This document shows, piece by piece, positions 1-62,436 of a stretch of 62,436 bases of DNA (positions are counted from its first letter, which is position 1; each line of letters starts with the position of its first letter). This stretch comes from a bacterium (lineage in GTDB: Bacteria > Patescibacteriota > Minisyncoccia > Phycocordibacterales > UBA5272), in contig JAHFMZ010000001.1 in NCBI GenBank assembly GCA_023267555.1, forward strand, positions 1 through 62,436. The letters run 5' to 3'. Position numbers and translations under genes: made by a program. The notes under the pieces were generated by a model. That model had not been told where the DNA came from. It ran no database searches and saw nothing but the letters and a program-made list of their open reading frames with translations.

Positions 1-1090
<1,090 letters not shown>

Positions 1091-1181
1091 GACTAGCACT
1101 AGTGCTGGTTATCATTTATACGTTGTCTACGTATAAATTGTTAGTTGTTCTTTTTTCATGTGTGTTTCATTAAAGTTCAAA

Positions 1182-1301
1182 CGGGGTATAGCTCAGAAAA
1201 ACTTTTAATTGTTTGCCAAGTAAAATCCGGCGGACTTATTAGTTGGCAGAGCGTCCTTGCAAAAGGAAATTTCGGTGGTTCAAACCCACTTACCCCGACC
1301 A
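1182..1301 (+). tRNA. tRNA-shaped element with a ~45-nt insertion in the D loop and a non-canonical anticodon arm (isotype not assignable)
   Basis: Acceptor CGGGGTA (1182-1188) pairs with TACCCCG (1291-1297), followed by A73 and an encoded CCA (1299-1301). The D stem is UA-GCTC..GAGC and the T arm is GGTGG-TTCAAAC-CCACT. About 1197-1240 sits inside the D loop. The anticodon position folds as TCCTT-GCAA-AAGGA (4-nt loop) or as a 3-bp stem with the 8-nt loop TTGCAAAA. Confidence 0.55.
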
Positions 1302-1339
1302 TAACTTGAAACGATTCGCAAAAACAAAGTAATTTTAGG

Positions 1340-1410
1340 GACCTAGTAGCTCAGAGGTGAGTGCCGGTGTTGAATCACAGGAGGTACTGGTTCGAGTCCA
1401 GTCGAGGTCG
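1340..1410 (+). tRNA. tRNA-shaped element directly upstream of 5S, with a 6-nt (or 8-nt) anticodon loop (isotype not assignable)
   Basis: Acceptor GACCTAG pairs with CGAGGTC with one A-G mismatch. It has a UA-GCTC D arm and a T arm ACTGG-TTCGAGT-CCAGT. The anticodon arm pairs CCGGTG/CACAGG around the loop TTGAAT. Flanks TTTTAGG and CCTAAAA extend the acceptor helix. Confidence 0.5.
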
Positions 1411-1431
1411 CCTAAAATTATTTTGAGTTTT

Positions 1432-1547
<116 letters not shown>

Positions 1548-1587
1548 AGAACTCAAAAATAGAACACAGAAAGAAGAAAGTAAATGA

Positions 1588-1616
1588 AGAACGACCCCGA
1601 AGGGGTCGTTCTTTTG
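1588..1616 (+). terminator. rho-independent terminator after the rRNA operon
   Basis: AGAACGACCCC-GAA-GGGGTCGTTCT followed by a T run. Outer arms CAGAAAGAAGAAA (1566-1578) and TTTCTTCTTTCTG (1636-1648) extend the structure. Confidence 0.7.
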
Positions 1617-1661
1617 TATTTCTCTTCTCTCTTGTTTCTTCTTTCTGTTATACTGGGTTTT

Positions 1662-2429
1662 ATGAATTGGAATACAAGACGTCAAATTATTTATGCAGTT
1701 GCCGTTTCTGTGCTTGCTATCGCATCTTTTCTTTATATTTTTCGTGACACATTTTTCCCAACGCCTACTTGTTTTGATAAAAAACAAAATGGTTATGAAT
1801 CAGGCATAGATTGTGGTGGTACCTGTTCACTTCGTTGTAATGATCAAGTTACTCCACTTTCTGTAAAATGGTCCAAATCAATTTTATCTGCACCTTCCAC
1901 CTATGATTTGGTTGCTTTGGTTTCAAATAAAAACATAGACAATGCCTCACGTGCACTTGGATATTCTTTTTTAATTTACAATGAAAAAGGTAGTATTATT
2001 GCCAATGTCACAGGCACGACAACAGCCCCAGTTGATGGTGATTTTCCTATCATTAAACAAAGTGTTCGTCTTCCCGAAGCACCAAAAGAAGTAGTTTTAC
2101 AATTAAATGACACTTCTCATTTTATTGTTTCCGAAAAACCAACTTCACCGACTTTAATCACAGCAAATACTTATTTTGAAAATGGAAGTATTCCACGTGT
2201 TTATTCGACAATTATAAACACTAAACGCGTAACTATTTCAAATCTTCCCGTAAGAGCTGTTCTTTATGATACTAATAACAATGTTTTTGCTGTTGGGGAA
2301 ACTATAATTCCTTTCTTAGATAAAGAAGAAAGCAAGAATATTTCATTCACGTGGGATTTTCCACTCACACAAGCCCCAGTAGTTATTAACATCTATCCGA
2401 TTTTTGATCCGTTTTCAGCCGTTCAATAA
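1662..2429 (+). CDS. hypothetical membrane-anchored protein
   Basis: ORF 1584..2429. The first 26 codons overlap the rRNA terminator, so the ATG at 1662 (MNWNTRRQIIYAVAVSVLAIASFLYIF, one TM helix) is preferred. No family recognised. Confidence 0.6.
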   Translation: MNWNTRRQIIYAVAVSVLAIASFLYIFRDTFFPTPTCFDKKQNGYESGIDCGGTCSLRCNDQVTPLSVKWSKSILSAPSTYDLVALVSNKNIDNASRALGYSFLIYNEKGSIIANVTGTTTAPVDGDFPIIKQSVRLPEAPKEVVLQLNDTSHFIVSEKPTSPTLITANTYFENGSIPRVYSTIINTKRVTISNLPVRAVLYDTNNNVFAVGETIIPFLDKEESKNISFTWDFPLTQAPVVINIYPIFDPFSAVQ

Positions 2430-2434
2430 TATCT

Positions 2435-3568
2435 ATGCCTCGTCATATTCCTTCATTTTTTCGCACAGTTGATGCAACTCTTTTTGCATCCATTATTTGT
2501 GTTTTAGTCGCAGGATTACTCACAATGAGTTCTTTTCAATTACACGATAGTTATTTTTGGAGACAAGGTTTATGGATTATTGTCGCATTAAGTGCTTTTA
2601 TTTTTGCTTCACGATTTGAATATCGTTTTCTTAAACAAACACGTATTGTAGTTGCTATTTATTTTGTATTATTATTTATACTCACACTCATTCTTGTTGT
2701 GGGCCATATTTCAAAAGGGGCACAAAGTTGGTTTCAATTCGCAGGAGTTGCTTTTCAACCGAGTGACGTGATGAAGCTTGGATTGATTATTGTTCTGGCT
2801 AAATATTTTTCACGTCGCCACGTAGAAATTGCAAACATTCGTCATATTATTGTTTCTGGTGTATATGCTTTTATACCTTTTGTATTAGTTATACTACAAC
2901 CCGATTTGGGTTCTGCACTGGTCTTATTTTCGATTTGGCTTGGTATGGTGCTAGTATCTGGTATTTCAAAAAAACATCTTTTTGCTGTGATTGCTATTGG
3001 AATTATTTCTTTTTCTCTTGCTTGGAAACTTGTTTTCAAACCATATCAAAAAGCACGCATAATGAATTTTGTTTACCCACTTCAAGATATACGTGGCACG
3101 GGTTATAACGCTTATCAATCGACTATTGCAGTTGGTTCTGGAGGTTTGATTGGTAAAGGACTTGGTTATGGTACTCAATCACGTCTTAATTTTCTTCCAG
3201 AATATAAAACAGATTTTATTTTTGCAGCTTATGCCGAAGAATGGGGATTTATTGGTGCTTGCATCTTGCTTCTTTTTTATGCGCTTATTCTTTATAAAAT
3301 TGCCACTTATGCGCTTGTTGCTGATTCAACTTTTGAAGCTTTATTTACCTATGGAGTATTCGTTTGGTTTCTCACACATATTGTAATTAATGTTGGTATG
3401 AATATTGGTATTATGCCAGTGACAGGTATTCCACTTCCGTTTATGAGTTATGGTGGATCACATATTCTTGCAGAGTGTGTGGCGTTAGGTATATGTGCAG
3501 GGATGTATAGGTATTCACGCGCTGGCCACAAATATCAACTCCAAAATGAATTCCTTGGCCTCGAATAA
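2435..3568 (+). CDS. FtsW/RodA/SpoVE (SEDS) family peptidoglycan glycosyltransferase
   Basis: Multi-TM protein with SEDS motifs QPSDVMKLGLIIVLAKYF, LQPDLGSALV, GSGGLIGKGLGYGTQSRLNFLPEYKTDFIFA and PLPFMSYGGSH. Confidence 0.85.
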   Translation: MPRHIPSFFRTVDATLFASIICVLVAGLLTMSSFQLHDSYFWRQGLWIIVALSAFIFASRFEYRFLKQTRIVVAIYFVLLFILTLILVVGHISKGAQSWFQFAGVAFQPSDVMKLGLIIVLAKYFSRRHVEIANIRHIIVSGVYAFIPFVLVILQPDLGSALVLFSIWLGMVLVSGISKKHLFAVIAIGIISFSLAWKLVFKPYQKARIMNFVYPLQDIRGTGYNAYQSTIAVGSGGLIGKGLGYGTQSRLNFLPEYKTDFIFAAYAEEWGFIGACILLLFYALILYKIATYALVADSTFEALFTYGVFVWFLTHIVINVGMNIGIMPVTGIPLPFMSYGGSHILAECVALGICAGMYRYSRAGHKYQLQNEFLGLE

Positions 3569-3571
3569 AAT

Positions 3572-3696
3572 AAAACGGCAAAAATCATCCCATCTACTTT
3601 GTCGCTACGGAATTGTTCTTAGTCAACGTACTACCCCGTACGTCTCCTTCGAAAAATTCCTAGGCTTCGCGTATCTGGAATAATTTTTGCCGTTTT
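3572..3696 (+). repeat. stop-codon-proximal ~125-nt imperfect palindrome, copy A
   Basis: Outer arms are AAAACGGCAAAAAT and ATTTTTGCCGTTTT. Motifs are AAAATCATCCCATCTACTTTGTCGC, TCAACGTAC-N6-GTACGTCTCC and GCTTCGCGTATCTGGAATAATTTTT. It starts 4 nt after the SEDS gene stop. Confidence 0.8.
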
Positions 3697-3781
3697 ATGA
3701 GCGGCTTAATTTTGGTCGCAAAAACTTTTCTTGCCTTGTATCTAAAGCAAATTATTCAAGGCCAAACATATTACGATTTAT

Positions 3782-3804
3782 GAGCGACACCGAAGGTGTC
3801 GCTC
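3782..3804. terminator. bidirectional terminator hairpin between convergent genes
   Basis: GAGCGACACC-GAA-GGTGTCGCTC, of the same design as the GAGCGACCAC-GAA-GTGGTCGCTC family. Confidence 0.65.
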
Positions 3805-3852
3805 TGTTATTGTATTTTCTATAACCTAAAACCTAACACCTATAACCTACCT

Positions 3853-5031
3853 TCATTCCCCATATATTTTATAAATCTCGGAACGCATTTTATCCAAATC
3901 AGTAAACGATTGTAAATCTCGGCAGGCGTGTTTTCCTAGATTTTCTCTTAAATCTTTATTTTCTATACAAGTGATAAGTGCCGAGGCAAGTGCGTGAGAA
4001 TCTTCTCTTGGAACAAGCAAACCATTCACTCCGTGATGTATTATTTCTGGCAATCCACCGACATTTGTAGCGACACGTGTTCTACAAGCAAGGCCAGCTT
4101 CGAGTTGTGCATATCCAAGAGCTTCTGTATATGAAGAAGTGATGATAACATCAAAGGCTTTCATAAACAAAGCAGCTTCATTCAAATTATGAATCCACGC
4201 AATATCATTATTTAAATTAAGTTCACGAGCTAGTGTGTGTAAATTAGGGAGTAGACTTCCATTTCCGATACATATTAATTTTGCTTCAGGGTATAAATTA
4301 TGGACTTCTTTAAATGCACGGAAAAGTACGTCGTGACCTTTATTTTTTGTTAGTTCACCAATAATTCCAAAGAGAATAAGTCCTTCGGTTTCAGTGATTT
4401 GAGTTTTGTGAAGCAATACGTCGCGAGCTTTTTCTCTTTCTTTGTATTTTGGTATTTGTATAGCAAGATATATTTGTGTAATTTTTTCTCTAAACATTCC
4501 AAAAGGTCTATCTCTTGCAACGGCTTTGGAAACAGCGATAGCTTTGTGTACACACATAAGTGTCAAAAGTGAAAGTATCTTAAAAATAAAAAGAATGACT
4601 TTCGGTCGTTTTTCATTGTATGGCCAACCGTGTATAGTAAATATTATTTTTTTTATTCCAACTATTCGGCAAGCAATTCCTCCAATAAGTCCCATTTTTG
4701 AGCTGTGTAGATGTACCACATCTGGTTTTACCCGACGAAGAAGACTAATCAAACTAAATAGAGTGCTTAAATCGTGAAGGGGAAGTATAGATCTACGCGC
4801 GTGGAGAAGTCTATACACGGTCACACCTTCTTTTCGAAGTTCGTCCACAAGTGGACCTGTCGGTTGAGTCGCTACCGCTTGTATATATTCTTTGGTGTCT
4901 GTGGCCACATCATAAACATAGCGTTGTGCTCCGCCCCAAGAGGCGCGAGTAATAATATGTAGTACAAAAGGTTTTTTGTGTAGATGATTGACTTTTTCTT
5001 CCTTTATTGTAGTATAGTTATTATCATCCAT
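3853..5031 (-). CDS. glycosyltransferase, GT4 (GT-B fold) family
   Basis: C-terminal motif EALGYAQLEAGLACRTRVATNVGGLPEIIHHGVNGLLV is typical of GT1/GT4 enzymes. 392-aa ORF. Confidence 0.8.
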   Translation of the reverse strand: MDDNNYTTIKEEKVNHLHKKPFVLHIITRASWGGAQRYVYDVATDTKEYIQAVATQPTGPLVDELRKEGVTVYRLLHARRSILPLHDLSTLFSLISLLRRVKPDVVHLHSSKMGLIGGIACRIVGIKKIIFTIHGWPYNEKRPKVILFIFKILSLLTLMCVHKAIAVSKAVARDRPFGMFREKITQIYLAIQIPKYKEREKARDVLLHKTQITETEGLILFGIIGELTKNKGHDVLFRAFKEVHNLYPEAKLICIGNGSLLPNLHTLARELNLNNDIAWIHNLNEAALFMKAFDVIITSSYTEALGYAQLEAGLACRTRVATNVGGLPEIIHHGVNGLLVPREDSHALASALITCIENKDLRENLGKHACRDLQSFTDLDKMRSEIYKIYGE

Positions 5032-5056
5032 ATATATCTAGTATACTGGTTATAAT

Positions 5057-6388
5057 ATGAAATTCCAAAGAAATTTCCATCTCTCCTTTGTCATCATCAC
5101 GGATGTCATTTTTTTAACTTTATCTCTTTATATTGCGCTTTTTTTGCGTAATTTTTTTGATGGTAATACTTTAAATGTTTGGCAACTTTTCTTGGGACAT
5201 ATTTTATATTTCGTACCGCTTTATATTTTAATGATTTCTATTTTATATATTTCTCTTGCATATAGCGATACGACACTTGCTTATTTAAGACGAAGTATTC
5301 CGAAACTTGCAGAATCTTTAACCATCTCTGCAGTCTTTGGTATTTTATATTTTTATATTTTTGCTACTTATTTGCCCATTAGTCCAAAAGTAACATATGC
5401 ATTATTTTTTGCTGTAAGTTTTATTTTGCTTGCTCTTTCTAGAATTGCTTATGCGAAACTTCCTTTACTCGGTGCGCATATAAATGCAGTTGTAATTATA
5501 AAAAGAGGAAGTATTTATGAAAATGTTATTCAAGAAGTGGGAATGAATGCTCCGAGAGCAACTTTTACTCGTGTCACAGAGTTCACAACAAAAAGTGTGG
5601 CGGATTTATTGTCAAAAAGTGGAGCAAGTTTAATCGTTTATGATAATACCGACAAAGAAATTGTTCAATTAATTTCAATGTTGCCGACACATATAATTCG
5701 TTATGCCACAGTCCTTTCGGGAGATATTTTGTATGAACATATTTTTGGTAAAATATTTCTTCCAGCATTTAATGAAGAATCACTTCTTCGTGATTATTTA
5801 AATCAAAAGCCATTTTATGAAATTATTAAACGACTTTTTGATTTAATTATTGCTATACCATTTTTTATTATCACAATTCCTTTTATTGTTGTTGGAATTA
5901 TAGCTATATATATTGAAACTGGACGTCCAGCATTTATTTTTCAAGAACGTTTAGGGGTTGGTCGCAAAATTATGCGTATTCCAAAGTTACGTTCTATGTC
6001 ACAAAATGTAAATGGTGCGTGGGTTGGGGAAGGGGAAAATAAAGTAACCAAAGTTGGAGCATTTTTGAGAAAGACTAGAATAGATGAGTTACCACAACTT
6101 TGGTCTGTAATGAAAGGTGATATGTCGCTCATTGGTCCTCGTCCAGATATGACAGGATTAGAAGCTCGTCTGCGTGAAGAAATTGATTTTTATCACGCTC
6201 GTTATACTGTTCCACCAGGATTATCTGGTTGGGCGCAAGTTACACAAGTCGCTGTTCCTCAAAATGTCGAAGAAACTCGTGAACGTTTTGCTTATGATAT
6301 GTATTATATTAAATATCGTTCTATGTTTTTAGATTTTGGTATTGCTCTTAAGACAGTTCGTATTCTTCTTTCTCGAATGGGACATTAA
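5057..6388 (+). CDS. polyprenyl-phosphate glycosylphosphotransferase (bacterial sugar transferase, WbaP-like)
   Basis: N-terminal TM helices plus a C-terminal sugar-transferase domain: RIDELPQLWSVMKGDMSLIGPRPDM..PGLSGWAQV. Confidence 0.8.
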   Translation: MKFQRNFHLSFVIITDVIFLTLSLYIALFLRNFFDGNTLNVWQLFLGHILYFVPLYILMISILYISLAYSDTTLAYLRRSIPKLAESLTISAVFGILYFYIFATYLPISPKVTYALFFAVSFILLALSRIAYAKLPLLGAHINAVVIIKRGSIYENVIQEVGMNAPRATFTRVTEFTTKSVADLLSKSGASLIVYDNTDKEIVQLISMLPTHIIRYATVLSGDILYEHIFGKIFLPAFNEESLLRDYLNQKPFYEIIKRLFDLIIAIPFFIITIPFIVVGIIAIYIETGRPAFIFQERLGVGRKIMRIPKLRSMSQNVNGAWVGEGENKVTKVGAFLRKTRIDELPQLWSVMKGDMSLIGPRPDMTGLEARLREEIDFYHARYTVPPGLSGWAQVTQVAVPQNVEETRERFAYDMYYIKYRSMFLDFGIALKTVRILLSRMGH

Positions 6389-6512
6389 AATCCAGAAGGT
6401 AGAAAGTAGACAATAGAAGATAGAGGATACAAAAAAAGGCACGAAGTACCTGCTTTTGTATCCGTATTTTCTGTTTTCTTCTCTCTTTTTTCTGCTATAC
6501 TATCTAGCATAT

Positions 6513-7565
6513 ATGAAAATCTTTATTACTGGAGGTGCAGGATATGTGGGAGCAATGCTTATTGATCAATTTGCGAAGCGTCAGGATGTTGAAAAAATAA
6601 TTACACTTGATAAAGAAAAAGAAACAGAACTTACGGCAAAAAATATAAATAAAGACAAAATTATTTATTTAGAAACAAATACATCTGATAATTGGGAAGA
6701 AAAAGTAAAAGAATATAATCCAGATGTTGTGATTCACACAGCGTGGCAAATTCGTCATATGTATGGACAAGAAGAATTGGAATGGAAATGGAATATAGAT
6801 GGATCAGATAAAGTGTTTGATTTTGCTTTTAATACGCCGTCAGTAAAGAAATTAATTTATTTTTCTTCCGTTTCTTCTTACGGAGCATTTGCAGATAATA
6901 GTATGGATCATTTTTATAAAGAGGAAGAACCATTCAGAAAAAGTGGATATCTTTATGCTGAAGAAAAAAGAATTTGTGAAGAACATTTGGAAGAAAGATA
7001 TAAAAAAGCAAAAGAAAATAATTGGAATGGACAAGTATTTATTGTGCGCCCAGCAGCCATCACTGGCCCACGTGGTCGTTATGATCGTATTCGTTTTGGA
7101 CTTCAATCTGCGTTATCTGGTAATCTTCACGGAGGTTTTGCATATAAAATTGTCACCTTGCTCACGTCATTTGTTCCAGTTACAAAGAAATGGTTGCGCC
7201 AATATATACACGAAGATGATGTTACCGATATTGTAGCTCTGTTTACTTTCAATAATTTAGAAGGTTCTTACGAAGTATTTAATATTTCTCCACCGGGAGA
7301 TGTTGTTCTTGGAAAAGATATGGCTCGCGCGGTTAATAAAAATATTTTACCGATTTTCCCGTGGATGGCGCGGTTGGCTTTCTTTTTCTTTTGGCACGTG
7401 ACTCGTGGGAAAATTCCGACATCTCCAGGAAGCTGGAAAGGGTATTCTTATCCAATTGCAGTTGATGGTTCAAAAATTACAAAACAATATGGCTTCCAGT
7501 ACAAATATCAATCAAAAGATGCTTTTGTAAATAATGAAGGAAGATACAAGGTAATTATAAATTAA
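6513..7565 (+). CDS. NAD-dependent epimerase/dehydratase family protein
   Basis: Rossmann start MKIFITGGAGYVG at the internal ATG 6513. The upstream 19 codons of ORF 6456.. overlap a terminator-like hairpin. Confidence 0.75.
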   Translation: MKIFITGGAGYVGAMLIDQFAKRQDVEKIITLDKEKETELTAKNINKDKIIYLETNTSDNWEEKVKEYNPDVVIHTAWQIRHMYGQEELEWKWNIDGSDKVFDFAFNTPSVKKLIYFSSVSSYGAFADNSMDHFYKEEEPFRKSGYLYAEEKRICEEHLEERYKKAKENNWNGQVFIVRPAAITGPRGRYDRIRFGLQSALSGNLHGGFAYKIVTLLTSFVPVTKKWLRQYIHEDDVTDIVALFTFNNLEGSYEVFNISPPGDVVLGKDMARAVNKNILPIFPWMARLAFFFFWHVTRGKIPTSPGSWKGYSYPIAVDGSKITKQYGFQYKYQSKDAFVNNEGRYKVIIN

Positions 7566-7619
7566 AGTTTATATAGTCAGCTTGATTTAGTTAAAGAAAT
7601 ACTGTATAATTGCACAACT

Positions 7620-8249
7620 ATGATGCAGATAACAACTAGCGCTCGCGCTCCAAAAGAAATCAAAAGAGAAGGCTTTATTCCTGCTGTTTATTATGGCGCA
7701 CACCAAGCTTCTACTCCAATTTTTATTGATGCAATTGAATTTAAAAAAGTGAATGCTGCGGTCGGAGAATCAGGTTCTATTGTCCTTGTTACAGAGCACG
7801 GAAATGAAAACGCTATGATTCAAGATGTACAAGTTGACCCAGTAAAAGGTTTTCCAATACACGTAGATTTTTATACTCTTGAAAAGGGTCAAAAAGTTCA
7901 CGTTAAGACTCCGATTACTATTGTTGGGGAATCCCAAGCTGTGAAAGATGGCGGTGTTCTAGTAAAAGTATTGCACGAACTTTCTGTTGAAGGTGATCCA
8001 GCAAAACTTCCTCACGAGTTTACAGTTGATATTTCATCACTTGTTACAAAAGATGACGTTATTCACGTGCGCGATATCAAACTTCCAGCTGGTGTAGAAC
8101 TTTATCACGTAACTTTAGATGATGTTGTTGTTTCTATCACTGAAGCCAAGGAAGAAGTGGAAGAAGTTCCAGTTGCTACTGATTTGAGTGCAATTGAGGT
8201 AGAAGAGAAGGGAAAGAAGGAAGAAGAAGCCGAAGTCCCAGCTGAATAA
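7620..8249 (+). CDS. rplY: 50S ribosomal protein L25/Ctc
   Basis: REGFIPAVYYG..VQVDPVKGFPIHVDFY, with an acidic C-terminal tail; typical Ctc-form L25. Confidence 0.85.
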   Translation: MMQITTSARAPKEIKREGFIPAVYYGAHQASTPIFIDAIEFKKVNAAVGESGSIVLVTEHGNENAMIQDVQVDPVKGFPIHVDFYTLEKGQKVHVKTPITIVGESQAVKDGGVLVKVLHELSVEGDPAKLPHEFTVDISSLVTKDDVIHVRDIKLPAGVELYHVTLDDVVVSITEAKEEVEEVPVATDLSAIEVEEKGKKEEEAEVPAE

Positions 8250-8254
8250 TACAC

Positions 8255-8376
8255 CGATCCATAAATTGGCGACCTGCTTGATGATTTTTGAAAAAAGTTT
8301 TTCAACGTACACGCTAGTACGTCTCTAAACTTTTTTCAAAAATCATCTGCACACCTCATCCAATTTCTGGATTGGC
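8255..8376 (+). repeat. stop-codon-proximal imperfect palindrome, copy B
   Basis: Perfect 21-bp arms GATGATTTTTGAAAAAAGTTT and AAACTTTTTTCAAAAATCATC flank TTCAACGTAC-ACGCTA-GTACGTCTCT. It starts 6 nt after the rplY stop. Confidence 0.75.
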
Positions 8377-8405
8377 TAACGTTGTTCAAGAAAATTCAAA
8401 TACAA

Positions 8406-8440
8406 TACAAAGAGCGACCACGAAGTGGTCGCTCTTTGTA
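8406..8440 (+). terminator. terminator hairpin with core GAGCGACCAC-GAA-GTGGTCGCTC (copy 1 of 3 identical cores)
   Basis: 16-bp perfect stem TACAAAGAGCGACCAC/GTGGTCGCTCTTTGTA with a GAA loop, followed by a T-rich tract. Confidence 0.75.
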
Positions 8441-8549
8441 TTTCTCTCACCTTTATTTCTCTTGACTCTATTCTGTTAATACGTGTGGACAACCATTTAG
8501 ATATTATCTCTACGTAGGGGTATAATAAAAGTAATAAATATCAAATAAT

Positions 8550-9164
8550 ATGGAAATACAAAATACTAATAGTAGTGAAAGTGGGCTTTGTTCTAGTTCT
8601 AATAAACTTATATCCTACATATTTTCTGCTTTTGTCGTCGGGGCTGTTGTTGGAGTGTTGGTAGATCCGTATTTGCCAGCTTCTTTGAGTGGTTCTAACA
8701 AAAGTTATCAAGCTGGTTTTGATAATGCCAAAAGTCTTGTAGAAAACAGCAGTCTCGGGGCTGCGTTCAAAACTCCCAATGAAATAAAACAGTTGTCTGG
8801 CTCTGTTACCGCTATTAATGGAAGTCAGCTCACTCTTAAAGTCAAATCAACAAATCCATTTGACGATCCATCTCTTGCTAACCGTACAGTTCTTTTGAAT
8901 ACTTCCACAAAAGTAGTTAGTCTTACAGCAAAACCTTCTGCAACATATCAAGCCGAAGTAGATAGTTTTATTAAAGCACAATCAAATACGGCAACTACTA
9001 GTGCCACAAAATCTCTCCCTTCTGCTTTCGTTTCATCTCCTGTAAATATTACAAATATTGCCATTGGAGATTCTATTAATGTATTGACTTCACAAAATAT
9101 AAAGACTTTGAAGGAATTTACTGCGACCGAAGTTCAAATTCTACCAAATAATATCGCTAAATAA
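8550..9164 (+). CDS. hypothetical membrane-anchored/secreted protein
   Basis: 204-aa ORF with an N-terminal hydrophobic helix (ISYIFSAFVVGAVVGVLV). No family recognised. Confidence 0.6.
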   Translation: MEIQNTNSSESGLCSSSNKLISYIFSAFVVGAVVGVLVDPYLPASLSGSNKSYQAGFDNAKSLVENSSLGAAFKTPNEIKQLSGSVTAINGSQLTLKVKSTNPFDDPSLANRTVLLNTSTKVVSLTAKPSATYQAEVDSFIKAQSNTATTSATKSLPSAFVSSPVNITNIAIGDSINVLTSQNIKTLKEFTATEVQILPNNIAK

Positions 9165-9176
9165 TTTTTTATTATA

Positions 9177-10022
9177 ATGTCTCTCAAAAAATTGTCACAA
9201 TTAAATATAATAAAATCAGGAGTATTGTTTGTGCTTCTCATTTCATCATTCTTTTTAGGGAATACAAAAGTAGAAGCAGGTGCTGTGTCGTGGGGAGTTG
9301 TCAATGAAGTTTGCTTTGGTTATGATACTACCGCAAGAACCGGAGGGTGGGTTTATACTGATTGGGGAGATCAGTATGTTACTTACCCGGAACCTTTATT
9401 CTCAACTAGTTTTGGTGATGCGACTTTAACACAGCTCTCAGCTTATTTCCAAGAATATCCTATAATCAAACCGGGAACACTTTATTATTATGAAATAATG
9501 ACTAGCGATGGACCTGTTACTTCATACTTTCCTAATTCTGCTTGTAAAGGTGTCGAAAGTACACATTATTTTGCTGCAAATACCAGTAAGCAGATAGACG
9601 AATATGCTCCGGGCGAAACAATAACTGCTTCTCTCGGTGCAAACTCTTCTGGTGGATACACACAAGGTGGATGGAGTGGTTTTACAACTAGTCTTCTATG
9701 GAATCCTATTACTGGACCTATTAGTTGTTTCCTTTTTGGTTGTGATTCTCCACCATATGTTAGAGTGCTTGCTAGTGTGCAAGGACAGTATATTGCTGAT
9801 TGTCACGGTGATGGTACAGCTGGATGTTCGGGTACAATAAATACTCCCAGTGTTCCACTTGCCCCAGGGAGTTACAATCTTCATCTTGAAGGATGCTATA
9901 TAAACTGTTCACCTGTCGGCACTGCAGATATTCCTTTTGTTGTAACTACTCCTGCTGTACCTACTGTTCAATTAAATTTCAGTTTTTTGGATAAAATAAA
10001 ATCTTCTCTAGGAATAATATAG
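9177..10022 (+). CDS. hypothetical secreted protein
   Basis: 281-aa ORF with a signal-like N-terminus (GVLFVLLISSFFLGNTKVEA), several Cys and a Gly/Thr-rich region. Confidence 0.6.
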   Translation: MSLKKLSQLNIIKSGVLFVLLISSFFLGNTKVEAGAVSWGVVNEVCFGYDTTARTGGWVYTDWGDQYVTYPEPLFSTSFGDATLTQLSAYFQEYPIIKPGTLYYYEIMTSDGPVTSYFPNSACKGVESTHYFAANTSKQIDEYAPGETITASLGANSSGGYTQGGWSGFTTSLLWNPITGPISCFLFGCDSPPYVRVLASVQGQYIADCHGDGTAGCSGTINTPSVPLAPGSYNLHLEGCYINCSPVGTADIPFVVTTPAVPTVQLNFSFLDKIKSSLGII

Positions 10023-10039
10023 GGTTGGAAATAATTACT

Positions 10040-10068
10040 AATGAGCGACCACGAAGTGGTCGCTCATT
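10040..10068 (+). terminator. terminator hairpin with core GAGCGACCAC-GAA-GTGGTCGCTC (copy 2)
   Basis: AATGAGCGACCAC-GAA-GTGGTCGCTCATT, 18 nt after the stop at 10022. Confidence 0.75.
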
Positions 10069-10170
10069 GTAATTGTATTTACTCTCGACTCTCTCCTCTA
10101 AACTCTTAACTATTATTTGTCCACACCTGTAATATATACGATAGAATGAACCTAGCGTATACTAAAATCA

Positions 10171-10917
10171 ATGGAAAAAAATACAAAAATTACATTATTT
10201 GTACTGGTTCTTATTATTGTTGGTATTTATATATACACTCTCCCTAGATTTTCAGAGGAAACCTCAAAAGTTAATAGAATATTCAAGAAGCAAACTACTC
10301 CGGCGCTTGTTTTATTGCAAGAAAAGGTTACAGGTGTTTATCCAGATAAACTAAAAATAACTTTCGTTAAGGATTCTGTAGAGAAAACAGTAATTATCAA
10401 TCCAAATACAAAAATTGAAAAGATTATTTCACAAAAAAATGCGAAAGGAGAAGTAGAAAAACAGGCTATTGTAGAAGTAAATATTAGTGATATAAAAAAG
10501 GGAAGTCTAGTAAATATTAATTATCAAACAGAAGTTTCCAATCAATTAAATGGTGTTAATAGTATTTCTTTTGTCGTAAATGGTAGTGTTGATAAACTGC
10601 AAATATCTAAACCAGACACCAATGTGTATATGAAGGGTGAAATTATTTCTGTTGATACCAGTAGTACCACTCAAAAGAGTATTAAATATAAAACTTACAG
10701 TTTAAATTCTACTGGAGCAACTGCAAATATGCTTGTTCCTGATGGAATTGCGATATACAAAGTATCTGATCAATCACGATTATCCATACTTCACGCACGC
10801 GTATCAATTACACTTGCTGATATAAAATCCAAACAAGTTGCTCTTTTTGTACTAGATACAAAAGCTCTTCAAAAAGGAAAAATTATTCCACAAGAGATTA
10901 TTATCTTAGATAAATAA
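10171..10917 (+). CDS. hypothetical membrane-anchored protein
   Basis: 248-aa ORF with an N-terminal TM helix (ITLFVLVLIIVGIYIYTL). Confidence 0.6.
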   Translation: MEKNTKITLFVLVLIIVGIYIYTLPRFSEETSKVNRIFKKQTTPALVLLQEKVTGVYPDKLKITFVKDSVEKTVIINPNTKIEKIISQKNAKGEVEKQAIVEVNISDIKKGSLVNINYQTEVSNQLNGVNSISFVVNGSVDKLQISKPDTNVYMKGEIISVDTSSTTQKSIKYKTYSLNSTGATANMLVPDGIAIYKVSDQSRLSILHARVSITLADIKSKQVALFVLDTKALQKGKIIPQEIIILDK

Positions 10918-10926
10918 AAAAAATAT

Positions 10927-12552
10927 ATGAAATTCTCAACACAAAAAATAAGCACATCCCTCATAAAGATTCTCTTTGTTTGTATTTTGTTGTTGGGTTT
11001 TTCTAATACCGCAGGGGCTCTTGATTGTTTGGCTTCTGGTACTCATACTTGGGGAAAATGTTCCGTACTTCTCGAATCCATACCTAGTTACTCAGGAGGT
11101 TTAAATGTTGGTCAAGCTATTACTTTAACAAATACAGCTTCTGGTTATTCTGGTTCTGAGACTTGGAGTTGTATAGCTGGTCCTGCGTGGAGTGGCCCAA
11201 CTAATTCTTCTTGTGTCGCTGTATGTCCAGCAGATTCTCCATATTCAGAGACTCGTTCTGGAGCTATCGCTCAATATTGTGCTGATTCGGGAGTGGTTTG
11301 TGGTACTGATTATCACTATGTTTCAAGTATATCTTGTCACGCAGCACCAGGTTGGGCTGCTTATGGAAATTCTTGTACAGCACCATCTTGTGGTGGTTGC
11401 GGTTGTGTCGCAGATCCTATCTCTGCATCTATCAATGCTGCTACTCCTGTATTATATGGTACGGCCTCTAATCTCGTATTACAATCATCGGGGGCAACTA
11501 GTTGTAATTTGTCTGGCATAGATCCAAATATATCTACGAATGTACGAGTAGATAGATCTACTGCCATTTTATATTCTAATCAGACATATGCCTTTGGTTG
11601 CAGTAACGCAAATAATAACACCAGCAGTGGATGGCAGTACAAGGAAGTGGTTGTGTGTGCCCAAGGACAAACAATAAGTGGCGGAAATTGTATCTCAGCG
11701 CCTGCTCCAACAACTACAGGTCTAGAAATACATCACACTCCGAATCCAGGTACAATTTATCCAACAACAAATTTTGTTATTTCTTGGAGTGGTGGAAGTA
11801 ATAGTCCAACATACTACAATGCATCTCTCTATAATACATCTCTTGGAAGTCTATATTATCCAAATCTTCTTATTGGAGATGGTACAACTTCTGGAAACAG
11901 GACAGCTACTACATTTCCTGGTGCTCCTAGTGGAGGACTCAGCGGAAGCTATCTCTTGAAGATTCAAGCCTGTAACTCCAGCGGTTGTAGTGATTGGGTT
12001 AATGGAACAACTCTTACAATCACTCCACCAATAGTTGCTCCAACAACTGCGTCGATAACCGTCACTCCTACCACCGTTTCTTCAAATCAAATATTCAGTG
12101 CTTCTTGGAGTGGAAACAATACACCAACATCATATAACGCGAAGATTCATAATACGAGTACTGGTGCTGATCTTACTTATACTGGGTTAACTACCACATC
12201 CTCAGGGGATTTAACTGCCGCAACGATTCCACTTGCCGTTGGAAGTTATATATTTCAGATTCAACCCTGCAACTCCGCTGGCTGTACTCCCGGATGGTTT
12301 GATTCAAACACTTTGTCAGTTGTTTTATCAACAGTGGTTATCGGTACATTTAATGCAAACAGCACGCCCGATAATTTAAATCTTCCATATGGAGGTGGTT
12401 CTGTCACACTTTCTTGGACAACAACAAATGCTACCAGCTGTACTATTACTGGTGGTGGACGAAATGACACATTCACCGGTGCTTCGGCATTGAATGGAAG
12501 CGAAACATTTAATGTTACAACATCTGCGACATATAATATTACCTGCCAGTAA
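10927..12552 (+). CDS. secreted Cys-rich protein with tandem ~100-aa repeat domains
   Basis: Signal-like N-terminus. Two clearly related internal repeats: ..ISWSGGSNSPTYYNASLYNTS..GSYLLKIQACNSSGCSDW.. and ..ASWSGNNTPTSYNAKIHNTS..GSYIFQIQPCNSAGCTPGW.. Confidence 0.65.
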   Translation: MKFSTQKISTSLIKILFVCILLLGFSNTAGALDCLASGTHTWGKCSVLLESIPSYSGGLNVGQAITLTNTASGYSGSETWSCIAGPAWSGPTNSSCVAVCPADSPYSETRSGAIAQYCADSGVVCGTDYHYVSSISCHAAPGWAAYGNSCTAPSCGGCGCVADPISASINAATPVLYGTASNLVLQSSGATSCNLSGIDPNISTNVRVDRSTAILYSNQTYAFGCSNANNNTSSGWQYKEVVVCAQGQTISGGNCISAPAPTTTGLEIHHTPNPGTIYPTTNFVISWSGGSNSPTYYNASLYNTSLGSLYYPNLLIGDGTTSGNRTATTFPGAPSGGLSGSYLLKIQACNSSGCSDWVNGTTLTITPPIVAPTTASITVTPTTVSSNQIFSASWSGNNTPTSYNAKIHNTSTGADLTYTGLTTTSSGDLTAATIPLAVGSYIFQIQPCNSAGCTPGWFDSNTLSVVLSTVVIGTFNANSTPDNLNLPYGGGSVTLSWTTTNATSCTITGGGRNDTFTGASALNGSETFNVTTSATYNITCQ

Positions 12553-12589
12553 ATAGTTTAGAGGTGAGAGTTAAGAGTAGAGAGGAACA

Positions 12590-12620
12590 TAAAGAGCGAC
12601 CACGAAGTGGTCGCTCTTTA
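12590..12620 (+). terminator. terminator hairpin with core GAGCGACCAC-GAA-GTGGTCGCTC (copy 3)
   Basis: TAAAGAGCGACCAC-GAA-GTGGTCGCTCTTTA. Confidence 0.75.
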
Positions 12621-12640
12621 ATGTTTTATATATTACGATA

Positions 12641-12765
12641 GCCAATTCAAAAATTATTTCAGATACGCGAAGCCTAAGGATTTTTTGAGAGAGGTGTACT
12701 TAAATGTACAGTGAATGAGAAAAATCCTGTAGCGACAAAGTAGATGGAATGATTTTAGAATTGGT
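12641..12765 (-). repeat. imperfect palindrome of the same family, copy C (inverted orientation)
   Basis: The reverse complement reads AAAATCATTCCATCTACTTTGTCGCTACAGG..TGTAC-ATTTAA-GTACA..TAGGCTTCGCGTATCTGAAATAATTTTT. Outer arms are GCCAATTC and GAATTGG. Confidence 0.75.
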
Positions 12766-12810
12766 TCATTATTTGTAACAACAATGACCTAGATTTGGTA
12801 TACTATATTT

Positions 12811-14154
12811 ATGAGACGAATATTCGCTAGTTTTATTGTTGCTCTTTTATTTGTCACTGGGGCTACTTATGTATTTGCTCAATCTCGTGAACAACTCGAG
12901 GCAGATTTGGCAAATTTGGAAGCACAAATACAAGCATTAACAAATAGTATTACTCAAACCAAACAACAAGGCACGTCACTCAAAAATGATATTGCTATTC
13001 TTGCTGACAAAATAGCCAAAGCCAAACAAAATATAAAAACTCACGATGCGGCCATATCTGTACTTAATCGAAATATATCCGAGAAGAATCAGACAATAAA
13101 TGTTCTTGATTCAAAAATGGAACGCGAAAAAGATTCTCTTGCGCAAATTATGCGAAAGACAAGATATTTAGAACAGTATTCACTTCTTGATTTCAGTCTT
13201 CAATCACAAAGTCTCTCATCTTTTTTTTCTGATGCTGATTCTTTCTCTACACTCAATCGTGCTATCAATGATAGTTTGCAAGATATTCGTAATACAGAAT
13301 CGGATATTGAAACAGCAAAATCTCAATTAGAAGTTGCAAAAGATTCAGAAACTCAAAAGAAACTTGCTCAAGAAGCGCTCAAGAAGACAGTAGAAATAAA
13401 TCAAAAAGAAAAAAATACACTTCTTTCTATTACAAAAAATCAAGAAACGGCATATAAAAAAGTATTAGCAGATCGTGAAAAAGAAGCTGCACAAATTCGT
13501 GCTCGTCTCTTTGATCTTCGTGATGTGGCAGCTATTTCATTTGGTCAGGCTTATGATTTTGCTTTAGCCGCGTCCAAAACTACAGGTGTTCGTCCTGCAC
13601 TTATTTTGGCTATTTTGATGCAAGAATCATCTCTTGGTATAAATGTTGGTGCTTGTTATTTGAGTAATCCTCAAACAGGAAATGGTGTAAGTATAAAAAC
13701 TGGAGAGATAAGAAATAGAGTTATGAATCCGACTCGCGATGTTCCTATTTTTAGTAGGCTTCTTCCGAAACTTGGACGTGATATGTCAAAGACTCCAGTA
13801 TCTTGTTGGATTGCAGCGTACAGTGGAGGTCAACCAAGTGGTTGGGGAGGAGCGATGGGGCCATCACAGTTTATTCCATCAACGTGGCAATTATTTGAAA
13901 GTAGAATTGAAAGTGTTACAGGTGCATCCCAAGCCGATCCTTGGATTCCATATCACGCAATCACAGCGACATCACTTTATTTGGCCGATTTGGGTGCGGT
14001 AGCCGGAAATGAAGCTAGCGAAAGAAACGCTGCTTGTAAATATTATTCGGGTAGATCTTGTGCTTCATCTTCGGCAGGTGCTGGCTATGGTAATTCTGTG
14101 ATGAAGAAATTATATGCAATGCAGGCGGACATTGATAAGCTTCAAAATAAATAA
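12811..14154 (+). CDS. secreted coiled-coil protein with a C-terminal lytic murein transglycosylase (MltB/SLT-like) domain
   Basis: Signal peptide, ~230 aa of heptad-like Q/K/E-rich sequence, then ALILAILMQESSLG and GAMGPSQFIPSTW, which resemble lytic transglycosylase motifs. Confidence 0.7.
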   Translation: MRRIFASFIVALLFVTGATYVFAQSREQLEADLANLEAQIQALTNSITQTKQQGTSLKNDIAILADKIAKAKQNIKTHDAAISVLNRNISEKNQTINVLDSKMEREKDSLAQIMRKTRYLEQYSLLDFSLQSQSLSSFFSDADSFSTLNRAINDSLQDIRNTESDIETAKSQLEVAKDSETQKKLAQEALKKTVEINQKEKNTLLSITKNQETAYKKVLADREKEAAQIRARLFDLRDVAAISFGQAYDFALAASKTTGVRPALILAILMQESSLGINVGACYLSNPQTGNGVSIKTGEIRNRVMNPTRDVPIFSRLLPKLGRDMSKTPVSCWIAAYSGGQPSGWGGAMGPSQFIPSTWQLFESRIESVTGASQADPWIPYHAITATSLYLADLGAVAGNEASERNAACKYYSGRSCASSSAGAGYGNSVMKKLYAMQADIDKLQNK

Positions 14155-14221
14155 AATAAGGAAAAATTTGCCTGTTCCGGTGCTTGTTTTTTGTTTATAA
14201 ATGTGTTAATATTGCGTAACT

Positions 14222-14431
14222 ATGAAATCAGAAATTCATCCAACATATTTTGAAAAAGCAACCGCAACTTGTGCTTGTGGTGCCAAATATACTGTTGGCT
14301 CAACAAAAGAAAAGATAGAAGTTGAAATCTGTCAGGCTTGTCATCCTTTTTATACGGGGCTAGAAAAAGTACTCGATACAACCGGACGTGTCGACAAATT
14401 CAAAAAACGTTCTGCAGCAGCTAAAAAATAA
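14222..14431 (+). CDS. rpmE: 50S ribosomal protein L31
   Basis: MKSEIHPTYFE..CACGAKY..CQACHPFYTG. Confidence 0.9.
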   Translation: MKSEIHPTYFEKATATCACGAKYTVGSTKEKIEVEICQACHPFYTGLEKVLDTTGRVDKFKKRSAAAKK

Positions 14432-14539
14432 CTCATCTGCTTTGTTAAAAGGCGCAGTTCCTCGTCAACGTACTACGCGTACGCCTCCATCGGAACTGCG
14501 CCTTTTGCCGCGCATCTGAATCATTTTTTAACTGCTGCG
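14412..14539 (+). repeat. stop-codon-proximal imperfect palindrome, copy D (5' arm overlaps the last codons of rpmE)
   Basis: Outer pairing is TCTGCAGCAGCTAAAAAATAACTCATCTGC with GCATCTGAATCATTTTTTAACTGCTGCGA. Inner pairing is AAAAGGCGCAGTTCC with GGAACTGCGCCTTTT. Centre is GTCAACGTAC-TACGC-GTACGCCTCC. Confidence 0.75.
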
Positions 14540-14570
14540 AAATACTTCAAATTATTTTGCTATACTAACA

Positions 14571-15545
14571 ATGATTATGAATTTAGAAGACTTTAAAAAT
14601 AATCCTCGCACTGCCTATCTCGCCCAAGAATACGAGCGACTTTTGAATGCAAAAAATGAAGCAGAGCAACTTCTCGTAGATGAGTCGATGAAAGAGTTAG
14701 CTCAAAGTGAAATAGATACTCTTACTCCACAAATAGAATCTCTTTGGAAACAAATGGAAGACATCGCAACAGTTGCCAAAGAAGAAGATGCCAAACCCAA
14801 AGCGATGATTTTGGAAATCTCAGCTGGTGCAGGCGGAGACGAGTCCACACTTTTTGCTGCCGAACTCGCTTCTGCATATTCACTTTATTGTGAAGCACAC
14901 AAAATTGGTTTTGAAAAAGTTGACGATTCACAAAGTGAAGTCGGTGGATATAAATATGCTTCTTTTGAAATCAAAGGCAAAGACGCGTGGGATACATTTA
15001 AATATGAAAGTGGAGTGCATCGTGTACAGCGTATTCCAGATACTGAAAAAAACGGTCGCGTGCATACTTCCACCATCACTGTTTCGGTTATGCCTATTCG
15101 TGAACAAAAAAAGGTGACAATCAATCCCGCCGATTTAGAAATCGAAACGTCACGCTCAGGTGGTGCTGGTGGACAAAATGTAAACAAAGTCGAAACAGCT
15201 GTGCGCGTGATACACAAGCCGACAGGCATCGCCATTCGTTGTACTATCGAACGCAGTCAATTAAAAAATAAAGAACGTGCACTTCAAATGCTTCAAGCCA
15301 AACTCGATCAATTAGAAGCCGAAAGAGAAGGTACAGATTTTCGTGGAGAGAAGCGTTCGCAAGTTGGTACAGGTGATAGAAGTGAAAAAATCAGAACATA
15401 TAATTTCCCACAAGACCGCGTGACCGACCATCGTATCAAAGAATCCTGGCACGGCTTACCAAAAATTATGGAAGGCAACCTCGACCCAATCTTCACCGCT
15501 CTCCAAAACTTCCAAGGCGACTTCACTGAAGGGGATGAAGAGTAA
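14571..15545 (+). CDS. prfA: peptide chain release factor 1
   Basis: GGQ motif [18 protein letters not shown], and a P-x-T type tripeptide ([14 protein letters not shown]) aligned to the RF1 PAT motif. Shorter N-terminus than usual. Confidence 0.8.
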
Positions 15546-15582
15546 AGCTTTACAAAGTTGTTACAAGGTGTAGTATTGCGGT

Positions 15583-16230
15583 ATGAATAATACAGATATA
15601 TTTTTTCAGTTATCTTCAGCGATTGCGACAGTTTTAACAGCGGGTGTTGCATATTGGTTGTACAGGTTACAAAAAAATGCTGACTTTGAAAGTGGGGCAA
15701 GAATTGTTGTTTTGGAAATAAAAGAAGCTGAAAAAACAATAAGAGCTCTCTTGGAAATAAGAAATAGCGCTCCTGATGTTAACGCTACTATATATCCTGA
15801 AGACGTTGTTAAGATTGTTCCTAATAAATCTTGGAATAAATATTCTCATTTTTTCATAAAAAAACTTTCCAATGACGAATATGATTTAATAAATAATTTT
15901 TATAGCCAGTGTAGTTTACTAGAAAAATATTTAGAAAAAAATTCTCAATTTTTCTGGATTTCTGCAGAAGAAAGGGCAAGGTTAGCAGAAATCGTAGCAT
16001 CTAAAATAGCACACGAGTATTCATCCAAGGATACAGCACCAACAATTGAGCAAATAAACGCCGAGTTTGTTAATTATGAAAAGTTATTTTATGCTATGAA
16101 TTCACTTTATAGGCCACAGAGAACTACTACTAGTATAAATAAGTTACTTTCGTCTGTTGAATTTATATCTAGAACAACAGCTTGGAACTCATTAAAAAAA
16201 CTTGCCGATTATAAAGATGTTTTAGGGTGA
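15583..16230 (+). CDS. hypothetical protein with an N-terminal TM helix
   Basis: 215-aa ORF. No family recognised. Confidence 0.55.
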   Translation: MNNTDIFFQLSSAIATVLTAGVAYWLYRLQKNADFESGARIVVLEIKEAEKTIRALLEIRNSAPDVNATIYPEDVVKIVPNKSWNKYSHFFIKKLSNDEYDLINNFYSQCSLLEKYLEKNSQFFWISAEERARLAEIVASKIAHEYSSKDTAPTIEQINAEFVNYEKLFYAMNSLYRPQRTTTSINKLLSSVEFISRTTAWNSLKKLADYKDVLG

Positions 16231-16485
16231 TTTCATTCTCGGTATTCCCAAACCCCTAATTCTGTGCTAGAATAGTCATATTCATCCAATCGGGCAAATC
16301 AGGATTTGGACACCTGAGCATACTCATCCGCGCATTACAGACGCTTGCAAAACTTGCATTAAGGAGGACGAGTACTGTGGCACGAGGCAAATGTTTATTA
16401 TTAAAAAATAATGTTTTAGAATTTTGTATTGGGTGTTTGTATTTACTACTTTCTACCTTCTTCTTTCTACTACACTAATCAACTT

Positions 16486-17166
16486 ATGTCATCAAATATA
16501 ACAACGGAGGCACTAAAAAATGCAGGTCTCCAATATGGATACTCACGTACTCGTCGTCACCCATCTACAAAACCTTTTATTGAAGGTAATCATAATGGTG
16601 TCGATTTTATCAATCTCGAAAAAACACAAGAGCAGTTAGAAAATGCTTTAACTTTCCTTTCTTCTATGAAGAATGCTGGTAAGGTTATTCTTTTTGTCGG
16701 TGTAAAGCCAGAAATTCGTCAAATCGTAAAAGAAGTTGCTCTTTCATTAAATGCACCATACATCGCAGAAAGATTTATTGGTGGTACACTCACAAATTTT
16801 CCACAAATCAAGAAGCGTATTGAAAAGTTGCACGAACTTTTGAAGAAAAAGGAAACAGGAGAGCTCAATGTTTATACAAAAAAGGAACAGCTACTCATTC
16901 AACGCGACATAGACAGACTAGACCGTGATTTCGGTGGTATTTCTTCACTTACAAATATCCCTCACGCTATTGTTGTGATCGATCCACGTCACGAAGATAT
17001 GTGTATCAAGGAAGCAAAACGTCTCCACATACCTGTGGTTGCACTTTCAAACACTGATTGTAAAATAGATGGTATAGAGTATCCAATCGTTGGAAATGAC
17101 GGTTCAGTCTCTTCTATCCGTTTTGTACTTGAAGCAATCAAGGAAGCTCTCCAAATCGAAGCATAA
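16486..17166 (+). CDS. rpsB: 30S ribosomal protein S2
   Basis: S2-like GLQYGYSRTRRHPSTKPFI..VDFINLEKT..ILFVGVK..VVIDPRHEDMCIKEAKRLHIPVVALSNTD. The ATG at 16486 is preferred over the TTG-started extension. Confidence 0.85.
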   Translation: MSSNITTEALKNAGLQYGYSRTRRHPSTKPFIEGNHNGVDFINLEKTQEQLENALTFLSSMKNAGKVILFVGVKPEIRQIVKEVALSLNAPYIAERFIGGTLTNFPQIKKRIEKLHELLKKKETGELNVYTKKEQLLIQRDIDRLDRDFGGISSLTNIPHAIVVIDPRHEDMCIKEAKRLHIPVVALSNTDCKIDGIEYPIVGNDGSVSSIRFVLEAIKEALQIEA

Positions 17167-17194
17167 TAATTTGTAATTAACTCTTATTTAAACT

Positions 17195-17665
17195 ATGGAC
17201 ATAATCAAAGAACTCCGCGAAGAAACAGGCTTATCTTTTGCTCAAATCAAGAAAGCTCTCGATGAAGCAAATGGTGACAAAGAAAAAGCTCGCACAATAC
17301 TTTCAGCCTATTCATCTACTCAAGCCGAAAAGAAAGCCGACCGCGAATTGGGTGCCGGTATTGTTTCTTCATATATACATTCAACTGGAACAGTTGGAGT
17401 GTTGCTAGAGCTTGGTTGCGAAACAGATTTCGTTGCCAAGAATGAAGAATTCAAAACTTTAGCCCACGATATTGCTATGCATATTTGTGCTATGTCTCCG
17501 ACATCAATCAACAATGAAGATGGTGCCGGTGAAGAAACTGCACTTATGAAGCAACCGTTTATAAAAAATCCAGAAACAACTGTCGAGCAAAAGATTCAAG
17601 CAGCGATACAAAAGTTTGGTGAAAATACAAAAGTAATAAAATTTGTCCGTTATAGTATCTTCTAG
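17195..17665 (+). CDS. tsf: elongation factor Ts (short form)
   Basis: UBA-like N-terminus MDIIKELREETGLSFAQIKKALDEANGDKEKA, then GVLLELGCETDFVAKNEEF. Only 156 aa. Confidence 0.85.
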   Translation: MDIIKELREETGLSFAQIKKALDEANGDKEKARTILSAYSSTQAEKKADRELGAGIVSSYIHSTGTVGVLLELGCETDFVAKNEEFKTLAHDIAMHICAMSPTSINNEDGAGEETALMKQPFIKNPETTVEQKIQAAIQKFGENTKVIKFVRYSIF

Positions 17666-17675
17666 ATATATAAAT

Positions 17676-18065
17676 ATGTTACTACTCATTTTATTAATAA
17701 GCGGAATACTAGTCGCAATCGGTGCGTCACTTATTCTCGTGATTCAATATTATCGTGTAAAACTAGGAGTAGTTAAAATTGATCCAAAATATAATGGTCC
17801 AGCACAAGTATCAAAAACTTTGCACGCCATCATTCGTTATTTACTTAGACGAAGTGTTCATTTTAGAAAGTTTATGATGCAATACATAGCACACTTGGCT
17901 GTGCGTGTGATGTATTACATCGACAAATTGTCTACACATTTATATTCACGTTCACGAAATTGGTTTGTGCAAAATGCCGTGCGAAACAGAGGGACAGTGC
18001 CACATTTTTGGGAACATTTGAAAGTTTATAAGCAAGAGATGGATCGTGAGCGTGAAGAAGAATAG
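17676..18065 (+). CDS. hypothetical small membrane protein
   Basis: Internal ATG gives MLLLILLISGILVAIGASLILVI (TM helix). The longer ORF would overlap the tsf stop. Confidence 0.5.
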   Translation: MLLLILLISGILVAIGASLILVIQYYRVKLGVVKIDPKYNGPAQVSKTLHAIIRYLLRRSVHFRKFMMQYIAHLAVRVMYYIDKLSTHLYSRSRNWFVQNAVRNRGTVPHFWEHLKVYKQEMDREREEE

Positions 18066-18073
18066 CTCCTGCT

Positions 18074-18188
18074 TCCAAAATTACTTCATCTTCGTTGTTG
18101 CGGGTCCCTGCGAGATCGTCATCGTACTATTAAGTACGTCTCCTCGTTCGCTTTCCCGCGCCTAGAATCTAAAGCAATTTTTGAAACG
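18074..18188 (+). repeat. stop-codon-proximal imperfect palindrome, copy E
   Basis: CCAAAATTACTTCATCTTCGTTGTTGCGGGTCCC..GTCATCGTAC-TATTAA-GTACGTCTCC..GCCTAGAATCTAAAGCAATTTTTG. Confidence 0.65.
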
Positions 18189-18263
18189 GCTGACGTAGTT
18201 CTGTTGGGGTGACAAAATAATGAAAAAATGATAGGATATTGTATATTGTTTCAGTGTTAATAT

Positions 18264-18282
18264 GCCGCTTTAGCTCAGTTGG
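18264..18282 (+). pseudogene. orphan 5' fragment of tRNA-Thr (part of a 26-nt direct repeat)
   Basis: GCCGCTTTAGCTCAGTTGG is identical to 18372-18390. With the upstream TTAATAT, the repeat is 18257-18282 and 18365-18390. No T arm or acceptor 3' strand follows. Confidence 0.7.
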
Positions 18283-18371
18283 CACGAGCGCAAGCGAGAT
18301 TGTCAAAAGCCAACGGTTTCAAAACCGTATAAAATTGACACGTTATTTTATTTAGTTGAAATATTTAATAT

Positions 18372-18447
18372 GCCGCTTTAGCTCAGTTGGTAGAGCAACG
18401 GTTTTGTAAACCGTAGGTCCTCAGTTCGAATCTGAGAAGCGGCTCCA
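18372..18447 (+). tRNA. tRNA-Thr (anticodon UGU), CCA encoded
   Basis: GCCGCTT-TA-GCTC-AGTTGGTA-GAGC-A-ACGGT-TTTGTAA-ACCGT-AGGTC-CTCAG-TTCGAAT-CTGAG-AAGCGGC-T-CCA. Confidence 0.9.
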
Positions 18448-18474
18448 TAATAAGCGGAGCTTATTATTAAATGT

Positions 18475-18588
18475 GCCGCTTCAGGATGCCACCTGCGTGG
18501 CATCCGACAGATTCGAATAGGGGTCGCGAAGTCTTTTGTTTTGAACAAAGTGAAAAACTGACTTCGTGACCGAATCTGAGAAGCGGCT
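18475..18588 (+). ncRNA. tRNA-trailing tRNA-mimic module (Thr copy)
   Basis: GCCGCTT+CAG, H1 GATGCCAC-CTGC-GTGGCATC, core AGATTCGAATAGGGGTCG, H2 GGTCGCGAAGTC../..GACTTCGTGACC, then CGAATCTGAGAAGCGGCT, identical to the last 18 nt of tRNA-Thr. Confidence 0.6.
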
Positions 18589-18602
18589 ATCTAGTACACA
18601 TT

Positions 18603-19295
18603 ATGTTCGACATCAAAAAATACATTTTCACTTTTGTCATCACTGCAGCAATATTTGCTACGGCATTTTTTACATCGACTTTTTTTTCAAATAAACGTGT
18701 TGAAACTGTAAAATCTATTCAAGACAATATCGCAATTGATATTCTCTCAAGTGAGACACAATTTTCACTTCTCGGAGAAGTTCCTTGTTCAAATGTGAAT
18801 GACAGCAGTCTTTCCCCAGAACTTTCTACTCTCGGTGATAAATTATCCAAAACAGAAAATGAGCGCGGTTCAACAGATACCGATGTGGTTTATTTAAAGA
18901 AATATTATTCTCTACTTCAAATTAAAGATTATATTCTTTCAAAAAAGTTAGTTGAGAAATGTGGTGTTGCCAAAAAACCAGTTTTCATTATTTATTTTTA
19001 CTCAAACAAAGGAGATTGTGCAGATTGTCAGAAGGAAGGTTTTGTTCTTACTCGATTAAAAGAAATTTATCCAGACTTGCGCGTGTATTCATTTGATTAC
19101 AATCTAGAATTGGCTGCAATTGATTCGATGAAAGCCATTTATCGTATCAAATCCTCACTTCCTGCCCTTGTTATAGAAGACAAAACATATATTGGTTTTA
19201 AATCGATAGAAGATCTAGAAACACTTCTTCCAGATACTCTCAAGGTCGCGACATCAACCACAGCAACTGCAACAAGTACCAAGCGTACTAAATAA
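18603..19295 (+). CDS. membrane-anchored thioredoxin-fold-like protein (CxxC)
   Basis: N-terminal TM helix. FIIYFYSNKGDCADCQKEGFVL resembles a thioredoxin-like CxxC site. Confidence 0.5.
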   Translation: MFDIKKYIFTFVITAAIFATAFFTSTFFSNKRVETVKSIQDNIAIDILSSETQFSLLGEVPCSNVNDSSLSPELSTLGDKLSKTENERGSTDTDVVYLKKYYSLLQIKDYILSKKLVEKCGVAKKPVFIIYFYSNKGDCADCQKEGFVLTRLKEIYPDLRVYSFDYNLELAAIDSMKAIYRIKSSLPALVIEDKTYIGFKSIEDLETLLPDTLKVATSTTATATSTKRTK

Positions 19296-19301
19296 TTTCG
19301 T

Positions 19302-20570
19302 ATGATAGAGAACATTTTACAAGGGCTGATGTATCCATTCCTATTTTTGTCTATGTATTTTCAAGTACTTCTCTTGACTTCATTTTTTGAAAATAAAAGG
19401 AAAATAAAACGTGAAGAAAAACACGAAATACAAAATTATCCAACTGTAGCTGTTGCTGTTCCGTGTTGGAATGAAGAAAAAACTTTGGGGAGTACATTGG
19501 ATTCTTTACTTGCTCTTGATTATCCAAAAGATAAACTTTCAATTATTGTTGTGGATGATGGTAGTAAAGATAGAACTTTTGCTATTGCAGAAGTGTATGC
19601 ACATAATTATCCAAATCAAATAAAAGTATTTGCAAAAGAAAATGGTGGCAAACACACAGCAGTTAATCTCGCTTTAGAAAATTCTACATCAGATTTGTTT
19701 GGTTGTCTTGATGCTGATTCTTTTGTTAATAAAAATTCATTGAAGGTTATAGTCTCATATTTTGAGGCTGATAAAAATACTATGGCTGTGACTCCGTGTA
19801 TTCATATCCGTAATCCACATACACTTATACAACGATTGCAAGCTATAGAATATTTAATGGGTGTATTTTTGCGTAAAGCTTTTGGCCAACTCGATGCCAT
19901 ACAAGTAACTCCCGGACCTTTTTCTATTTTCAAAAAAGAAGTGTTTGATAAATTGGGTGGATATCGCAAAGCTCACAATACAGAAGATTTTGAAATCACT
20001 TTACGTATGCACAAAGCACATTTAAAAATTGTTAATTCACACAAAGCTCTTGTATATACAGTTGGGCCAGCGACAGCTAGGGGTTTCTTTTTCCAGCGTC
20101 TTCGTTGGGCGAGAGGATTTTTGGAAAATTCTTTAGATTATAAAGAATTATTTTTCAAAAAAGAATATGGCAACTTTGGAATGGTAACTCTTCCTTTAGC
20201 TTTTCTTTTTATGTTTTATGGTTTGTATGCAGCAATTTTTTCTGTGTATACATTATTTTCACAGCTATCAACTTATATAAGCAGATGGCTCACAGTTGGT
20301 TTTCATTTTCGTATGCCAGTATTTGATATTTTTTATTTTAATACAACAATGATGTCATTTGTTGTGATGGTGATGCTTTCTATGTTCCTTTTGGTTTTAT
20401 ATATTGGAAATACATTATCAGATGATAAACAGCAATTTTATCGTAATTTCCCAATATTTTTCATTCTCTATCCAATATTTGTTCCGCTATTTCTTGGTCG
20501 TGCAATTTTTGATACATTTACAAAAAGAAAAAATGTATGGGTTTTACAAGACACCAAACACAGCCTTTAG
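19302..20570 (+). CDS. processive family 2 glycosyltransferase (NodC/PgaC/cellulose-synthase-like)
   Basis: VVDDGSKD, LDADS and the QRLRWARG (QxxRW) motif, with TM helices at both ends. Confidence 0.8.
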   Translation: MIENILQGLMYPFLFLSMYFQVLLLTSFFENKRKIKREEKHEIQNYPTVAVAVPCWNEEKTLGSTLDSLLALDYPKDKLSIIVVDDGSKDRTFAIAEVYAHNYPNQIKVFAKENGGKHTAVNLALENSTSDLFGCLDADSFVNKNSLKVIVSYFEADKNTMAVTPCIHIRNPHTLIQRLQAIEYLMGVFLRKAFGQLDAIQVTPGPFSIFKKEVFDKLGGYRKAHNTEDFEITLRMHKAHLKIVNSHKALVYTVGPATARGFFFQRLRWARGFLENSLDYKELFFKKEYGNFGMVTLPLAFLFMFYGLYAAIFSVYTLFSQLSTYISRWLTVGFHFRMPVFDIFYFNTTMMSFVVMVMLSMFLLVLYIGNTLSDDKQQFYRNFPIFFILYPIFVPLFLGRAIFDTFTKRKNVWVLQDTKHSL

Positions 20571-20605
20571 TTTATAGTCGTTATTTTGTATGGTAAAATA
20601 AATCT

Positions 20606-21367
20606 ATGACTGGACACTTACATCCAATTACCTTGGCTATCGCTCGTATATCAGATATCTTTTCCAAGATGGGGTTTGATACTGTTGATGGCCCAGAACT
20701 TGAAGATGAATGGCATAATTTTGATGCATTAAATATTGCAAAAGATCATCCTTCGCGCGATATGCAGGATACTTTTTGGATTAAAAATAAAAAAGGTACA
20801 GATAAATATGGTGAAGAAACAGGATATGTATTACGCACTCATACGAGTAATATGCAGATTCGTACAATGGAAAAATATGTAGCCGAAGGTCGCTCTTTTC
20901 CACTAGCTATTTGTTGTCCGGGAAAAGTTTTTCGTAATGAAGCGACAGACGCGACGCACGAAGCGCAATTTCATCAAGTAGAAATGTTATATGTGTCCAA
21001 AGATGCTTCACTTGCAATGATGATTGGCGTGATTGAAAAGTTTTTCTCAGATTTTTTCGGTACAGATTTGGTGATTCGTCTTCGCTCTAGTTATTTTCCA
21101 TTCGTGGAACCGGGGAATGAAGTTGATATGCAATGTTTTAAATGTAAAGGTAATGGTTGCAATATTTGCAAACAAACTGGCTGGATAGAAATTGGTGGAG
21201 CGGGAATGGTACATCCAAAAGTTTTGGAAGCAGGGGGAATTAATCCGCGAGAATATCGTGGTTTTGCTTTTGGTTGCGGCATAGATAGAATGATAATGCT
21301 CAAATATGGTTTGGATGATATTCGTTTGCTGTACAGTGGTGATCTTCGAGTAGTAAATCAATTTTAA
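20606..21367 (+). CDS. pheS: phenylalanine--tRNA ligase alpha subunit (short N-terminus)
   Basis: THTSNMQIR, GKVFRNEATDATHEAQFHQVE, FPFVEPGNEVD, GWIEIGGAGMVHPKVL, GFAFGCGIDRM. Confidence 0.9.
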   Translation: MTGHLHPITLAIARISDIFSKMGFDTVDGPELEDEWHNFDALNIAKDHPSRDMQDTFWIKNKKGTDKYGEETGYVLRTHTSNMQIRTMEKYVAEGRSFPLAICCPGKVFRNEATDATHEAQFHQVEMLYVSKDASLAMMIGVIEKFFSDFFGTDLVIRLRSSYFPFVEPGNEVDMQCFKCKGNGCNICKQTGWIEIGGAGMVHPKVLEAGGINPREYRGFAFGCGIDRMIMLKYGLDDIRLLYSGDLRVVNQF

Positions 21368-21369
21368 AT

Positions 21370-23724
21370 ATGAAATTTTCCAAATCGTGGTTACAAGATT
21401 ATATTGTTGATGTGCTTCCAAAAGATGAAGTAATTGTCGACACATTAAATAAAAAAGCTTTTGAGGTTGAAGAAACAATAAAACTTTCTGATGATACTGT
21501 TTTTGATATAAAAATTTTACCGAATCGCGCACACGACGCGCTTGGTCACAGTGGTATGGCGCGCGAACTTTGCGCAGATTTTGGTTTTAAATTTAAAGAA
21601 GATAAATTTATACAAAAAAGTAAAAATTTATTAGATAAAAAAATTTCTATTCCGCTTCTTGCAATTGATGACGAAAAAGCCTGCACTCGTTTTATGAGCA
21701 TACGTATAGACGATATAGTGGTCACAGATAGCCCCCAGTGGCTCAAAAATCGCCTAGAATCGATAGGACAACGCAGTATCAACAATATAGTGGATATTAC
21801 AAATTACGTGCAATTTGCGTTAAATAAGCCAATGCACGCATATGACACTCGCACCATTTCCGGCACACTTCGCGCACGTTTTGCTAAGTCTGGCGAGACA
21901 TTAACAACCCTTGATGACAAGTCTCTCACACTAGACGAACAGACTCTTGTGATTGCGGATGATACAAAAGCCCTCGGTCTCGCTGGAATAAAAGGTGGCA
22001 AGTTTAGTGGCATACAAAAAGACACAACGAGTGTAATTTTGGAGAGCGCGAATTTCTCACCATCACTCATCAGAAAGACTTCACAAAGATATGGACTTCA
22101 TACCGATGCTTCCAAACGATTTGAAAATGGTATTGCAAATTCTTTAGTCGAAGAGGGTTTATATATGACTGCCAATTTGATAAAAGAAATTTGTACCGAT
22201 GCAAAATTAAGTGAAGTTGTAGATATTTATCCAAAGAAAGATACAGAATATTATGTGGGAATTTCTCGCAAAGAATTGAATGATATTTTGGGTACAAAAT
22301 ATACAGACGATAAAATTAAAAAAACTTTTGAGCAGATGTCATTTTCATTTGAAAATATTGTTCCCGAAAATTATATTAAAGAAACATATCCGAAACTTGT
22401 TAATGCTCTTTATAAAAATCCTTCAAATATGCGCGAGGATGCTCCGAAGGCATTTAGTTGTTCGTCACTTATCAGTTATTTATACAAAGGTATTTGGATG
22501 CCAAGTCTTTCTATTGATAAATATGTATTTGCAGAAAAAATAAAAAAAGAAGAATTGCGTTTTGGTGATTTAGTTTTCGCAAATACTGGTGAAGGTAAAA
22601 TTCGTTTTGAATCAGAAGAATTTTTGCGTGGCACAAAAGTTCCCGAAGGTGTTGATCATATTGGTATGTATTTAGATGATAATAAAATTATTCACGCAAC
22701 AAAAATTGTTGGAAAGGTTGTGATTGAAACACAAGAAGAGTTTGAAGTTAATCGCAAAATTGTTGGTTATGGGAGAATATCAAATAACTTAAAAGAAGAA
22801 AGATATATTGTAAATATTCCAAAAGAAAGACTTGATATTCATATCAAAGAAGAGTTGGCCGAAGAAATTGGTCGTATAATTGGATATGAAAAAATTACCC
22901 CGACACTACCAGAACTTACAAATGTTGGTATTATTCATAAGCGAATGTTTTATGAAAATGAAGTTCGTGAAATTTTGCTCACAAGAGGGTATTCTGAAGT
23001 GATGACCTACACATTCGGAAATGAAGGCGAAGTAGAAATCGTAAAAGGTTTGGCTGATGATAAAGAAAAATTACGTACAAATATTGGTAAAGGATTATTG
23101 CAATCGCTTCTGCTTAATATTTATAATGCGCCACTTCTAGGACAAAAAACTATAAAGATTTTTGAATTTGGAAATGTTTTCTCTAATAATAAAGAAACTA
23201 GGAATTTTGCACTAGCGAGCGATGACGGTGCAAAGAAAAGTAATTTTACTGAAGAAGTTGATATGATACTTGCTGAAATTAAACGTCGCCTTGGTGTCAG
23301 TGGTATTGAATGCACAACAGTATCTGCCAAGCCATATGTAATTGAAATTGATTTTGATACACTTATAAATAAATTACCAGAACCAACAAAATATGAAGCA
23401 CCCACATTCTCGTCTTTACCTTTGGTTAGCTATAAATCAGTCTCGCCTTATCCGTTTATCGCCCGTGATATTGCTATGTGGGTATCTGATAACGCGGAAT
23501 GGGAAAGTATCAAGTCTCTTTGCGATAAAGTATCTAATCCTCTTGTCGCTCGTGTTGATCTTTTTGATACGTTCTCCAAAGAAATAGATGGTGTAAATAA
23601 AACTTCGTATGCTTTTCGTCTTGTTTTCCAAAGTTATGAAAAAACTTTGACTGATGATGAAGTAAATAAAATGATGGAGCCGTATTATGAATTATTTAAG
23701 AATAAGGGTTACGAAATAAGATAA
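21370..23724 (+). CDS. pheT: phenylalanine--tRNA ligase beta subunit carrying an inserted NlpC/P60-like domain
   Basis: MKFSKSWLQDYI start, B3/4 and B5 strings (..IPKERLDIHIKEELAEEIGRIIGYEKI) and a C-terminal FDX-ACB-like end. About 150 aa with C..H..H papain-like motifs lie between the two halves of B5. Confidence 0.85.
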   Translation: MKFSKSWLQDYIVDVLPKDEVIVDTLNKKAFEVEETIKLSDDTVFDIKILPNRAHDALGHSGMARELCADFGFKFKEDKFIQKSKNLLDKKISIPLLAIDDEKACTRFMSIRIDDIVVTDSPQWLKNRLESIGQRSINNIVDITNYVQFALNKPMHAYDTRTISGTLRARFAKSGETLTTLDDKSLTLDEQTLVIADDTKALGLAGIKGGKFSGIQKDTTSVILESANFSPSLIRKTSQRYGLHTDASKRFENGIANSLVEEGLYMTANLIKEICTDAKLSEVVDIYPKKDTEYYVGISRKELNDILGTKYTDDKIKKTFEQMSFSFENIVPENYIKETYPKLVNALYKNPSNMREDAPKAFSCSSLISYLYKGIWMPSLSIDKYVFAEKIKKEELRFGDLVFANTGEGKIRFESEEFLRGTKVPEGVDHIGMYLDDNKIIHATKIVGKVVIETQEEFEVNRKIVGYGRISNNLKEERYIVNIPKERLDIHIKEELAEEIGRIIGYEKITPTLPELTNVGIIHKRMFYENEVREILLTRGYSEVMTYTFGNEGEVEIVKGLADDKEKLRTNIGKGLLQSLLLNIYNAPLLGQKTIKIFEFGNVFSNNKETRNFALASDDGAKKSNFTEEVDMILAEIKRRLGVSGIECTTVSAKPYVIEIDFDTLINKLPEPTKYEAPTFSSLPLVSYKSVSPYPFIARDIAMWVSDNAEWESIKSLCDKVSNPLVARVDLFDTFSKEIDGVNKTSYAFRLVFQSYEKTLTDDEVNKMMEPYYELFKNKGYEIR

Positions 23725-24281
23725 TGAAATTAGAAGTCCCATATTATTCGCAGTTTATTGATGTAGAAGATAAGTTTTGGATGCTACGGGCTTGTGGTGC
23801 TGTGTGTTTTAAAATGGTTGTTGAATATTACGGGGAAAATATACCCGATATTGTTAAATTTTGTAATGAAGCCAAAGAAAATGGTGGATACGATATAAAT
23901 AATGGTTGGGTACATAATTATTTAGTAACAAAAGCAGAAGAACTTGGATTACAGGCACGTAGATCGGAAGGACTTACGAGTATTACAGATGAAATAATGG
24001 CATCACTTGATGCTGGAAATCCTGTAATTGTTTCAGTAGAAAAAAGAGTGCTCGAGCAAACACGTTTTCATCTCATTGTTCTTGTTGGTTATGAAAAAGG
24101 AGATGAAGGGGATCTTACAGTTGTATCTGAATCTTCTAGTCCCTATCACCTATCACCTAACACCTATTTCTATTATCACGAACCAGAATCTACTGACAAA
24201 ACTCGTGGTGCGTATCGTATTTGCGATGTAGAAATTTTCAAAAATTATTGGCGGGGGAAAGCAATTTTTATTTCCAAATAA
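23724..24281 (+). CDS. peptidase C39-like (papain-fold) domain protein
   Basis: VPYYSQ..W..RACGAVCFKMVVEYYG and FHLIVLVGYE resemble the C39_2 family Cys and His motifs. The start overlaps the pheT stop (ATAATG). Confidence 0.6.
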   Translation: MKLEVPYYSQFIDVEDKFWMLRACGAVCFKMVVEYYGENIPDIVKFCNEAKENGGYDINNGWVHNYLVTKAEELGLQARRSEGLTSITDEIMASLDAGNPVIVSVEKRVLEQTRFHLIVLVGYEKGDEGDLTVVSESSSPYHLSPNTYFYYHEPESTDKTRGAYRICDVEIFKNYWRGKAIFISK

Positions 24282-24282
24282 T

Positions 24283-25566
24283 ATGCAGTTGAGAGATTAT
24301 AAAAATGTACATTGTATTGGTATTGGAGGTATAGGACTTTCAGCTATTGCTAGATATTGCAATTCTAATGGTGCGAAAGTTTCTGGTTCAGATGTTTCTT
24401 CTTCTCGCATCACAGATGATTTACAGAAAGAAGGAATAAATATTTTTATCGGACATAAGTCCGATAATTTAAAAAAAGATACAGACTTGGTCATTTATTC
24501 AATTGCTGTTTTAGACGACAATCCAGAATTGATTGAAGCAAGAAATAAAAATATTTTGTGTATGACTTATCCCGAGGCATTAGGTACTCTTACACAAGAA
24601 TATAAAACTATTGCTGTATGCGGCACTCACGGCAAGACGACAACGACTGCTATGATTGCTTCTATGTTAAAAGCTTGTGGCAAATCACCTACAGTTATTG
24701 TGGGTAGCCTTTTATCTGAAGGTGGAACAAATTTTATACAAGGTAATAGTGAATATTTAGTTGTTGAAGCGTGTGAATATAGGCGTTCATTCCTTAATCT
24801 TTTTCCAACATATGTTGTTGTGACGAATATTGATGAAGATCACCTTGATTATTATAAAGATATGAATGATATTCATTCTGCCTTCCAATCATTCGCGGAT
24901 AAGGTTCCAAAGGATGGATGTCTGGTTACACATAGTGATGTCAAATTAAATACGCAAGGTAAAAAAATAAATGATGATTCTATTGATGCAAATAATATCG
25001 AACTTTCTGTTCTTGGTAATCATAATCATTCAAATGCAAACTTAGCTCTTTCTTTAGCAAAAACTCTTGGTCTTGATGAATTAAAAGCTCGCGAGGGATT
25101 GAAAAATTTTACAGGAACGTGGCGTAGATTGGAATATAAAGGCAAAACAAAGAATGGAATTATAGTTTATGATGATTACGGACATCATCCGGTAGAAATA
25201 AAAGCAACACTAGAAGCTCTACGTGAAGCGTATCCAAAAGGAAAAAATATTTTGCATATATTTTTTCAACCACATTTGTATTCACGTACAAAATTATTAT
25301 TGGATGATTTTGCAAAAGCGTTTGATGAAGCAGACATTGTTTACGTGATGCCAATTTATGCTGCCAGAGAAAAAAATGACAATACTATTTCTAGTTTAGA
25401 TTTGGTAGAAAAATTAAAATTACGCGGAGTGAACGCTCAAATACTTGATAATATACAGGTGATGAAATCATTTATAGAAAATATTACAGACTCAAAATCT
25501 ATTGTGCTTAATTCTGGTGCTGGAGATGCGTACACAGTGCTTAATGAAATTAATCTTGTGAAATAA
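24283..25566 (+). CDS. murC: UDP-N-acetylmuramate--L-alanine ligase
   Basis: VHCIGIGGIGLSAIARY, CGTHGKTTTTAMIASML, and the Mur ligase middle and C-terminal domains. Confidence 0.88.
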   Translation: MQLRDYKNVHCIGIGGIGLSAIARYCNSNGAKVSGSDVSSSRITDDLQKEGINIFIGHKSDNLKKDTDLVIYSIAVLDDNPELIEARNKNILCMTYPEALGTLTQEYKTIAVCGTHGKTTTTAMIASMLKACGKSPTVIVGSLLSEGGTNFIQGNSEYLVVEACEYRRSFLNLFPTYVVVTNIDEDHLDYYKDMNDIHSAFQSFADKVPKDGCLVTHSDVKLNTQGKKINDDSIDANNIELSVLGNHNHSNANLALSLAKTLGLDELKAREGLKNFTGTWRRLEYKGKTKNGIIVYDDYGHHPVEIKATLEALREAYPKGKNILHIFFQPHLYSRTKLLLDDFAKAFDEADIVYVMPIYAAREKNDNTISSLDLVEKLKLRGVNAQILDNIQVMKSFIENITDSKSIVLNSGAGDAYTVLNEINLVK

Positions 25567-25569
25567 TCT

Positions 25570-26898
25570 ATGAAAAAGGATTTGTATTTTCCATATTTTG
25601 AAAATAAAAAAGTTACAGTGCTCGGGCTCGGGCTTTTGGGTAGAGGGATTGGTGATACAAGATTTTTAGCGATGAATAATGCAGAAATTATTGTGACTGA
25701 CAAAAAAACAGAAGAACAATTGGCTTCGTCTGTTTCAGAGCTTAAAGATTTTCAAAATATAAAATATGTTTTGGGTGAACATCGTTTAGAAGATTTTCAA
25801 AATAGAGATTTTATTTTAAAAGCTGCAGGAGTACCGACTGATAGTGAATATATACAATGTGCAAAGGAAAATAATATTCCTGTTTATATGTCTGCTGCGC
25901 TTATGTGTGATATTGTGATGAGAGAATTACCACAGGTAGTTATTATTGGCATCACTGGCACACGAGGAAAAAGTACGGTTACAGAATTGATAGCATATAT
26001 TTTACGAGAAAATGGTTCACGGGTGCATCTAGGTGGAAATATTCGTGGAGTAGCCAACCTTCCTTTGCTTGATGTTATCGAAGACGGAGATTTTTTAATT
26101 TTGGAATTAGATTCTTGGCAATTACAAGGGTTTGGAGATATGAAAATAAGTCCGCATATTGCAGTCTTCACTAGTTTTTTGGATGATCATATGAATTATT
26201 ATAAAAATGATAAAGAATTATATTTTGCAGATAAGGCAAATATTTATCGCAATCAGCATAGTGGAGATGTATTGATTGCTAGCGCTCAGGCTGTGGGAGA
26301 GATTCTTATTCGAGAAAGAGTGTCTGTTATCGTTCCAGAAAAAAAAGATTTTGAAATGAATCTTATCGGTGAACATAATAAAGTTGCAGCAGGACTTGCT
26401 TATGAAGTTGCTGCGCAATGTGGATTGGATGATGAAAGTATAAGAGGAGCGATTAAAACTTTTAAGGCGGTAGATGGTCGTTTGCAAGATATGGGGTTGT
26501 TTAAAAATAATGTAATAGTTTTTAACGATAATAACGGTACCACAGAAGATGCGACAATTGTGGCTATCAATTCCATTTTTGAAAAGTTTGATAAAAAACC
26601 TATTTTGATTGTAGGTGGTGGAGATAAAGGTTTACCAATTAATGAACTCGAAAAAATAATACAAGAAAAAACAAAAGCAGTTGTTTATTTATCTGGAGCA
26701 GGTACAGATAGGATTTCTATTAAAAAAGAATATGAATATGAAAAACTTTCAGATTGTATAGTCAAAGCCTTTGAATTGTCAGAAGAGGGAGATATTATTT
26801 TATTTTCTCCAGCTTTCGCATCTTTTTCAAAATATTTTAATAATGAATATGAACGTAATGATACTTTCGTAAAAGAAGTAGAAAAGTTTAGAAAATAA
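25570..26898 (+). CDS. murD: UDP-N-acetylmuramoylalanine--D-glutamate ligase
   Basis: KKVTVLGLGLLGRG Rossmann-like start, GITGTRGKSTVTELIAYIL P-loop, and a Mur ligase C-terminal domain. Confidence 0.8.
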   Translation: MKKDLYFPYFENKKVTVLGLGLLGRGIGDTRFLAMNNAEIIVTDKKTEEQLASSVSELKDFQNIKYVLGEHRLEDFQNRDFILKAAGVPTDSEYIQCAKENNIPVYMSAALMCDIVMRELPQVVIIGITGTRGKSTVTELIAYILRENGSRVHLGGNIRGVANLPLLDVIEDGDFLILELDSWQLQGFGDMKISPHIAVFTSFLDDHMNYYKNDKELYFADKANIYRNQHSGDVLIASAQAVGEILIRERVSVIVPEKKDFEMNLIGEHNKVAAGLAYEVAAQCGLDDESIRGAIKTFKAVDGRLQDMGLFKNNVIVFNDNNGTTEDATIVAINSIFEKFDKKPILIVGGGDKGLPINELEKIIQEKTKAVVYLSGAGTDRISIKKEYEYEKLSDCIVKAFELSEEGDIILFSPAFASFSKYFNNEYERNDTFVKEVEKFRK

Positions 26899-26928
26899 AA
26901 TACCCGCCTTCTTGTGGGCGGGGTATTT
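26898..26928. terminator. bidirectional terminator hairpin
   Basis: AAATACCCGCC-TTCTTGT-GGGCGGGGTATTT between convergent genes. Confidence 0.65.
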
Positions 26929-26942
26929 GCAAATTGTAAAAA

Positions 26943-27212
26943 CTATTTTTTTATTATAAACCAGACTAACCAAGAGTCGTTCCCGTCTGTCTTTACGCGA
27001 ATGGTATTACTTTCGACTTTTATTCGCAACTTTTTCCCGTCTTTTTGAAACATAGTGACGGAGCCATCACAACCGGGCATATAGTTCGTAAAGATTTCAG
27101 AAGCGAGAACTTCGTGGTCAAATGGGTCGATCAGCTTGAGATTTTTGTCGCTACGCCAAGCTCTGAGAAATCCTGCAGTTTCTTCACTTACAGCTTGAAC
27201 TATCTGTCCCAT
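26943..27212 (-). CDS. hypothetical small protein
   Basis: 89-aa ORF. No family recognised. Confidence 0.45.
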   Translation of the reverse strand: MGQIVQAVSEETAGFLRAWRSDKNLKLIDPFDHEVLASEIFTNYMPGCDGSVTMFQKDGKKLRIKVESNTIRVKTDGNDSWLVWFIIKK

Positions 27213-27324
27213 ATTTGCATCCCCCTTGAACTAGCTTTTATTATTATACTACATATTTGTCAATGTGTAAATACCAAAAATGTGGGTAATTTTTACTGGC
27301 AAAAATGTTTAAAAAATGTTATAA

Positions 27325-29421
<2,097 letters not shown>

Positions 29422-29424
<3 letters not shown>

Positions 29425-29546
29425 AGCCAAAAAATTATCCAATCTACTTTGTCGCGATAACTTTTTTCTTAGTCAACGTACATTTAGGTACGTCTCCCTC
29501 GAAAAAAATTATCGCTTTGCGTATCTTGAACAATTTTTTGGCTTTA
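29422..29546 (+). repeat. stop-codon-proximal imperfect palindrome, copy F (starts on the gyrB stop codon)
   Basis: Outer arms TAAAGCCAAAAAATT and AATTTTTTGGCTTTA. Motifs ATCCAATCTACTTTGTCGC, AGTCAACGTAC-ATTTAG-GTACGTCTCC and GCTTTGCGTATCTTGAACAATTTTT. Inner helix GCGATAA..TTATCGC. Confidence 0.8.
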
Positions 29547-29580
29547 GAACCTTCGTTTTGGAAAAGCTTTTCTATACAAC

Positions 29581-31341
29581 CTACAACCTACCCTTAATTT
29601 CAGTATTTAATTTTTCTGCGAGTTCACTGATTTTCATCTCACCTATTTTACCAAGAGTGCGATGTTCGAGTGTAATTGTTCCATTGGTAACTTCTGCATC
29701 TCCAATCACTGCCCAGTATGGAGTTTTCATTTCTCGAGTGTTACGAATCTTTTTACCAAGACCTTCTCTAGAATTATCAAGTGTTACACGAATATCTGAA
29801 TTTTGTAATTCATTAAATATAGTTTCTGCGTATTCATTATGTTTATCTGTGATTGGAAGTATAGTAATTTGATTTGGAGATAGCCAAAGAGGGAAATTAC
29901 CAGCGAAGTGTTCTATCATCACACCCATAAATCTTTCTAGTGAACCAGCTATAGCTCGATGTATCACAACTGGTCTTTCTTTTTTACCTTCAGCATTTAT
30001 GAAATTCAAATCAAATCTTTCTGGAAGATTAAAATCACATTGTATTGTGGCTAGTTGCCATTCACGACCGATTGCGTCTTTAAACATAAAGTCCAATTTT
30101 GGTCCATAAAAAGCTGCCTCGCCCTCAACTTTTTTATAATTAAGTTTATTTGCTTTTGCTGCTTCTTCCAAAGAAGTTTCTGCAAGGTTCCAAGCGTCAT
30201 CTTCTCCAAGATATTTACTTCTATCATCTCCTCGAACAGAAAGTGATACCCAATATCCATCCAACATATTCATAGTTGTATAAAATTCTTTGATGATACC
30301 AACGATAGTAGAGACTTCTTCTTTTATTTGTGATTGTGCGCAAAAAAGATGTCCGTCATCTTGGGTGATAGCACGCACACGAAGTAGTCCTCCTAATTGT
30401 CCAGACTTTTCATCACGATAGACGGTGGCTGGTTCAAAGTATCGTACTGGCATATCTCTGTATGAAAATTGATTGTCCGCAAAGATTTGCATATGATGTG
30501 GACAATTCATTGGTTTCATAATAAATTTATCTTCTTTACCTTGTACACGAAAAAGTTCATCACCAAATTTTGCAGCGTGTCCTGATGTTTCATATAGTGC
30601 TTCTTTTGCAATATGTGGAGTCCATACACGAGAATAACCTTTTTTGCTATGAAGTGACCACAAATAATCTTCAATTTCTTTGCGGATAATCATTCCATTT
30701 GGTTGCATTAGTGGAAGACCGGGACCAATAAGGGGAGAAACAGTAAAAAGTTTTAATTGTGCACCGATAATTCTATGATCTCTTTTCTTCGCTTCTTCTT
30801 GTTGTACTATGTATGCATCAAGTTCTTTTTTATTTTCAAACGCAAGTCCATAAATACGAGTGAGCATTGGTTTTGTTTCATCTCCTCGCCAATACGCACC
30901 AGCTAAATGTGAAAGAGTAAAACAATCGAGTGGAATTTCTTTTGTATTTTCTACGTGAGGTCCTTCACATAAATCAAAAAAGTCATCACCCGTGCGATAA
31001 ATAGTCACTTCATCTCCTTTTTGTGCGATTCCGTCTAAGAGTTCTATTTTGAAAGGATTAAATTCAAAAATAGAACGAGCTTCTTCAATAGAAATAATTT
31101 CTTTTTTAAATGGTAGATGACGTTTGATAATATCTCGCATTGTCTCTTCTACTTTTTTTAAATCTTCTACGCTTATTTTTGTATCATTAGAAAAATCGAT
31201 GTCATAATAAAAACCATTATCTATAACTGGCCCGATAGTGGGTTGCGCGTGAGGAAAATGATGTTTTATGGCCATTAAAAGAATATGCGCCAAAGAATGA
31301 CGTATACGAAAAATAGGGGTTTGCTCGATATTGTTTAACAT
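29581..31341 (-). CDS. thrS: threonine--tRNA ligase (no N-terminal TGS domain)
   Basis: RHSLAHILLMA (editing-domain HxxxH), class II core motifs, and a C-terminal anticodon-binding domain. Confidence 0.9.
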   Translation of the reverse strand: MLNNIEQTPIFRIRHSLAHILLMAIKHHFPHAQPTIGPVIDNGFYYDIDFSNDTKISVEDLKKVEETMRDIIKRHLPFKKEIISIEEARSIFEFNPFKIELLDGIAQKGDEVTIYRTGDDFFDLCEGPHVENTKEIPLDCFTLSHLAGAYWRGDETKPMLTRIYGLAFENKKELDAYIVQQEEAKKRDHRIIGAQLKLFTVSPLIGPGLPLMQPNGMIIRKEIEDYLWSLHSKKGYSRVWTPHIAKEALYETSGHAAKFGDELFRVQGKEDKFIMKPMNCPHHMQIFADNQFSYRDMPVRYFEPATVYRDEKSGQLGGLLRVRAITQDDGHLFCAQSQIKEEVSTIVGIIKEFYTTMNMLDGYWVSLSVRGDDRSKYLGEDDAWNLAETSLEEAAKANKLNYKKVEGEAAFYGPKLDFMFKDAIGREWQLATIQCDFNLPERFDLNFINAEGKKERPVVIHRAIAGSLERFMGVMIEHFAGNFPLWLSPNQITILPITDKHNEYAETIFNELQNSDIRVTLDNSREGLGKKIRNTREMKTPYWAVIGDAEVTNGTITLEHRTLGKIGEMKISELAEKLNTEIKGRL

Positions 31342-31511
31342 TATGTGTTTAATAATAACAGAAAAAGGTAAAAGTGAGTAGTATATTAGACGATAAAAGT
31401 TTTTGGTTATTATCTTGACATTGCTAGTAGGTTTTGTACTATGTATTAACTAGCCAAACATCCTCTACGATACATCGAAATAATTGTTTGGCAAGTTTTA
31501 ATTTAAACTTT

Positions 31512-32066
31512 ATGTCACCACTTTATATTGGTCTTGGAATCATAGTTATCTTAGTTCTTATTGTAATTGGTATTTACAATGGTCTTGTTACTTCTCGTAT
31601 GCACGTAAAAGAAGCGTGGGCAGATATTGACGTACAACTCAAACGTCGTTTTGATCTCATTCCCAATCTTGTGAACACTGTAAAGGGTTCAACAAATTTT
31701 GAAACTTCTACATTGGAGAAAGTTATACAAGCTCGTAGTAAAGGTCTGGAGGCTCGTACTCCATCTCAAATGGGTGAAGCTGATATCGCTATGCGAGGTG
31801 CGCTTAATGGATTTTTTGCTCTTGCAGAAAGTTATCCAGATTTAAAATCGAATCAGAATTTTATTGCTCTACAAAATGAGCTTTCAGATACTGAAAATAA
31901 AATTCAAGCAGCTCGTCGTTTTTATAATGGTATTGTAATGGATTACAACACCAAGCTTCAAACTTTCCCATCAAATATTTTTGCGTCAATGTTTTCATTC
32001 AAATCATCAGATTTTTTTGAGCTTGATAAAGATGAGGCGCGTGATCCAGTAAAAGTAAAGTTTTAG
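31512..32066 (+). CDS. lemA: LemA family protein
   Basis: TM helix then VKEAWADIDVQLKRRFDLIPNLV..RRFYNGIVMDYN. The internal ATG at 31512 is preferred. Confidence 0.85.
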   Translation: MSPLYIGLGIIVILVLIVIGIYNGLVTSRMHVKEAWADIDVQLKRRFDLIPNLVNTVKGSTNFETSTLEKVIQARSKGLEARTPSQMGEADIAMRGALNGFFALAESYPDLKSNQNFIALQNELSDTENKIQAARRFYNGIVMDYNTKLQTFPSNIFASMFSFKSSDFFELDKDEARDPVKVKF

Positions 32067-32123
32067 ATTTCGATACGTATTAATATATGTAGTTGTATTT
32101 TGTATTCTATATAACCTATACCT

Positions 32124-33041
32124 ATGGCAACATTATATTCACATCAATCTTCAAACATTAGAAAAACTTGGTTTCTAATGACGGGATTTTTGGTTGGAGT
32201 TATTTTGCTGGGTTTTATTTTGGCTTATGTTTACGGAAATCCAAATATTTTATATTTTGCATTTTTTGTCAGCATATTTATGAATATTTCTGCGTATTGG
32301 TTTTCGGATAAAATAGTTCTTTCAATGGCACACGCAACAAGAGTAGAGTCAAAGAATGATTATCCAGATTTGTGGAATACAATGGAAAATCTTTGTATTA
32401 CAGCTGGGCTTCCAATGCCAAAGCTTTATGTTATTGATGATCCAGCACCAAACGCTTTTGCAACTGGACGAAATAAAAAACACGCAGTTGTTGCAGTGAC
32501 CACTGGGCTTTTACCACTTCTCACAAAATCGGAATTAGAAGGTGTACTCGCACACGAACTTTCTCATATTGGAAATAGAGATATGCTTGTGCAAACTGTG
32601 ATTGTAGTGTTTGTTGGGTTGATTACGCTTGTGGCAAATATTGCTTTACGTGCATCTATTTTTGGTGGACGAGATGATGATAGTAAAAACCCACTTCTTT
32701 TAATATTGGGTGTGGTAGCAATTATTTTGGCACCACTTGCTGCAACTATTATCAAACTTGCGATTTCTCGTGATAGAGAATTCTTGGCAGATGCAACTGG
32801 TGCACTCATCACTCGTTATCCAGAAGGGTTGGCTTCGGCGTTACAAAAGATTAGTAATTTTCATCAACCAATGCGTGTACAAAATAATGCTATTGCTCAT
32901 TTATTTATTTCTGATCCAACGGGGGTGAATGATGAATCAGAATTGCGTGAACACGAAAAAGTTTCTTGGATTGCAAAGTTGTTTATGACACATCCACCTA
33001 TTGCAGAGCGCATCGAAGCTCTTATTGGAAAGAATAATTAA
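32124..33041 (+). CDS. htpX: zinc metalloprotease HtpX
   Basis: HELSHIGNRD zincin motif, four TM segments, and a lemA-htpX gene pair. Confidence 0.88.
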   Translation: MATLYSHQSSNIRKTWFLMTGFLVGVILLGFILAYVYGNPNILYFAFFVSIFMNISAYWFSDKIVLSMAHATRVESKNDYPDLWNTMENLCITAGLPMPKLYVIDDPAPNAFATGRNKKHAVVAVTTGLLPLLTKSELEGVLAHELSHIGNRDMLVQTVIVVFVGLITLVANIALRASIFGGRDDDSKNPLLLILGVVAIILAPLAATIIKLAISRDREFLADATGALITRYPEGLASALQKISNFHQPMRVQNNAIAHLFISDPTGVNDESELREHEKVSWIAKLFMTHPPIAERIEALIGKNN

Positions 33042-33074
33042 AAATTCTTTGTGATAGAATAGAACGGAAAATAT

Positions 33075-33161
33075 GGAGACGTCGCATAGCGGCCTAGTGC
33101 ACTACCTTGGAAAGGTAGCAACGGGGTAACTCGTTCGAGAGTTCGAATCTCTCCGTCTCCG
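33075..33161 (+). tRNA. tRNA-Ser (anticodon GGA), class II, no encoded CCA
   Basis: Acceptor GGAGACG/CGTCTCC, G73, anticodon arm CTACC-TTGGAAA-GGTAG, long variable arm, T arm GAGAG-TTCGAAT-CTCTC. Confidence 0.88.
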
Positions 33162-33189
33162 CAAAATAATGAGCTTGTGAATATATTTT

Positions 33190-33297
33190 GCGAGACGGAG
33201 AAAGCCAACTGCTTGGCTTTCGTAGAGATTCGAATACGGGTCGGAAAATCATCTGCGACGAAGGAGCTGATTTTGTGACCGAATCTCTCCGTCTCCG
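33190..33297 (+). ncRNA. tRNA-trailing tRNA-mimic module (Ser-GGA copy)
   Basis: GAGACGGAG, H1 AAAGCCAA-CTGC-TTGGCTTT, core AGATTCGAATACGGGTCG, H2 GGTCGGAAAATCA../..TGATTTTGTGACC, then CGAATCTCTCCGTCTCCGCAA, identical to the last 21 nt of the tRNA region. Confidence 0.6.
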
Positions 33298-33337
33298 CAA
33301 TGTTTTTAGTATTAGAAGGATTGGATGATATAATAGT

Positions 33338-34039
33338 TTGAATATTATGTTGTTTATATTCAATGTGTTTGTAACAGCAATACTTTTTGGTGTTGGACTC
33401 TATTTTACAGAGAGGCCTAAAAATAGGTGGTTTTATCGTTGGGGTAAAAACCGTGCGATTGTTATTATTTCAATTATTGTAGCTATTACGTCAGTTTCTG
33501 TTAATGTTGTGTCTAAAAGTATTGAGAAGCCTTTAAGCAGGCCTAGTATTATAATTCAAACATTGAAAGAGAAAAATGAAATTGAAATATTAATTAAAAC
33601 AAAAGGATTAGTAGATAGAATTTCATTAAAATATCCTATATTGGGTAATATTACTGACTTCCAAGATTTAAATGATGTTACAGATGCTTCTACTATTTTA
33701 GCAAAGGCAGTTGGTGGTGTAACACAAAATGATGTATTGAATAATTTTCAAATGATCATCACCGACATAAAACCAGATGTTGTATTGCATTATAAATTTT
33801 TTTATAGACCCTCATTTGAGGGTATCGAAATTGCTGGGACTGATAGATATGAACTTGTATATGCATGGGAATATTATGGTGATAAAATTCAGGAGACGGA
33901 ATGGCGGACAATCAAAGGCGACAATTCGACGGTTAAACCTAATGTAGAAATTAAGGGATTTAAAATTTTTAATAAGGCTCTAACACCAGAAGAAGTAAAG
34001 AAGTTGTATGAAGACGGCATATCTCAGATAAAGTTTTAG
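33338..34039 (+). CDS. hypothetical membrane protein
   Basis: 233-aa ORF with two N-terminal TM helices. The C-terminal FNKALTPEEVKKLYEDG resembles the ends of LamG-type domains (weak). Confidence 0.5.
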   Translation: MNIMLFIFNVFVTAILFGVGLYFTERPKNRWFYRWGKNRAIVIISIIVAITSVSVNVVSKSIEKPLSRPSIIIQTLKEKNEIEILIKTKGLVDRISLKYPILGNITDFQDLNDVTDASTILAKAVGGVTQNDVLNNFQMIITDIKPDVVLHYKFFYRPSFEGIEIAGTDRYELVYAWEYYGDKIQETEWRTIKGDNSTVKPNVEIKGFKIFNKALTPEEVKKLYEDGISQIKF

Positions 34040-34059
34040 AGCACCAAATGTGTTAGTAT

Positions 34060-34536
34060 TTGTTTATGAAAATCGCAATCCTAGATAACCTTCGTTCGGT
34101 TTATAATGTTGGTTCTATTTTTCGTACGGCAAATGCGGCGGGAATAGATAAGATTTATTTATGTGGCACCACTCCAACTCCGCTAGATAAAAGAGGTCAA
34201 AGGAGAAAAGATTTTTCAAAAGTGGCACTAGGCGCAGAGGACACAGTTAAATGGGAATATTTTGAAAGTACATCTGAATGTGTAAAGAAAATAAAAGAAG
34301 AAAAATATTTTGTATTAGCTTTGGAACAAGATAAAGACTCAGTAGATTATAAAGATATAGATATTTCCGAAAAAGAAAATGTGGCTTTTATAATTGGCAA
34401 TGAGGTCGATGGTATAACCAAAGATGTTTTGGAATTGTCAGATAAGATTGTAGAAATTTCAATGGTTGGAACTAAAGAATCACTAAATGTAACGATTGCG
34501 TTTGGAATAGCGGTATATCGTATACTGGATGTATGA
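34060..34536 (+). CDS. SpoU/TrmH family RNA 2'-O-methyltransferase
   Basis: NVGSIFRTANAAGIDKIYL, IIGNEVDGI, SLNVTIAFGIAVY. Confidence 0.85.
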   Translation: MFMKIAILDNLRSVYNVGSIFRTANAAGIDKIYLCGTTPTPLDKRGQRRKDFSKVALGAEDTVKWEYFESTSECVKKIKEEKYFVLALEQDKDSVDYKDIDISEKENVAFIIGNEVDGITKDVLELSDKIVEISMVGTKESLNVTIAFGIAVYRILDV

Positions 34537-35081
34537 AATTGATTCATCCGTATTGTAAATATGTTGCAAATTTGATTGATAAAAATGATATAGATAAAAT
34601 TTATCACGATACTCGCTATGGCAGAAGAATAAAAGATGATAATGAATTATTTGGCATTCTTTTGATGGAAATAAATCAAGCGGGACTTTCTTGGCAAATA
34701 ATTTTGAAAAAAGAAAAAGGATTTAGAAGAGCTTACAATAATTTTGATATTAAAAAGGTTGCAAAGTATAAAAAGAAAGATTTTACACGATTGATGAATG
34801 ATTCTGGGATAATTAGAAATAAATTAAAAATAAATGCAGCTATTTATAATGCGCAAAAGATTTTAGAATTGCAAAAAGAATATGGAAGTTTTAGAAAATG
34901 GTTGGATATAAAAAGTAAAGAAATAGAACAAGATAAAAATAAATGGATTAAGGAATTCAAAAAACTTTTTAAATTTATGGGTATTGAAATAGTCGGTGAG
35001 TTTTTGATGGGTATAAATATGTTGGATGGGGCGCACGATAAGCACTGTTTTGTCTATAAAAAAATTTTGAGAATGAAATAA
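34533..35081 (+). CDS. tag: DNA-3-methyladenine glycosylase I
   Basis: YHDTRYGRRIKDDNELFGILLMEINQAGLSWQIILKK. Overlaps the upstream stop by 4 nt. Confidence 0.85.
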   Translation: MKLIHPYCKYVANLIDKNDIDKIYHDTRYGRRIKDDNELFGILLMEINQAGLSWQIILKKEKGFRRAYNNFDIKKVAKYKKKDFTRLMNDSGIIRNKLKINAAIYNAQKILELQKEYGSFRKWLDIKSKEIEQDKNKWIKEFKKLFKFMGIEIVGEFLMGINMLDGAHDKHCFVYKKILRMK

Positions 35082-35106
35082 ATTTTTATGATAGAATATA
35101 CAAACT

Positions 35107-37119
35107 ATGAAAATGAAAACACTACCGCTCACACAAAAAGATTTTAACTGGGTGAAAATGACACCGACAATAATGAAGAAAACATCTGAAGCTTATCTTT
35201 TACACAAGAAAAAAGCTTATGCAGAAATTAAAAATATTCTGCCTGAAAATAGAACATATTTAAATACTTTATATGCATTAGAAAGATGTGATGATTCCTT
35301 TGAAAGTTTTTTTAGCAAAATGGGATTGCTTGGAGAGGTTTCTCCAAAAAAAGAAATACGTGAAGCAGCACACAAAACTGCTATGGAAACTTCAGAGAAA
35401 TTGGTGGATATTGAGTATGATAGAGATTTGTTTATCGCTCTTTGTGAATATTATGAAGGAAATTTTCGTGACGAAAAGAAATCACTTCGCAAAGAAGATA
35501 TAAAATTGTTGGAAGAAACACTTCGTGAATATCGTCGTATGGGATTTGATTTGCCAACTGAGAAGCAAAAGAAATTGAAACAATTAATGAAGAAAACATC
35601 AAAATTGTCGATTATGTTTCGCCAAAATATAAATGATTATCAGGATTATATTCTCTGTACTAAAGAAGAATTATCTGGGTTATCTGAAAGATATATTTCC
35701 ACTTTACCAAAGCATACGGATGATAGATATATTATTTCGCTTCAATATCCGCATATTATGCCGTTTATGGCAGAGGCTGAAAATAGAGAAAAAAGAAAAG
35801 CTTTAGCTGAAAAAAATTTAAAGAAAGGTGGAATTAAAAATCTTAAAATTATTGAAGAGTTGGTAAAAACGCGTCACGAAATTGCCACAATTCTCGGTTA
35901 TAAACATCACGCAGATTTTAGAACAGAAAATCGTATGGCAAAAAATGCAAAGACAGTAGAAGATTTCCAAAATTCACTTTTGAAAACTCTAGCGCCACTC
36001 GCCAAAAAAGAAATGGAAATATTACGTAATCACGCCAAGTCTCTCGGTATCAAGAAATTGGAACATTACGATATTGGTTATACAGCAACAAATTTAAAAA
36101 AGAAATTATACGACATTGATCCAGAAACAATACGGGCATATTTCCCGTTAGAAAATGTAAGGAAAGAATTATTTACTCTCTGTGAAAAATTATTTTCTAT
36201 TTCCATTAAAGAGTTTCCACTTTCTCTTTGGCATAAAGATGTAAAGAGTTATCAAGTTAATGATAAAGATGGAACATTGATTGGATATTTCGCAATGGAT
36301 TTATTTCCGCGTGAAGGAAAATATGGGCACGCGTGTATGGTTGATGTCATAGTCTCTCACGAACATAGTTATAAGAGTGAAGAATATATAGCATCACTTT
36401 CAACGATGATATGTAATTTCTCAACGCCGACAAAACAAAAAGGAAAATTACTTCCATCTTTGCTTTCATTGGGAGAAGTAGAAACTATTTTTCACGAATT
36501 TGGGCATCTTCTTCATATGACACTTTCACGTGCACGACTACAATCGCAAGCTGGAGCAAATGTGGCGTGGGATTTTGTAGAAACACCTTCACAGATTATG
36601 GAAAATTGGGTTTGGAATGAAGAAGTGCTAACAAAAATTTCTAAGCATTATGAAACTGGAAAGCATATGCCAAAAGATATGGTTGGACGTGTGATAAAAG
36701 GAAAGAAATTTCAAAGTGCGTATTTTTACACAGGACAGCTTATTCAAGGAAAATTAGATTTGGATTTGCATACAGGAAAAGTAAAAGATGCACGAGTTGC
36801 TCACAGAAAAATGAATAAAGTTTATTTCAACATTGATCTTCCAGAAAAAGAAACTTTGTTTCCTGCAGGATTTGGGCATCTCGTTGGATACGATGCAGGA
36901 TATTATTCTTATCTTTGGGCTTTAGTTTACGCTTGTGATGCCTTTGGTGATTTTCAAAAGAAAGGAAATAAAAATGTGATGACAAATAGCGAAGTTGGAA
37001 TGAAGTGGCGCAGGGAAGTTTTGGAAAAAGGAAGTAGTGAAGATGAGATGAAATTGGTAAAGAATTTTCTAGGGCGCACTCCGAATCAAAAAGCTTTTTT
37101 GAAAGAAATTGGTATTTAA
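35107..37119 (+). CDS. M3 family metallopeptidase (oligopeptidase)
   Basis: HEFGHLLH zinc motif within a 670-aa thimet/oligopeptidase-like architecture. Confidence 0.8.
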   Translation: MKMKTLPLTQKDFNWVKMTPTIMKKTSEAYLLHKKKAYAEIKNILPENRTYLNTLYALERCDDSFESFFSKMGLLGEVSPKKEIREAAHKTAMETSEKLVDIEYDRDLFIALCEYYEGNFRDEKKSLRKEDIKLLEETLREYRRMGFDLPTEKQKKLKQLMKKTSKLSIMFRQNINDYQDYILCTKEELSGLSERYISTLPKHTDDRYIISLQYPHIMPFMAEAENREKRKALAEKNLKKGGIKNLKIIEELVKTRHEIATILGYKHHADFRTENRMAKNAKTVEDFQNSLLKTLAPLAKKEMEILRNHAKSLGIKKLEHYDIGYTATNLKKKLYDIDPETIRAYFPLENVRKELFTLCEKLFSISIKEFPLSLWHKDVKSYQVNDKDGTLIGYFAMDLFPREGKYGHACMVDVIVSHEHSYKSEEYIASLSTMICNFSTPTKQKGKLLPSLLSLGEVETIFHEFGHLLHMTLSRARLQSQAGANVAWDFVETPSQIMENWVWNEEVLTKISKHYETGKHMPKDMVGRVIKGKKFQSAYFYTGQLIQGKLDLDLHTGKVKDARVAHRKMNKVYFNIDLPEKETLFPAGFGHLVGYDAGYYSYLWALVYACDAFGDFQKKGNKNVMTNSEVGMKWRREVLEKGSSEDEMKLVKNFLGRTPNQKAFLKEIGI

Positions 37120-37199
37120 TTTTTTAAGTTTTTTGTTTTTGCATAACGACATTTAAGGTGTTAGTATTTGTTTATTAGATGTTCTTTTGGGAGGTTCAA

Positions 37200-37373
37200 A
37201 TGAGTCTTTTAGATTTTTTCCAGTGGCTAGTTGCCTTAAATCCTATTTTTTTGATTTTAGCATTAGTTACTAATGGTAGGACAAGAGTCTTTTTTGCCAA
37301 GATTTGGGGTATTGTTTTTCTTCTGGGTATTGCTGCTATTATTCTTTTGGTCAAAAGCGGACAGCTCTCTTAG
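37200..37373 (+). CDS. hypothetical small membrane protein
   Basis: ATG preceded by GGGAGG-N5. Two hydrophobic helices, 57 aa. Confidence 0.4.
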   Translation: MSLLDFFQWLVALNPIFLILALVTNGRTRVFFAKIWGIVFLLGIAAIILLVKSGQLS

Positions 37374-37399
37374 AAAATAAATTGCTCAGGAGTATCATA

Positions 37400-37759
37400 A
37401 TGAAAGCCTTTATAAGAAGTAATCGTAATGGCAAACCTTATATATTTTTGGCAGATATAGGAGAGGGTGCCAGCAAGGGAATTATCAAGAGATTACCCAT
37501 AGGGGAAGTAAAAATAGAAGTAGATTTTTCTCTAGTGCGTAAAACTCTTGCGAGTGGACCTGTCGCAAAAAAATTTTCTGTTACAAGTATAGAGGAGGTC
37601 CGTATCGAACAGCAGAATCATTTAAAAAAGATAGCAGCTTTAGAGACTTTTATCAAAGAGCTGGAGGCTGCTCCCGTTTTGAAATCCTCTAAATCACTTC
37701 AAAAAATTCTCGAAGAAAAAAGAAGGCAGCTTAATTGTTTGAGGTCTGGTCAACTATGA
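37400..37759 (+). CDS. hypothetical protein
   Basis: ATG at 37400 preceded by AGGAG-N7. 119 aa with a coiled-coil-like C-terminal half. Confidence 0.5.
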   Translation: MKAFIRSNRNGKPYIFLADIGEGASKGIIKRLPIGEVKIEVDFSLVRKTLASGPVAKKFSVTSIEEVRIEQQNHLKKIAALETFIKELEAAPVLKSSKSLQKILEEKRRQLNCLRSGQL

Positions 37760-37874
37760 AAAAATATTTTGTTTTTTATTTCCGCGTTTGATGCTTCGTT
37801 GTGTCGGCGCGGTTTCATTTTTGAAATAGTTCACATAAAAATTATTTGACTCTCTTCCAAAAAGTGTGCTGTTG

Positions 37875-37883
37875 TGCTATAAT
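37875..37883 (+). promoter_or_regulatory. extended -10 element (TGCTATAAT) upstream of typA
   Basis: TGnTATAAT match. No well-spaced -35 was seen. Confidence 0.4.
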
Positions 37884-37897
37884 GTAACAATCTTAGG

Positions 37898-37934
37898 GAA
37901 AGTGGCGTGTCGCCACAGTCGACACGCCACTTTC
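37898..37934 (+). promoter_or_regulatory. 15-bp perfect GC-rich hairpin in the typA leader
   Basis: GAAAGTGGCGTGTCG-CCACAGT-CGACACGCCACTTTC followed by ATATTTTATT. It lies between the -10 element and the ATG at 37957. Confidence 0.5.
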
Positions 37935-37956
37935 ATATTTTATTAAAGACATCAAT

Positions 37957-39741
37957 ATGCAACAAGAAATTCGTAATATCGCTATTATAGCTCACGTTGA
38001 CCACGGGAAGACAACGCTTACAGACGCACTTATGCAACAGTGCGGTGTTGGTGTTGCTGGACAAACTATGGATTCTAATCCGATGGAAAAAGAACGAGGT
38101 ATTACAATTACAGCGAAGAATACTTCTGTGCCATATAAAGGTGTGAAAATAAATATTCTAGATACTCCTGGTCACGCAGATTTTGGTTCTGAAGTAGAAC
38201 GTGTACTTCGTTCTATCGACTCTGTTTTACTTGTGGTTGATGCTCAAGAAGGTCCAATGCCACAAACTCGTTTCGTTTTGAAAAAGTCTCTTGAGCTAGG
38301 ACTTAGACCTATTGTGGTTATAAATAAAATTGATAAACCAGCGAGTGATGCCAAGCGTGTACACGACGAAGTGTTTGAACTTTTTATGGAACTTGGAGCC
38401 AATGATGCACAACTAGACTTCACAACTGTGTATGCAATTGGGCGTGAAGGTGTGGCAATGAAAAATCTCGATGATGAAAGAAAAGATTTGACCCCGCTAC
38501 TTGAAGTTATACTCTCAAAAGTACCAAAGGCAACGGGAGATATAAATAATCCATTTGTCGCGCAAGTTTTCAATCTCGCATATGATAATTTTCTAGGACG
38601 TATGGCTATTTGTCGTATTTATGATGGAGTCGCAAAAGTTGGTGAAGAAATTATCGTGAAGAAGCCAACCGGAGAAATACGAAAAGGAAAGATTACAAAG
38701 ATGTTTACATTTAATGGTATTACAAGAATTGATGCACAAACGGCCGAGGCTGGAGACATTGTGATGATTGCAGGATTTGCCGATATTTTTATTGGTGAAA
38801 CATTTGTGAAGAATGAAATGGAAGATGCACTTCCAGCAATTCATATTGATGAACCAACTATTGCACTTAATTTTTTGGTTAATGATAGTCCATTTGCTGG
38901 GAAGGAGGGCAAATTTGTGACTGGTCGTCAGATTCGTGATCGTTTGGAAAAGGAACTCGAAGTAAATGTTGGATTAAAAGTAGATTTTGAAATGGATAAG
39001 TTTTTGGTTTATGGTCGTGGTGAACTTCACATCGCTGTACTTCTAGAAACTATGCGTCGTGAAGGATATGAACTTCAAGTATCACAACCGCAAGTTATTT
39101 TTCACGAGAAAGACGGTGTGAAAGAAGAACCGTATGAAGAACTTGTTATCGATGTTCCTGTTGAATCATCTGGTATTGTAATGGAAAAGCTTGGACGTCG
39201 TAAGGCAATTATTTCTGATATGTCGGAAAAGCACGGAGTGAATCGTATCAAAGCCACAATTCCAACTCGAGGACTTCTTGGTTATCGTGGGGAATTTGTT
39301 ATTGATACAAAAGGTTTGGGTATTTTGTCTGCTCGCTTTTTAAAATTTGGTCCATACGCGGGTACTATTACTCGTCGTCTTGTGGGTTCTATGACATCTA
39401 TGACTGGAGGCAAGTCGTTGGCCTTCTCACTTTGGAATCTTCAAGATAGAGGTGTTATCTATATTCTTCCAACAACAGAAGTTTACGAAGGTATGGTTAT
39501 TGGAAACACTTCAAAAGGGGAAGAAATGATGGTGAATCCAACAAAAGGTAAGCAACTTTCAAATATGCGTTCATCTGGTGCTGACGAAGCCATTGTGCTT
39601 GTTCCTGCTTGGGAAATTACTATTGAACGTGGTCTTGAAATTATGAATGCTGATGAATATTTGGAAGTAACACCAAAGTCTGTGCGTTTACGAAAGCAAT
39701 TACTAACTGAATCTGATCGCGCCAAAGCAAATCGTAAATAA
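37957..39741 (+). CDS. typA: translational GTPase TypA/BipA
   Basis: IRNIAIIAHVDHGKTTLTDALM, DTPGHADF, NKIDK, and BipA-type C-terminal domains. Confidence 0.92.
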   Translation: MQQEIRNIAIIAHVDHGKTTLTDALMQQCGVGVAGQTMDSNPMEKERGITITAKNTSVPYKGVKINILDTPGHADFGSEVERVLRSIDSVLLVVDAQEGPMPQTRFVLKKSLELGLRPIVVINKIDKPASDAKRVHDEVFELFMELGANDAQLDFTTVYAIGREGVAMKNLDDERKDLTPLLEVILSKVPKATGDINNPFVAQVFNLAYDNFLGRMAICRIYDGVAKVGEEIIVKKPTGEIRKGKITKMFTFNGITRIDAQTAEAGDIVMIAGFADIFIGETFVKNEMEDALPAIHIDEPTIALNFLVNDSPFAGKEGKFVTGRQIRDRLEKELEVNVGLKVDFEMDKFLVYGRGELHIAVLLETMRREGYELQVSQPQVIFHEKDGVKEEPYEELVIDVPVESSGIVMEKLGRRKAIISDMSEKHGVNRIKATIPTRGLLGYRGEFVIDTKGLGILSARFLKFGPYAGTITRRLVGSMTSMTGGKSLAFSLWNLQDRGVIYILPTTEVYEGMVIGNTSKGEEMMVNPTKGKQLSNMRSSGADEAIVLVPAWEITIERGLEIMNADEYLEVTPKSVRLRKQLLTESDRAKANRK

Positions 39742-39743
39742 AT

Positions 39744-39790
39744 TGAATCATCTACTTTGTCTCATAGCTGAAACAATTTCTGACTTTTTG
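39744..39790 (+). repeat. partial copy (5' arm only) of the stop-proximal palindrome family, copy G
   Basis: AATCATCTACTTTGTC (39746-39761) directly after the typA stop. No centre or 3' arm was recognised. Confidence 0.45.
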
Positions 39791-39813
39791 GGGTGTATAA
39801 TGTATTTATATTT

Positions 39814-40329
39814 ATGAAAAAAATAAGACTCTCTGTAAAAGAAAAAAAGATAACTCGTGGGGTAATTATCTTTTTCGCTATAGTTTTAGTTCTATATGGA
39901 TATCGTTGTATCTCTGAAAAAGTTTGTGAAGTAGACACAATAAATAAATTTGTTCGTCACGACATCACAATTACTATGCCAAATGGTGCGCTTGTAGCTG
40001 AAGTGGCAGACACCAAAAGTTCTCGTGAGCTTGGATTATCTGGACGTAAAAGTATGCGAGCAAACGAAGGTATGTTGTTTGTGTTTGATGCACCTGGACG
40101 ATATGGTTTTTGGATGAAAGATATGAATTTCCCATTAGATATTCTTTGGATAAATCAAAATGGTTATGTGGTGAGTATTGAATCAGATTTTACTCCAGAG
40201 TCGTATTATCAAAAACCTCCGAAGACAGCTATCAATGGTCCAGAAGCAAGTTATGTTCTTGAAATGAATGCTGGACGCGCCGAAGAGTATGGATTATTTC
40301 TAGGTTCTAGAATTATTATTTCGCAATAA
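39814..40329 (+). CDS. DUF192 domain protein
   Basis: LGLSGRKSMRANEGMLFVFDAPGRYGFWMKDMNFPLDILWI. The ATG at 39814 is preferred over the GTG at 39793. Confidence 0.75.
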   Translation: MKKIRLSVKEKKITRGVIIFFAIVLVLYGYRCISEKVCEVDTINKFVRHDITITMPNGALVAEVADTKSSRELGLSGRKSMRANEGMLFVFDAPGRYGFWMKDMNFPLDILWINQNGYVVSIESDFTPESYYQKPPKTAINGPEASYVLEMNAGRAEEYGLFLGSRIIISQ

Positions 40330-40340
40330 ATGCAAAAAAG

Positions 40341-40368
40341 AAAAACGACTCCTTGCGGAGTCGTTTTT
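40341..40368. terminator. terminator hairpin
   Basis: AAAAACGACTCC-TTGC-GGAGTCGTTTTT. Confidence 0.7.
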
Positions 40369-40378
40369 CATCTTTTTT

Positions 40379-40730
40379 GTTCTACCTATAAGCCGAATTC
40401 TGTCTTTGTGCTTACGCACAATGTGTAATCATGTATCTGGGATGATTGTTACCAATCACCTCTAGCGACACTCCCGTATTACTACGGGCACGATCTTGCA
40501 CACACGTAAGGATTTAGCCGTTTCAATTATGTGTTACCACATACATCATCCGTATAAAATTTCTTTTGTACGGAACCTCCAGCTTTCGCTTCGGGCGTCT
40601 CTGCTCGCACCTCTATGATTGCTCACGATGGGAATTACCCACTACGCTTGTTAATCAAATAACTGTGTGTTCGGACTTTCCTCTCTCAATATTAGTATTT
40701 CAAATATGAAGAGCGATTACCTAGTAGAAC
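40379..40730 (-). ncRNA. rnpB: RNase P RNA (bacterial type)
   Basis: The minus strand carries GAGAGGAAAGTCCGAAC (CR-I/P4) and ACAGAATTCGGCTTAT (CR-V/P4). P1 pairs GTTCTAC.. at the 5' end with ..GGTAGAAC at the 3' end. Confidence 0.85.
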
Positions 40731-40736
40731 AAAAAA

Positions 40737-40765
40737 ATAATACAATAAATTAACAAAAAAAGCAA
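40737..40765 (-). promoter_or_regulatory. sigma70-like promoter for rnpB
   Basis: Minus strand TTGCTT-N17-TATTAT. The -10 element ends 7 nt upstream of the predicted rnpB 5' end. Confidence 0.55.
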
Positions 40766-40831
40766 GTGGTATATATGATAGATATTTTATTTCGTGCATA
40801 TATAAGCTTTTTTTGTTAGTATTAAAAGAAT

Positions 40832-42106
40832 ATGATTTTCAGAAATTCTTTTCTTTTGGCTATTTTCAGCATACTTTCTGTCCTCTTAGGAATCTTACGA
40901 GACAGACTACTTGCGACTCACGTTGGAGTGGGTCCGATTCTAGATATTTATAATGCCGCATTTAGATTGCCAGACTTTTTATATGCTATGTCACTTGCTT
41001 TCGTTACAGCAGCGACAGTTGTGCCATTTTTAACAGTCGAAAACAAATCAGGAAATATTGTAGATTCACGCCACAAACTTTCGTCCATCTCACTCTTCTT
41101 TGCCGGAGTCGCTTCTCTCGTCGGTTTGGTTATTGCTGTTACCATTCCACTTTATGCGAATTTAATTGTTCCTGGATTTACTCCTGATCAATTAGTGACA
41201 TTTATTAGTGTCACTAGAATATTAATGATTCAACCAATTTTACTCGGAATCACTTCTCTTATTTCTTGTTTTGCTCAAATGAGAAATCATTTTGTACTTT
41301 ACGGTATTGCTCCGTTAGGATATTCACTTGGAATTATTTTTGGAATTATTAAATTATTTCCAATTTATGGTGTTCACGGCCTTATTTATGGTGTGATTAT
41401 CGGTGCCATAATTTCTTTGATAATTCAAACGTGGACATTGAGGGGCACAAAAATATTGGACGTGTTACCGTATTTTTCTTGGAAACACGTGAAAGAATTA
41501 TTTAGATTATCCTTCCCGAGAACAGGTGTAAATATTCTTACACAATTACGTACAATATTTTTTACAGCGTTTGCCACCACTCTTGGGCCAGGTGTGCTTT
41601 CAAGTTATTTATTCGCTCAAAGAATTACTGATGCTGTGACGCAGATTATTCAACAAAGTGTTACCACAGCGAGTCTACCAGTTCTCTCTAAAGAATTTGT
41701 TGATAAAAATATAAAACAATATAAATATGTAGTAAAAAAGTACGTTCTAATTCTTGGTCTTATAGGTTTGTTTGCCTCTGTTACAATTTACTTTTTGCAA
41801 GACATTGTTATTGGTATTTTGTATGGCAATAGTTCGGCCAATTCATTGATAGCCTTTTTCTTGTTTGGGTTTTTAATTTCATTACCATTACAAATGATGA
41901 TAGGATATATTTCTATTAGTTTATATTCTGCTAAAGATACAAAAAATGTTTTTTATTCTAATTTTATTTCAACTGTCGTAGCCGTAATAGTTTGCTATGT
42001 TAATTTCCCTTTAGGAAATATAAGCTTGGTTTATGGTATTGTTTCAATGACAGTAATCAATTTTCTATCCATAGCACTTTTATATAATCGAAAAAAATTA
42101 AATTAA
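40832..42106 (+). CDS. murJ: lipid II flippase MurJ/MviN family
   Basis: SILSVLLGILRDRLLATHVGVGPILDIYNAAFRLPDFLY start and a multi-TM MOP-superfamily layout. Confidence 0.8.
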   Translation: MIFRNSFLLAIFSILSVLLGILRDRLLATHVGVGPILDIYNAAFRLPDFLYAMSLAFVTAATVVPFLTVENKSGNIVDSRHKLSSISLFFAGVASLVGLVIAVTIPLYANLIVPGFTPDQLVTFISVTRILMIQPILLGITSLISCFAQMRNHFVLYGIAPLGYSLGIIFGIIKLFPIYGVHGLIYGVIIGAIISLIIQTWTLRGTKILDVLPYFSWKHVKELFRLSFPRTGVNILTQLRTIFFTAFATTLGPGVLSSYLFAQRITDAVTQIIQQSVTTASLPVLSKEFVDKNIKQYKYVVKKYVLILGLIGLFASVTIYFLQDIVIGILYGNSSANSLIAFFLFGFLISLPLQMMIGYISISLYSAKDTKNVFYSNFISTVVAVIVCYVNFPLGNISLVYGIVSMTVINFLSIALLYNRKKLN

Positions 42107-42108
42107 AT

Positions 42109-43902
42109 ATGGAAATTAGAAACTTTTCGATTATTGCGCATATTGACCACGGCAAATCTACTCTTGCAGATAGGCTTCTTGAAGTTACTTCGACTGTTGA
42201 TAAGCGCCATATGAAAGAACAAGTGTTGGATAGTATGGAACTCGAGCGTGAGCGCGGTATCACGATTAAGATGACTCCTGTGCGAATGAATTATAAAGGA
42301 AGAGATGGTAAAGAATATATTTTGAATTTGATTGATACTCCGGGGCATATAGATTTTTCGTATGAAGTTTCTCGTTCGCTTCGTGCTGTTGAAGGAACGT
42401 TACTTTTGGTTGATTCCACTCAAGGTGTACAAGCGCAAACTTTAACTACACTTGAAATGGCGAAAGAAACAGGACTTACAATTATTCCTGTGATAACAAA
42501 AATTGATAGTCCACTAGCACAAGTGGATGATGTAAAAGAAGAAATTGTGCGATTACTTGGTTGTCGTGAAAGTGAAATACTCGCAGTGTCTGGGAAAACA
42601 GGTGAAGGTGTCAAAGAATTAATTGAAGAAATAATTTTGCGTGTACCAGCACCAAAAAGCGAATATGTAGATGAAAAAGGCAATCAAACACGGGCGCTTA
42701 TTTTTGATTTTGAATACAGCAATCATATGGGGGTTATTTTGTATGTTCGTGTACTAGACGGCAATGTGAAAGCTGGAGACACTTTAACTTTCCTTCAGTC
42801 CAAATCAAAATTTATTATTCGTGAAGTCGGAACTTTTTCTCCAGAAAAACGTGAGAAAGAAATTGTGAAAGCTGGTGAGATTGGATATATTGTGACAGGC
42901 ATCAAAGAACCAGGTATCGCACGTGTTGGAGATACAGTTACCACAGCGTCTCGACCGCTTCCAGCTTTCCCAGGATATGCCGAACCAGTGCCAATTGTAT
43001 TTGCGTCAATTTATCCAGAAAGCCAAGATGAGTTTGATGATTTGCGCTCATCTCTTTCAAAATTAAAATTATCGGATTCGTCATTAACTTTTGAAGAAGA
43101 ATCTTCTGGTGCTCTTGGCCGTGGATTTCGCTCGGGCTTCTTGGGTATGCTTCACTTAGAAATTGTAACGGAAAGACTTCGTCGTGAATTTGATCAAGAA
43201 CTCGTAGTCACGACCCCGTCTATTACTTATGAAGTGACACTTAAAAATGGAGAAGTAGAAATGGTTTATACACCGATACATTTTCCTGATCACGGTATGT
43301 ATTCTTCTGTTCGTGAGCCGTGGATTATTTTGACTTTGATTACACCCCACGACTATGTAAGTCCTTTGATGCAATTATTCCCACCACACGAAGCCGAAGT
43401 GATAAATTTGAGTGATTGGGGACATAATCGTGTAAAGATACAACTTAATATGCCACTTCGTGAACTTATGCGTAATTTTTTTAATGAAGTAAAATCTGCA
43501 TCAAGTGGTTATGCTTCTATTGTTTATGAAAAAGGGGAAATGAAACAAGCTGATGTGACACGTTTGGATGTATATGTTGCTGAAGAAAGAGTGACTGCAT
43601 TTTCTCGAGTGATACCAGAATATCGTACACGCGAAGAAAGTGAAGAAGTGGTAGAAAAATTGGAAAAGATTTTACCCAGAGAAATGTTTCGTGTAAAAAT
43701 ACAGGCTTATGTACACGGTAAAATTATTGCATCTCGTTCTATTGCACCAATGAAAAAAGATGTGACAGGATATATGTACGGAGGAGATATTACTAGAAAG
43801 ATGAAATTGCGAGAGAAACAGAAAAGGGGAAAGGATAGAATGGAAAGAGAGGGTAAGGTTCACATATCACACGATACTTTCCTTTCAATGATGAAGCCCT
43901 AA
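42109..43902 (+). CDS. lepA: elongation factor 4 (LepA)
   Basis: IRNFSIIAHIDHGKSTLADRLLE, DTPGHIDF, and the LepA C-terminal domain. Confidence 0.93.
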   Translation: MEIRNFSIIAHIDHGKSTLADRLLEVTSTVDKRHMKEQVLDSMELERERGITIKMTPVRMNYKGRDGKEYILNLIDTPGHIDFSYEVSRSLRAVEGTLLLVDSTQGVQAQTLTTLEMAKETGLTIIPVITKIDSPLAQVDDVKEEIVRLLGCRESEILAVSGKTGEGVKELIEEIILRVPAPKSEYVDEKGNQTRALIFDFEYSNHMGVILYVRVLDGNVKAGDTLTFLQSKSKFIIREVGTFSPEKREKEIVKAGEIGYIVTGIKEPGIARVGDTVTTASRPLPAFPGYAEPVPIVFASIYPESQDEFDDLRSSLSKLKLSDSSLTFEEESSGALGRGFRSGFLGMLHLEIVTERLRREFDQELVVTTPSITYEVTLKNGEVEMVYTPIHFPDHGMYSSVREPWIILTLITPHDYVSPLMQLFPPHEAEVINLSDWGHNRVKIQLNMPLRELMRNFFNEVKSASSGYASIVYEKGEMKQADVTRLDVYVAEERVTAFSRVIPEYRTREESEEVVEKLEKILPREMFRVKIQAYVHGKIIASRSIAPMKKDVTGYMYGGDITRKMKLREKQKRGKDRMEREGKVHISHDTFLSMMKP

Positions 43903-43910
43903 AGAAATCT

Positions 43911-43990
43911 CCAAAATCATTTCATCTACTTCGTTACGGGTCCCAAGTTTCTCAGTTAACTTACAGACGATATCTTCTTTGATTTTTTAT
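43911..43990 (+). repeat. shortened copy of the stop-proximal palindrome family, copy H
   Basis: CCAAAATCATTTCATCTACTTCGTTACGGGTCCC (compare copy E) .. GATATCTTCTTTGATTTT (compare the 3' arm of copy F). The central GTAC hairpin is missing. Confidence 0.5.
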
Positions 43991-44097
43991 TGAAACAATG
44001 CAATTACTGAAAATCCAACCATTCCGACAATAGCAACAATTGATACTATTGCCCAGATATGTTGTATCCTTTTTCTATTTTTTGTACTGAAATTCAT
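43987..44097 (-). CDS. possible 36-aa membrane peptide
   Basis: My own translation, below the ORF-track cutoff: MNFSTKNRKRIQHIWAIVSIVAIVGMVGFSVIALFQ, one TM helix. Confidence 0.3.
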   Translation of the reverse strand: MNFSTKNRKRIQHIWAIVSIVAIVGMVGFSVIALFQ

Positions 44098-44138
44098 ATG
44101 TTTATTTATTTAGTTCTTGGTATAATACTAGCAAAGCT

Positions 44139-44534
44139 ATGAAAGAATATCAACAGAAGTATATGGTGCGCACGTTACTCTATTCTAGAGTAACAATAAT
44201 TTTCTTATTTCTTATCTGTATTTTGCTTTTACGTTCAATAATGGAATTGAATGATAAACGTATTGAATCTGCAAAACTTCGTAACGATTCAGCTGTTGAA
44301 CGCAAAGCTTTAGAAGATAAAGTAGCAAAAGCAGAAGCAAAAAATGCTGATATTGCTACTCCTCGCGGATTTGAAAATTATGTACGTACTACGTATCCTG
44401 TGGTAAAAGAAGGCGAAGGTGTTATTGTGATTTATGATGAAGCAAACAATTTAGTTAGCCCTGTACGTGAAGATATGACTATTTGGGAGCGTTTACTTGT
44501 GTGGTGGAATAGATTTGTGTCGCGTAAAGGTTAG
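44139..44534 (+). CDS. hypothetical protein, FtsB/DivIC-like layout (TM helix plus coiled coil)
   Basis: TM helix VTIIFLFLICILLL followed by a charged heptad-like segment. The family call is weak. Confidence 0.45.
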   Translation: MKEYQQKYMVRTLLYSRVTIIFLFLICILLLRSIMELNDKRIESAKLRNDSAVERKALEDKVAKAEAKNADIATPRGFENYVRTTYPVVKEGEGVIVIYDEANNLVSPVREDMTIWERLLVWWNRFVSRKG

Positions 44535-44542
44535 TAAAATAT

Positions 44543-44613
44543 GCGGGATTAGTTTAGTGGTAGAATGCGACCTTCCCAAGGTTGAGGCACGAATTCGATT
44601 TTCGTATCCCGCA
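44543..44613 (+). tRNA. tRNA-Gly (anticodon CCC)
   Basis: Acceptor GCGGGAT/ATCCCGC, anticodon arm CGACC-TTCCCAA-GGTTG, T arm ACGAA-TTCGATT-TTCGT. Confidence 0.85.
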
Positions 44614-44688
44614 CAAAAAAGTTTTGATTTATTTTTCTAAAATCTAGTCCCTAGTCCCTAAAACCTATCCTTGTTATACTGAACATCT

Positions 44689-44928
44689 ATGGAAACAAAA
44701 AAAGTAGAAATTTATAGTACAGAAACTTGTCACTTTTGTCATATGGCAAAAGATTGGTTGAAAGAAAAAGGTGTTCCATTCACAGATTATAATGTTGGGA
44801 CAGATATGGGAAAAAGAAAAGAGATGGTAGAACTTACAGGACAAATGGGAGTGCCGGTTATAAAAATTGGGGATGAAGTTGTGGTGGGGTTTAATGAAGG
44901 TAAGTTGAAGGAATTATTGGGGGTATAA
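44689..44928 (+). CDS. glutaredoxin-like protein (NrdH/YruB type)
   Basis: VEIYSTETCHFCHMAKDWLKEKGVPF..GVPVIKIG. Confidence 0.85.
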   Translation: METKKVEIYSTETCHFCHMAKDWLKEKGVPFTDYNVGTDMGKRKEMVELTGQMGVPVIKIGDEVVVGFNEGKLKELLGV

Positions 44929-44934
44929 GCCATA

Positions 44935-45149
44935 AATCACTTCATCTGCAAGAATCGGTCACAAAAGCTATTTTAATATTCTGGTCACGAGTTACTAATT
45001 GTGCTAACCACACTACGTGTGGGTTGCTCATAAGTACTCTCGACCCCGCCTCGTGGTTTTGTAAAAGTCAGGAATACAACTTTTACAAAACATCACTGCG
45101 GCCCACAAAACTAAAAATCTTTAGCAGAAAAGATTTTCTTAACGTTTTG
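44935..45149 (-). ncRNA. divergent, longer relative of the tRNA-trailing module (downstream of tRNA-Arg)
   Basis: The minus strand has a hairpin AAAATCTTT-TCTGCT-AAAGATTTT, GGCGGGGTCG, a long arm GGTCGAGAGTACT../..AGTAACTCGTGACC, and GTGACC-GATT-CTTGC, which matches the tRNA-Arg T loop and stem. No acceptor-strand copy is present. Confidence 0.35.
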
Positions 45150-45221
45150 TGCCCCCGGCAAGAATCGAACTCACATTAATCCCTTAGGACGGGATTGTTC
45201 TATCCATTGAACTACGAGGGC
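45150..45221 (-). tRNA. tRNA-Arg (anticodon CCU)
   Basis: Minus strand GCCCTCG..CGGGGGC acceptor (one G-U pair), D arm GTTC-AATGGATA-GAAC, anticodon arm ATCCC-GTCCTAA-GGGAT, T loop TTCGATT. Confidence 0.8.
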
Positions 45222-45289
45222 GTTTAACGATTCTATCACATTTGTACACTTGGTAGGATATAAAAATACTATATACTAATAATATACAT

Positions 45290-45613
45290 ATGTCGTCAGA
45301 TTTAAATAATCAGGAAAAATTAGAAGCAATCTATCAGATGACATTAGAAAATAATGCTGTGTTACGTACAATACGTAGACAACAATATTTTTCTACTGCT
45401 TTAAGAGTTCTCTACTGGTTAATAGTATTAGGAGTACTGGGAAGCGTTTATTACTTTGCAAGACCACTTGTTACAGGACTCTCTGAAAATTCTAACAGAA
45501 TAGAGGAAACTCTTACTCAATTCAATCAATTACGTGGACAATTACCAGAAATAAAGATGCTTAATCAAGTCATCAATGGTATTACGCCCGCAACAGCGAC
45601 CCCAGCACAGTAA
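45290..45613 (+). CDS. hypothetical protein with one TM helix
   Basis: 107-aa ORF. ALRVLYWLIVLGVLGSVYYF is hydrophobic. Confidence 0.5.
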   Translation: MSSDLNNQEKLEAIYQMTLENNAVLRTIRRQQYFSTALRVLYWLIVLGVLGSVYYFARPLVTGLSENSNRIEETLTQFNQLRGQLPEIKMLNQVINGITPATATPAQ

Positions 45614-45662
45614 AATTAAAAACCACAACAATTGTTGTGGTTTTTAATTTTACTGTGCTGGG
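45601..45662. terminator. perfect 31-bp palindrome (bidirectional terminator candidate) spanning a CDS stop and the tRNA-Phe 3' end
   Basis: CCCAGCACAGTAAAATTAAAAACCACAACAA|TTGTTGTGGTTTTTAATTTTACTGTGCTGGG has no mismatch and no loop. Confidence 0.7.
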
Positions 45663-45728
45663 AGGCAGGCTCGAACTGCCGACCCTTTGCTCTTCAGGCA
45701 AATGCTCTACCAACTGAGCTATCCCAGC
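45656..45728 (-). tRNA. tRNA-Phe (anticodon GAA)
   Basis: Minus strand GCTGGGA-TA-GCTC-AGTTGGTA-GAGC-A-TTTGC-CTGAAGA-GCAAA-GGGTC-GGCAG-TTCGAGC-CTGCC-TCCCAGC-A. Confidence 0.9.
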
Positions 45729-45834
45729 ATATATTTTATTTTAACAAACTTGTTTTATAAAAATATAAGTATTATTTTAGCATAAAATTAGTAAAAATAA
45801 AACGTCGAGAAAAGGGTGTTATAATATCCTGAAT

Positions 45835-46065
45835 ATGGAAACAACAATACAAATCATCGGCTGGGTTGGAACCTTTTTAATTCTTTTGGCTTACTATCTT
45901 GTTTCAAACAAAAAGGTTGGGGCTGAAAGCAGGATGTATCAAGCAATGAATCTCATTGGGGCTATTTGTATGGGTATTAATGTTTTTTATCAACAGGCGT
46001 GGCCAGCTGTTGCTTTGCAAACTATCTGGGGAGTTATAGCAATTGTTTCCTTGGTAAAAAAATAA
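45835..46065 (+). CDS. hypothetical small membrane protein
   Basis: 76 aa with three hydrophobic segments. Confidence 0.5.
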   Translation: METTIQIIGWVGTFLILLAYYLVSNKKVGAESRMYQAMNLIGAICMGINVFYQQAWPAVALQTIWGVIAIVSLVKK

Positions 46066-46086
46066 AACCACCTTTTCGGTGGTTTT
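46064..46086. terminator. bidirectional terminator hairpin
   Basis: AAAACCACC-TTTTC-GGTGGTTTT with T and A runs on both sides. Confidence 0.7.
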
Positions 46087-46092
46087 ATTTTT

Positions 46093-46638
46093 TTAAATTG
46101 ACTTCACTTTCAATTTTGTTTGTCTAGCCTTGTCCACCTTCGGTAATCTAATTATCAAAAGTCCGTGCTTTTCTACCGCTTCTGCATCTTCAATTTCTAC
46201 TTCGTGTGGAAGTAAAATCGTTCTTGTGAATGTTCCCCAGTAAAGTTCTTTGTAAAAATAATCATCGTGAGTGATTTGTGTATTACCATCACGTCGTCCT
46301 TTGATAGTAACCATATCACGAGTGATAGAAAGATGAAGATCTTCTGGTTTTACACCTGCCACCATAGCTTCTATGATAATTTCTGTTGGTGTTTGATAAA
46401 CATCGACTGAAAGTTCTCCTTCTTCCATATCAACATCCATATCATCCATATCTTCATTAACCATAGGACTGTGTGCTCGTGCTTTTGTTTGGAGATTTTC
46501 ATTTTTCTTACCTATATGTTTGATAGGTAATTCTTCAGCATCTTCATCTTCTCTACCGAAATCTACAATTTCATCCTCATCATCCACGCTTATAGAACCA
46601 GCGAGACGTTCAAAAAATGATTTTTTTTCTTTAAGCAT
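46093..46638 (-). CDS. Hsp20/alpha-crystallin family small heat-shock protein
   Basis: Alpha-crystallin domain ..VDVYQTPTEIIIEAMVAGVKPEDL..FTRTILLPHEVEIEDAEAVEKHGLLIIRLPK. Confidence 0.8.
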   Translation of the reverse strand: MLKEKKSFFERLAGSISVDDEDEIVDFGREDEDAEELPIKHIGKKNENLQTKARAHSPMVNEDMDDMDVDMEEGELSVDVYQTPTEIIIEAMVAGVKPEDLHLSITRDMVTIKGRRDGNTQITHDDYFYKELYWGTFTRTILLPHEVEIEDAEAVEKHGLLIIRLPKVDKARQTKLKVKSI

Positions 46639-46751
46639 AATAATAGACAGTTATATGTGTATGTGGACAGTATACAGCTTGTATTGTGTTAATGGTGAAT
46701 AGTTATACACAGGTAATAGCTTTAGCTATCAAAATACGAAATTTATTAATA

Positions 46752-48896
46752 CTAATTCCAGCTAGTCACTAAAAGAATATTATCTTTTTCATTTTTTATA
46801 TATTTCCAAAGTTCTTCTGTAATAAAAGGCATAAACGGATGTATAGTTATTATCTGTTCACGGAGTAATTTGAGGAGTAGTGTTTGCGCACTTTCCTTGT
46901 CCTTATTTTCTAATATACGAACTTTGCGAGTTTCAATAATTTCATCACAAAAAACCTTCCAAAAATAATCATAAATTTTTTCTGACGCTAAATGTAGGCG
47001 ATAATTATCAATATCACTAGTTATATCAGCGTGTTTATCTCTCCAAGCGTTGTAGGTATTTTGATCTTCATCTATAAGTTCTACTTCTTTTTCAAAGTCT
47101 TCTGTTTTTTCGAGTACAAATCGTGTTGCATTCCATATTTTATTCGCAAATAGTTTATAGGCTTTTATTTTATCTTCACTCAATTTCAAATCATTTCCCG
47201 GTCCGTTTCCAACAAGTAGCGCCATACGAAGCGCGTCTGTTCCATATTTTGAAGATAATTCACGTGGATCAAGAACGTTGCCAAGTGACTTACTCATCTT
47301 TCTTCCTTTGGCATCGCGCACCAATCCGTGAAGATAAACACTTTCAAAAGGGACTTCATTTAATGCGTATGTTGAAAACAAAATCATACGTGCTACCCAG
47401 AAAAATAAAATGTCGTGCCCAGTTTCCATCAAAGATGTCGGGTGATACAATTTCATATCTTCAGTTTTATCTGGCCAACCCAAAGTGGAGAATGTCCAAA
47501 GTCCAGATGAAAACCAAGTGTCGAGTGTGTCCTCGTCCTGCGTCCAACCTTCTCCTTCTGGTGGATTTACTCCACAATATATTTCATCTCCTTTATACCA
47601 AACAGGAATACGGTGTCCATACCAAATTTGTCTACTTATACACCAATCACGCAAATTTTCTATCCAATGGAAATATACTTTTTCAAATCGGTCTGGAATT
47701 ATTTTTATTTCTTTACCCTCAACCGCATTTATCATTAATTTTTTAAGCGTTGTCTCTATTCCAAAATGTTTAAATGGTTTATTTACAGCTATCCACCATT
47801 GTAATTTTGGTAATGGTTCAATAACTCCGCCAGTTCTTTGGGCTGTTGGAATATTTTGTACAACTTCTTCTCCATTTATAAGCAATCCTTCTGTTTTTAA
47901 CCAATTCACAACATATTCACGTGCGTCAGTTACCTTTTTGCCATTTAATTCTTCATTCGCTAGCCCATACATCTTGGCATATTCATTGATAATTTGTGGA
48001 CGAGGTAAATTATGTCTATCAGCAATTTCCCAGTCAGTCATAGAATGTGCGGGAGTTACACCGAGCGCCCCTGTACCAAAATCTTTATCAACAACTGCAT
48101 CAGCAATAACTTTTATTGTAATAGGACATCCGGCAAAAGTCATTTTGTATTCTTTTCCAACATATTCTTTATATCGCACGTCATCTGGATGCACAGCCAC
48201 TGCCACGTCACCCACTTTTGTTTCTGGTCGAGTAGAAGAAATAGCAATAGGAAAGTCGGCCGAGTATTTAAATGTATACATTATTCCTTTCCTTTCCTCG
48301 GATACAGTTTCATCGTCTGAAATAGTTGTTTGACCTTTTGGATCCCAATTCACTATTCTTTGTCCACGATAAATAAGACCATCGTCATACATTTTTTTAA
48401 ACATTGTACGTACTGCGAGATTCCTTTTTTCATCAAGTGTAAAAGCAAGACGGGACCAATCGAGAGATGAACCCATAGAACGTGTCTGTGACAAAATTGT
48501 ATTTTGACTTTCTGTTACAAATTCACCGATGCGTTTTAACATCTCTTCTCGACCAATATCGTGGCGACTTTTACCTTCTTCTTTATATATTTTCTTTTCT
48601 ATAACTGATTGAGTCGCAATAGCTGCGTGGTCGGTACCAGGGAGCCATAAAGTTTTGTATCCGTGCATACGTTTAAAACGCACAAATGTATCTTGAATCG
48701 CGAGCATAATAGCGTGTCCGGTGTGTAGTGTTCCTGTTACATTTGGTGGAGGTAATATAACTGAATAGGTTTCTTTTCTTTCCCCAGGTAAATTATCTGG
48801 ATTAAAATATTCACTTTTCTCCCACATTTCATACAAAGACGACTCAACGGATTGAGCGTTAAATGGTTTGGTTAATATCTCGGGCAATGGTTTCAT
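46752..48896 (-). CDS. valS: valine--tRNA ligase (short C-terminus)
   Basis: PPPNVTGTLHTGHA (HIGH region), KMSKSLGN, and a CP1 editing domain. Confidence 0.9.
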   Translation of the reverse strand: MKPLPEILTKPFNAQSVESSLYEMWEKSEYFNPDNLPGERKETYSVILPPPNVTGTLHTGHAIMLAIQDTFVRFKRMHGYKTLWLPGTDHAAIATQSVIEKKIYKEEGKSRHDIGREEMLKRIGEFVTESQNTILSQTRSMGSSLDWSRLAFTLDEKRNLAVRTMFKKMYDDGLIYRGQRIVNWDPKGQTTISDDETVSEERKGIMYTFKYSADFPIAISSTRPETKVGDVAVAVHPDDVRYKEYVGKEYKMTFAGCPITIKVIADAVVDKDFGTGALGVTPAHSMTDWEIADRHNLPRPQIINEYAKMYGLANEELNGKKVTDAREYVVNWLKTEGLLINGEEVVQNIPTAQRTGGVIEPLPKLQWWIAVNKPFKHFGIETTLKKLMINAVEGKEIKIIPDRFEKVYFHWIENLRDWCISRQIWYGHRIPVWYKGDEIYCGVNPPEGEGWTQDEDTLDTWFSSGLWTFSTLGWPDKTEDMKLYHPTSLMETGHDILFFWVARMILFSTYALNEVPFESVYLHGLVRDAKGRKMSKSLGNVLDPRELSSKYGTDALRMALLVGNGPGNDLKLSEDKIKAYKLFANKIWNATRFVLEKTEDFEKEVELIDEDQNTYNAWRDKHADITSDIDNYRLHLASEKIYDYFWKVFCDEIIETRKVRILENKDKESAQTLLLKLLREQIITIHPFMPFITEELWKYIKNEKDNILLVTSWN

Positions 48897-48964
48897 ATTA
48901 AAATAGGTATCACTTTATACTATCATATTTTGAAAAAAATAATTTTTCTAGTATCATTGTTTGA

Positions 48965-49477
48965 ATGTTAAAGAAACAATCGGCACTTTTAAAGAAAGGC
49001 GGAAAAACAGTAAAAAAAATAGGAAGTAAATTATCACCGAATACCAAACATTTGCCAGACCATCATTTTAAACTTGTAAAAGTAAAACGAGGACTATCGG
49101 GCTTGGGACTTTTTGCGCAAGAACCAATCAAGAAGGGTGAATTAATTATCGAATATATTGGTAATATTTTAAACAAAGAAGAAGCTGCAAAGAAAATTAC
49201 TTGTCAGTATCTTTTTGAAATAAATCCTAATAAAACAATTGACGGAACTCCGAGATGGAATATTGCGCGATATTGTAATCACGCTTGTGAAGACGCCGCA
49301 AATGCAGAAAGTGATATCAAAAAGGGACGCGTTTTTATTAAGGCAATCAAGAATATAAAAGAAGGTGAAGAAATCGTTTATGATTATGGGGAAGAATTTG
49401 TGGAAGAACACATCGCTCCACACGGATGTAAATGTATTGGTTGTAATGTAAGAAAAGTATTAGACCATAAATCTTAA
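48965..49477 (+). CDS. SET domain protein (putative protein-lysine methyltransferase)
   Basis: GLGLFAQEPIKKGELIIEYIG, RYCNHACEDAANAE (NH motif), EGEEIVYDYG, and a Cys-rich post-SET-like tail HGCKCIGCN. Confidence 0.75.
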   Translation: MLKKQSALLKKGGKTVKKIGSKLSPNTKHLPDHHFKLVKVKRGLSGLGLFAQEPIKKGELIIEYIGNILNKEEAAKKITCQYLFEINPNKTIDGTPRWNIARYCNHACEDAANAESDIKKGRVFIKAIKNIKEGEEIVYDYGEEFVEEHIAPHGCKCIGCNVRKVLDHKS

Positions 49478-49586
49478 TTTATTAATTTTTTGTTAAAACA
49501 AAGATCTCAATTTTGAGGTTTTGTTTTTGTTTTAACTATATGATAGTTTGGTAAATAGTAGCCCATTGTTGTCTAAATTAAGGAGA

Positions 49587-50117
49587 ATGGCCGTGTTTAA
49601 ATCAAATGATGAAAGAGTTATGTTTTTGAATGACAGTACTTTGTTGTTCCCAGAAATAACTACAGATAATCGTAGCCTAGAAGAATTAATTGAAAGTGTT
49701 ATAGCGAAAGGCTATCGTATCGATAAATTCTCAAGGGAAATATTAGATAATGAGAAAGAAGCATTGGTTGCTACCGACAGCAAAAAAATAAGACTAGCTG
49801 TTGTCAGGGGACATCCTTACTCGGACTGTGTAAGTCCACCTACGGCCAATGCTTTTGCTTATAACGCCAAGCTGTCTCGTCCATCTTTGCGTGATACTCT
49901 TTATCTTTGTGAGCTCCTTTCCTCAATAAATCTTGAACGATTCAAGGTTCGTCTTTTGTTTGTAATGCACGAACCAGTTTTACTTCCAAGAGTAACAGGG
50001 AAGGAACATTTGCTTTGGATAGGTTTTGGTGATGGTGAAAAAGTTTTGGCGGCTTTTTACTATAACGAAGGTGATATTTATTATCAAAACACCGGATATG
50101 CTTTCTTCTTGCCGTAA
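49587..50117 (+). CDS. hypothetical protein (start uncertain: TTG 49548, ATG 49587 or GTG 49593)
   Basis: ORF 49548..50117. AAGGAG lies just upstream of the ATG and GTG candidates. No family recognised. Confidence 0.5.
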   Translation: MAVFKSNDERVMFLNDSTLLFPEITTDNRSLEELIESVIAKGYRIDKFSREILDNEKEALVATDSKKIRLAVVRGHPYSDCVSPPTANAFAYNAKLSRPSLRDTLYLCELLSSINLERFKVRLLFVMHEPVLLPRVTGKEHLLWIGFGDGEKVLAAFYYNEGDIYYQNTGYAFFLP

Positions 50118-50387
50118 TTTTCCAACGCATAATTTTTTGTTTTTTTAGAAAACTTCTACAGATTTTTAGTAGAGGTTTTTTATTTTTTAACTTATTTATG
50201 CGAATGCTTTGCACTTGCATCTATATAAAAAATAATTTAAAAAAATAATTTTGAGTTATCCACATATTTGTTTTGTAAATCTATTGTTGTTGTTTGTATG
50301 TGTGTAATACTTATAAGTAGAGAGGTGATGATCATGGTCGTGATCAAAATACAAACACTCTCTTATTTGTATAACATAAAAAATATT

Positions 50388-50468
50388 ATGGCAGCAAAAA
50401 AGAAAGCAGCTAAGAAATCAGCTAAGAAGAAAGTTGCAAAGAAGAAGAAGTCAGCAAAGCGTGGTTAA
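50388..50468 (+). CDS. possible 26-aa Lys/Ala-rich basic peptide (histone H1-tail-like)
   Basis: MAAKKKAAKKSAKKKVAKKKKSAKRG is the only plausible part of ORF 50268..50468. It is followed by the hairpin AAAATCACCG..CGGTGATTTT. Confidence 0.35.
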   Translation: MAAKKKAAKKSAKKKVAKKKKSAKRG

Positions 50469-50635
50469 TCACACTTTGTGAAACTTGAAAAAATCACCGC
50501 TCCCACGGTGATTTTTTCTTTATTTTGTTTATAAAATAGCGTTTGATTAACAAGAGGGTTTGTTGTAATATTGTTACGGTATTAGATGATAATTAGTTTT
50601 TACTTTGTTCTTATTTATATGAGGGAGGGTCGACT

Positions 50636-50863
50636 ATGTATGATGTGCGTGCGAGTGAGATTTTTGCAGAACGAATTTCTGCGAATGTCGTTAGAGAGAC
50701 TTTTCTTGTTTTGCAAGAACAAAAATTTTTACCGTGGAAAGCAATACATAATGAGTGTTTGAGTTTACCGTTGGCAATAGCCAAAGCGTCACTTACAAGT
50801 TCAAAAAGAGGCGATGGTCACCTTTTGGAAAACGAATTGGATATATTTGTTAACCCTAAATAA
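50636..50863 (+). CDS. hypothetical small protein
   Basis: 75-aa ORF preceded by a strong GAGGGAGG-N7-ATG. Confidence 0.55.
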   Translation: MYDVRASEIFAERISANVVRETFLVLQEQKFLPWKAIHNECLSLPLAIAKASLTSSKRGDGHLLENELDIFVNPK

Positions 50864-51028
50864 ATATATGGCCCAAGTTTGTCTTCAAGTCGGAGATATG
50901 TCCCACGTTCATTCTTTTTTACGTGCTGCTCATACAAAATAAATAACAAAAATAAACAAAATAAAGTATTGAGTAATGCTCCGCCTAGTGTGGGGCATTT
51001 GTTATAAATATGTTATAATAGCTCGACA

Positions 51029-53575
51029 ATGTCTTTGATTTCCAAAGGGCTAAACGCTCTTTTCCCAGATGAATCTATACAGACTATTAAAAAACTTACC
51101 CCAATTGTGGATGAGGTTTTTTCGTATGAAGAAGAGTTAAAAGGACTTTCGGATACCGAATTAAAGCATCGCAGTTTGGCCCTCAAAGAGCGCGTACAAA
51201 AAGATATAGAAGGTTTGGTTGGGGAAGAACTCAAAAATACAGAAAAGAAAGTTTTGGAAGCGGTTCTTCCAACAGCTTTTGCTCTTGTACGTGAAGCTGC
51301 TCGTCGCACACTTAAAATGATGCATTATCGTGTGCAAGTTGTTGGAGGAATACTTCTTCATCGTGGACATATTGCCGAAATGCGTACTGGAGAAGGAAAG
51401 ACTCTTGTGGCAACTCTTCCTGCATATTTAAATGCGCTTACAGGACGTGGGGTGCATATTGTCACAGTGAATGATTACCTTTCACGTCGTGACTCGGTTT
51501 GGATGGGGCAAGTATATGATGCGCTCGGTCTTTCGGTGGCAGTTATTAATCATCAGTCATCATTTTTATATGACAGTACTCATTTGAGTGAAGAAGAGGA
51601 AGAAAAAGATGATACGAAACGAGATGAAGTTGGGTCATACAAAGTAGTTTATGATTTTCTCAAACCTTGTGGACGTCAAGAAGCTTATCTTGCGGATATT
51701 ACTTATGGAACAAATAATGAATTTGGTTTTGATTATCTTCGCGATAATATCGGTTATAGCAAAGAAGCTATCACTCAACACACACATCATTATGCTATTG
51801 TGGACGAAATAGATTCTATTTTGATTGATGAAGCACGTACGCCACTTATTATTTCTGCTCCTGCGCAAGAATCGAGCGATATGTATATGAAGTTTGCCAA
51901 GCTCGCGGAAACTATGATTGAAGGTGATGATTATACTGTTGATGAAAAACAACGCGCTATTGCTCTTACCGAAGAAGGAATAAATAAAGCCGAAGCTTAT
52001 TTAAATCTTTCGAATATTTATTCGGTTGAAGGAATGAAATATGTTCATCATCTTGAAACGGCTGTCAAAGCTAAAGCACTTTTTATAAAAGAAAGAGAAT
52101 ATGTAGTGCGTGATGGCGAAGTGATTATCGTAGACGAATTTACAGGTCGTATGCAACCTGGACGTCGTTGGTCAGACGGCCTACATCAAGCGGTAGAGGC
52201 CAAAGAAGGGGTCAAGATTGAACAAGAATCGCGTACACTGGCGTCTATTACTTTCCAGAATTATTTCCGTTTTTACGAAAAATTAGCGGGAATGACTGGA
52301 ACAGCCGAAACTTCCAAAGAAGAATTTTACAAGGTGTATGGTCTTGTGGTGACTCCAATTCCGACTCACAATCCGACTCATCGTGTAGATCACAATGATT
52401 TAATTTTTCAAACTGAAAAAGGAAAGTGGCAAGCACTTACTCGTAAAATAAAAGAATTAAATGAAAAAGGTCAACCTGTTCTCATCGGTACAATTTCTAT
52501 TGAAAAAAATGAAGCTATTTCAAAATATTTAGAACACGCAGGAGTTCCGCACTCTGTTCTTAATGCCAAGAATCACGAAAAAGAAGGAGAGATAGTTGCG
52601 GCTGCAGGAAAGAAAGGAGCGGTGACTATTGCAACAAATATGGCAGGTCGTGGAGTGGATATTAAACTTGGTGGTCCACAAGCCACAGAAGCTGAACGCG
52701 AAACAGTACTTTCTTTGGGTGGACTTTTTGTGATTGGTACTGAAAGACACGAAGCTCGTCGAATAGATAATCAGCTTCGTGGTCGTTCTGGACGTCAGGG
52801 AGATGTGGGAGAAACTCAATTCTTTGTTTCTCTTGAAGATGATTTGATGCGCGTGTTTGGTTCAACTAATATTAAAAGTATGATGGGTCGTTTTGGTATT
52901 CCAGAGGATGAACCAATAGCAAGTGGACTTGTATCTCGCGCCCTTGAATCGGCTCAAGAAAAAATAGAAGGTTTTCATTTTGATACTCGTAAGCATACTT
53001 TGCAATACGATGATGTGCTTAATCATCAACGTACAAGTATTTATGAAAAGCGTCGCAAGATTTTGTTTAATGATGAAGCTTTTGTGGATGAAGTGATAGC
53101 AGAATTGATTGCTCAAAAACCTGAACTTGCAGAAACTATTAAACAAAAAGAGACACAATATACAAAAGAAGCTGTTTATCATATTTTGCGTGTGATGATG
53201 TTGCAAATTATTGATACTCTTTGGATGGAACATTTGGATGCGATGGAACATTTGCGAAATAGTGTGAATTTGCGTGCGTATGGCCAACGTGACCCACTTG
53301 TGGAATATAAAAAAGAAGGACTTCACGCTTTTCGTTCACTCGAAGCTGCTCTTCGTAATGAACTCATTATGTTTATTGAAAATTTGGATGGATTTTTTGC
53401 AGCACAGCAGGCTCGTGAACAACAATTTGTACCAGTGATTCCAAATGAAGGAAAAGAAGCACAGTTAATTGATGGTCAAAAAGAAAAGTTGGGGAGAAAT
53501 GATCCGTGTCCTTGCGGTTCTGGCAAGAAAGTAAAGAAATGTGACTGTGTCGAATACGAATATTTGAGAAAGTAA
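51029..53575 (+). CDS. secA: preprotein translocase ATPase SecA
   Basis: EMRTGEGKTLVATLPAYLNAL, TVNDYLSRRD, DEIDSILIDEARTPLIIS, and the C-terminal zinc motif CPCGSGKKVKKC. Confidence 0.95.
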   Translation: MSLISKGLNALFPDESIQTIKKLTPIVDEVFSYEEELKGLSDTELKHRSLALKERVQKDIEGLVGEELKNTEKKVLEAVLPTAFALVREAARRTLKMMHYRVQVVGGILLHRGHIAEMRTGEGKTLVATLPAYLNALTGRGVHIVTVNDYLSRRDSVWMGQVYDALGLSVAVINHQSSFLYDSTHLSEEEEEKDDTKRDEVGSYKVVYDFLKPCGRQEAYLADITYGTNNEFGFDYLRDNIGYSKEAITQHTHHYAIVDEIDSILIDEARTPLIISAPAQESSDMYMKFAKLAETMIEGDDYTVDEKQRAIALTEEGINKAEAYLNLSNIYSVEGMKYVHHLETAVKAKALFIKEREYVVRDGEVIIVDEFTGRMQPGRRWSDGLHQAVEAKEGVKIEQESRTLASITFQNYFRFYEKLAGMTGTAETSKEEFYKVYGLVVTPIPTHNPTHRVDHNDLIFQTEKGKWQALTRKIKELNEKGQPVLIGTISIEKNEAISKYLEHAGVPHSVLNAKNHEKEGEIVAAAGKKGAVTIATNMAGRGVDIKLGGPQATEAERETVLSLGGLFVIGTERHEARRIDNQLRGRSGRQGDVGETQFFVSLEDDLMRVFGSTNIKSMMGRFGIPEDEPIASGLVSRALESAQEKIEGFHFDTRKHTLQYDDVLNHQRTSIYEKRRKILFNDEAFVDEVIAELIAQKPELAETIKQKETQYTKEAVYHILRVMMLQIIDTLWMEHLDAMEHLRNSVNLRAYGQRDPLVEYKKEGLHAFRSLEAALRNELIMFIENLDGFFAAQQAREQQFVPVIPNEGKEAQLIDGQKEKLGRNDPCPCGSGKKVKKCDCVEYEYLRK

Positions 53576-53590
53576 ATTTTTATTAATACA

Positions 53591-53621
53591 CAAAGGGTGA
53601 CGCCTAAGGCGTCACCCTTTG
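53591..53621 (+). terminator. terminator hairpin
   Basis: CAAAGGGTGACGCC-TAA-GGCGTCACCCTTTG. Confidence 0.7.
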
Positions 53622-53643
53622 TGCTAAACTAATAGCTATCCTT

Positions 53644-54924
53644 ATGAAAGACTTAATCAAACCGATTGTTATTAAATTATTAACTTGGGAAGCCAAACTC
53701 GTTCTAGCTCGTCATAAACCATTTATTATCGGAGTGACAGGAAATCTAGGCAAGACTAGTACCAAGGATGCGATTTATTCGGTGATGAAGGAACATTTTC
53801 ACGTTCGTCGTAGTGAAAAGAGTATGAATAGTGAATTCGGGGTACCACTCACTATTCTGGGGCAGAAGTCTGCGTGGGCGAATCCATATAAGTGGTTAAT
53901 AGTTCTTGTTCGAGGGATTTTTGTAATTTGGCAAAAAAAATATCCAACACATCTTGTACTTGAAATTGGTGCAGATAGACCAGGCGATATTAAATCAATT
54001 AGTGAATGGATAAAACCAGATATTTGTGTGGTGACACAATTTGGTCAAGTGCCGGTGCACGTGGAATTTTTCGAAGATAGAGAGGCTGTTATTTCTGAGA
54101 AAGGTTATTTGGTAGAAGCACTCAAAAATGAGGGTGTGTTTATTTTTAATGCCGATGATCACGATGCGAAAAAGTTATTTGATAAAACAGCTTGTCGTAA
54201 GGTGAGTTTTGGTATACACGAATCAGCCGATATTAAGGCAGATAATGTTCGATTTTATGGCGACCCAATACAAGGAACAGAAGTAGAAGTTACTATGGAT
54301 GGTGCTAGTCATCACGTCGTTCTTCCTGAAGTTGTTGGAAAATCTCCGGTGTATTGTGCGTTACCTGCTCTCGCGGTTGCTCGTGAATTAGCTATTCCAC
54401 TTGAAATTGCGTGTGCATCGCTACGTGATGCGGATAAACCAAAAGGACGAATGCGTTTACTTTCGGGGATGAATGGTTCAATTATTATTGATGATACTTA
54501 TAATGCTTCACCGAAAGCTGTGGAACACGGCCTAGAGACTTTAAGTAAAATGGAAAGTAAAGGCAGAAAAATTGCAGTGCTGGGAGATATGTTGGAAATT
54601 GGAGATCATACTCACGATGAACATCACAAGATTGGGCAAATTGCCGCGAAGTCTGCACACAAACTTTATACAGTTGGTATTCGTTCTCGAGTGACAGCCG
54701 ACGGTGCGCTTGATGGTGGAATGTTGGATGAAAATATTATGGAGTGTGATACATCTATTGATGCGGGAAAAGAACTGGTACAAGTTTTACAAGAAGGGGA
54801 TATTGTTTATGTGAAAGGTTCACAAAGTATGCGTATGGAACGTGCGGTGAAGATGATATTAGCGGAGACACACGACTCGCGAAAAGTTTTAGTTCGCCAA
54901 GAAAAGGAGTGGAAGAAGAGATAA
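53644..54924 (+). CDS. murF: Mur ligase family protein, probably MurF (short N-terminus)
   Basis: GVTGNLGKTSTKDAI P-loop and DDTYNASP. The MurF assignment rests on overall similarity judged by eye. Confidence 0.6.
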   Translation: MKDLIKPIVIKLLTWEAKLVLARHKPFIIGVTGNLGKTSTKDAIYSVMKEHFHVRRSEKSMNSEFGVPLTILGQKSAWANPYKWLIVLVRGIFVIWQKKYPTHLVLEIGADRPGDIKSISEWIKPDICVVTQFGQVPVHVEFFEDREAVISEKGYLVEALKNEGVFIFNADDHDAKKLFDKTACRKVSFGIHESADIKADNVRFYGDPIQGTEVEVTMDGASHHVVLPEVVGKSPVYCALPALAVARELAIPLEIACASLRDADKPKGRMRLLSGMNGSIIIDDTYNASPKAVEHGLETLSKMESKGRKIAVLGDMLEIGDHTHDEHHKIGQIAAKSAHKLYTVGIRSRVTADGALDGGMLDENIMECDTSIDAGKELVQVLQEGDIVYVKGSQSMRMERAVKMILAETHDSRKVLVRQEKEWKKR

Positions 54925-54926
54925 AT

Positions 54927-55106
54927 CTATCTCTTTGATTTAGACTTTTTTAGTTTTCCAGTGTTTCTGTTATCTGCCTTTCGACATTTGCTACTACAAA
55001 ATTTAATACTATCTTTGTCTTCGCGGGTATCAAAACCTTTTCTAGTGTTTAAATCTAATTTGCAGAAGAGGCATTTTTTGTTTGAATTTGTTGTTGATGT
55101 AGTCAT
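54927..55106 (-). CDS. possible 59-aa zinc-ribbon-like basic protein
   Basis: My own translation: MTTSTTNSNKKCLFCKLDLNTRKGFDTREDKDSIKFCSSKCRKADNRNTGKLKKSKSKR, with CxxC..CxxxC. It lies just downstream of tRNA-Glu. Confidence 0.4.
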   Translation of the reverse strand: MTTSTTNSNKKCLFCKLDLNTRKGFDTREDKDSIKFCSSKCRKADNRNTGKLKKSKSKR

Positions 55107-55125
55107 TTTTATATAATTTAGTGTA

Positions 55126-55200
55126 TGGTGACCCTACGCGGAGTCGAACCGCGCTTTTATCCTTGAGAAGGATACGTCCTAACCGATAGACGATAAGGCC
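55126..55200 (-). tRNA. tRNA-Glu (anticodon CUC), CCA encoded
   Basis: Minus strand GGCCTTA..TAGGGTC acceptor (two G-U pairs), anticodon arm TATCC-TTCTCAA-GGATA, T arm CGCGG-TTCGACT-CCGCG, then A-CCA. Confidence 0.85.
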
Positions 55201-55333
55201 AAGCCTTAAAAACCGTTATTTATTGGGTTTTACCTATTTTAACACTTTTTTGTCCTTTTGTAAATAACCTTTGTAAAATAAGGGTTATTTGGTAGTATAT
55301 ATTGACAAATAGGCTATTTTTGTGGTGAAATGC

Positions 55334-55362
55334 TTGACAAAAGGGTTCGTTTTTGCTACAAT
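55334..55362 (+). promoter_or_regulatory. sigma70-like promoter
   Basis: TTGACA-N17-TACAAT. Confidence 0.55.
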
Positions 55363-55394
55363 GTTATCACACAGTAAAAAGGGTAAAAGTCAAG

Positions 55395-55434
55395 TATCTG
55401 AGTTCGTATCAATGAGTTCAGATATTTATTTTTT
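55395..55434 (+). terminator. terminator-like hairpin about 30 nt downstream of the promoter (leader attenuator or end of a short RNA)
   Basis: TATCTGAGTTC-GTATCAAT-GAGTTCAGATA followed by TTTATTTTTT. The outer pair GGGTAAAA (55381-55388) and TTTTACCC (55431-55438) is an alternative pairing. Confidence 0.45.
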
Positions 55435-55484
55435 ACCCAAGACAGAAAGACACAGATCGTTTTGTAGAGCGTAACTACTAAACT

Positions 55485-56021
55485 ATGATAAAAAACATTT
55501 ATAAGGCTAGTCGGATTCTTGCGTTTGTTCCATTTATGGCCATCCCAAGTTTCTCACTTGTCTCACATATTGGTTCACTCAATGCGACTCCTGTAACAAA
55601 GGTAGAAGTATCGGTGGACGAACTCCGTCAGCAAAAGGCAGATGCAATCGACGTGTATTTTCACGAACGTTCTATGCCACTTGAAGGTACAGGTATGACA
55701 TTCGTACTTGTCGCCGAAAAATATGGTCTCGATTGGACACTTCTTCCAGCTATTGCTGTTCGTGAATCTTCGGGAGGAAAGCAAGCTTGTGGGAATAATC
55801 CATTCGGTTGGGGTTCTTGTAAGCTACATAACTTCTCAAGTTATGAACACGCTATTGAAGCACTCGGTAAAAATCTAGGTGGAGCTAATCCAAGTACTGC
55901 TAGTTATTATGCTGGTAAGTCTACGATGCAAAAACTTTATAACTATAACGGTACTGTTGTTCCAACATACCCGTCCGAAGTTGCTCAAATTATGAAAAGA
56001 ATCGAGACCGACACTAATTAA
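55485..56021 (+). CDS. secreted protein, putative lysozyme/transglycosylase-like peptidoglycan hydrolase
   Basis: Signal-like N-terminus. LLPAIAVRESSGGKQACGNNPFGWGS resembles lysozyme-like catalytic Glu regions (weak). Confidence 0.5.
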   Translation: MIKNIYKASRILAFVPFMAIPSFSLVSHIGSLNATPVTKVEVSVDELRQQKADAIDVYFHERSMPLEGTGMTFVLVAEKYGLDWTLLPAIAVRESSGGKQACGNNPFGWGSCKLHNFSSYEHAIEALGKNLGGANPSTASYYAGKSTMQKLYNYNGTVVPTYPSEVAQIMKRIETDTN

Positions 56022-56061
56022 GTTTTCTTAATTAAAAGTCGATCTCGTACTCAATACCAGA

Positions 56062-56105
56062 GTAAAACAAAACCCGTACACGAAAGTGTGCGGGTTTTGT
56101 TTTAC
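56062..56105 (+). terminator. terminator hairpin
   Basis: GTAAAACAAAACCCGTACAC-GAAA-GTGTGCGGGTTTTGTTTTAC. Confidence 0.75.
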
Positions 56106-56155
56106 TCAATTGTGTTACACTCGATATTGTAAGTTCATAATAAGGAGGCATAATT

Positions 56156-56335
56156 ATGTATGCTCCAGTGTTTGATCCGTGGTTTTGGTTTTCATATTGG
56201 TTGTCGGTGTGTGATGTTCGTACATACACACAACCGTGTGAAGCTATCGTTGAAGGCAAACGTATCAATGAAGCGAAAACGGTTGCGAATGATACCAAGT
56301 TTTCTTCAACCTTACAACTTGTGAAAAATATATGA
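56156..56335 (+). CDS. possible 59-aa protein (not in the ORF track)
   Basis: AAGGAGG-N7-ATG. My translation: MYAPVFDPWFWFSYWLSVCDVRTYTQPCEAIVEGKRINEAKTVANDTKFSSTLQLVKNI. A GC-rich terminator follows. Confidence 0.5.
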   Translation: MYAPVFDPWFWFSYWLSVCDVRTYTQPCEAIVEGKRINEAKTVANDTKFSSTLQLVKNI

Positions 56336-56353
56336 AAGACACAGATGAATGGC

Positions 56354-56381
56354 ACAGGCCGGCGCGAAGGCGCCGGTCTGT
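56354..56381. terminator. bidirectional GC-rich terminator hairpin
   Basis: ACAGGCCGGCGC-GAAG-GCGCCGGTCTGT followed by TTTT. Confidence 0.7.
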
Positions 56382-56406
56382 TTTGTTATAATAAACAAGA
56401 GTTATT

Positions 56407-62436: not shown

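What the first reader, a model, noticed from the sequence alone, without database searches (positions are those of the whole stretch)
1182..1410. Two tRNA-shaped elements with defective anticodon arms between 23S and 5S rRNA (possible processing punctuation)
Both elements have convincing acceptor, D and T arms, including TTCAAAC and TTCGAGT T loops, but neither yields a canonical 5-bp / 7-nt anticodon arm in my hands.
Element 1 carries ~45 extra nt in its D loop. Its anticodon position is a 5-bp stem capped by the tetraloop GCAA, or alternatively a 3-bp stem with the 8-nt loop UUGCAAAA. It has an encoded CCA.
Element 2 has a 6-nt loop, UUGAAU. It ends about 20 nt before 5S, and its flanks extend the acceptor helix.
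A canonical tRNA-Phe(GAA) exists elsewhere in the window (45656-45728), so element 2 is not needed as tRNA-Phe.
tRNA-like structures next to 5S are used as RNase P / tRNase Z processing signals in some archaeal rRNA operons. A similar role here is my inference.
Alternatively these are real tRNAs with an intron or expanded loops, or my manual folding is wrong.
Basis: partly seen in the sequence, partly recalled or inferred. Interest (0 to 1): 0.62.

Follow-up and report, generated by a model that had tools for sequence, protein, structure and literature searches.

The report
Non-decoding tRNA look-alikes between 23S and 5S
Two tRNA-shaped RNAs that can no longer read codons sit between the 23S and 5S ribosomal RNA genes of this ultra-small (CPR/Patescibacteria) bacterium; related genomes carry similar ones in the same two places, keeping the tRNA body but not the anticodon, so they most likely act as handles for tRNA-cutting enzymes, not as tRNAs.

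Summary
Element 1 (1182-1301) and element 2 (1340-1410) only just pass the Rfam tRNA threshold (32.1 and 38.8 bits; threshold 29). Element 1 has a ~46-nt hairpin in its D loop and a stunted anticodon arm (5 bp plus GCAA). Element 2 has a 6-nt loop, and ARAGORN finds no anticodon. Two DNA runs reproduce the stretch without a single difference.

About 34 related Paceibacteria-type spacers hold 0, 1 or 2 such elements, always on the rRNA strand. Most lie in one of two slots, each closed by its own covarying helix. Across 28 elements the acceptor, D and T stems are 94.6% paired, with compensatory changes in 18 of 21 pairs. The "anticodon" region, in contrast, is anything: 5- to 8-nt loops, A34 triplets, or inserts of 30-110 nt. 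Most encode CCA.

They are therefore tRNA-derived, non-decoding modules whose shape is under selection. They are also dispensable and exchangeable: near-identical genomes differ by 2 versus 0 elements.

The most likely role is as substrates of RNase P and tRNA 3'-end enzymes within the pre-rRNA. This resembles archaeal and mitochondrial "t-elements". The role is inferred; no RNA data cover the spacer.

The parts
1..1086 (+). 3' part of 23S rRNA (model positions 2507-2925), interrupted by a 684-nt group-I-like insert at 114-797
   Evidence: Rfam LSU_rRNA_bacteria 305 bits. Intron_gpI scores 31 bits, below its threshold of 50.
1089..1138 (+). Two 10-bp hairpins directly after the 23S 3' end
   Evidence: MFE fold of 1087-1620. 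Similar hairpins are present in relatives.
1146..1166 (+). Conserved TTCTTTTTTCATGTGTG motif; inferred 3' strand of the long 23S processing stem
   Evidence: The motif is present in nearly all related spacers. In L025, L039 and L047, which hold the whole 23S, it pairs with CACATGAAAAG in the 23S 5' leader. The window itself lacks the 23S leader.
1164..1177 (+). 5' strand of the closing helix around element 1 (GUUUCA..AGUU)
   Evidence: Pairs with 1303-1312 in the MFE fold. The equivalent helix in L005 is 12 bp. It is TTTTTAAA/TTTAAAAA in L008 and L031, i.e. it covaries.
1182..1301 (+). Element 1: non-decoding tRNA-like RNA of the C1-G72 / A73 / CCA class
   Evidence: Rfam tRNA 32.1 bits. Cloverleaf MFE -38.1 kcal/mol, z -3.5. 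It is one of a 12-member family with 82/84 acceptor, 44/44 D and 60/60 T pairs kept.
1197..1242 (+). ~46-nt hairpin inserted in the variable alpha region of the D loop. The AG before it and the UUGGCA (G18 G19) after it are kept.
   Evidence: Rfam alignment shows 52 nt where the model has 5. Stems are 1200-1203/1241-1244, 1206-1208/1236-1238 and 1211-1217/1229-1235. No similarity to E. coli 16S (z 0.1) or to anything else fetched.
1254..1267 (+). Stunted anticodon arm of element 1: UCCUU-GCAA-AAGGA (14 nt instead of 17)
1303..1312 (+). 3' strand of the closing helix around element 1 (AACUUGAAAC)
1313..1330 (+). Conserved linker GATTCGCAAAAACAAAGT
   Evidence: Nearly identical in the window, L005, L008, L020 and L031, with a variant in L022.
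1329..1339 (+). 5' strand of the closing helix around element 2 (GUAAUUUUAGG)
   Evidence: Makes 11 bp with 1411-1421. Covaries in L037 (ATGTTAGG/CCTAACAT). Other clades have different sequences such as GATATATG/CATATATC.
1340..1410 (+). Element 2: non-decoding tRNA-like RNA with a 6-nt 'anticodon' loop (TTGAAT, 1370-1375). The discriminator G1410 is bulged out of a continuous helix.
   Evidence: Rfam tRNA 38.8 bits. ARAGORN gives a 2-nt anticodon. The clade-specific model R1 scores it 48.6 bits.
1411..1421 (+). 3' strand of the closing helix around element 2 (CCUAAAAUUAU)
1422..1435 (+). 5S leader strand. Together with the first 9 nt of 5S it forms a 23-bp helix with 1535-1557.
   Evidence: Leader and trailer are nearly invariant in relatives.
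1436..1544 (+). 5S rRNA
   Evidence: Rfam 68.3 bits.
1545..1557 (+). 5S trailer strand of the leader-trailer helix
1586..1614 (+). 13-bp GC-rich hairpin followed by a U run: the likely terminator of the 23S-5S unit
   Evidence: sequence.

Best explanation
Both elements are tRNA-derived RNA modules that have lost decoding but keep the tRNA body. They are co-transcribed with 23S and 5S.

Layout of the spacer:
- the 23S processing stem, whose 3' strand ends near 1166;
- element 1 on its own closing helix;
- a conserved linker;
- element 2 on its own closing helix;
- 5S in a 23-bp leader-trailer helix;
- a terminator.

What selection maintains is what tRNA-end-processing enzymes read: a 7-bp acceptor stem stacked on the T arm, the D-loop/T-loop elbow, the discriminator and CC(A). 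The anticodon arm is free to shrink, to change, or to carry inserts. Those inserts sit only where they leave the L-shape intact.

The most likely mechanism (inferred, not shown) has two steps.
1. RNase P cuts at the 5' end of each module. The RNase P RNA gene lies in this window at 40373-40732.
2. tRNA 3'-end enzymes trim to the encoded CCA.
The spacer between the two rRNA stems is thereby chopped into tRNA-shaped pieces. This gives an auxiliary, non-essential route to separate and clear the 23S and 5S precursors.

For element 2, RNase P access would require the AU-rich closing helix to open. Otherwise that coaxial helix is itself the cleavage site for a double-strand RNase.

The modules are accessory. 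They are present in about 80% of related genomes, are lost or gained as blocks, and are sometimes replaced by a different tRNA body.
For: 1. Not decoding.
- Anticodon-arm defects in both elements.
- In relatives, ARAGORN calls for spacer elements (mostly the 5S-proximal slot) read gta, tca, agc, ggc, cgg, aca, ctt, aaa, ata, cca, att.
- Five of those 11 start with A34. Eight further elements have 6- or 8-nt loops.
- 13 more elements carry inserts, giving elements of 103-181 nt.

2. The shape is selected.
- 28 spacer elements are 94.6% paired, against 66.6% when shuffled and 44-50% when slid.
- 18 of 21 pairs show changes on both sides. Covariation score is 0.775 against 0.241.
- Within the single C1-G72 family that includes element 1, 186 of 188 stem cells pair. 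There are compensatory changes at acceptor pairs 3, 5, 6 and 7, at D pair 3 and at T pairs 2-4. The family shares an unusual G49.U65 pair. Its anticodon arms cannot be aligned with each other.
- U8, A14, G53, U54, U55, C56, A58 and C61 are invariant. G18/G19 are at least 90% conserved.

3. CCA.
- 22 of 32 elements have CCA after the discriminator and 29 of 32 have CC, whatever follows.
- Only 2 of 8 genuine tRNA genes in this window encode CCA.

4. Placement.
- All elements lie on the rRNA strand. Most sit in one of two slots closed by covarying helices.
- Model R1 found no non-decoding tRNA-like outside the 23S-5S spacers in 265 kb searched.

5. Prevalence.
- 21 of 24 informative species-representative genomes of the clade have at least one element.

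6. Precedent.
- The Haloferax tRNA-like structure before 5S is cut by tRNase Z (PMC3296008).
- Plant mitochondrial t-elements contribute to end formation (PMC1920247).

7. The sequence is real.
- Two DNA runs match without any difference.
Against: - No RNA evidence. Four groundwater metatranscriptomes from the same study show zero depth over 1089-1439, so neither transcription through the spacer nor any cleavage site is shown.
- The modules are dispensable. L023 has none, while L048, whose neighbouring protein is nearly identical, has two. L026 (none) and L032 (one) are sisters, as are L041 (none) and L045 (one). L050, at 63% protein identity to the window, has none.
- Both rRNAs have their own long stems, which would suffice for RNase III-type separation.
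- Element 2's acceptor stem runs straight into an 11-bp helix, which is unfavourable for RNase P.
- The P15-P17 region of the window's RNase P RNA is shortened, and a CCA-binding GGU could not be identified. Lui et al. report that two thirds of CPR RNase P RNAs lack it (PMC8172020).
- Part of the covariation across all 28 elements could come from different ancestral tRNAs.
- Alignment A3 was fitted to the model, which biases pair counts towards the modelled structure.
Confidence: 0.55

Rival explanations
1. Neutral relics. Genuine tRNA genes (Ile-, Pro- or Lys-like) once sat in the 23S-5S spacer, became redundant and are simply decaying. The tRNA shape persists through recency or through repeated gene conversion from the genome's real tRNA genes.
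For: - Some relatives have canonical-looking occupants: L051 with loop TTGATAA (Ile GAU), L025 Pro CGG at 64.7 bits, L033 Lys CUU at 66.6 bits.
- The elements are dispensable.
- Bodies differ sharply between close relatives: L033 and L039 have flanks 95% identical and bodies 60% identical. Conversion or replacement could explain this.
Against: - Within one family the anticodon arm has diverged beyond alignment, while 186 of 188 stem cells still pair and show compensatory changes. Neutral decay would bring stems to the 45-50% pairing seen in the slid controls.
- Elbow nucleotides are invariant.
- Inserts occur only at positions that spare the L-shape.
- CCA is enriched relative to real tRNA genes.
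- Full gene conversion would erase the inserts.
Confidence: 0.15
2. Selfish or exchangeable 'stem-flanked tRNA cassettes'. The modules spread or are swapped between lineages by recombination, or by an unknown mobile mechanism that targets this spacer. The tRNA shape serves the element, not the host.
For: - Block presence or absence between near-identical genomes (L048 versus L023).
- At least 9 state changes are needed on the tree.
- Body replacement with the flanks kept.
- In L048, element 1 is bracketed by TGTGTATTCTTTT and TGTGGTTCTTTTT, an imperfect direct repeat seen by eye.
- Earlier scan notes, which are unchecked leads, describe hairpin inserts and stem-flanked tRNA cassettes in other Patescibacteria.
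Against: - There is no second copy of either window element, or of the D-loop insert, in 62 kb of the window or in any fetched locus.
- Every element is on the rRNA strand and lies in the 23S-5S spacer, not dispersed. No integrase, nuclease or reverse transcriptase is adjacent.
- The highly conserved rRNA flanks would allow ordinary homologous recombination to swap spacers without any mobile machinery.
Confidence: 0.15
3. tRNA-shaped scaffold RNAs with a different job. They would be released in one-to-one amounts with rRNA and would bind ribosomal proteins or the ribosome itself. Possible roles are assembly checkpoints, decoys for ribosomal proteins, or occupancy of tRNA sites. The inserts would be the functional parts.
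For: - In relatives, the inserts in the anticodon position copy universally conserved 16S hairpins. L005 matches E. coli 16S 408-432 at 25/25 (z 14.9). L048 and L034 match 516-542, the 530 loop, at 24/27 (z about 9.8).
- The stem of that hairpin is kept by compensatory changes (seen by eye).
- An intact elbow plus CCA is what ribosomal tRNA sites contact (established knowledge).
Against: - The window's own insert resembles no rRNA segment (z 0.1).
- Element 2 has no insert.
- Rfam reports no SSU match in the L048 inserts.
- The elements are dispensable.
- No protein-binding data exist.
Confidence: 0.1
4. They are working tRNAs with unusual features. Examples would be a removable D-loop insert, an 8-nt loop reading four bases, or a 6-nt loop.
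For: - Both pass the Rfam tRNA gathering score.
- Element 1 encodes CCA.
Against: - The scores are marginal: 32 and 39 bits, against 50-74 for the window's genuine tRNAs.
- No known bacterial splicing system removes a 46-nt D-loop hairpin. No group I match overlaps the elements in the permissive Rfam scan of 1-1700.
- Element 1's anticodon arm is 3 nt short.
- The anticodon regions of elements in the same slots of relatives are unrelated to each other.
- tRNA-Phe(GAA) exists elsewhere in the window.
- Neither window element has the G3.U70 pair needed for anticodon-independent charging by AlaRS (sequence).
Confidence: 0.03

Closest known systems
tRNA-like structure upstream of 5S rRNA in Haloferax volcanii, cut by tRNase Z (Hoelzle et al. 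2008, RNA 14:928; cited in PMC3296008)
   Same: A tRNA-shaped, non-decoding structure lies inside the rRNA transcript just upstream of 5S. It is proposed, and in Haloferax shown in vitro, to be read by a tRNA-end-processing enzyme.
   Different: - The Haloferax case is archaeal.
- There the structure abuts the mature 5S 5' end, so the tRNase Z cut makes that end.
- Here, in a bacterium, element 2 ends 25 nt upstream, and 5S has its own 23-bp leader-trailer stem.
- The elements here encode CC(A), which disfavours RNase Z (established knowledge).
- There are two slots, with closing helices, inserts, and frequent gain, loss and swapping.
t-elements of plant mitochondria (tRNA-like elements at mRNA and rRNA ends; Forner et al. 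2007, PMC1920247)
   Same: They are degenerate tRNA-derived structures retained as RNase P / RNase Z cleavage signals in polycistronic transcripts. Decoding is lost.
   Different: - t-elements are organellar and define the ends of neighbouring mature RNAs directly.
- Here the neighbouring rRNAs have their own stems, and the elements are optional.
Spacer tRNA genes of bacterial rRNA operons (tRNA-Ile/Ala between 16S and 23S), and tRNAs noted between 23S and 5S in CPR genomes (Lui et al. 2021, PMC8172020)
   Same: They hold the same kind of position in an rRNA transcription unit. Their excision by RNase P helps to separate the rRNA precursors (established knowledge). Lui et al. list tRNAs between 23S and 5S in CPR genomes.
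   Different: - Those are functional decoding tRNAs.
- The two elements here, and most of their relatives, have no usable anticodon loop.
- The literature searches found no paper saying that the CPR spacer 'tRNAs' are non-decoding.
Similar cases flagged earlier in this scan (e1-4490244, e1-1047516): anticodon-less or D-loop-grafted tRNA look-alikes in 23S-5S spacers of other Patescibacteria
   Same: Same location and same phylum. Same combination of an intact body, a crippled anticodon and a grafted hairpin. Same suggested role.
   Different: They come from other genomes with other sequences; a sequence look-up found no look-alike. They are unpublished AI notes and are not independent evidence.

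Membership tests
Canonical decoding tRNA (Rfam RF00005) | 7-bp acceptor stem, D arm, and T arm with a GTTCRA-type loop | tested here: met
   Both elements show these. Element 2 has one A.G mismatch in the acceptor stem. Element 1's D loop is 54 nt.
Canonical decoding tRNA (Rfam RF00005) | Score at or above the Rfam gathering threshold (29 bits) | tested here: met
   32.1 and 38.8 bits, which is marginal. Genuine tRNAs of the window score 50-74 bits.
Canonical decoding tRNA (Rfam RF00005) | 5-bp anticodon stem with a 7-nt loop, U33, a purine at 37 and a readable anticodon | tested here: not met
   Element 1 has 5 bp plus a GCAA tetraloop (or 3 bp plus 8 nt). Element 2 has a 6-nt loop and ARAGORN reports a 2-nt 'anticodon'.
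Canonical decoding tRNA (Rfam RF00005) | The anticodon is conserved among orthologues | tested here: not met
   Occupants of the same slots in relatives show unrelated loops, and 8 of 19 ARAGORN calls have 2- or 4-nt anticodons.
tRNA-like processing signals (t-elements; Haloferax pre-5S structure) | tRNA-like fold without decoding capacity, embedded in a longer transcript next to another mature RNA | tested here: met
   Fold and loss of decoding. Position between the 23S and 5S stems, on the same strand and upstream of the terminator. Co-transcription is inferred from this layout.
tRNA-like processing signals (t-elements; Haloferax pre-5S structure) | Cleavage by RNase P and/or RNase Z at the ends of the element | not testable with these tools
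   No RNA reads cover the spacer. The RNase P RNA gene is present in the window.
tRNA-like processing signals (t-elements; Haloferax pre-5S structure) | The cut defines a mature end of the neighbouring RNA | tested here: not met
   Element 2 ends 25 nt before the 5S 5' end and element 1 ends 137 nt before it. 5S sits in its own 23-bp leader-trailer helix.
Intron-containing tRNA (bacterial group I intron, or archaeal bulge-helix-bulge intron) | An intron in the anticodon loop with a group I core, or a bulge-helix-bulge motif | tested here: not met
   The window insert is in the D loop and is 46 nt long. No Intron_gpI hit overlaps it in a permissive Rfam scan of 1-1700. The organism is bacterial.
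Dispersed mobile repeat (MITE-like or tRNA-derived SINE-like) | Multiple similar copies at unrelated sites in the genome | tested here: inconclusive
   No second copy in the 62-kb window or in the fetched loci. Model R1 finds non-decoding elements only in 23S-5S spacers.

The most novel reading that the evidence does not exclude
Paceibacteria-type CPR bacteria use the 23S-5S spacer to make tRNA-shaped scaffold RNAs in one-to-one amounts with their ribosomes.
- The scaffold (elbow, acceptor stem, CCA) ensures precise excision and stability.
- The exchangeable arm displays a functional hairpin. In relatives this is a faithful copy of 16S helix 16 or of the 530 loop, which lie in the region bound by ribosomal proteins S4 and S12. 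The released RNAs would then titrate or chaperone ribosomal proteins, or test-load new subunits.
- The window's 46-nt D-loop hairpin would be a display arm of unknown ligand.
Probability: 0.1. Interest if true: 0.85.

Novelty: new variant of a known kind. Interest (0 to 1): 0.6.

Why it matters
- tRNA-like "punctuation" is known in organelles and in one archaeal rRNA operon. I found no description of it in bacterial rRNA operons (literature searches).
- An entire clade of ultra-small bacteria keeps anticodon-less tRNA bodies in two fixed slots of the pre-rRNA, under clear structural selection. Yet it gains, loses and swaps them quickly.
- Annotation pipelines will call some of them tRNAs. Examples are 'tRNA-Phe(AAA)', 'Tyr(AUA)' and 'SeC(UCA)'. 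This distorts tRNA inventories, codon-usage inferences and completeness checks for CPR genomes.
- They offer a natural experiment on what RNase P and related enzymes need from a substrate.
- In relatives they carry exact mimics of 16S rRNA hairpins, which hints at a link to ribosome assembly that could be tested.

Tried and rejected
I could not test whether the genome has a full decoding set without these elements.

2. RNA evidence:
- The best RNA holders and three more metatranscriptomes from the same study show no depth over the spacer.
- All runs are kept only as contigs, so end mapping was impossible.

3. Is the window's D-loop insert an rRNA mimic or a repeat? No.
- No match in E. coli genomes.
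- No match in the window or in 50 loci.
- No similarity to E. coli 16S beyond shuffles.

4. 16S-like motifs in the inserts of L046, L042 and the second L048 element (near 16S position 1170) looked similar by eye. They are not significant against E. coli 16S (z 1.8-2.4). Rfam gives no SSU hit. I dropped them.

5. An outer helix (1148-1163 with 1564-1578) enclosing the whole spacer appears in the MFE fold. I rejected it, because the same 5' strand pairs with the 23S leader in relatives that hold the complete 23S, and the 3' partner is not conserved.

6. Element 2 as a derivative of the window's tRNA-Phe: no similarity.

7. Ancestry of element 1: a tRNA-Pro origin is suggested by C1-G72/A73. But L051 has the same acceptor and T-arm type with an Ile (GAU) loop. 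The ancestry is left open.

8. The P15 GGU motif of the window's RNase P RNA could not be decided from the alignment.
Full report
**What is in the window**

The window starts inside a bacterial 23S rRNA gene (Rfam model positions 2507-2925, ending at 1086). This 23S part carries a 684-nt group-I-like insert. 5S rRNA lies at 1436-1544. Earlier notes and the record titles of relatives place the organism in the Paceibacteria / Parcubacteria part of the CPR (Patescibacteria). The contig ends about 21 nt upstream of window position 1.

**Check of the observation**

Element 1:
- Span 1182-1298, plus CCA to 1301.
- Rfam tRNA score 32.1 bits against a threshold of 29.
- The alignment shows 52 nt where the D loop has 5 model positions, and three deleted positions in the anticodon arm.
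- Alone, it folds into a cloverleaf whose D-loop insert forms its own hairpin and whose anticodon position is UCCUU-GCAA-AAGGA. MFE is -38.1 kcal/mol, z = -3.5.

Element 2:
- Span 1340-1410.
- Rfam tRNA score 38.8 bits.
- ARAGORN reports 'tRNA-???' with a two-base anticodon, i.e. the 6-nt loop TTGAAT.

ARAGORN does not call element 1 at all. The window's eight genuine tRNAs score 50-74 bits. Contigs of two groundwater DNA runs cover 1072-1450 with no difference and no gap. The odd loops are therefore not assembly indels.

**Architecture of the spacer**

Folding 1087-1620 gives:
- two hairpins after 23S;
- element 1 on a closing helix (1164-1169/1307-1312 and 1174-1177/1303-1306);
- a linker;
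- element 2 on an 11-bp closing helix (1329-1339/1411-1421) that runs straight into its acceptor stem, with the discriminator bulged;
- 5S inside a 23-bp leader-trailer helix (1422-1444/1535-1557);
- a terminator hairpin (1586-1614).

The conserved TTCTTT(T)CATGTG motif at 1146-1166 pairs with the 23S 5' leader in the three relatives that hold a whole 23S. It is therefore the 3' strand of the 23S processing stem. For that reason I reject the outer helix that the MFE fold draws from it to the 5S trailer.

**Relatives**

The gene order 23S, spacer, 5S, a 255-aa protein gene, then rodA is conserved. I collected about 34 distinct related spacers in three ways:
- contigs that encode homologues of the 255-aa protein;
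- a metagenome scan with the 5S leader;
- a scan of species-representative genomes with a degenerate 5S 5'-half pattern.

Spacer length runs from 94 to 694 nt.

| Elements in spacer | Loci |
|---|---|
| None | L017, L021, L023, L026, L028, L041/L015, L050 |
| Two | window, L005, L008, L031, L037, L047, L048 |
| One | the rest |

Of 24 informative species representatives, 21 have at least one element. All elements lie on the rRNA strand. A clade-specific covariance model found non-decoding elements nowhere else in 265 kb.

**They do not decode**

- ARAGORN's anticodons for spacer elements (mostly the 5S-proximal slot) are gta, tca, agc, ggc, cgg, aca, ctt, aaa, ata, cca and att. Five of these have A34.
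- Eight further elements have 6- or 8-nt loops.
- Thirteen more are missed because of inserts, which give element lengths of 103-181 nt.
- A few occupants look canonical: L051 Ile-GAU loop, L025 Pro-CGG, L033 Lys-CUU. The slots probably began as real tRNA genes.

**The body is under selection**

- In 28 aligned elements, 94.6% of stem cells pair. Shuffled controls give 66.6% and slid controls 44-50%.
- 18 of 21 pairs change on both sides. The covariation score is 0.775 against 0.241.
- This alignment was fitted to the model and may mix ancestries. I therefore also counted one family by hand: the 12 elements with C1-G72, A73 and a G49.U65 pair, which includes element 1.
- In that family the acceptor stem is 82/84 paired, the D stem 44/44 and the T stem 60/60, with compensatory double changes at eight pairs. 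The anticodon arms cannot be aligned with each other.
- U8, A14, G53, U54, U55, C56, A58 and C61 are invariant.
- Inserts sit only in the D-loop alpha region, the anticodon loop or the variable region. All of these spare the L-shape.
- CCA follows the discriminator in 22 of 32 elements, and CC in 29 of 32, whatever comes next. Only 2 of 8 real tRNA genes in the window encode CCA.

Neutral decay long enough to scramble the anticodon arm would not leave 99% of stem pairs intact.

**They are accessory and exchangeable**

- On a tree of the neighbouring protein, the element number needs at least nine changes.
- L048 has two elements and L023 has none. Their neighbouring proteins are almost identical, and the two spacers differ by one block of about 350 nt.
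- L033 and L039 have flanks that are 95% identical but bodies only 60% identical.
- Contigs of relatives in the DNA and RNA runs also skip or replace the elements.

**Interpretation**

The retained features are acceptor/T coaxial stack, elbow, discriminator and CCA. This is the set read by RNase P and by tRNA 3'-end enzymes. It is not the set needed by synthetases or the decoding site.

- The RNase P RNA gene is in the window.
The modules are substrates of the tRNA-processing machinery inside the pre-rRNA, an auxiliary way of cutting up and clearing the spacer.
- They are not the determinant of the 5S 5' end.
- This last step is inference; no RNA data cover the spacer.

The rivals are plain relics, selfish or swapped cassettes, and scaffold RNAs with another function. 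They are scored in their own sections.

**Known relatives of the idea**

- The Haloferax pre-5S tRNA-like structure cut by tRNase Z.
- Plant mitochondrial t-elements.
- Lui et al. note tRNAs between 23S and 5S in CPR genomes, and diverged RNase P RNAs.
- I found no paper describing non-decoding tRNA look-alikes in bacterial rRNA spacers.
- Earlier notes of this scan report similar elements in other Patescibacteria. I treated them as leads only.

**Side observation in relatives**

- The insert in L005's element copies E. coli 16S 408-432 exactly (25/25).
- The inserts of L048 and L034 copy the 530 loop (516-542, 24/27, z about 9.8).
- The window's own insert matches nothing.

**Limits**

Noticed in passing
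L005:1276-1418; L048:5332-5446 (-); L034:7054-7172 (-): In relatives, the hairpin inserted in the anticodon position of the C1-G72 tRNA-like element copies universally conserved 16S rRNA segments. L005 matches E. coli 16S 408-432 (helix 16) at 25/25. L048 and L034 match 516-542 (530 loop, helix 18) at 24/27, with compensatory changes in the stem. Both 16S regions belong to the S4/S12 neighbourhood of the 30S subunit.
   Followed up: partly
L048 versus L023 spacers: The two genomes have an almost identical neighbouring protein, yet differ by one block of about 350 nt that holds both tRNA-like elements. In L048, element 1 is bracketed by the imperfect direct repeat TGTGTATTCTTTT / TGTGGTTCTTTTT.
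   Followed up: partly
window 114-797: A 684-nt insert interrupts the 23S peptidyl-transferase region. It matches the group I intron model weakly (31 bits, threshold 50) and has no long ORF. Relatives have group I introns in their 23S as well (L048, 53.7 bits).
   Followed up: no
window 57128-57214 (-): A tRNA-Ser gene with anticodon ACT (A34, loop TTACTAA) lies 124 nt from a divergently oriented tRNA-Ser(GCT). A34 is unusual in bacteria outside tRNA-Arg(ACG).
   Followed up: no
window 1422-1444 / 1535-1557: 5S sits in a 23-bp leader-trailer helix whose sequence is almost invariant across the clade. In a wastewater metatranscriptome, a 164-nt RNA contig of an L023-like relative spans leader, 5S and trailer. 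Its depth (813) is of the same order as the 5S core. The extended helix may therefore persist in an abundant RNA species.
   Followed up: no
window 40373-40732 (-): The RNase P RNA scores only 116.6 bits (threshold 100). Its P15-P17 region is much shortened (6 nt where the model has 29), so binding of the substrate's CCA may differ from that in E. coli.
   Followed up: partly
window 1146-1166 and relatives: Many relatives carry an extra long hairpin that starts with a second copy of the CATGTG motif (CATGTGGTG...CACCACATG) between the 23S end and the spacer elements. It looks like another insertable module of this spacer.
   Followed up: no
L036:~100-620 (-) and L038:~190-660 (+): Two relatives share a structured insert of about 400 nt in the 23S-5S spacer, upstream of their tRNA-like element. 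It matches no Rfam family at gathering score.
   Followed up: no

What the first reader, a model, noticed from the sequence alone, without database searches (positions are those of the whole stretch)
3572..3696. Family of ~125-nt imperfect palindromes that start at or just after stop codons of plus-strand genes
Copies seen:
- A, 3572-3696, after the SEDS gene
- B, 8255-8376, after rplY
- C, 12641-12765, inverted
- D, 14412-14539, at rpmE
- E, 18074-18188
- F, 29422-29546, at gyrB
- partial G, 39744-39790, after typA
- H, 43911-43990, after lepA
- the AAATCACTTCATCTGC start at 44935, after the glutaredoxin gene
Shared layout:
- an outer A/T-rich stem
- a 5' motif AAAATCAT(Y)CCATCTACTTTGTCGC
- a variable helix
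- the centre TCAACGTAC-N5-6-GTACGTCTCC
- the partner strand of the variable helix
- a 3' motif GCTT(C/T)GCGTATCT(G/T)(G/A)A(A/C)(T/A)ATTTTT
The variable helix changes by compensation: GGAATT/AATTCC in A, GCGATAA..TTATCGC in F, GGATTTTT/AAAAATCC in C, and AAAAGGCGCAGTTCC/GGAACTGCGCCTTTT in D.
The conserved motifs face each other but are not complementary (CATCTAC opposite GTATCTG, and CAAC opposite GUCUCC). They look like conserved internal loops, which would suit a protein-binding or catalytic site.
Eight of the nine copies have the same orientation as the upstream gene and start within about 10 nt of its stop codon.
I cannot match this to a known REP, BIME or MITE family, or to any ribozyme class, from memory.
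Basis: seen in the sequence. Interest (0 to 1): 0.72.

Follow-up and report, generated by a model that had tools for sequence, protein, structure and literature searches.

The report
Widespread gene-end palindromic hairpin repeats
The window holds six intact and three decayed copies of a ~125-base hairpin repeat that sits on the stop codons of housekeeping genes; the family occurs in many bacterial phyla, matches no Rfam family, and behaves like a structure-defined mobile element rather than a sense-strand regulatory RNA or ribozyme.

Summary
Six full copies (A-F) and three remnants (G-I) lie at the stated coordinates.

- **Distribution:** a covariance model finds about 140 more copies in 120 loci from Patescibacteria, Nitrospirota, Desulfobacterota, Treponema, Clostridia, Sporomusa and others.
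- **Form:** arms are always 49-52 nt, stems covary strongly, and the apex TCAACGTAC-N5-6-GTACGTCTC is almost invariant.
- **Databases:** no match in Rfam 15, plasmid or phage collections.
- **Stop-codon link:** it holds across phyla. About 43% of copies begin within a few bases of a same-strand stop codon, mostly TAA or TAG.
- **Insertion evidence:** related species show filled and empty sites at the same stop codon, and one genome has near-identical copies at different loci.

Two results change the interpretation. First, the strand complementary to the mRNA folds better in 130 of 131 copies: sense-strand Y·Y and A·C oppositions become G·A and G·T. Second, the outer stem often consists of the host gene's own last codons, with a matching complement on the 3' side.

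Best reading: a non-autonomous, structure-recognised mobile palindrome that targets gene ends. This is a new variant of the REP/REPIN/MITE kind. The mobilising enzyme and insertion chemistry are unknown. Nothing supports a sense-strand ribozyme or protein-binding RNA.

The parts
3571..3699 (+). Copy A, a full element after the SEDS (FtsW/RodA) gene, which stops at 3566-3568. 5' motif 3591-3605, apex 3623-3647, 3' motif 3664-3680.
   Evidence: CM 110 bits. Fold -41.1 kcal/mol on the sense strand and -57.1 on the complement. Pfam PF01098 for the upstream gene.
8252..8379 (+). Copy B, a divergent full element after rplY (L25, stop 8247-8249). It lies between the stop codon and a D2-type terminator at 8408-8450.
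   Evidence: CM 50.8 bits although not in the seed. Apex 8302-8326. Related species have a terminator only, or element plus terminator, at this site.
12638..12766 (-). Copy C, a full element in the inverted orientation. It lies after the D2 terminator (12590-12620) of the upstream gene and before gene 12811.
   Evidence: CM 101.5 bits on the minus strand and 17.9 on the plus strand.
14414..14540 (+). Copy D at rpmE. The 5' outer arm (14412-14431) is the native rpmE coding end plus the stop codon. The 3' outer arm is its complement.
   Evidence: CM 98 bits. The RpmE tail KKR-x-AAAKK is native in more than 100 homologues. Relatives carry an element at the same place, paired to their own codons.
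18067..18193 (+). Copy E, a full element after ORF 17643-18065 (no Pfam match), upstream of the tRNA at 18372.
   Evidence: CM 96.4 bits. Apex 18119-18143 with one mismatch.
29421..29549 (+). Copy F at gyrB. The stop codon TAA (29422-29424) is the first base pairs of the stem. A convergent thrS-like gene ends at 29581.
   Evidence: CM 105.9 bits. The same stop codon is occupied in three relatives and empty in four.
39744..39790 (+). Remnant G after typA (stop at 39741). The 5' motif is fused to the 3' motif and the centre is deleted.
   Evidence: Weak CM hit 39731-39820, 16 bits, E=0.48. 5' motif with one mismatch at 39749-39763. Sequence read.
43903..43990 (+). Remnant H after lepA (stop at 43902): a 5' half up to the apex, then a truncated 3' part.
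   Evidence: CM 20.7 bits, E=0.044. Sequence read.
44935..44949 (+). Fragment I after the glutaredoxin gene (stop at 44928): AATCACTTCATCTGC, which resembles only the 5' end of an element.
   Evidence: Seen in the sequence. No CM hit. Weakest member; could be chance.

Best explanation
The repeats are copies of a non-autonomous mobile palindromic DNA element. It is defined by structure rather than by terminal sequence, so it resembles REP/REPIN and hairpin MITEs in kind.

SHOWN:
1. A hairpin with arms of 49-52 nt, an almost invariant apex (ACGTAC-loop-GTACGT with fixed flanking mismatches) and freely covarying stems.
2. The family occurs in many phyla.
3. It comes and goes between related species, and near-identical copies exist within one genome.
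4. One end, the 5' end on the gene-sense strand, is set within a few bases of a gene end. In 36 of 39 stop-adjacent genes the stop is TAA or TAG. The same end also lies 1-3 nt after tRNA 3' ends.
5. The outer stem can consist of the host's own last codons, with a matching complement on the 3' side.
6. The strand complementary to the mRNA is the one optimised to fold.

INFERRED:
1. The selected form is a single-stranded bottom-strand hairpin, most simply a DNA transposition or recombination intermediate.
2. A trans-acting enzyme recognises it at the apex and internal mismatches and acts at a fixed distance, at the base of the stem.
3. Insertion is directed to the TA of stop codons in one orientation.
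4. The 3' outer arm is made or corrected using the 5' flank as template, by snap-back synthesis or conversion between the palindrome arms.
5. In the mRNA the element persists as the weaker sense-strand hairpin between stop codon and true terminator. There it is tolerated and may stabilise the message.
For: - **Family, fixed length and covariation:**
- **Cross-phylum spread:**
- **No neighbouring enzyme and no coding frame:**
- **Mobility, window versus L035:** the window has a plain terminator where L035 has an element on the stop codon of an orthologue with an identical C-terminus. L035 also has a second element that the window lacks.
- **Mobility, gyrB:** the stop codon is filled in the window, L121, L122 and L127, by elements with different arm sequences. 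It is empty in L123-L126.
- **Mobility, C39-murC junction:** filled only in L122. In three relatives the two genes are 1 nt apart.
- **Recent duplication:** the arms are 99.2% identical between two copies 38 kb apart on one contig. Identity starts at TAG and ends at CTA.
- **Orientation rule:** 31 of 58 sense-oriented copies start between -11 and +17 nt of the upstream gene end, against 4 of 26 inverted copies (p=0.0016). Non-adjacent copies show no orientation bias.
- **Stop-codon usage at adjacent genes:** TAA 19, TAG 17, TGA 3, against a background of 258, 124 and 141.
- **tRNA adjacency:**
- **Strand asymmetry:**
- **Context-independence:** adjacent and non-adjacent copies fold alike.
- **Host codons in the stem:**
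Against: - No transposase, integrase or reverse transcriptase was found linked to the element. Only 8-kb pieces of each genome could be read.
- There is no universal target-site duplication. Patescibacterial copies are flanked TA...TA, but Nitrospira copies have only a 5' TAG.
- The ends are the least conserved part and the centre the most conserved. This is the reverse of classical MITEs.
- The rpmE site carries an element in five related genomes (degenerate in one). Its outer stem tracks each lineage's own codons. This could equally mean that each copy is under selection in place, that is, a host function.
- Near-invariance of the apex across phyla is unusual for selfish repeats. It is overstated here because the loci were chosen by that motif.
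- Gene ends were called from ORFs, not from annotation.
Confidence: 0.5

Rival explanations
1. It is a host-useful cis-acting RNA in the mRNA 3' UTR, read on the sense strand. The long hairpin starts at the stop codon. It would block 3' exonucleases, mark a processing site, bind a protein or tune translation termination, as REP hairpins within 15 nt of stop codons do in E. coli.
For: - The element is co-transcribed: copy B lies between the rplY stop codon and the terminator.
- At gene ends the orientation is strictly sense.
- An element is present after rpmE in five related genomes (degenerate in one), and the stem is adjusted to each lineage's codons.
- REPs close to stop codons are reported to stall ribosomes (PMC12306157).
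Against: - The sense strand is the poorer folder in 130 of 131 copies. Its mismatches are the most destabilising kinds (Y.Y, A.C), even at variable positions.
- About 57% of copies are not at gene ends and have no orientation preference.
- Sites are polymorphic between close relatives.
- The terminator-like scan flags the D2 hairpins, not the elements.
- Stability is the same in adjacent and non-adjacent copies.
Confidence: 0.2
2. The functional molecule is an RNA of the complementary strand. It would be either a terminator or insulator that stops antisense or convergent transcription from entering the gene, or a free-standing structured small RNA.
For: - The complementary strand folds 12 kcal/mol better, with G.U and tandem G.A pairs typical of structured RNA.
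- In AT-rich genomes the complement of Lys codons plus the stop codon gives a U-rich tract right after the hairpin. Copies A and D show this when the sequence is read.
- Copies A and F face convergent genes.
Against: - No promoter travels with the element.
- Most copies sit in co-directional gene arrays where the complementary strand has no obvious transcript.
- GC-rich hosts lack the U-tract.
- Non-adjacent copies have no orientation preference relative to their flanking genes.
Confidence: 0.12
3. It is an attC-like recombination site. The gene plus the element would form a cassette-like unit, and a tyrosine recombinase would recognise the folded bottom strand.
For: It shares several attC properties (my own knowledge of integrons):
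- It lies at the 3' end of ORFs and overlaps the stop codon.
- Its orientation is fixed relative to the ORF.
- Its sequence varies while the imperfections are conserved.
- The bottom strand folds better.
- Treponema, a genus with chromosomal integrons, carries it beside TD-2 repeats.
Against: - There are no RYYYAAC/GTTRRRY boxes at the base. The base is variable and the apex conserved, the reverse of attC.
- In the window the flanking genes are scattered housekeeping genes, not arrays.
- No recurrent protein family was found across the 120 loci, and the Pfam listings for L121-L131 show no integrase.
- The element also flanks tRNA genes.
Confidence: 0.05
4. It is a self-cleaving ribozyme or other catalytic RNA, with the conserved facing motifs as its core.
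For: - Conserved nucleotides cluster in internal loops across phyla.
- Length is strictly conserved.
Against: - No similarity to any Rfam ribozyme model, even at E<=10.
- The conserved 'loops' become regular non-canonical pairs on the other strand, so they look structural rather than catalytic.
- The genomic behaviour is that of mobile DNA.
Confidence: 0.03

Closest known systems
REP / REPIN elements mobilised by RAYT (IS200/IS605-type Y1) transposases
   Same: - Interspersed extragenic palindromes with no coding capacity.
- Predominantly downstream of genes; in E. coli many lie within 15 nt of stop codons (PMC3733652, PMC12306157).
- REPINs are long hairpins whose pairing is preserved (PMC3116915).
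- Single-stranded hairpin DNA is the recognised form.
- No flanking duplication.
   Different: - Here there is one 125-nt hairpin rather than 20-40-nt units or doublets.
- There is no conserved GTAG or CGTC end tag. GTAG appears on the complementary strand only in CATCTAC variants.
- The conserved part is the apex, not the ends.
- The same core sequence is shared across phyla.
- No RAYT gene was seen, although genome coverage was very limited.
Hairpin MITEs with TA duplication (ERIC/IRU, Correia/NEMIS, IS630-related MITEs)
   Same: - Size is about 100-170 bp.
- They are imperfect palindromes co-transcribed with neighbouring genes.
- Patescibacterial copies have TA at both ends.
- Sites are polymorphic between strains. 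(Properties of these families are from my own knowledge.)
   Different: - The terminal inverted repeats are not conserved between copies in one genome.
- Nitrospira copies lack the 3' TA.
- Orientation is strict at gene ends.
- Host codons form part of the stem.
- The family is cross-phylum rather than lineage-specific.
Integron attC sites
   Same: - They follow ORFs, often overlap the stop codon, and have a fixed orientation.
- They are defined by structure, with conserved imperfections.
- The bottom strand is the active, better-folding strand.
- The size range (57-141 nt) includes 125 nt.
   Different: - There are no R/L boxes.
- The base is variable and the apex conserved, the reverse of attC.
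- There are no cassette arrays or intI.
- The neighbours are housekeeping and tRNA genes.
Rickettsia palindromic elements (RPE)
   Same: - Repeated palindromes of about 100-150 bp in reduced genomes.
- They can contribute codons to host genes.
   Different: - RPEs insert in frame inside ORFs. This element shows no preferred frame.
- This element stays at or after the stop codon and leaves the C-terminus unchanged.
TD-1/TD-2 RNA motifs of Treponema (Rfam CL00124)
   Same: - Multi-copy hairpin-like repeats of unknown function.
- They occur in the same intergenic clusters in Treponema.
   Different: The element does not match the TD-2 model. It is a separate family that lies next to TD-2 copies.

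Membership tests
Any Rfam 15 family (4227 models, both strands) | Score at or above the family's gathering threshold | tested here: not met
   The window and 18 loci from six phyla gave no hit on any element. For copy A at E<=10, only chance-level hits appeared, all at or below 14 bits.
REP / REPIN | REP unit of 20-40 nt with a conserved GTAG (or CGTC) tetranucleotide at one end, often as inverted doublets | tested here: not met
   The element is a single hairpin with 49-52-nt arms. The ends are variable. GTAG is present only where the 5' motif is CATCTAC, not CATCTGC. Definitions are from PMC3733652.
REP / REPIN | A RAYT (Y1 transposase) gene in the genome, flanked by the repeats | tested here: inconclusive
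   No recurrent protein family was found in 120 loci of 8 kb. Whole genomes could not be read.
DDE-type MITE | Conserved terminal inverted repeats shared by the copies of a genome | tested here: not met
   All six window copies have different outer stems, while the centre is conserved. Copies with the same core carry different outer stems, for example L066:6894 and L069:1190.
DDE-type MITE | Target-site duplication of fixed length | tested here: inconclusive
   TA...TA fits all four gyrB insertions and the Uhrbacteria copies. Nitrospira copies have a 5' TAG but no 3' TA. GAGGAC...GTCCTC variants show that the terminal dinucleotides behave as an inverted repeat, not a direct one.
Integron attC | R''/R' boxes (RYYYAAC ... 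GTTRRRY) at the base, with a variable apex | tested here: not met
   There is no such consensus at the base. The base is variable and the apex invariant.
Integron attC | Location at the ORF 3' end in a fixed orientation, with the bottom strand folding better | tested here: met
Integron attC | Arrays of cassettes next to an integron integrase | tested here: not met
   Window copies follow scattered housekeeping genes. The Pfam listings of L121-L131 show no integrase.
Intrinsic (Rho-independent) terminator | A short G+C-rich stem-loop directly followed by a U tract on the transcribed strand | tested here: not met
   The consensus scan flags the D2 hairpins but none of the elements. Its only overlap is a 17-nt hairpin (3689-3705) that straddles copy A's 3' end. 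Copy B has a separate terminator 30 nt downstream.
Known self-cleaving ribozyme classes | Match to a class consensus | tested here: not met
   No Rfam ribozyme model matches at E<=10.
Known self-cleaving ribozyme classes | Site-specific self-cleavage in vitro | not testable with these tools
   This needs transcription and cleavage assays of both strands.
IS200/IS605-derived PATE | Subterminal hairpins at both ends, insertion 3' of a fixed tetra- or pentanucleotide, no duplication, strand-specific | tested here: inconclusive
   A one-sided conserved flank (TAG/TAA on the 5' side), no general duplication and strand specificity all fit. However, there is a single long hairpin, and the better-folding strand is the one opposite to the strand carrying the 5' flank motif.
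Stem-loop tigRNA units of TIGR-Tas systems | Box C (RUGAUGA) and box D (CUGA) flanking two spacers, in arrays next to a tas gene | tested here: not met
   By inspection, CUGA occurs in the 3' motif of some copies only and no RUGAUGA is present. The tandem G.A pairs have no 3-nt bulge. The units are dispersed, not in arrays. The definition is from the bioRxiv paper 10.64898/2026.09.09.750476.
Rickettsia palindromic elements | In-frame insertion inside ORFs | tested here: not met
   No frame is preferentially open. Host C-termini are unchanged at filled sites.

The most novel reading that the evidence does not exclude
This is an undescribed class of structure-specific, gene-end-seeking mobile element. 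Its active form is a bottom-strand hairpin recognised at an invariant apex shared across bacterial phyla. At each insertion the outer stem is rewritten from the host gene's last codons, by templated inverted copying measured to about 50 nt from the apex. That would imply a new single-strand DNA or reverse-transcription-based insertion chemistry, and an enzyme yet to be identified.
Probability: 0.25. Interest if true: 0.9.

Novelty: new variant of a known kind. Interest (0 to 1): 0.72.

Why it matters
- **Scale and annotation.** The family is large and cross-phylum. It is common in the reduced genomes of Patescibacteria and matches no Rfam family. It adds about 125 nt to the 3' UTR of essential genes such as gyrB, rpmE, rplY and a SEDS gene, with remnants after lepA and typA.
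- **Annotation errors.** The stop codon and last codons lie inside the stem. Gene callers, terminator predictors and ncRNA screens will therefore misread these sites.
- **A testable open question.** How do small palindromic repeats without a transposase spread and find gene ends? This family offers a precise junction, a fixed length, a strand asymmetry and two cultivable hosts (Treponema vincentii, Sporomusa silvacetica).
- **If the outer stem is copied from the target.** The mechanism would be new, and of interest for programmable insertion.

Tried and rejected
1. **Rfam.** Gathering and permissive thresholds on the window and on loci from six phyla gave nothing on the element. TD-2 hits lie next to it in Treponema.
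2. **Literature.** Full-text searches for the motif sequences and for keywords found no description of this family. I could not check ISfinder or Dfam.
3. **Other collections.** BLAST against the plasmid and phage collections gave no match. The viral-contig scan gave two hits: one full copy and one apex-only partial match.
4. **Partner protein.** All-against-all clustering of 3,615 ORFs from 120 loci found no recurrent family apart from ubiquitous ABC transporters. One apparent Nitrospira 'family' was the element itself translated.
5. **Coding potential.** No frame is preferentially open.
6. **'The core inserts into the loop of an existing terminator.'** Rejected as a general rule. L035 keeps an intact terminator beside one element. 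Empty gyrB sites are not palindromic. The outer stems lack U tracts.
7. **'A palindrome that spreads outwards without limit.'** Rejected. Pairing falls to background beyond 52 nt from the apex.
8. **General replication or transcription strand bias as the cause of orientation.** Rejected. Copies not adjacent to gene ends show no bias.
9. **Box C/D (TIGR-like) reading of the tandem G.A pairs.** Rejected by inspection.
10. **The L023/L107 indel.** It was an unrelated transporter gene.
11. **Loop sequence matching the flank.** I saw one coincidence (L108) by eye and did not test it statistically.
Full report
**1. What is in the window**

The window is a 62,436-nt contig with 35.8% G+C. Its GyrB is 100% identical to a database protein whose longest contig is this one. 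The closest relatives are labelled Candidatus Paceibacterota or Nomurabacteria, so the organism is a Patescibacterium (CPR).

I built a covariance model (R1) from 25 sequences and ran it over the window with filters off.
- Five seed copies scored highly: A 3571-3699, F 29421-29549, C 12638-12766 (minus strand), D 14414-14540 and E 18067-18193, at 96-110 bits.
- Copy B (8252-8379) was not in the seed and scored 50.8 bits.
- Two weak hits correspond to remnants H (43903-43977, 20.7 bits) and G (39731-39820, 16 bits).
- There was no other full copy.
- The model separates the strands clearly: 110 bits against 25 bits for copy A.

G is an internally deleted copy, H is a 5' half, and 'I' is a 15-nt fragment.

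The apex pattern occurs 4 times where shuffles give none. Every full copy folds into one long hairpin with a z-score between -3.8 and -11.6.

Pfam confirms the upstream genes: SEDS, L25, TypA, LepA and glutaredoxin, plus GyrB and L31.

**2. The family is very large and crosses phyla**

I scanned one genome per species for the apex, TCAACGTAC-N5-6-GTACGTCTC.

Nearly every hit is the tip of a hairpin of about 125 nt. The hosts include:
- Uhrbacteria, Saccharibacteria and Paceibacterota
- Nitrospira and other Nitrospirota
- Desulfobacterales, Syntrophaceae and Smithellaceae
- Treponema, including the complete genome of T. vincentii OMZ 806
- uncultured Clostridia
- Sporomusa silvacetica DSM 10669
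- Bdellovibrionales, Methylomirabilota, Rokubacteria and Uliginosibacterium

Model R1 finds about 140 distinct copies in these loci, including more than 20 without the exact apex.

The distance between the outer conserved motifs is 114-117 nt in 22 of 25 full-pattern matches drawn from Patescibacteria, Treponema, Sporomusa and Syntrophaceae. Pairing between the arms stays near 0.9 out to 48 nt from the apex motif. It is 0.5 at 51 nt and at background (about 0.35) from 52 nt onward. The element therefore has a defined length.

Covariation on 52 distinct sequences is strong:
- 93% of cells are paired, against 59.6% in shuffles.
- 23 of 27 pairs show double changes.
- The score is 0.754, against 0.159 in shuffles (0 of 500 reach it) and 0.11-0.22 when partners are slid.

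One caveat applies: that alignment was fitted to the model. An independent MAFFT/RNAalifold run gave 21 of 27 covarying pairs.

Ascertainment by the apex motif overstates its invariance. Copies with variant apexes show compensatory changes at the fourth and fifth stem pairs, but GTAC...GTAC is constant.

**3. It is not a known RNA family**

Rfam 15 gave no hit on any element. This covers the window at gathering threshold, 18 loci from six phyla, and copy A at E<=10.

In Treponema the element lies beside TD-2 (RF03162) repeats but is distinct from them.

There were no matches in the plasmid or phage collections. The viral-contig scan gave one full copy and one partial match. Six literature searches found no description. 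Absence from the searchable library is not proof that it is undescribed, and I could not consult ISfinder or Dfam.

**4. The stop-codon link is real and general**

Among 142 apex hits, a same-strand ORF of at least 100 codons ends 39-60 nt upstream of the apex in 58 cases, which places the stop at or inside the base of the stem. In the 30-70-nt bins there are 60 such cases, against 14 for the flipped orientation.

With greedy ORF-based gene calls:
- In co-directional contexts, 58 copies are in the gene's orientation and 26 are inverted.
- 31 of the 58 start between -11 and +17 nt of the upstream gene end, against 4 of the 26 (Fisher p=0.0016).
- The remaining copies split 27 to 22, so there is no general strand bias.
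- In convergent contexts the sense-strand 5' end abuts one of the two gene ends in 14 of 20 cases.

Overall, 56 of 130 copies (43%) are stop-adjacent.

Adjacent genes end in TAA 19, TAG 17 and TGA 3 times. The background in the same loci is 258, 124 and 141. TAG is enriched (odds ratio 2.5, p=0.011) and TGA is depleted.

The same end of the element lies 1-3 nt after the 3' end of tRNA genes, and 2-7 nt from the 5' end of tRNAs on the opposite strand. The other end is looser.

**5. It comes and goes**

*Site 1.* The window gene ending at 46093 has a stop codon followed by an ordinary terminator. Its L035 orthologue has an identical C-terminus (KLKVKSI) and carries the element directly on the stop codon, with no terminator. 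L035 also has a second element next to a conserved terminator where the window has none.

*Site 2, gyrB in eight related species* (GyrB 85-100% identical to the window's).
- The element starts on the stop codon in the window, L121, L122 and L127, always in the sense orientation.
- The arm sequences differ between these copies. By eye, the L121 copy resembles window copy E rather than F.
- L123-L126 are empty.
- The GyrB C-terminus has the same length in all eight.
- All four filled sites can be written as TA-[element]-TA.

*Site 3.* L122 has an element between a C39-peptidase gene and a murC-like gene. In the window, L121 and L123 these genes are 1 nt apart.

*Recent copies.* In one Uhrbacteria genome, two copies 38 kb apart on one contig have arms that are 99.2% identical. 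A third copy on another contig is 97.5-98.3% identical. Identity begins exactly at TAG and ends at CTA.

*No linked protein.* No protein family recurs next to the element, and no reading frame is conserved.

Together these results indicate a non-autonomous mobile element.

**6. The complementary strand is the better folder**

With RNA parameters, the reverse complement is more stable in 130 of 131 copies. Means are -58.2 against -46.1 kcal/mol, and G.U pairs number 490 against 211. With DNA parameters it is 2.6-4.7 kcal/mol better in all six window copies.

At positions that are mostly paired, the oppositions read as follows:

| Sense strand | Count | Mirror type on sense strand | Count |
|---|---|---|---|
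| T.C or C.T | 412 | G.A | 28 |
| A.C | 210 | G.T | 108 |
| T.T | 85 | A.A | 33 |
| C.C | 72 | G.G | 29 |

On the complementary strand, therefore, the mismatches are G.A, G.T and G.G, which are the most stable kinds.

This applies to CAUCUAC/GUAUCUG and to UCA/CUC beside the apex.

The asymmetry is the same in stop-adjacent and other copies, so it belongs to the element and not to its context. It argues against a sense-strand RNA as the selected form. It cannot tell complementary-strand DNA from complementary-strand RNA.

**7. The outer stem can be host coding sequence**

In copy D the 5' outer arm is the native end of rpmE (GCA GCA GCT AAA AAA TAA). The tail KKR-x-AAAKK is present in more than 100 homologues. 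The 3' outer arm, TTTTTTAACTGCTGC, is its complement.

Relatives L128, L129 and L131 also carry an element after rpmE. There the stem pairs with their own codons: AAG AAG TCA with TGACTTCTT. L130 has a degenerate copy.

In L121 the 3' flank TTAAATAT complements the gyrB end ATATTTAA, while the empty gyrB sites are not palindromic.

The arm length stays at about 50 nt whether or not host codons are included. The 3' outer arm must therefore be produced from, or corrected against, the 5' flank. I cannot tell which of three routes applies:
- templated snap-back synthesis at insertion;
- conversion between the palindrome arms;
- selection on each copy.

Outer stems are also modular: identical cores carry different outer 6-10 bp (L066:6894 against L069:1190).

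**8. Interpretation**

The best-supported account is a structure-defined, non-autonomous mobile palindrome that is placed at gene ends in one orientation. Its selected single-stranded form is the bottom strand. An unknown trans-acting enzyme most likely recognises it as a DNA intermediate at the invariant apex and acts at a fixed distance (confidence about 0.5).

- Shown: family, length, covariation, distribution, polymorphism, junction rule, stop-codon preference, strand asymmetry and host codons in the stem.
- Inferred: single-stranded DNA as the active form, the enzyme, targeting of the TA of stop codons, and templating of the outer arm.

Against this account:
- No enzyme was found, and only 8-kb pieces were readable.
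- There is no universal duplication. Nitrospira copies have a 5' TAG but no 3' TA.
- An element occupies the rpmE site in five related genomes.

Rival readings are a sense-strand 3' UTR element (0.2), a complementary-strand RNA such as an antisense terminator (0.12), an attC-like site (0.05) and a ribozyme (0.03).

In the window, copy B lies between the stop codon and a separate terminator. The sense-strand hairpin is therefore part of that mRNA and may have side effects there, as reported for REPs close to stop codons (PMC12306157).

**9. Comparison with known families**

It works most like REP/REPIN elements and hairpin MITEs, and it shares several positional and strand properties with integron attC sites. 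It fails the defining tests of each.
- No GTAG or CGTC tag and no short REP unit (PMC3733652).
- No conserved terminal inverted repeats.
- No R/L boxes, cassette arrays or integrase.
- No U tract of the kind that defines an intrinsic terminator.
- No match to any ribozyme or other Rfam model.
- No box C/D architecture.

I therefore file it as a new variant of the interspersed-palindrome kind. There is a 0.25 chance that it represents a new insertion mechanism.

**10. Limits**

- Gene ends come from ORF heuristics.
- Loci were selected by the apex motif.
- There is one genome per species and only short pieces of each.
- Covariance-model alignments lean towards the model's structure.
- There are no expression data.
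- Several 'Gammaproteobacteria' labels on loci that carry Uhrbacteria-type copies are probably wrong.

Noticed in passing
window 1-1086: The 3' part of the 23S rRNA spans 1086 nt but covers only 419 model positions. BLAST to another 23S matches 10-113 and 792-981. This implies an insertion of about 680 nt with no ORF of 60 aa or more, probably a CPR-type rRNA intervening sequence or intron.
   Followed up: no
window 1340-1410 and 1436-1544: A tRNA gene lies between the 23S and 5S rRNA genes.
   Followed up: no
window 1586-1614, 3782-3804, 8408-8450, 10039-10069, 12590-12620: A second repeat family ('D2'): near-identical hairpins GAGCGACCACGAAGTGGTCGCTC with T-rich tails. They look like intrinsic terminators and lie downstream of, or beside, the 125-nt elements. 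Similar ones follow rplY in relatives.
   Followed up: partly
window 33099-33298 and 57363-57562: A 200-nt direct repeat (90% identity) overlaps or adjoins two 87-nt tRNA genes (33075-33161, 57338-57425).
   Followed up: no
L077 7293-7607; L050 1052-1394; L083 408-507; L090 1354-1452: In Treponema the element sits in clusters with TD-2 RNA motifs (RF03162). Two unexplained hairpin repeat families share the same intergenic spots.
   Followed up: no
L069:7094-7218, L108:5565-5689, L031:7610-7734: These copies have arms 97.5-99.2% identical but differ at 2-4 of the 6 apical-loop bases (CATAAA, CAGGTA, CGTTAA). In Nitrospira the loop CGAAGC is conserved. Over 32 close pairs the loop differs three times as often per site as the arms.
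   Followed up: partly
L122 1875-2234 and 15486-16568: A close relative of the window organism encodes an Avd-like protein (PF05635/bAvd) and a reverse transcriptase (RVT_1) near the gyrB region. These are parts of a diversity-generating retroelement. No link to the repeat was shown.
   Followed up: no
L039 2504-3196; L071 1440-2043: In Uhrbacteria genomes, tRNA gene clusters are interleaved with elements in both orientations and with spacers of only 1-7 nt. The elements must be part of the tRNA precursors.
   Followed up: partly
L121 about 9290-9310; L127 about 5240-5270: Extra 3'-end remnants (AACAATTTCTGACTT) lie just downstream of the gyrB-associated copies. This suggests repeated hits or turnover at the same site.
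   Followed up: no
L004, L007, L021, L041, L042, L052, L076, L078, L088, L094, L096: Records titled 'uncultured Gammaproteobacteria' (TPA MAGs). Several carry Uhrbacteria-type copies, and L007, L042 and L096 align to Patescibacteria loci. They are probably mislabelled Patescibacteria.
   Followed up: no

What the first reader, a model, noticed from the sequence alone, without database searches (positions are those of the whole stretch)
18448..18588. Thr copy: both helices covary relative to the Ser copies while the core and loop stay fixed
The module after tRNA-Thr keeps the CUGC loop, the core AGATTCGAATA(G)GGGTCG and TGACC-GAAT.
H1 is GATGCCAC/GTGGCATC, where the Ser copies have AAAGCCAA/TTGGCTTT.
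The distal part of H2 is CGAAGTC/GACTTCG, where the Ser copies have AAAATCA/TGATTTT. Every pair is replaced but pairing is preserved.
The ends are Thr-specific: GCCGCTT at the 5' end, and the 3' end is identical to the last 18 nt of tRNA-Thr.
Sequence-divergent but structure-preserving helices are the classical signature of a functional RNA. They are not what decaying DNA looks like.
Basis: seen in the sequence. Interest (0 to 1): 0.8.

Follow-up and report, generated by a model that had tools for sequence, protein, structure and literature searches.

The report
tRNA-linked structured insertion element family
The hairpin-rich stretch after tRNA-Thr is one copy of a widespread, undescribed family of small structured elements that sit behind tRNA genes of ultra-small (Patescibacteria/CPR) bacteria, each carrying an antisense and a sense copy of its own tRNA's 3' end, and that come and go like mobile DNA.

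Summary
The window holds four strong copies (after tRNA-Thr and three tRNA-Ser), one divergent copy (after tRNA-Arg-CCU) and one partial copy (after tRNA-Phe).

I found 39 copies in Paceibacterota, Nomurabacteria and Saccharibacteria contigs, behind tRNAs of at least 12 amino-acid identities. On 32 copies the fold is 95% paired. All 9 H1 pairs show double compensatory changes. No shuffle or slid register comes close.

ATTCG and GAAT, and both ends, are copied from the neighbouring tRNA. The 5' half is a true antisense of the tRNA's last ~20 nt, split by H1. The 3' end is a sense copy starting in the T-loop.

The truly constant parts are H1, UAGGGGUCG, H2 and GUGACC.

Copies are gained, lost or swapped at one orthologous locus among close relatives. 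They occur in tandem, decay, and resemble each other within a genome more than their tRNAs do.

No match in Rfam 15, IMG/VR, phage or plasmid collections. No recombinase or RT gene among the 40 window ORFs scanned.

Best reading (about 0.4): a non-autonomous structured insertion element that recognises tRNA 3' ends by base pairing. A host tRNA-like or processing RNA is not excluded.

The parts
18372..18447 (+). tRNA-Thr(UGU) with encoded CCA. Its last ~20 nt (T-loop C56 to U73) are the segment X that the element copies in both senses.
   Evidence: ARAGORN; Rfam tRNA 74.4 bits.
18447..18467 (+). H0: hairpin ATAATAAGC-gga-GCTTATTAT directly abutting the tRNA 3' end. In other copies it is a long, often terminator-like hairpin whose stem runs on into X / X'acc.
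   Evidence: Sequence; folds of 38 copies; H0 families shared between loci.
18475..18481 (+). X'acc: GCCGCTT, antisense of the acceptor 3' strand AAGCGGC of tRNA-Thr.
   Evidence: Generality. It is a true antisense, not a copy of the tRNA 5' strand: the Val tRNAs have G5.U68 but X'acc has A.
18484..18505 (+). H1: 9-bp hairpin with CUGC loop, inserted about where the acceptor and T-stem parts of the antisense meet.
   Evidence: 99.3-99.5% paired, 9/9 pairs with changes on both sides.
18508..18517 (+). X'T: CAGATTCGAA, the reverse complement of TTCGAATCTG (T-loop plus T-stem 3' strand of tRNA-Thr). It is the 5' strand of helix P3.
   Evidence: It follows the tRNA's T-loop sequence in Gly and Leu copies. 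P3 is 95.8% paired.
18516..18521 (+). Conserved asymmetric bulge AAUAGG(G), with nothing opposite. It reads AAUACGG in the Ser copies.
   Evidence: Invariant columns in A2/A3; left unpaired in MFE folds of all copies.
18522..18571 (+). H2: long hairpin on the invariant base GGUCG/UGACC, which includes an invariant G.U. The distal part varies (subtype D here, subtype C in the Ser copies).
   Evidence: 92.5-92.9% paired, G.U 32/32; compensatory GGUUCG/GUGAAC in a Leu copy.
18571..18588 (+). Right-hand X: CGAATCTGAGAAGCGGCT, an 18-nt direct repeat of tRNA-Thr positions 56-73. It pairs with X'T (P3) and X'acc (P1).
33163..33300 (+). Full copy after tRNA-Ser(GGA) (tRNA at 33075-33162): H0, X'acc GCGAGACGG, H1, X'T AGAGATTCG, AAUACGG, H2 subtype C, X of 21 nt.
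   Evidence: CM 90.2 bits.
57427..57562 (+). Full copy after tRNA-Ser(GCU) (tRNA at 57338-57426). It is 99% identical to the Ser(GGA) copy. Its X'T still matches the GGA T-stem (one mismatch to its own tRNA), while both X copies are the local sequence.
56978..57126 (-). Full copy after tRNA-Ser(ACU) (tRNA at 57127-57214, minus strand). H0 is a terminator-like hairpin. H1 is GAAAGTGAA/TTCACTTTC.
44985..45148 (-). Divergent copy after tRNA-Arg(CCU). It has H0, a degenerate X'acc, no canonical H1, an extra hairpin domain, then GGGGUCG...CUCGUGACC.
   Evidence: weak CM hit of 11.6 bits. It resembles the type-2 copies in L129, L133 and L136.
45601..45653 (-). Partial element after tRNA-Phe: a 22-bp H0 followed by GTGCTGGG, antisense to the acceptor 3' strand CCCAGCAC. 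There is no H1 or core.
   Evidence: Same situation at L129 tRNA-Gly(UCC).

Best explanation
The module is one copy of a family of small (about 95-250 nt), protein-less, structured insertion elements specific to the 3' side of tRNA genes in Patescibacteria.

Common plan: tRNA 3' segment X, then hairpin H0, then X'acc (antisense of the acceptor 3' strand), then H1, then X'T (antisense of T-stem 3' strand plus T-loop), then UAGGGG bulge, then optional extra hairpins, then H2 on a GGUCG/UGACC base, then a sense copy of X starting at T-loop C56.

That sense copy has two forms:
- Class S: only the 10 nt needed for helix P3.
- Class L: runs to the tRNA's 3' end. All four strong window copies are class L.

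The single-stranded form is either read-through RNA from the tRNA promoter or single-stranded DNA. It folds so that X' pairs with X. This reproduces the acceptor/T-arm helix of the target tRNA, with H1 as a side arm and H2 as a cap.

Inferred mechanism: base pairing between X' and the tRNA 3' segment is what ties the element to its site and lets it spread to tRNAs with similar 3' ends. Insertion leaves the tRNA intact, because the segment from the T-loop onward ends up duplicated. Loss can occur by recombination between the two X copies. The enzyme is supplied in trans and is unknown.

Shown: anatomy, covariation, the tRNA-derived arms, distribution, turnover.

Inferred: mobility mechanism, nature of the intermediate, role of pairing in targeting.
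For: Family and fold:
- 39 CM hits, all on the same strand as a tRNA. Where upstream sequence is available and the copy is not second in a tandem, they lie just 3' of a tRNA or of a tRNA-derived 3' fragment; L094 has none.
- Strong covariation.

The arms are templated from the tRNA:
- T-loop variants are tracked.
- X'acc is the Watson-Crick antisense where the tRNA itself has G.U.

Insertion-like behaviour:
- At the tRNA-Thr / thioredoxin-like gene locus, relatives with 96% and 92% neighbour-protein identity carry a different (type-2) element. Those at 94% and 84% carry neither type. Those at 89% and 79% are empty.
- In syntenic Saccharibacteria loci, tRNA-Arg has an element in L129 but not in L099.
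- Tandem copies each have their own H0 and an X' matching the preceding X. Tandem H1-to-H2 units also occur.
- Truncated and decayed copies exist.
- Within-genome copies are 82-99% identical while their tRNAs are 64-73% identical. A Saccharibacteria copy is 84% identical to a Paceibacterota copy.
- The Ser(GCU) copy carries the Ser(GGA) guide with one mismatch, but local X repeats.

Layout: a direct repeat of the tRNA 3' part flanking the insert is the classical integration signature (PMC9897764).

No machinery in the window: 40 ORFs give housekeeping families or no Pfam match, none a recombinase, RT or Nop domain.
Against: - No enzyme, no circular or excised form and no transcript has been seen.
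- No filled/empty pair with near-identical flanks was found, so the insertion boundaries are inferred.
- How a copy acquires new X'/X arms for an unrelated tRNA is unexplained. Candidates are templating, gene conversion or quasipalindrome correction.
- Gene conversion plus deletion between repeats could mimic mobility.
- Deep conservation of the UAGGGGUCG/GUGACC core across phyla would also fit a host function.
- Class S copies have a sharp boundary at position 65 and need the real tRNA's 3' strand as partner. That hints at a cis role on the tRNA transcript.
Confidence: 0.4

Rival explanations
1. A host-beneficial tRNA-like small RNA. X'acc:X (P1) stacked on X'T:X (P3) imitates the acceptor/T-arm minihelix of the cognate tRNA. 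RNase P, RNase Z and CCA-adding enzymes would then excise and stabilise a roughly 115-nt RNA whose H1 and H2 domains carry the real, unknown function.
For: - Three-way junction with P1+P3 made of the tRNA's own acceptor and T-stem pairs.
- H1 sits where the D and anticodon arms sit in a tRNA.
- The core is conserved across Saccharibacteria and Paceibacterota.
- Strong covariation.
- An invariant G.U (32/32).
Against: - P1 in cis is present in only about half of the copies, with 58% of cells paired.
- No T-loop caps the 12-bp minihelix.
- In the Ser copies the pairing runs past the discriminator, with a bulge or mismatch at 2:71.
- The module's right-hand X is not followed by an encoded CCA.
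- A terminator-like hairpin usually precedes the module, and no promoter-like site was found for it.
- It is absent at the orthologous locus in relatives.
Confidence: 0.22
2. A cis-acting device on tRNA transcripts. The long X-H0-X'acc hairpin, plus X'T, sequesters the 3' third of the tRNA in read-through transcripts. It could act as an extended terminator, an RNase III processing stalk or a quality-control switch, with the right-hand X acting as competitor strand.
For: - X-H0-X'acc forms continuous helices of up to 31 bp, -50 to -58 kcal/mol.
- It exists without the rest of the module at tRNA-Phe and at L129 tRNA-Gly.
- The MFE fold of tRNA-Thr plus module pairs X' with the tRNA's own 3' part.
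- Class S copies can use only the tRNA's strand.
- 21 of 51 CPR tRNAs have the antisense 9-mer 20-47 nt downstream, against 0 of 8 in non-CPR loci.
Against: - It does not explain the conserved H1, bulge and H2 domains, the tandem units or the subtype swapping.
- Many tRNAs in the same genomes, and the same tRNA in close relatives, lack it.
- Sequestering the acceptor strand would damage rather than help tRNA maturation.
Confidence: 0.15
3. Scars of larger integrative elements (CIME-like: attL plus attR left after the cargo was deleted). The hairpins would be arm-type protein-binding sites of phages or islands that integrate in the T-loop region of tRNA genes.
For: One complete tRNA plus one partial 3' copy in direct repeat, with the repeat starting in the T-loop. 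This is the layout produced by tRNA-targeting integrases (PMC9897764; Williams 2002, from my own knowledge).
Against: - No copy with cargo between the halves was found among the held loci.
- No hit in IMG/VR, INPHARED phages or PLSDB plasmids.
- Helices covary in sequence, which protein-binding double-stranded sites do not.
- The antisense arms have no role in a double-stranded att site.
- The same scar would have to arise independently at more than 15 tRNA species.
Confidence: 0.08
4. Non-functional by-product: local duplications and palindromes near tRNA genes made by replication template switching, now decaying.
For: The direct-inverted-direct arrangement of X, X', X resembles template-switch products. 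Partial tRNA duplications occur in these loci.
Against: - H1, the UAGGGGUCG bulge and H2 are not tRNA-derived, yet they are conserved across phyla with compensatory changes.
- 0/500 shuffles reach the observed pairing.
Confidence: 0.02

Closest known systems
Integrative elements in tRNA genes, T-loop sublocation class (Williams 2002; reviewed in PMC9897764)
   Same: The insert lies 3' of an intact tRNA and is bounded by a direct repeat of the tRNA's 3' part that begins in the T-loop. Presence varies between relatives.
   Different: The insert is only about 100-250 nt and has no integrase or cargo. It carries an antisense copy of the target and covarying hairpins. The repeat length is bimodal (10 nt or about 18-23 nt).
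Folded single-stranded recombination sites: integron attC, CTX-phi attP(+)
   Same: Structure is conserved while sequence is not. Two paired boxes are interrupted by a strand-specific irregularity and closed by a variable terminal structure. The folded strand imitates the duplex target site.
   Different: No integron integrase or Xer link is shown. The target is a tRNA gene rather than attI or dif. The paired boxes are copied from the target itself. The single-stranded DNA form is hypothetical.
Target recognition by base pairing in mobile RNAs or guide RNAs (group II intron EBS/IBS, IS110 bridge RNA, retroviral primer-binding site for the tRNA 3' end, TIGR tigRNA, PMC12045711)
   Same: A conserved structured scaffold carries short variable segments complementary to the target. 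The guide is split in two by a hairpin. An 18-20-nt complement to a tRNA 3' end recalls a primer-binding site.
   Different: There is no adjacent RT, DEDD recombinase or Nop protein. There is no complement to CCA. Both guide pieces pair with the same strand, and a sense copy is also present. It is not arranged in arrays of short units and has no box C/D.
tRNA-like structures used as processing signals (mascRNA, viral TLS, tmRNA TLD) and circularly permuted tRNA genes
   Same: The acceptor-like and T-stem-like helices are made of tRNA sequence. In class S copies the acceptor 3' strand comes first and is linked by a hairpin to the 5' strand, as in a permuted tRNA.
   Different: No T-loop, D-arm or anticodon arm. 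The module's own 3' end has no encoded CCA. The helix extends past the discriminator. It is not detected by ARAGORN or the Rfam tRNA clan.
MITEs / REPINs (small non-autonomous repeats)
   Same: Short, non-coding, hairpin-forming, with several near-identical copies per genome, tandem copies and decaying copies.
   Different: No terminal inverted repeats of its own. It is strictly tied to tRNA 3' ends. It has target-derived internal segments. No cognate transposase is known.

Membership tests
tRNA (RF00005 / ARAGORN) | Cloverleaf with D-arm, anticodon arm and T-arm | tested here: not met
   ARAGORN and Rfam call only the upstream tRNAs. They give no hit on any module, even at E<=10.
tRNA-like structure / minihelix processed by RNase P and RNase Z | Acceptor stem stacked on a T-stem that is capped by a T-loop, with a free discriminator (and CCA) | tested here: not met
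   P1+P3 exist in class L copies, but P3 continues into AUUCG/CGAAU, a 7-nt bulge and H2. In several copies the pairing includes positions 73/74. Class S copies lack P1.
tRNA-like structure / minihelix processed by RNase P and RNase Z | Cleavage by RNase P or RNase Z; CCA addition | not testable with these tools
   Needs in vitro processing or RNA-end mapping.
Integrative element at a tRNA gene | Complete tRNA and partial 3' copy as direct repeats flanking the insert | tested here: met
   Repeats of 17-23 nt (class L) start at C56. All four window copies are class L.
Integrative element at a tRNA gene | Integrase (tyrosine or serine recombinase) gene within the element | tested here: not met
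   The insert is 100-250 nt. No split copies with cargo were found. No recombinase among 40 window ORFs.
Integron attC / CTX-type folded att site | Conserved imperfect hairpin architecture with variable sequence and a strand-specific irregularity | tested here: inconclusive
   The architecture is analogous: paired boxes, H1 on one strand only, variable terminal H2. However, there is no R-box consensus and no evidence for a single-stranded DNA form.
Integron attC / CTX-type folded att site | Associated IntI or Xer recombination | not tested
   No integrase was seen in the window. A genome-wide census is not possible with the data held.
Intrinsic terminator | G+C-rich hairpin followed by a U tract | tested here: inconclusive
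   H0 meets this in the Ser(ACU) copy and in many other loci but not in the Thr copy. It does not account for H1, the core or H2.
Self-cleaving ribozymes next to tRNAs (HDV-like theta, twister, hammerhead, hatchet, pistol) | Match to the family's covariance model or conserved catalytic core | tested here: not met
   No Rfam hit on the module. The fold is fully nested with no double pseudoknot. The junctions lack conserved core nucleotides.
Retron ncRNA | Terminal inverted repeats plus msr/msd hairpins encoded next to a retron RT | tested here: not met
   The end pairing and hairpins are superficially similar. But there is no RT gene near any of 4 window copies, and there are several copies per genome.
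IS110 bridge RNA / TIGR tigRNA | Guide RNA encoded beside its DEDD recombinase or Nop-domain Tas protein; TIGR has arrays of 36-nt units with box C/D | tested here: not met
   No such genes among the 40 window ORFs scanned. There are no arrays and no box C/D. Comparison made with PMC12045711.
MITE | Terminal inverted repeats and a short fixed target-site duplication | tested here: not met
   The ends are tRNA-derived (X', X), not element TIRs. The repeat is 10 or 17-23 nt.

The most novel reading that the evidence does not exclude
A protein-less mobile element whose site choice is programmed by nucleic-acid pairing. [quoted passage not shown] A trans-acting recombinase or polymerase uses this fold to insert behind, or into the T-loop of, the matching tRNA gene. 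The antisense arms are re-templated from the new tRNA. This would be a re-programmable, tRNA-homing small element unique to Patescibacteria.
Probability: 0.2. Interest if true: 0.92.

Novelty: categorically new. Interest (0 to 1): 0.8.

Why it matters
If this holds, many tRNA genes in some CPR genomes carry a hitherto unannotated structured element. It affects 6 of 9 tRNAs in this 62-kb window.

Its variable arms are exact antisense and sense copies of the tRNA's 3' end. That is a natural example of a conserved scaffold with target-derived, apparently re-templated guide segments and no adjacent protein gene.

- It would add a new class to the catalogue of structured non-coding elements; nothing in Rfam 15 matches.
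- It would explain puzzling partial tRNA duplications and giant palindromes at CPR tRNA loci.
- It would flag a source of tRNA-annotation artefacts.
- It poses a directly testable question: which enzyme reads a folded copy of a tRNA gene's 3' end?
- If the element instead acts on tRNA transcripts, it would be a lineage-specific layer of tRNA maturation control in organisms with minimal genomes.

Tried and rejected
- **Genome scan too loose.** The first genome-contig scan used a 15-mer.
- **No viral, phage or plasmid copies.** Two IMG/VR pattern scans gave none, or only chance hits with no CM match. blastn against INPHARED phages and PLSDB plasmids gave no match.
- **Rfam.** Searches at gathering and at E<=10 found nothing on any module type. 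Only miRNA-like hits appeared on the long hairpins.
- **Twister-P3.** A weak hit upstream of tRNA-Thr (21.9 bits against a gathering score of 39.9) was not reproduced in the relative L148. Rejected.
- **Degenerate tRNA with an insertion in the T-loop.** Rejected because the left T-loop piece is antisense in Gly and Leu copies, and X'acc differs from the tRNA 5' strand at G.U pairs.
- **H/ACA-like pocket.** Rejected because no unpaired target nucleotides are consistently left at the H1 junction.
- **HDV-like, hammerhead, retron, bridge RNA, TIGR.** All rejected; see the membership tests.
- **Split copies with cargo.** None found.
- **Synteny at the Ser(ACU)/Ser(GCU) locus.** Tried through the ABC ATPase. 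The relatives were too distant or had no DNA held.
- **Loop/bulge covariation.** No covariation between the H1 loop and the bulge was evident by eye.
- **Literature.** The six searches that ran (a seventh failed on term syntax) found no description of such an element.
Full report
**What is at the coordinates**

The window looks like a Patescibacteria (CPR) genome. Genes are short, rRNA, tRNA and RNase P RNA are present, and neighbour proteins are closest to Candidatus Paceibacterota MAGs.

tRNA-Thr(UGU) lies at 18372-18447. Behind it, on the same strand, lie:
- a small hairpin H0 (18447-18467);
- GCCGCTT (18475-18481);
- a 9-bp hairpin H1 with a CUGC loop (18484-18505);
- CAGATTCGAA (18508-18517);
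- an unpaired AAUAGG(G);
- a long hairpin H2 on the base GGUCG/UGACC (18522-18571);
- CGAATCTGAGAAGCGGCT (18571-18588).

The last 18 nt equal positions 56-73 of tRNA-Thr. The 18-mer core occurs four times against 0.01 expected.

**How many copies, and where**

A covariance model built from 22 copies finds exactly four strong copies in the window, at 86-90 bits. They follow tRNA-Thr, Ser(GGA), Ser(GCU) and Ser(ACU).

Reading the other tRNA flanks showed two more:
- a divergent copy after tRNA-Arg(CCU), with no canonical H1, an extra hairpin and a GGGGUCG...GUGACC core;
- a partial one after tRNA-Phe, with H0 plus an 8-nt antisense of the acceptor strand and nothing more.

tRNA-Gly and tRNA-Glu have nothing.

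Outside the window, pattern scans recovered copies in Nomurabacteria, Paceibacterota and Saccharibacteria MAGs and in metagenome contigs. The model then found 39 copies in 20 such loci. They follow tRNAs for Thr, Ser (four anticodons), Pro, Val (two), Ile, Arg (two), Cys, Leu (two), Gly (two), Glu and Lys, plus a large variant after His. They are always on the tRNA's strand. The element is therefore not specific to Ser or Thr.

Nothing matches in Rfam 15, IMG/VR, GenBank phages or PLSDB plasmids. The six literature searches that ran found no description.

**Is the fold real**

On the 24-sequence MAFFT alignment, the structure H1 + P3 + H2 (+P1) has 87.8% of cells paired. Column shuffles give 71% and slid registers 34-45%. 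H1 is 99.5% paired, and all nine of its pairs have changes on both sides.

On 32 copies aligned to the model, 95.4% of cells pair. The covariation score is 0.543 against 0.189, and 0 of 500 shuffles reach it. RNAalifold run without my structure returns the same three helices.

G.U/U.G cells outnumber A.C/C.A cells 45 to 6, but 37 of those 45 come from two conserved positions. The base pair G.U in GGUCG/UGACC is invariant (32/32). So the fold belongs to the tRNA-sense strand, but RNA and single-stranded DNA cannot be separated on this evidence.

The supposedly fixed ATTCG...GAAT follows the neighbour's T-loop:
- tRNA-Gly (TTCGATT) copies read GGAGAATCGAA...GACCGATTCTCC.
- tRNA-Leu (TTCGAGT) reads GGGACTCGAA...GAACGAGTCCC, with a compensatory GGUUCG/GUGAAC in the H2 base.
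- tRNA-Leu (TTCAAGT) reads GGACTTGAA...GATCAAGTCC.

So the 5' half is the reverse complement of the tRNA's last ~20 nt, from the T-loop through the acceptor strand and often into the trailer. H1 interrupts it about where the T-stem and acceptor parts meet. One copy (L136, Leu-GAG) lacks H1 and has a contiguous 20-nt antisense.

It is a real antisense, not a reuse of the tRNA's own 5' strand. Two tRNA-Val genes have G5.U68, but their elements carry A opposite U68.

The acceptor antisense usually continues H0 without a break. The tRNA 3' strand, H0 and X'acc then form one hairpin of up to 31 bp.

The truly element-specific, conserved parts are:
- the A before H1;
- H1, whose loop is mostly CUGC but is CUAA or UAAA in large variants;
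- UAGGGGUCG;
- H2, with at least four distal subtypes and optional extra hairpins;
- GUGACC.

**The right-hand repeat**

The sense copy always starts at T-loop C56/G57. Its exact length is bimodal.
- Class L runs to the tRNA's 3' end, plus 0 to 4 nt (17-23 nt). All four window copies are class L. In L137 it runs 42 nt, including the native trailer and a perfect terminator.
- Class S stops sharply after the T-stem (8-10 nt) and continues with unrelated sequence. Examples are Ile, Gly, Leu and Val.

In class S, X'acc can pair only with the real tRNA's 3' strand. This is why the cis helix P1 is only 58% paired overall.

Folding tRNA-Thr together with its element gives an MFE in which X' invades the tRNA's own 3' third, while the tRNA 5' strand pairs with the right-hand X. 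So two competing conformations exist.

**Behaviour over evolutionary time**

At the orthologous tRNA-Thr / thioredoxin-like gene locus, ordered by neighbour-protein identity:

| Relative | Identity | State behind tRNA-Thr |
|---|---|---|
| L142, L143 | 100% (identical strain) | same element |
| L147 | 96% | end of a different, type-2 element (...ACTTGTCGG\|CGAATCTGAGAAGTAGCA) |
| L144 | 92% | end of a type-2 element (...ACTTGTAGC\|CGAATCTG) |
| L148 | 94% | unrelated hairpin-rich spacer |
| L145 | 84% | unrelated hairpin-rich spacer |
| L149 | 89% | tRNA-CCA, a short spacer, then the ATG |
| L146 | 79% | tRNA-CCA, a short spacer, then the ATG |

Further observations:
- In syntenic Saccharibacteria loci, tRNA-Arg(UCG) carries an element in L129 but not in L099. 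tRNA-Pro carries different types.
- Tandem copies occur. Each has its own H0 and an antisense matching the preceding X. Tandem H1-to-H2 units without H0 also occur.
- Truncated pieces and a copy attached to a 5'-truncated pseudo-tRNA are present.
- Within a genome the elements are far more alike than their tRNAs. Ser GGA/GCU tRNAs are 73% identical while their elements are 99% identical. L137 Pro/Gly tRNAs are 64% identical while their elements are 82% identical.
- A Saccharibacteria Pro element is 84% identical to a Paceibacterota one.
- The Ser(GCU) element still carries the Ser(GGA) T-stem antisense, with one mismatch, although both of its X copies are the local sequence. That looks like a recent transfer between tRNAs with near-identical 3' ends.
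- H0 stems fall into families (AGAATACAAAAA..., AGAAAT..., TCGTACAAAA...) shared between different tRNAs and genomes. H0 therefore travels with the element.
- None of 40 window ORFs scanned against Pfam matches a recombinase, RT or Nop-domain family.

**Interpretation**

The anatomy is a complete tRNA plus a direct repeat of its 3' part starting in the T-loop. That is the classical footprint of integration at a tRNA gene (PMC9897764; Williams 2002, from my own knowledge).

The turnover, tandem arrays, decay and within-genome homogenisation all fit an insertion or mobile element better than a conserved host gene. Yet the insert is tiny and protein-less. It folds with strong covariation and contains an exact antisense of its target.

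I therefore favour, at about 0.4, a non-autonomous structured element whose single-stranded form recognises the tRNA 3' segment by pairing. The closest analogies are folded att sites (integron attC, CTX-phi), guide segments in group II introns and bridge RNAs, and the retroviral primer-binding site. None of these fits as a membership.

How new arms are acquired for an unrelated tRNA is unexplained. So are the enzyme and the nature of the intermediate. Templated synthesis, gene conversion from the flanking X, or quasipalindrome correction through H0 are possible.

**Rivals**

- A host tRNA-like RNA matured by RNase P/Z (0.22) fits the P1+P3 minihelix and the deep conservation. It does not fit the class S copies, the lack of a T-loop or of an encoded CCA after the module's X, the preceding terminators or the empty orthologous sites.
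- A cis-acting device on tRNA transcripts (0.15) fits the X-H0-X' hairpins, which also occur alone. It leaves H1, the bulge and H2 unexplained.
- Scars of larger integrated elements (0.08) and neutral template-switch debris (0.02) are contradicted by the covariation, the lack of any cargo-bearing copy and the recurrence at many tRNA species.

**Verdict**

The 'functional RNA' reading is partly supported: the fold is selected, but its function and molecule type are open.

The feature belongs to a widespread, previously uncatalogued family with a distinctive target-antisense / target-sense architecture. Every known family I could test against fails at least one defining feature, so I rate it categorically new, with interest 0.8. 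The caveat is that expression and mobility are inferred, not shown.

Noticed in passing
window 18264-18345 (+): Immediately after the only promoter-like site of the locus (18209-18237) lies a tRNA-Thr-like 5' fragment. It has an identical first 23 nt including the upstream 'atat', a 25-nt insertion in the D-loop, an altered anticodon loop, and is truncated after the anticodon arm. It precedes the functional tRNA-Thr. A 30-nt block, AGCCAACGGTTTCAAAACCGTATAAAATTG, is identical in relative L148, while the flanking helix covaries (TGTCAA/TTGACA against ACAAT/ATTGT). It is either a pseudo-tRNA or a second, 5'-side element.
   Followed up: partly
window 18306-18379 (+): Weak Rfam hit to the type-P3 twister ribozyme (21.9 bits, gathering score 39.9). 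It overlaps the fragment above and the start of tRNA-Thr. It was not reproduced in L148, so it is probably chance.
   Followed up: partly
window 57127-57214 (-); also L020, L115, L130, L135: A tRNA-Ser with anticodon ACU (anticodon loop UUACUAA) sits next to tRNA-Ser(GCU). The pair recurs in several Patescibacteria loci. A34 outside tRNA-Arg(ACG) is unusual in bacteria, and it appears redundant with the GCU isoacceptor.
   Followed up: no
window 1-1086 (+): The 3' end of 23S rRNA matches only model positions 2507-2925 (419 positions) over 1086 nt. This implies an insertion or intervening sequence of roughly 650 nt in the 23S gene, as is common in CPR.
   Followed up: no
window 1340-1412 (+): Between the 23S and 5S genes lies a tRNA-like gene for which ARAGORN cannot assign a normal anticodon ('ga'). 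Its Rfam tRNA score is only 38.8 bits.
   Followed up: no
window 8550-12552 (+): Four consecutive ORFs (204, 281, 248 and 541 aa) have no Pfam match at E<=1e-5.
   Followed up: no
L137 4919-5011(-), L020 ~397-425(-), L136 ~7985-8010(-): A recurrent junction variant has two extra bases, GACC-GAAT-AT-(T-stem 3' strand), between the T-loop part and the T-stem part of the right-hand repeat. It was seen at three different tRNAs (Pro, Ser, His).
   Followed up: no
L121 ~440-640 (+): A module is attached to a 5'-truncated pseudo-tRNA-Ser whose T-stem strands do not match each other (GAGAG ... CCCAT). A different, intact tRNA-Ser(GGA) lies 7 nt upstream. This suggests layered replacement events at tRNA loci.
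   Followed up: partly
L149 1753-2343 (+): In one relative, a 196-aa ORF with a weak HTH_58 match is inserted directly upstream of the orthologous tRNA-Thr.
   Followed up: no
window 40373-40732 (-): RNase P RNA (bacterial type A) scores 116.6 bits, just above the gathering score of 100. This is consistent with a reduced CPR-type RNase P RNA.
   Followed up: no

Follow-up and report, generated by a model that had tools for sequence, protein, structure and literature searches.

Few enzyme families have been catalogued as thoroughly as the aminoacyl-tRNA synthetases. The AARS Online catalogue holds no hydrolase domain among the synthetase-associated domains that it lists, a nested catalytic cysteine-peptidase domain being missing from it likewise (PMC11580382). 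The canonical beta subunit of bacterial phenylalanyl-tRNA synthetase (PheRS; profile TIGR00472), exemplified by the structures from Escherichia coli (3pco) and Thermus thermophilus (1pys), is encoded next to pheS and carries, in order, the editing domain B3/4, domain B5, the B6/B7 catalytic-like module (CLM) and the FDX-ACB domain B8, with a set of editing residues in B3/4 and a cluster of acidic residues in B5. Variations on this plan include the many CPR beta subunits in which B1 and B2 are missing (PMC5370408) and CtdA, a free-standing editing enzyme derived from B3/B4 that provides a precedent for a PheRS beta domain as a separate protein (PMC12268091; PDB 9f7e, 9mkl). The mitochondrial monomeric enzyme (PheRS-M, FARS2; 3cmq) consists of a PheS core joined to FDX-ACB.

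NlpC/P60 D,L-endopeptidases of the MepS/Spr, Acd24020 and CwlT types are secreted proteins or lipoproteins, often equipped with SH3b or LysM domains, and share a Tyr plus Cys-His-His catalytic set. Enzymes of the YkfC type act on free murein peptides rather than on the wall, and in them an accessory domain, of the SH3b type in YkfC itself, packs on the catalytic domain and shapes its pocket. NlpC/P60 proteins also include RipD, which is a binding module, and LRAT-type acyltransferases.

The DNA analysed here, referred to as the window, comprises 62,436 nt (positions 1 to 62,436 of contig JAHFMZ010000001.1, assembly GCA_023267555.1) from a member of the Patescibacteriota (Minisyncoccia; Phycocordibacterales; UBA5272). 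A preliminary description of its sequence had proposed that an NlpC/P60-like domain is inserted within B5 of the PheRS beta subunit, and its author was aware of no PheRS with such an insertion. The profile score, the predicted fold, the catalytic residues and the clean division of B5 all bear out the proposal. Our literature search likewise found no paper describing an NlpC/P60 domain nested in PheRS beta; the arrangement is, however, not peculiar to one genome but characterises most PheTs of a large patescibacterial group. This article describes the nested domain, its occurrence with and without PheT, and the explanations that can be offered for its function.

The PheRS locus

The genes and domains of the PheRS locus are as follows.

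20606-21367, + strand: pheS (PheRS alpha), 253 aa, short form with the catalytic core only (Pfam tRNA-synt_2d, E = 1.9e-91)
21370-23724, + strand: pheT (PheRS beta), 784 aa, a single open reading frame lacking B1/B2 and containing the nested hydrolase
21679-22194, + strand: B3/4 editing domain, residues 104-275 (Pfam B3_4, E = 3.2e-60)
22249-22359, + strand: first half of B5, residues 294-330 (strand beta1, helices alpha1 and alpha2 and strand beta2 in the models)
22360-22800, + strand: NlpC/P60 (C40) papain-fold domain, residues 331-477 (Pfam PF00877, NCBIfam, and sequence and fold matches in the PDB)
22801-22887, + strand: second half of B5, residues 478-506 (strand beta3 and helix alpha3, with acidic D489, E495, E498 and E499)
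22894-23439, + strand: B6/B7 catalytic-like module (Pfam tRNA_synthFbeta, residues 509-614; fold similarity to the beta chains of PheRS)
23443-23721, + strand: B8, the FDX-ACB anticodon-binding domain (Pfam residues 692-784, E = 3.1e-20)

PheS scores 280 bits against TIGR00468 (cut-off 237), and PheT exceeds the cut-off of the equivalog profile TIGR00472 (pheT_bact) with 424.4 against 402.65 bits. The full-length AlphaFold model of PheT (pLDDT 91.2, pTM 0.73) finds its best fold matches in the PDB among bacterial PheRS beta chains (E ~1e-48), CtdA being among the fold matches to its B3/4 part. Domain order and the adjacency of pheS are canonical, and B1/B2 are missing as in many CPR relatives. 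In an alignment to E. coli PheT (3pco_B), the positions equivalent to R244, N254, H265, E334, T354 and A356 of the editing domain are conserved, two B3/4 residues of the window protein (N145 and H156) do not vary among 60 full-length relatives, and D489, E495, E498 and E499, the counterparts of E. coli D454, D460, E463 and E464, are each acidic in 94-100% of 71 PheTs with the fused domain; these editing-site and acidic residues we take to have the functional roles attributed to them in the literature and in UniProt. The PheRS of the window thus appears functional from its sequence, with a short alpha subunit and a beta subunit in which B3/4, B5, the CLM and B8 are intact.

A hydrolase domain in place of a B5 hairpin

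The first half of B5 can be aligned with E. coli PheT to about residue 429 and equivalence resumes at residue 447, with some 145 extra residues of the window protein lying between E. coli-equivalent positions 430 and 446. Pfam B5 (PF03484) is matched in two stretches, the second of which (residues 473-506) corresponds to profile positions 34-67. When the insert is excised in silico and its flanks are joined, a single contiguous B5 match is obtained that covers positions 3-67 of the 67 in the profile (55.9 bits). The solvent-exposed beta2-beta3 hairpin of B5 is replaced by a complete NlpC/P60 domain of 147 residues, and the span earlier assigned to it (22354-22803) agrees with that given by secondary structure (22360-22800).

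A patchy distribution confined to one precise site bears a superficial likeness to that of inteins, and an assembly artefact could in principle interrupt a domain in this manner. Either explanation, a frameshift, mis-assembly or chimera on the one hand or a self-splicing mobile element of the intein kind on the other, is virtually impossible on the evidence at hand and is regarded as refuted. The reading frame is continuous across both borders, with neither frameshift nor stop, GC content is even across the insert (0.29-0.33), and the same architecture is present in 70 independent assemblies, which excludes a chimera. Pfam finds no intein or Hint match in PheT, and the junctions (FE|NIVPEN and NLKEE|RYIV) are unlike splice junctions, which have Cys or Ser at +1 and His-Asn followed by Cys, Ser or Thr. 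The module also occurs as an ordinary free-standing gene.

Fold and predicted active site

NLPC_P60 is matched at residues 359-465 with 38.7 bits in the context of PheT, above the PF00877 gathering cut-off of 23 bits, and the insert alone scores 45.0 bits (E = 1.2e-11). In NCBIfam, RipB- and MepS-type models are matched below their full-length cut-offs, and the solved structures that the insert most resembles in sequence are those of NlpC/P60 hydrolases. The AlphaFold model of residues 291-510, which comprises the insert and both B5 halves, confidently predicts the NlpC/P60 fold (pLDDT 95.2, pTM 0.89), and with this predicted structure Foldseek returns 7cfl, 7v6s and 9ubf at probability 1.0 and target-normalised TM-scores of 0.80-0.83. 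The prediction agrees with the papain-like alpha+beta fold of the family, which has its nucleophile on an N-terminal helix and its histidines on the beta-sheet. Searches of Pfam, NCBIfam, PDB sequences and folds gave no match of the insert to the editing folds B3/4, AlaX, YbaK/INS or DTD, and only NlpC/P60 families were returned. The peptides quoted in the preliminary description are all present, and its codon positions for the catalytic Cys and the two His are exact. Conservation was assessed in 71 fused and 86 free-standing sequences, with identities of about 35-70%, and the features of the predicted active site are as follows.

22411-22413, + strand: Tyr348 codon, the conserved NlpC/P60 Tyr upstream of the nucleophile (Tyr in 70/71 fused and 84/86 free-standing sequences)
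22459-22461, + strand: Cys364 codon, predicted nucleophile, motif FSCSS (Cys in 70/71 fused and 85/86 free-standing)
22582-22650, + strand: family-specific conserved segment NTGEGKIRFESEEFLRGTKVPEG, residues 405-427, after the GDLVF strand and before the catalytic His
22657-22659, + strand: His430 codon, predicted catalytic His, motif VDHIG (His in 70/71 fused and 86/86 free-standing)
22693-22695, + strand: His442 codon, third member of the triad, motif IIHAT (His in 69/71 fused and 77/86 free-standing)

Cys364 is invariant in alignments A2 and A3, and six free-standing sequences have Gln in place of His442. Segment NTGEGKIRFESEEFLRGTKVPEG is absent from canonical NlpC/P60 domains and stands opposite gaps totalling 13 residues in 7cfl, over which the window module is longer by that number. 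Its residues N115, E127 and G137 (module numbering) each reach at least 90% conservation, and Glu is found at residue 417 in 56 of the 71 fused and 79 of the 86 free-standing sequences. One fused sequence has substitutions at all four catalytic positions.

That the Tyr/Cys/His/His set is retained in the fused and free-standing sequences alike suggests an active enzyme under selection, and the nested domain is apparently catalytic. The alternative that it is a structural or regulatory insertion, either a binding module in the manner of RipD or neutral baggage in an exposed loop, is very improbable. The hairpin is evidently a permissive site, relatives without an insert exist, and the fully substituted sequence would suit such a role. 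Conservation of the set at about 99% in 157 sequences (lower at His442) nevertheless speaks against it, as does the retention of the module as a gene of its own after loss of PheT, with hydrolase conservation at least equal to that of the fused forms.

PheT without the module and the module without PheT

The module was found in 162 species-level genomes, and 104 of the best 150 cluster representatives are full-size PheTs that contain it. Two relatives (L087/P0410 and L088/P0370) possess PheT with a plain six-residue B5 hairpin and no insert, and the first of these is as near to the window organism as is the closest insert-bearing relative (PheS 87% and B3/4 80% identical). PheTs with and without the insert are intermingled in a tree of the B3/4 domain alone, which, like all trees here, was made by neighbour-joining and has no support values. 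PheT can accordingly persist after loss of the module, although the pheT of L087, otherwise the clearest case in which module and neighbouring gene are lost together, is frameshifted and has a stretch of about 30 aa deleted, and could represent a pseudogene or a misassembly.

The converse is also observed. In Zambryskibacteria-like genomes PheRS is a single protein of 372-395 aa that joins the PheS core to FDX-ACB and lacks a B3/4 editing domain. Among solved structures it matches human mitochondrial PheRS best (E = 2e-56, compared with ~1e-36 for bacterial alpha subunits), yet unlike FARS2 it is bacterial (Patescibacteria) and falls below the curated cut-offs of both TIGR00469 pheS_mito (238-240 bits, cut-off 258) and NF051887 SrmL (248-255 bits, cut-off 300); a bacterial single-chain enzyme of mitochondrial type bears on the origin of the single-chain form. 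In these genomes the sole remnant of PheT is a gene of 200-230 aa encoding B5 with the NlpC/P60 domain nested in it, and the module can thus persist after loss of PheT. None of 84 free-standing modules has an N-terminal hydrophobic segment, and median pI is 5.5-5.7 for the free modules and for homologues of the neighbouring C39_2 protein considered below.

Both halves of B5 are retained in the free modules and are under constraint. The hydrolase is at least as well conserved as in fused forms (pairwise identity 0.53 free vs 0.48 fused), whereas helix alpha3 of B5 is relaxed (0.29 free vs 0.62 fused), and the acidic B5 cluster, always acidic in fused PheTs, is largely lost, with decay at three of its four positions. 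The free-standing gene adjoins the PheRS gene in 13 of 15 loci. Together with the constrained B5 halves, this adjacency could also reflect a lasting physical association with PheRS. Free B5::NlpC/P60 genes represent a second case, after CtdA, of a PheRS beta domain as a separate protein; CtdA, however, keeps a tRNA-editing role with its own fold as the catalyst, whereas in the free modules B5 only frames a foreign hydrolase.

These loci are the natural place to consider a function linked to tRNA, the preliminary description having suggested an extra editing or deacylase-like activity. The domain might provide additional proofreading of mis-acylated, D-aminoacyl or N-blocked aminoacyl-tRNAPhe, or might take up Phe from Phe-tRNA or Phe-AMP as a thioester on Cys364 and hand it to an acceptor, as NlpC/P60 acyltransferases of the LRAT type would; where PheRS is a single chain the free module would act in trans. 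Papain-fold cysteine enzymes are able to hydrolyse esters and thioesters, most genomes have the domain inside an aminoacyl-tRNA synthetase, it stays beside the PheRS gene with both B5 halves after PheT is gone, the single-chain PheRS has no editing domain, and one cluster (P0115) has a weak match to LRAT. We nonetheless consider a tRNA-linked role unlikely. The B3/4 editing site is intact in fused PheTs, which would make a second site redundant, the module outlives the beta subunit, and close relatives have lost the insert and kept PheT. The acidic B5 cluster, invariant in real beta subunits, is lost in free modules, two modules (L075 and L081) have been relocated from pheS to a cell-wall cluster, and the module is acidic (pI ~5.7) with no recognisable RNA-binding feature. 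All significant homologues are peptidoglycan peptidases, with no match to a known editing fold. A fuller version, in which a synthetase-embedded active site works on the products of PheRS, by proofreading or by thioester transfer of Phe through Cys364, for example to a cell-wall precursor, and later becomes the trans partner of a mitochondrial-type PheRS, is more doubtful still.

The C39_2 neighbour and cell-wall genes

As the preliminary description had noted, pheT is followed by a second papain-fold gene and then by murC and murD, and profiles confirm all three.

23724-24281, + strand: C39_2-like papain-fold protein, 185 aa, no signal peptide (Pfam PF13529, E = 1e-12)
24283-25566, + strand: murC (TIGR01082, 439 bits, cut-off 335)
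25570-26898, + strand: murD (TIGR01087, 253 bits, cut-off 212)

The recycling ligase mpl was rejected as the identity of the gene at 24283-25566, TIGR01082 identifying it as a true murC. The 120 matches listed for the C39_2 protein are 57-99% identical to it and all have the Q...C[GA] motif; an N-terminal hydrophobic segment is absent from 117 of these 120. Of 57 insert-bearing loci, 31 have the gene downstream of pheT at a distance of at most 1.2 kb and five more have it at another place; it is lacking within the locus in the remaining 21, as it is in 12 of 14 free-standing loci. It does not follow pheT in any of four insert-less loci (L087, L089-L091), and in L087 murC starts 2 nt past the pheT stop codon. 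The association of C39_2 with the insert has a one-sided Fisher p of 0.024, with loci that are not phylogenetically independent. In three clusters (L075, P0100 and P0115) C39_2 is fused to the module. The module thus co-varies with, and fuses to, C39_2, which is likely to be the partner of the nested hydrolase. P0115 also gives a weak LRAT match (E = 0.006).

Linkage to murC and murD downstream is limited to the clade of the window, and no murein-peptide transporter or epimerase was seen near its locus. In L075 and L081, by comparison, the module lies away from pheS within a cluster of cell-wall genes, where its neighbours encode an S11 D-Ala-D-Ala carboxypeptidase, a GT4 protein (MraY/WecA-type), a CAP protein, VanW, DUF218 and an M23 peptidase.

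A less probable alternative arises from this pairing, namely that the module and C39_2 form a general cytoplasmic peptidase pair in which the cell wall is not involved and placement in PheT gives only translation-coupled expression. Such a pair might salvage peptides for an amino-acid-auxotrophic epibiont or remove leaders or tags, and the cleavage of leader peptides is the classical activity of C39-type enzymes. The two papain-fold enzymes vary together and occur as fusions in three lineages, both are cytoplasmic, and the murC/murD linkage is confined to one clade. Against it, the NlpC/P60 proteins that come nearest to the module in sequence and fold cleave peptidoglycan peptides as D,L-endopeptidases and are not general proteases, the relocated modules lie among cell-wall genes, and no conserved candidate gene for a protein or peptide substrate is found near the loci.

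Proposed function of the nested hydrolase

The closest characterised homologues of the domain (MepS, Acd24020, YkfC 3h41 and DPP VI) are gamma-D-Glu-diamino-acid endopeptidases. With these D,L-endopeptidases it shares its fold, a profile match above cut-off and the Tyr plus Cys-His-His set, but it differs from the secreted types in having no secretion signal and in being internal to a cytoplasmic synthetase. A secreted P60-type cell-wall hydrolase was rejected as its identity: there is no signal peptide, none of the 84 free homologues has a hydrophobic N-terminus, and Pfam searches of PheT and its relatives revealed no SH3b or LysM wall-binding domain. Catalytic domains of the YkfC/DPP VI type (3h41, 3pvq, 4r0k, 2hbw, 2evr) are among both the sequence and the fold matches, at an identity of only ~20%. 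Membership of the YkfC type was likewise rejected, there being no SH3b match and no ykfABCD-type operon partner among the neighbours in the window, which are pheS, C39_2, murC and murD.

Among the explanations considered, the one that we prefer, at an even chance, is an autonomous cytoplasmic amidase or peptidase that is carried by PheT and probably acts, together with C39_2, on peptides of the peptidoglycan type. Cys364 would serve as nucleophile, His430 as general base and His442 as the orienting residue, and Tyr348 would help to shape the active site. Cleavage of a gamma-D-glutamyl-type amide bond is most likely, the substrate being presumably a peptidoglycan stem peptide, or a cytoplasmic compound that precedes one or arises from its turnover, as family resemblance and gene neighbourhood suggest. 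The preliminary ideas of peptidoglycan-peptide recycling and of a moonlighting hydrolase are those favoured by the comparative data, the relocated modules among cell-wall genes included. PheT would be a mere carrier, the hydrolase having no part in aminoacylation or editing and its placement no role beyond co-expression, and the papain-like C39_2 protein encoded directly downstream would act jointly with it. Against this reading stand the identity of murC, which is not mpl, the lack of a murein-peptide transporter or epimerase in the neighbourhood, the loci in which C39_2 is missing, and the position of most free modules beside the PheRS gene.

The two halves of B5 are proposed to pack rigidly on the hydrolase as a structural platform, and this would account for their accompanying it into free-standing genes. 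The rigid unit so predicted (pTM 0.89) could work like the accessory-domain arrangement of YkfC, with a split B5 domain, winged-helix-like, in the place of SH3b. As the majority form of PheT, the nested domain points to a conserved and previously unrecognised cytoplasmic activity in a radiation whose cell-wall and salvage metabolism is largely unknown, and its function is made testable by the natural experiments of a module without PheT, PheT without a module, and the module fused to C39_2.

Anatomy of the Insert-Bearing PheT

The phenylalanyl-tRNA synthetase (PheRS) genes of the window are followed by a 185-aa gene, murC, and murD, in the order pheS, pheT, 185-aa gene, murC, murD. The genes and the protein domains of PheT are as follows.

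20606–21367, + strand: pheS, 253 aa, directly before pheT
21370–23724, + strand: pheT, 784 aa, one unbroken open reading frame (ORF)
22360–22800, + strand: insert, PheT residues 331–477, in place of the β2–β3 hairpin of B5
PheT residues 104–275: editing domain B3/4 (Pfam B3_4, E = 3e-60)
PheT, two separate stretches: B5 (Pfam)
PheT residues 359–465: NLPC_P60 (Pfam, 38.7 bits within PheT; 45.0 bits, E = 1.2e-11, for the insert alone; cut-off 23)
PheT residues 509–614: tRNA_synthFbeta (Pfam)
PheT residues 692–784: anticodon-binding domain FDX-ACB (Pfam)

The preliminary description had placed an NlpC/P60-like domain inside the B5 domain of an otherwise normal PheT, and both parts of this reading are borne out. 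The insert is further matched by the RipB and MepS-type models of NCBIfam, its top hits in the PDB by sequence are without exception NlpC/P60 hydrolases, and the catalytic codons originally named are exactly those of Cys364, His430, and His442. The whole protein scores 424 bits against the NCBIfam model of bacterial PheT (pheT_bact; cut-off 403), and removal of the insert in silico restores a single contiguous B5 match (profile positions 3–67 of 67, 55.9 bits). When aligned to Escherichia coli PheT (3pco_B), window residues 32–319 correspond to E. coli 146–429 and residues 482–552 to 447–518, so that approximately 145 extra residues stand in place of an E. coli hairpin of about 17.

An AlphaFold model of residues 291–510, built with 44 homologues as input (pLDDT 95.2, pTM 0.89), likewise folds the insert as an NlpC/P60 domain. 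Its elements run in the order β1, α1, α2, β2, hydrolase domain, β3, α3, which puts the insert in the place of the β2–β3 hairpin. To judge from the high pTM, B5 and the hydrolase probably make up a single rigid unit. Foldseek matched this model to the NlpC/P60 catalytic domains of Acd24020, MepS, and Acd33800 (target-normalised TM-scores 0.80–0.83), with YkfC and DPP VI likewise among the matches. A model of full-length PheT (pLDDT 91.2, pTM 0.73) retrieved bacterial PheRS beta chains at the top (E ~1e-48) and NlpC/P60 domains lower down.

The host protein retains, by alignment, the residues matching E. coli R244, N254, H265, E334, T354, and A356, which are editing-site residues, together with acidic residues matching D454, D460, E463, and E464, annotated in UniProt as Mg2+ ligands that the beta subunit shares with the alpha subunit. 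With these residues kept, the host PheT looks, at the level of its sequence, like a working beta subunit from which only B1/B2 are missing. These two domains are reported to be absent from the PheT of many CPR bacteria (PMC5370408).

A frameshift or assembly chimera at the insert can be ruled out, since the ORF is continuous, the GC content is level over insert and flanks (0.29–0.33), and the same architecture recurs in 70 independent assemblies. An intein or other self-splicing element is equally refuted by the lack of Hint motifs and splice junctions, and by the existence of the module, that is, the hydrolase with its flanking B5 halves, as a free-standing gene.

Distribution of the Nested Architecture

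A survey that took a single genome from each GTDB species yielded 162 module-encoding loci, the best 80 of which were classified with the domains of the window's own protein. In 70 of these 80 the module lies inside a full PheT (B3/4, module, the B6/B7 catalytic-like module CLM, and FDX-ACB) that follows a short pheS; complete ORFs of these fused proteins span approximately 743–874 aa, and one derives from a complete Campbellbacteria genome (CP011215.1). The module is free-standing in nine further loci and fused to a C39_2 papain-fold domain in one. Among 1.84 billion cluster representatives, searched exhaustively with a profile, 180 reached E ≤ 1e-30, and 104 of the best 150 were full-size PheTs carrying the module at about residues 290–520. 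Full-length fused PheTs predominate among the surveyed genomes and among the cluster representatives alike. The first homology search listed almost solely free-standing proteins and PheT fragments, which looks like a bias of the tool. A strict regular expression for the triad recovered 55 of the 104 full-size representatives and proved too strict, and counts given below are based on alignments. High module-profile scores were also obtained by two proteins unrelated to PheT, P0092 (1183 aa) with nine tandem NlpC/P60 domains and P0215 (666 aa) with five.

The nested architecture is real and ancient within this group of Patescibacteria. Our literature search found no paper describing an NlpC/P60 domain nested in PheRS beta, and nothing relevant on CPR PheRS, bacterial monomeric PheRS, or "SrmL"; the AARS Online paper leaves NlpC, peptidase, and hydrolase domains unmentioned (PMC11580382). 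An NlpC/P60 hydrolase in this nested, cytoplasmic setting appears to be unprecedented, and it gives PheRS a new beta-subunit architecture that is widespread, apparently undescribed, and tractable to experiment through its natural presence/absence variants.

PheT Without the Module

A survey of PheT orthologues, proposed at the outset, found the insert in many Patescibacteria and absent from some close relatives. Insert-less PheTs were identified by a search with B3/4 only, followed by alignment. Two of them, P0410 and P0370, carry a plain six-residue hairpin (…FKY-VTENDV-YTVEIP…) at the insertion site. P0410 maps to locus L087, which equals the nearest insert-bearing relative, L007, in its closeness to the window (PheS 87% and B3/4 80% identical). 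L087 lacks the insert and likewise the C39_2 gene, its pheT ending at 3231 and its murC beginning at 3233. In addition, this pheT (1425–3231) carries a frameshift, and a deletion of about 30 aa takes out the conserved B3/4 segment SPxWLKxRLExxGQRSINNIV; it may be a decaying gene or pseudogene, or an assembly error.

In a neighbour-joining tree of B3/4 only, computed without support values, 75 insert-bearing and 54 insert-less PheTs are intermixed and L087 sits within the window's own clade, a pattern that, as far as these sequences go, indicates that the insert was lost repeatedly, or perhaps gained repeatedly. Another three loci without the insert have the order pheS, shortened pheT, separate FDX-ACB ORF, gyrB, with no C39_2 gene.

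L089: short pheT 7001–8446; FDX-ACB ORF 8430–8759
L090: short pheT 7001–8437; FDX-ACB ORF 8451–8732
L091: short pheT 6975–8237; FDX-ACB ORF 8246–8794

Their PheTs are 420–481 aa long, with CLM matched only weakly in two loci and not at all in L091, and the arrangement may be an intermediate towards fusion of FDX-ACB with PheS. Two genes upstream of pheS in L090 (3808–5176) lie bAvd and reverse-transcriptase genes that resemble the core of a diversity-generating retroelement.

The Module Without PheT

The first homology search returned mostly proteins of 200–240 aa spanning approximately 95% of the query, which consisted of the hydrolase flanked by the two B5 halves. Their gene neighbourhood is the one also found in the window, namely a GT2 glycosyltransferase gene, pheS, the module, sometimes C39_2, and then gyrB. 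The synthetase gene beside the free module encodes a PheS core joined to FDX-ACB (372–395 aa), as in the following single-chain PheRS genes.

L001, 6816–8000, − strand: PheS core + FDX-ACB
L003, 2909–4057, + strand: PheS core + FDX-ACB
L005, 6824–7963, − strand: PheS core + FDX-ACB

The same single-chain form occurs in L033, L035–L037, L044, and L082. Its domain composition is that of the mitochondrial enzyme (PheRS-M); among solved structures it matches human mitochondrial PheRS most closely (E = 2e-56), with bacterial alpha subunits at about 1e-36, and scores fall slightly under the NCBIfam cut-offs of pheS_mito and "PheS-related mystery ligase SrmL". In trees without support values, these proteins form one long-branch clade and the modules include two free clades, patterns that would fit a single origin and two origins of the free-standing state, respectively. 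Judged from the loci, the beta subunit is apparently gone in these lineages and the B5::NlpC/P60 module is its sole survivor; a bacterial monomeric-type PheRS would in itself be of note. In L001, a Zambryskibacteria locus on the same contig as L040, gyrB appears as three successive ORFs of 262, 238, and 161 aa (8641–10698), which could be a split gene or sequencing errors.

Tyr348, Cys364, and His430 are retained in approximately 98–100% of both fused (n = 71) and free (n = 86) sequences, and His442 in 97% and 90%, respectively, with Gln in six free forms. This conservation indicates that the catalytic set of the insert is under selection, and it makes a non-catalytic insertion highly improbable. 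The four acidic B5 positions are 94–100% acidic in the fused forms; among the 86 free modules, the position equivalent to E. coli D460 is Asp in nine, that of E463 is Glu in seven, and that of E464 is Glu in 38, while that of D454 is still mostly acidic. Overall conservation follows the same division, with pairwise identities of 0.48 (fused) versus 0.53 (free) for the hydrolase and 0.62 versus 0.29 for helix α3 of B5, and the B5 remnants of the free forms are weakly recognisable (20 and 14 bits). By these sequence comparisons, features of a true beta subunit decay in the free form and the hydrolase does not.

C39_2 as a Probable Partner, and Cell-Wall Neighbourhoods

The preliminary description had also called the gene after pheT a C39-like papain-fold protein preceding murC and murD, and rightly so: the 185-aa product matches Pfam Peptidase_C39_2 (E = 1e-12), with a Gln…Cys-Gly motif at its extreme N-terminus, and murC is genuine. 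The latter point rules out the recycling ligase Mpl, which would have bolstered the idea of peptidoglycan-peptide recycling. This protein belongs to a small family of well-conserved, single-domain members (57–99% identity among the matches listed, at least 120). No credible signal peptide was found in any homologue among the 120 matches listed, and no characterised homologue among solved structures. For the nested hydrolase, the lack of signal peptides rules out a secreted autolysin.

Of 57 insert-bearing loci, 31 have C39_2 no more than 1.2 kb downstream of pheT and five others have it at another place in the locus, whereas it is missing after insert-less pheT in 4/4 loci (one-sided Fisher p 0.024, for loci that are phylogenetically non-independent). 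Module and C39_2 share one ORF in three separate sequence clusters, represented by L075 (5971–7173, + strand), P0100 (392 aa), and P0115 (397 aa). In the window's clade C39_2 is followed by murC and murD. In two loci, L075 and L081, the module is detached from pheS and stands in a cell-wall gene cluster, amid genes for an S11 D-Ala-D-Ala carboxypeptidase, a GT4 (MraY/WecA-type) transferase, a CAP-domain protein, VanW with a peptidoglycan-binding domain, DUF218, and an M23 peptidase. A multi-pass GT2 glycosyltransferase gene (window 19302–20570, + strand; PgaC/IcaA-like, 189 bits, under cut-off) lies directly upstream of pheS and is conserved, in either orientation, in nearly all related loci.

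Possible Function of the Insert

The module apparently persists without PheT, and PheT persists without the module. This mutual independence, together with the selective decay of beta-subunit features in the free forms, leads us to regard the insert as an autonomous hydrolase of the cytoplasm, housed in a permissive surface hairpin of PheT, for which the B5 halves would serve as a structural platform. Its substrate would be a γ-D-glutamyl-type peptide, either the stem peptide of peptidoglycan itself or one of its precursors or turnover products, as suggested by the bonds that the nearest characterised relatives cut, by the cell-wall-related gene neighbourhoods, and by covariation and fusion with C39_2, a second papain-fold enzyme with which it probably works. 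We give this proposal as a whole, including the inferred substrate, about an even chance of being correct. That the two enzymes are instead a general cytoplasmic peptidase pair unconnected with the wall seems unlikely, at roughly one chance in five.

A role linked to tRNA, in proofreading or aminoacyl transfer, would fit the adjacency of most free modules to a PheRS gene, their retention of B5 halves, and the lack of an editing domain in the single-chain PheRS; we nevertheless consider it rather improbable, somewhat below the peptidase pair, because the fused forms have an intact B3/4 site, the insert has recently been lost in relatives, the acidic B5 cluster decays in free forms, the module has relocated to cell-wall clusters, its pI is acidic, and it has no similarity to editing folds. 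The extra editing or deacylase activity first suggested is disfavoured by the same losses and by that B3/4 site, whose conserved residues also rule out, for those forms, an insert that substitutes for a degenerate editing domain.

Other Features of the Window

The following RNA genes lie elsewhere in the window.

1–1086: 3′ part of 23S rRNA, matching Rfam model positions 2507–2925 only
1340–1412, + strand: tRNA-like gene between the 23S and 5S rRNA genes (Rfam tRNA, 38.8 bits)
57127–57214, − strand, and 57338–57426, + strand: divergent tRNA-Ser genes, one with anticodon ACT and one with GCT (ARAGORN)

The 419 model positions matched over 1086 nt imply about 650 nt of extra sequence within the 23S 3′ domain, perhaps an rRNA insertion of the CPR type or an intron. 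For the tRNA-like gene ARAGORN gives "anticodon (ga)" and no assignment. The tRNA-Ser(ACT), divergent from tRNA-Ser(GCT), carries A at position 34, which is unusual in a bacterial serine tRNA.
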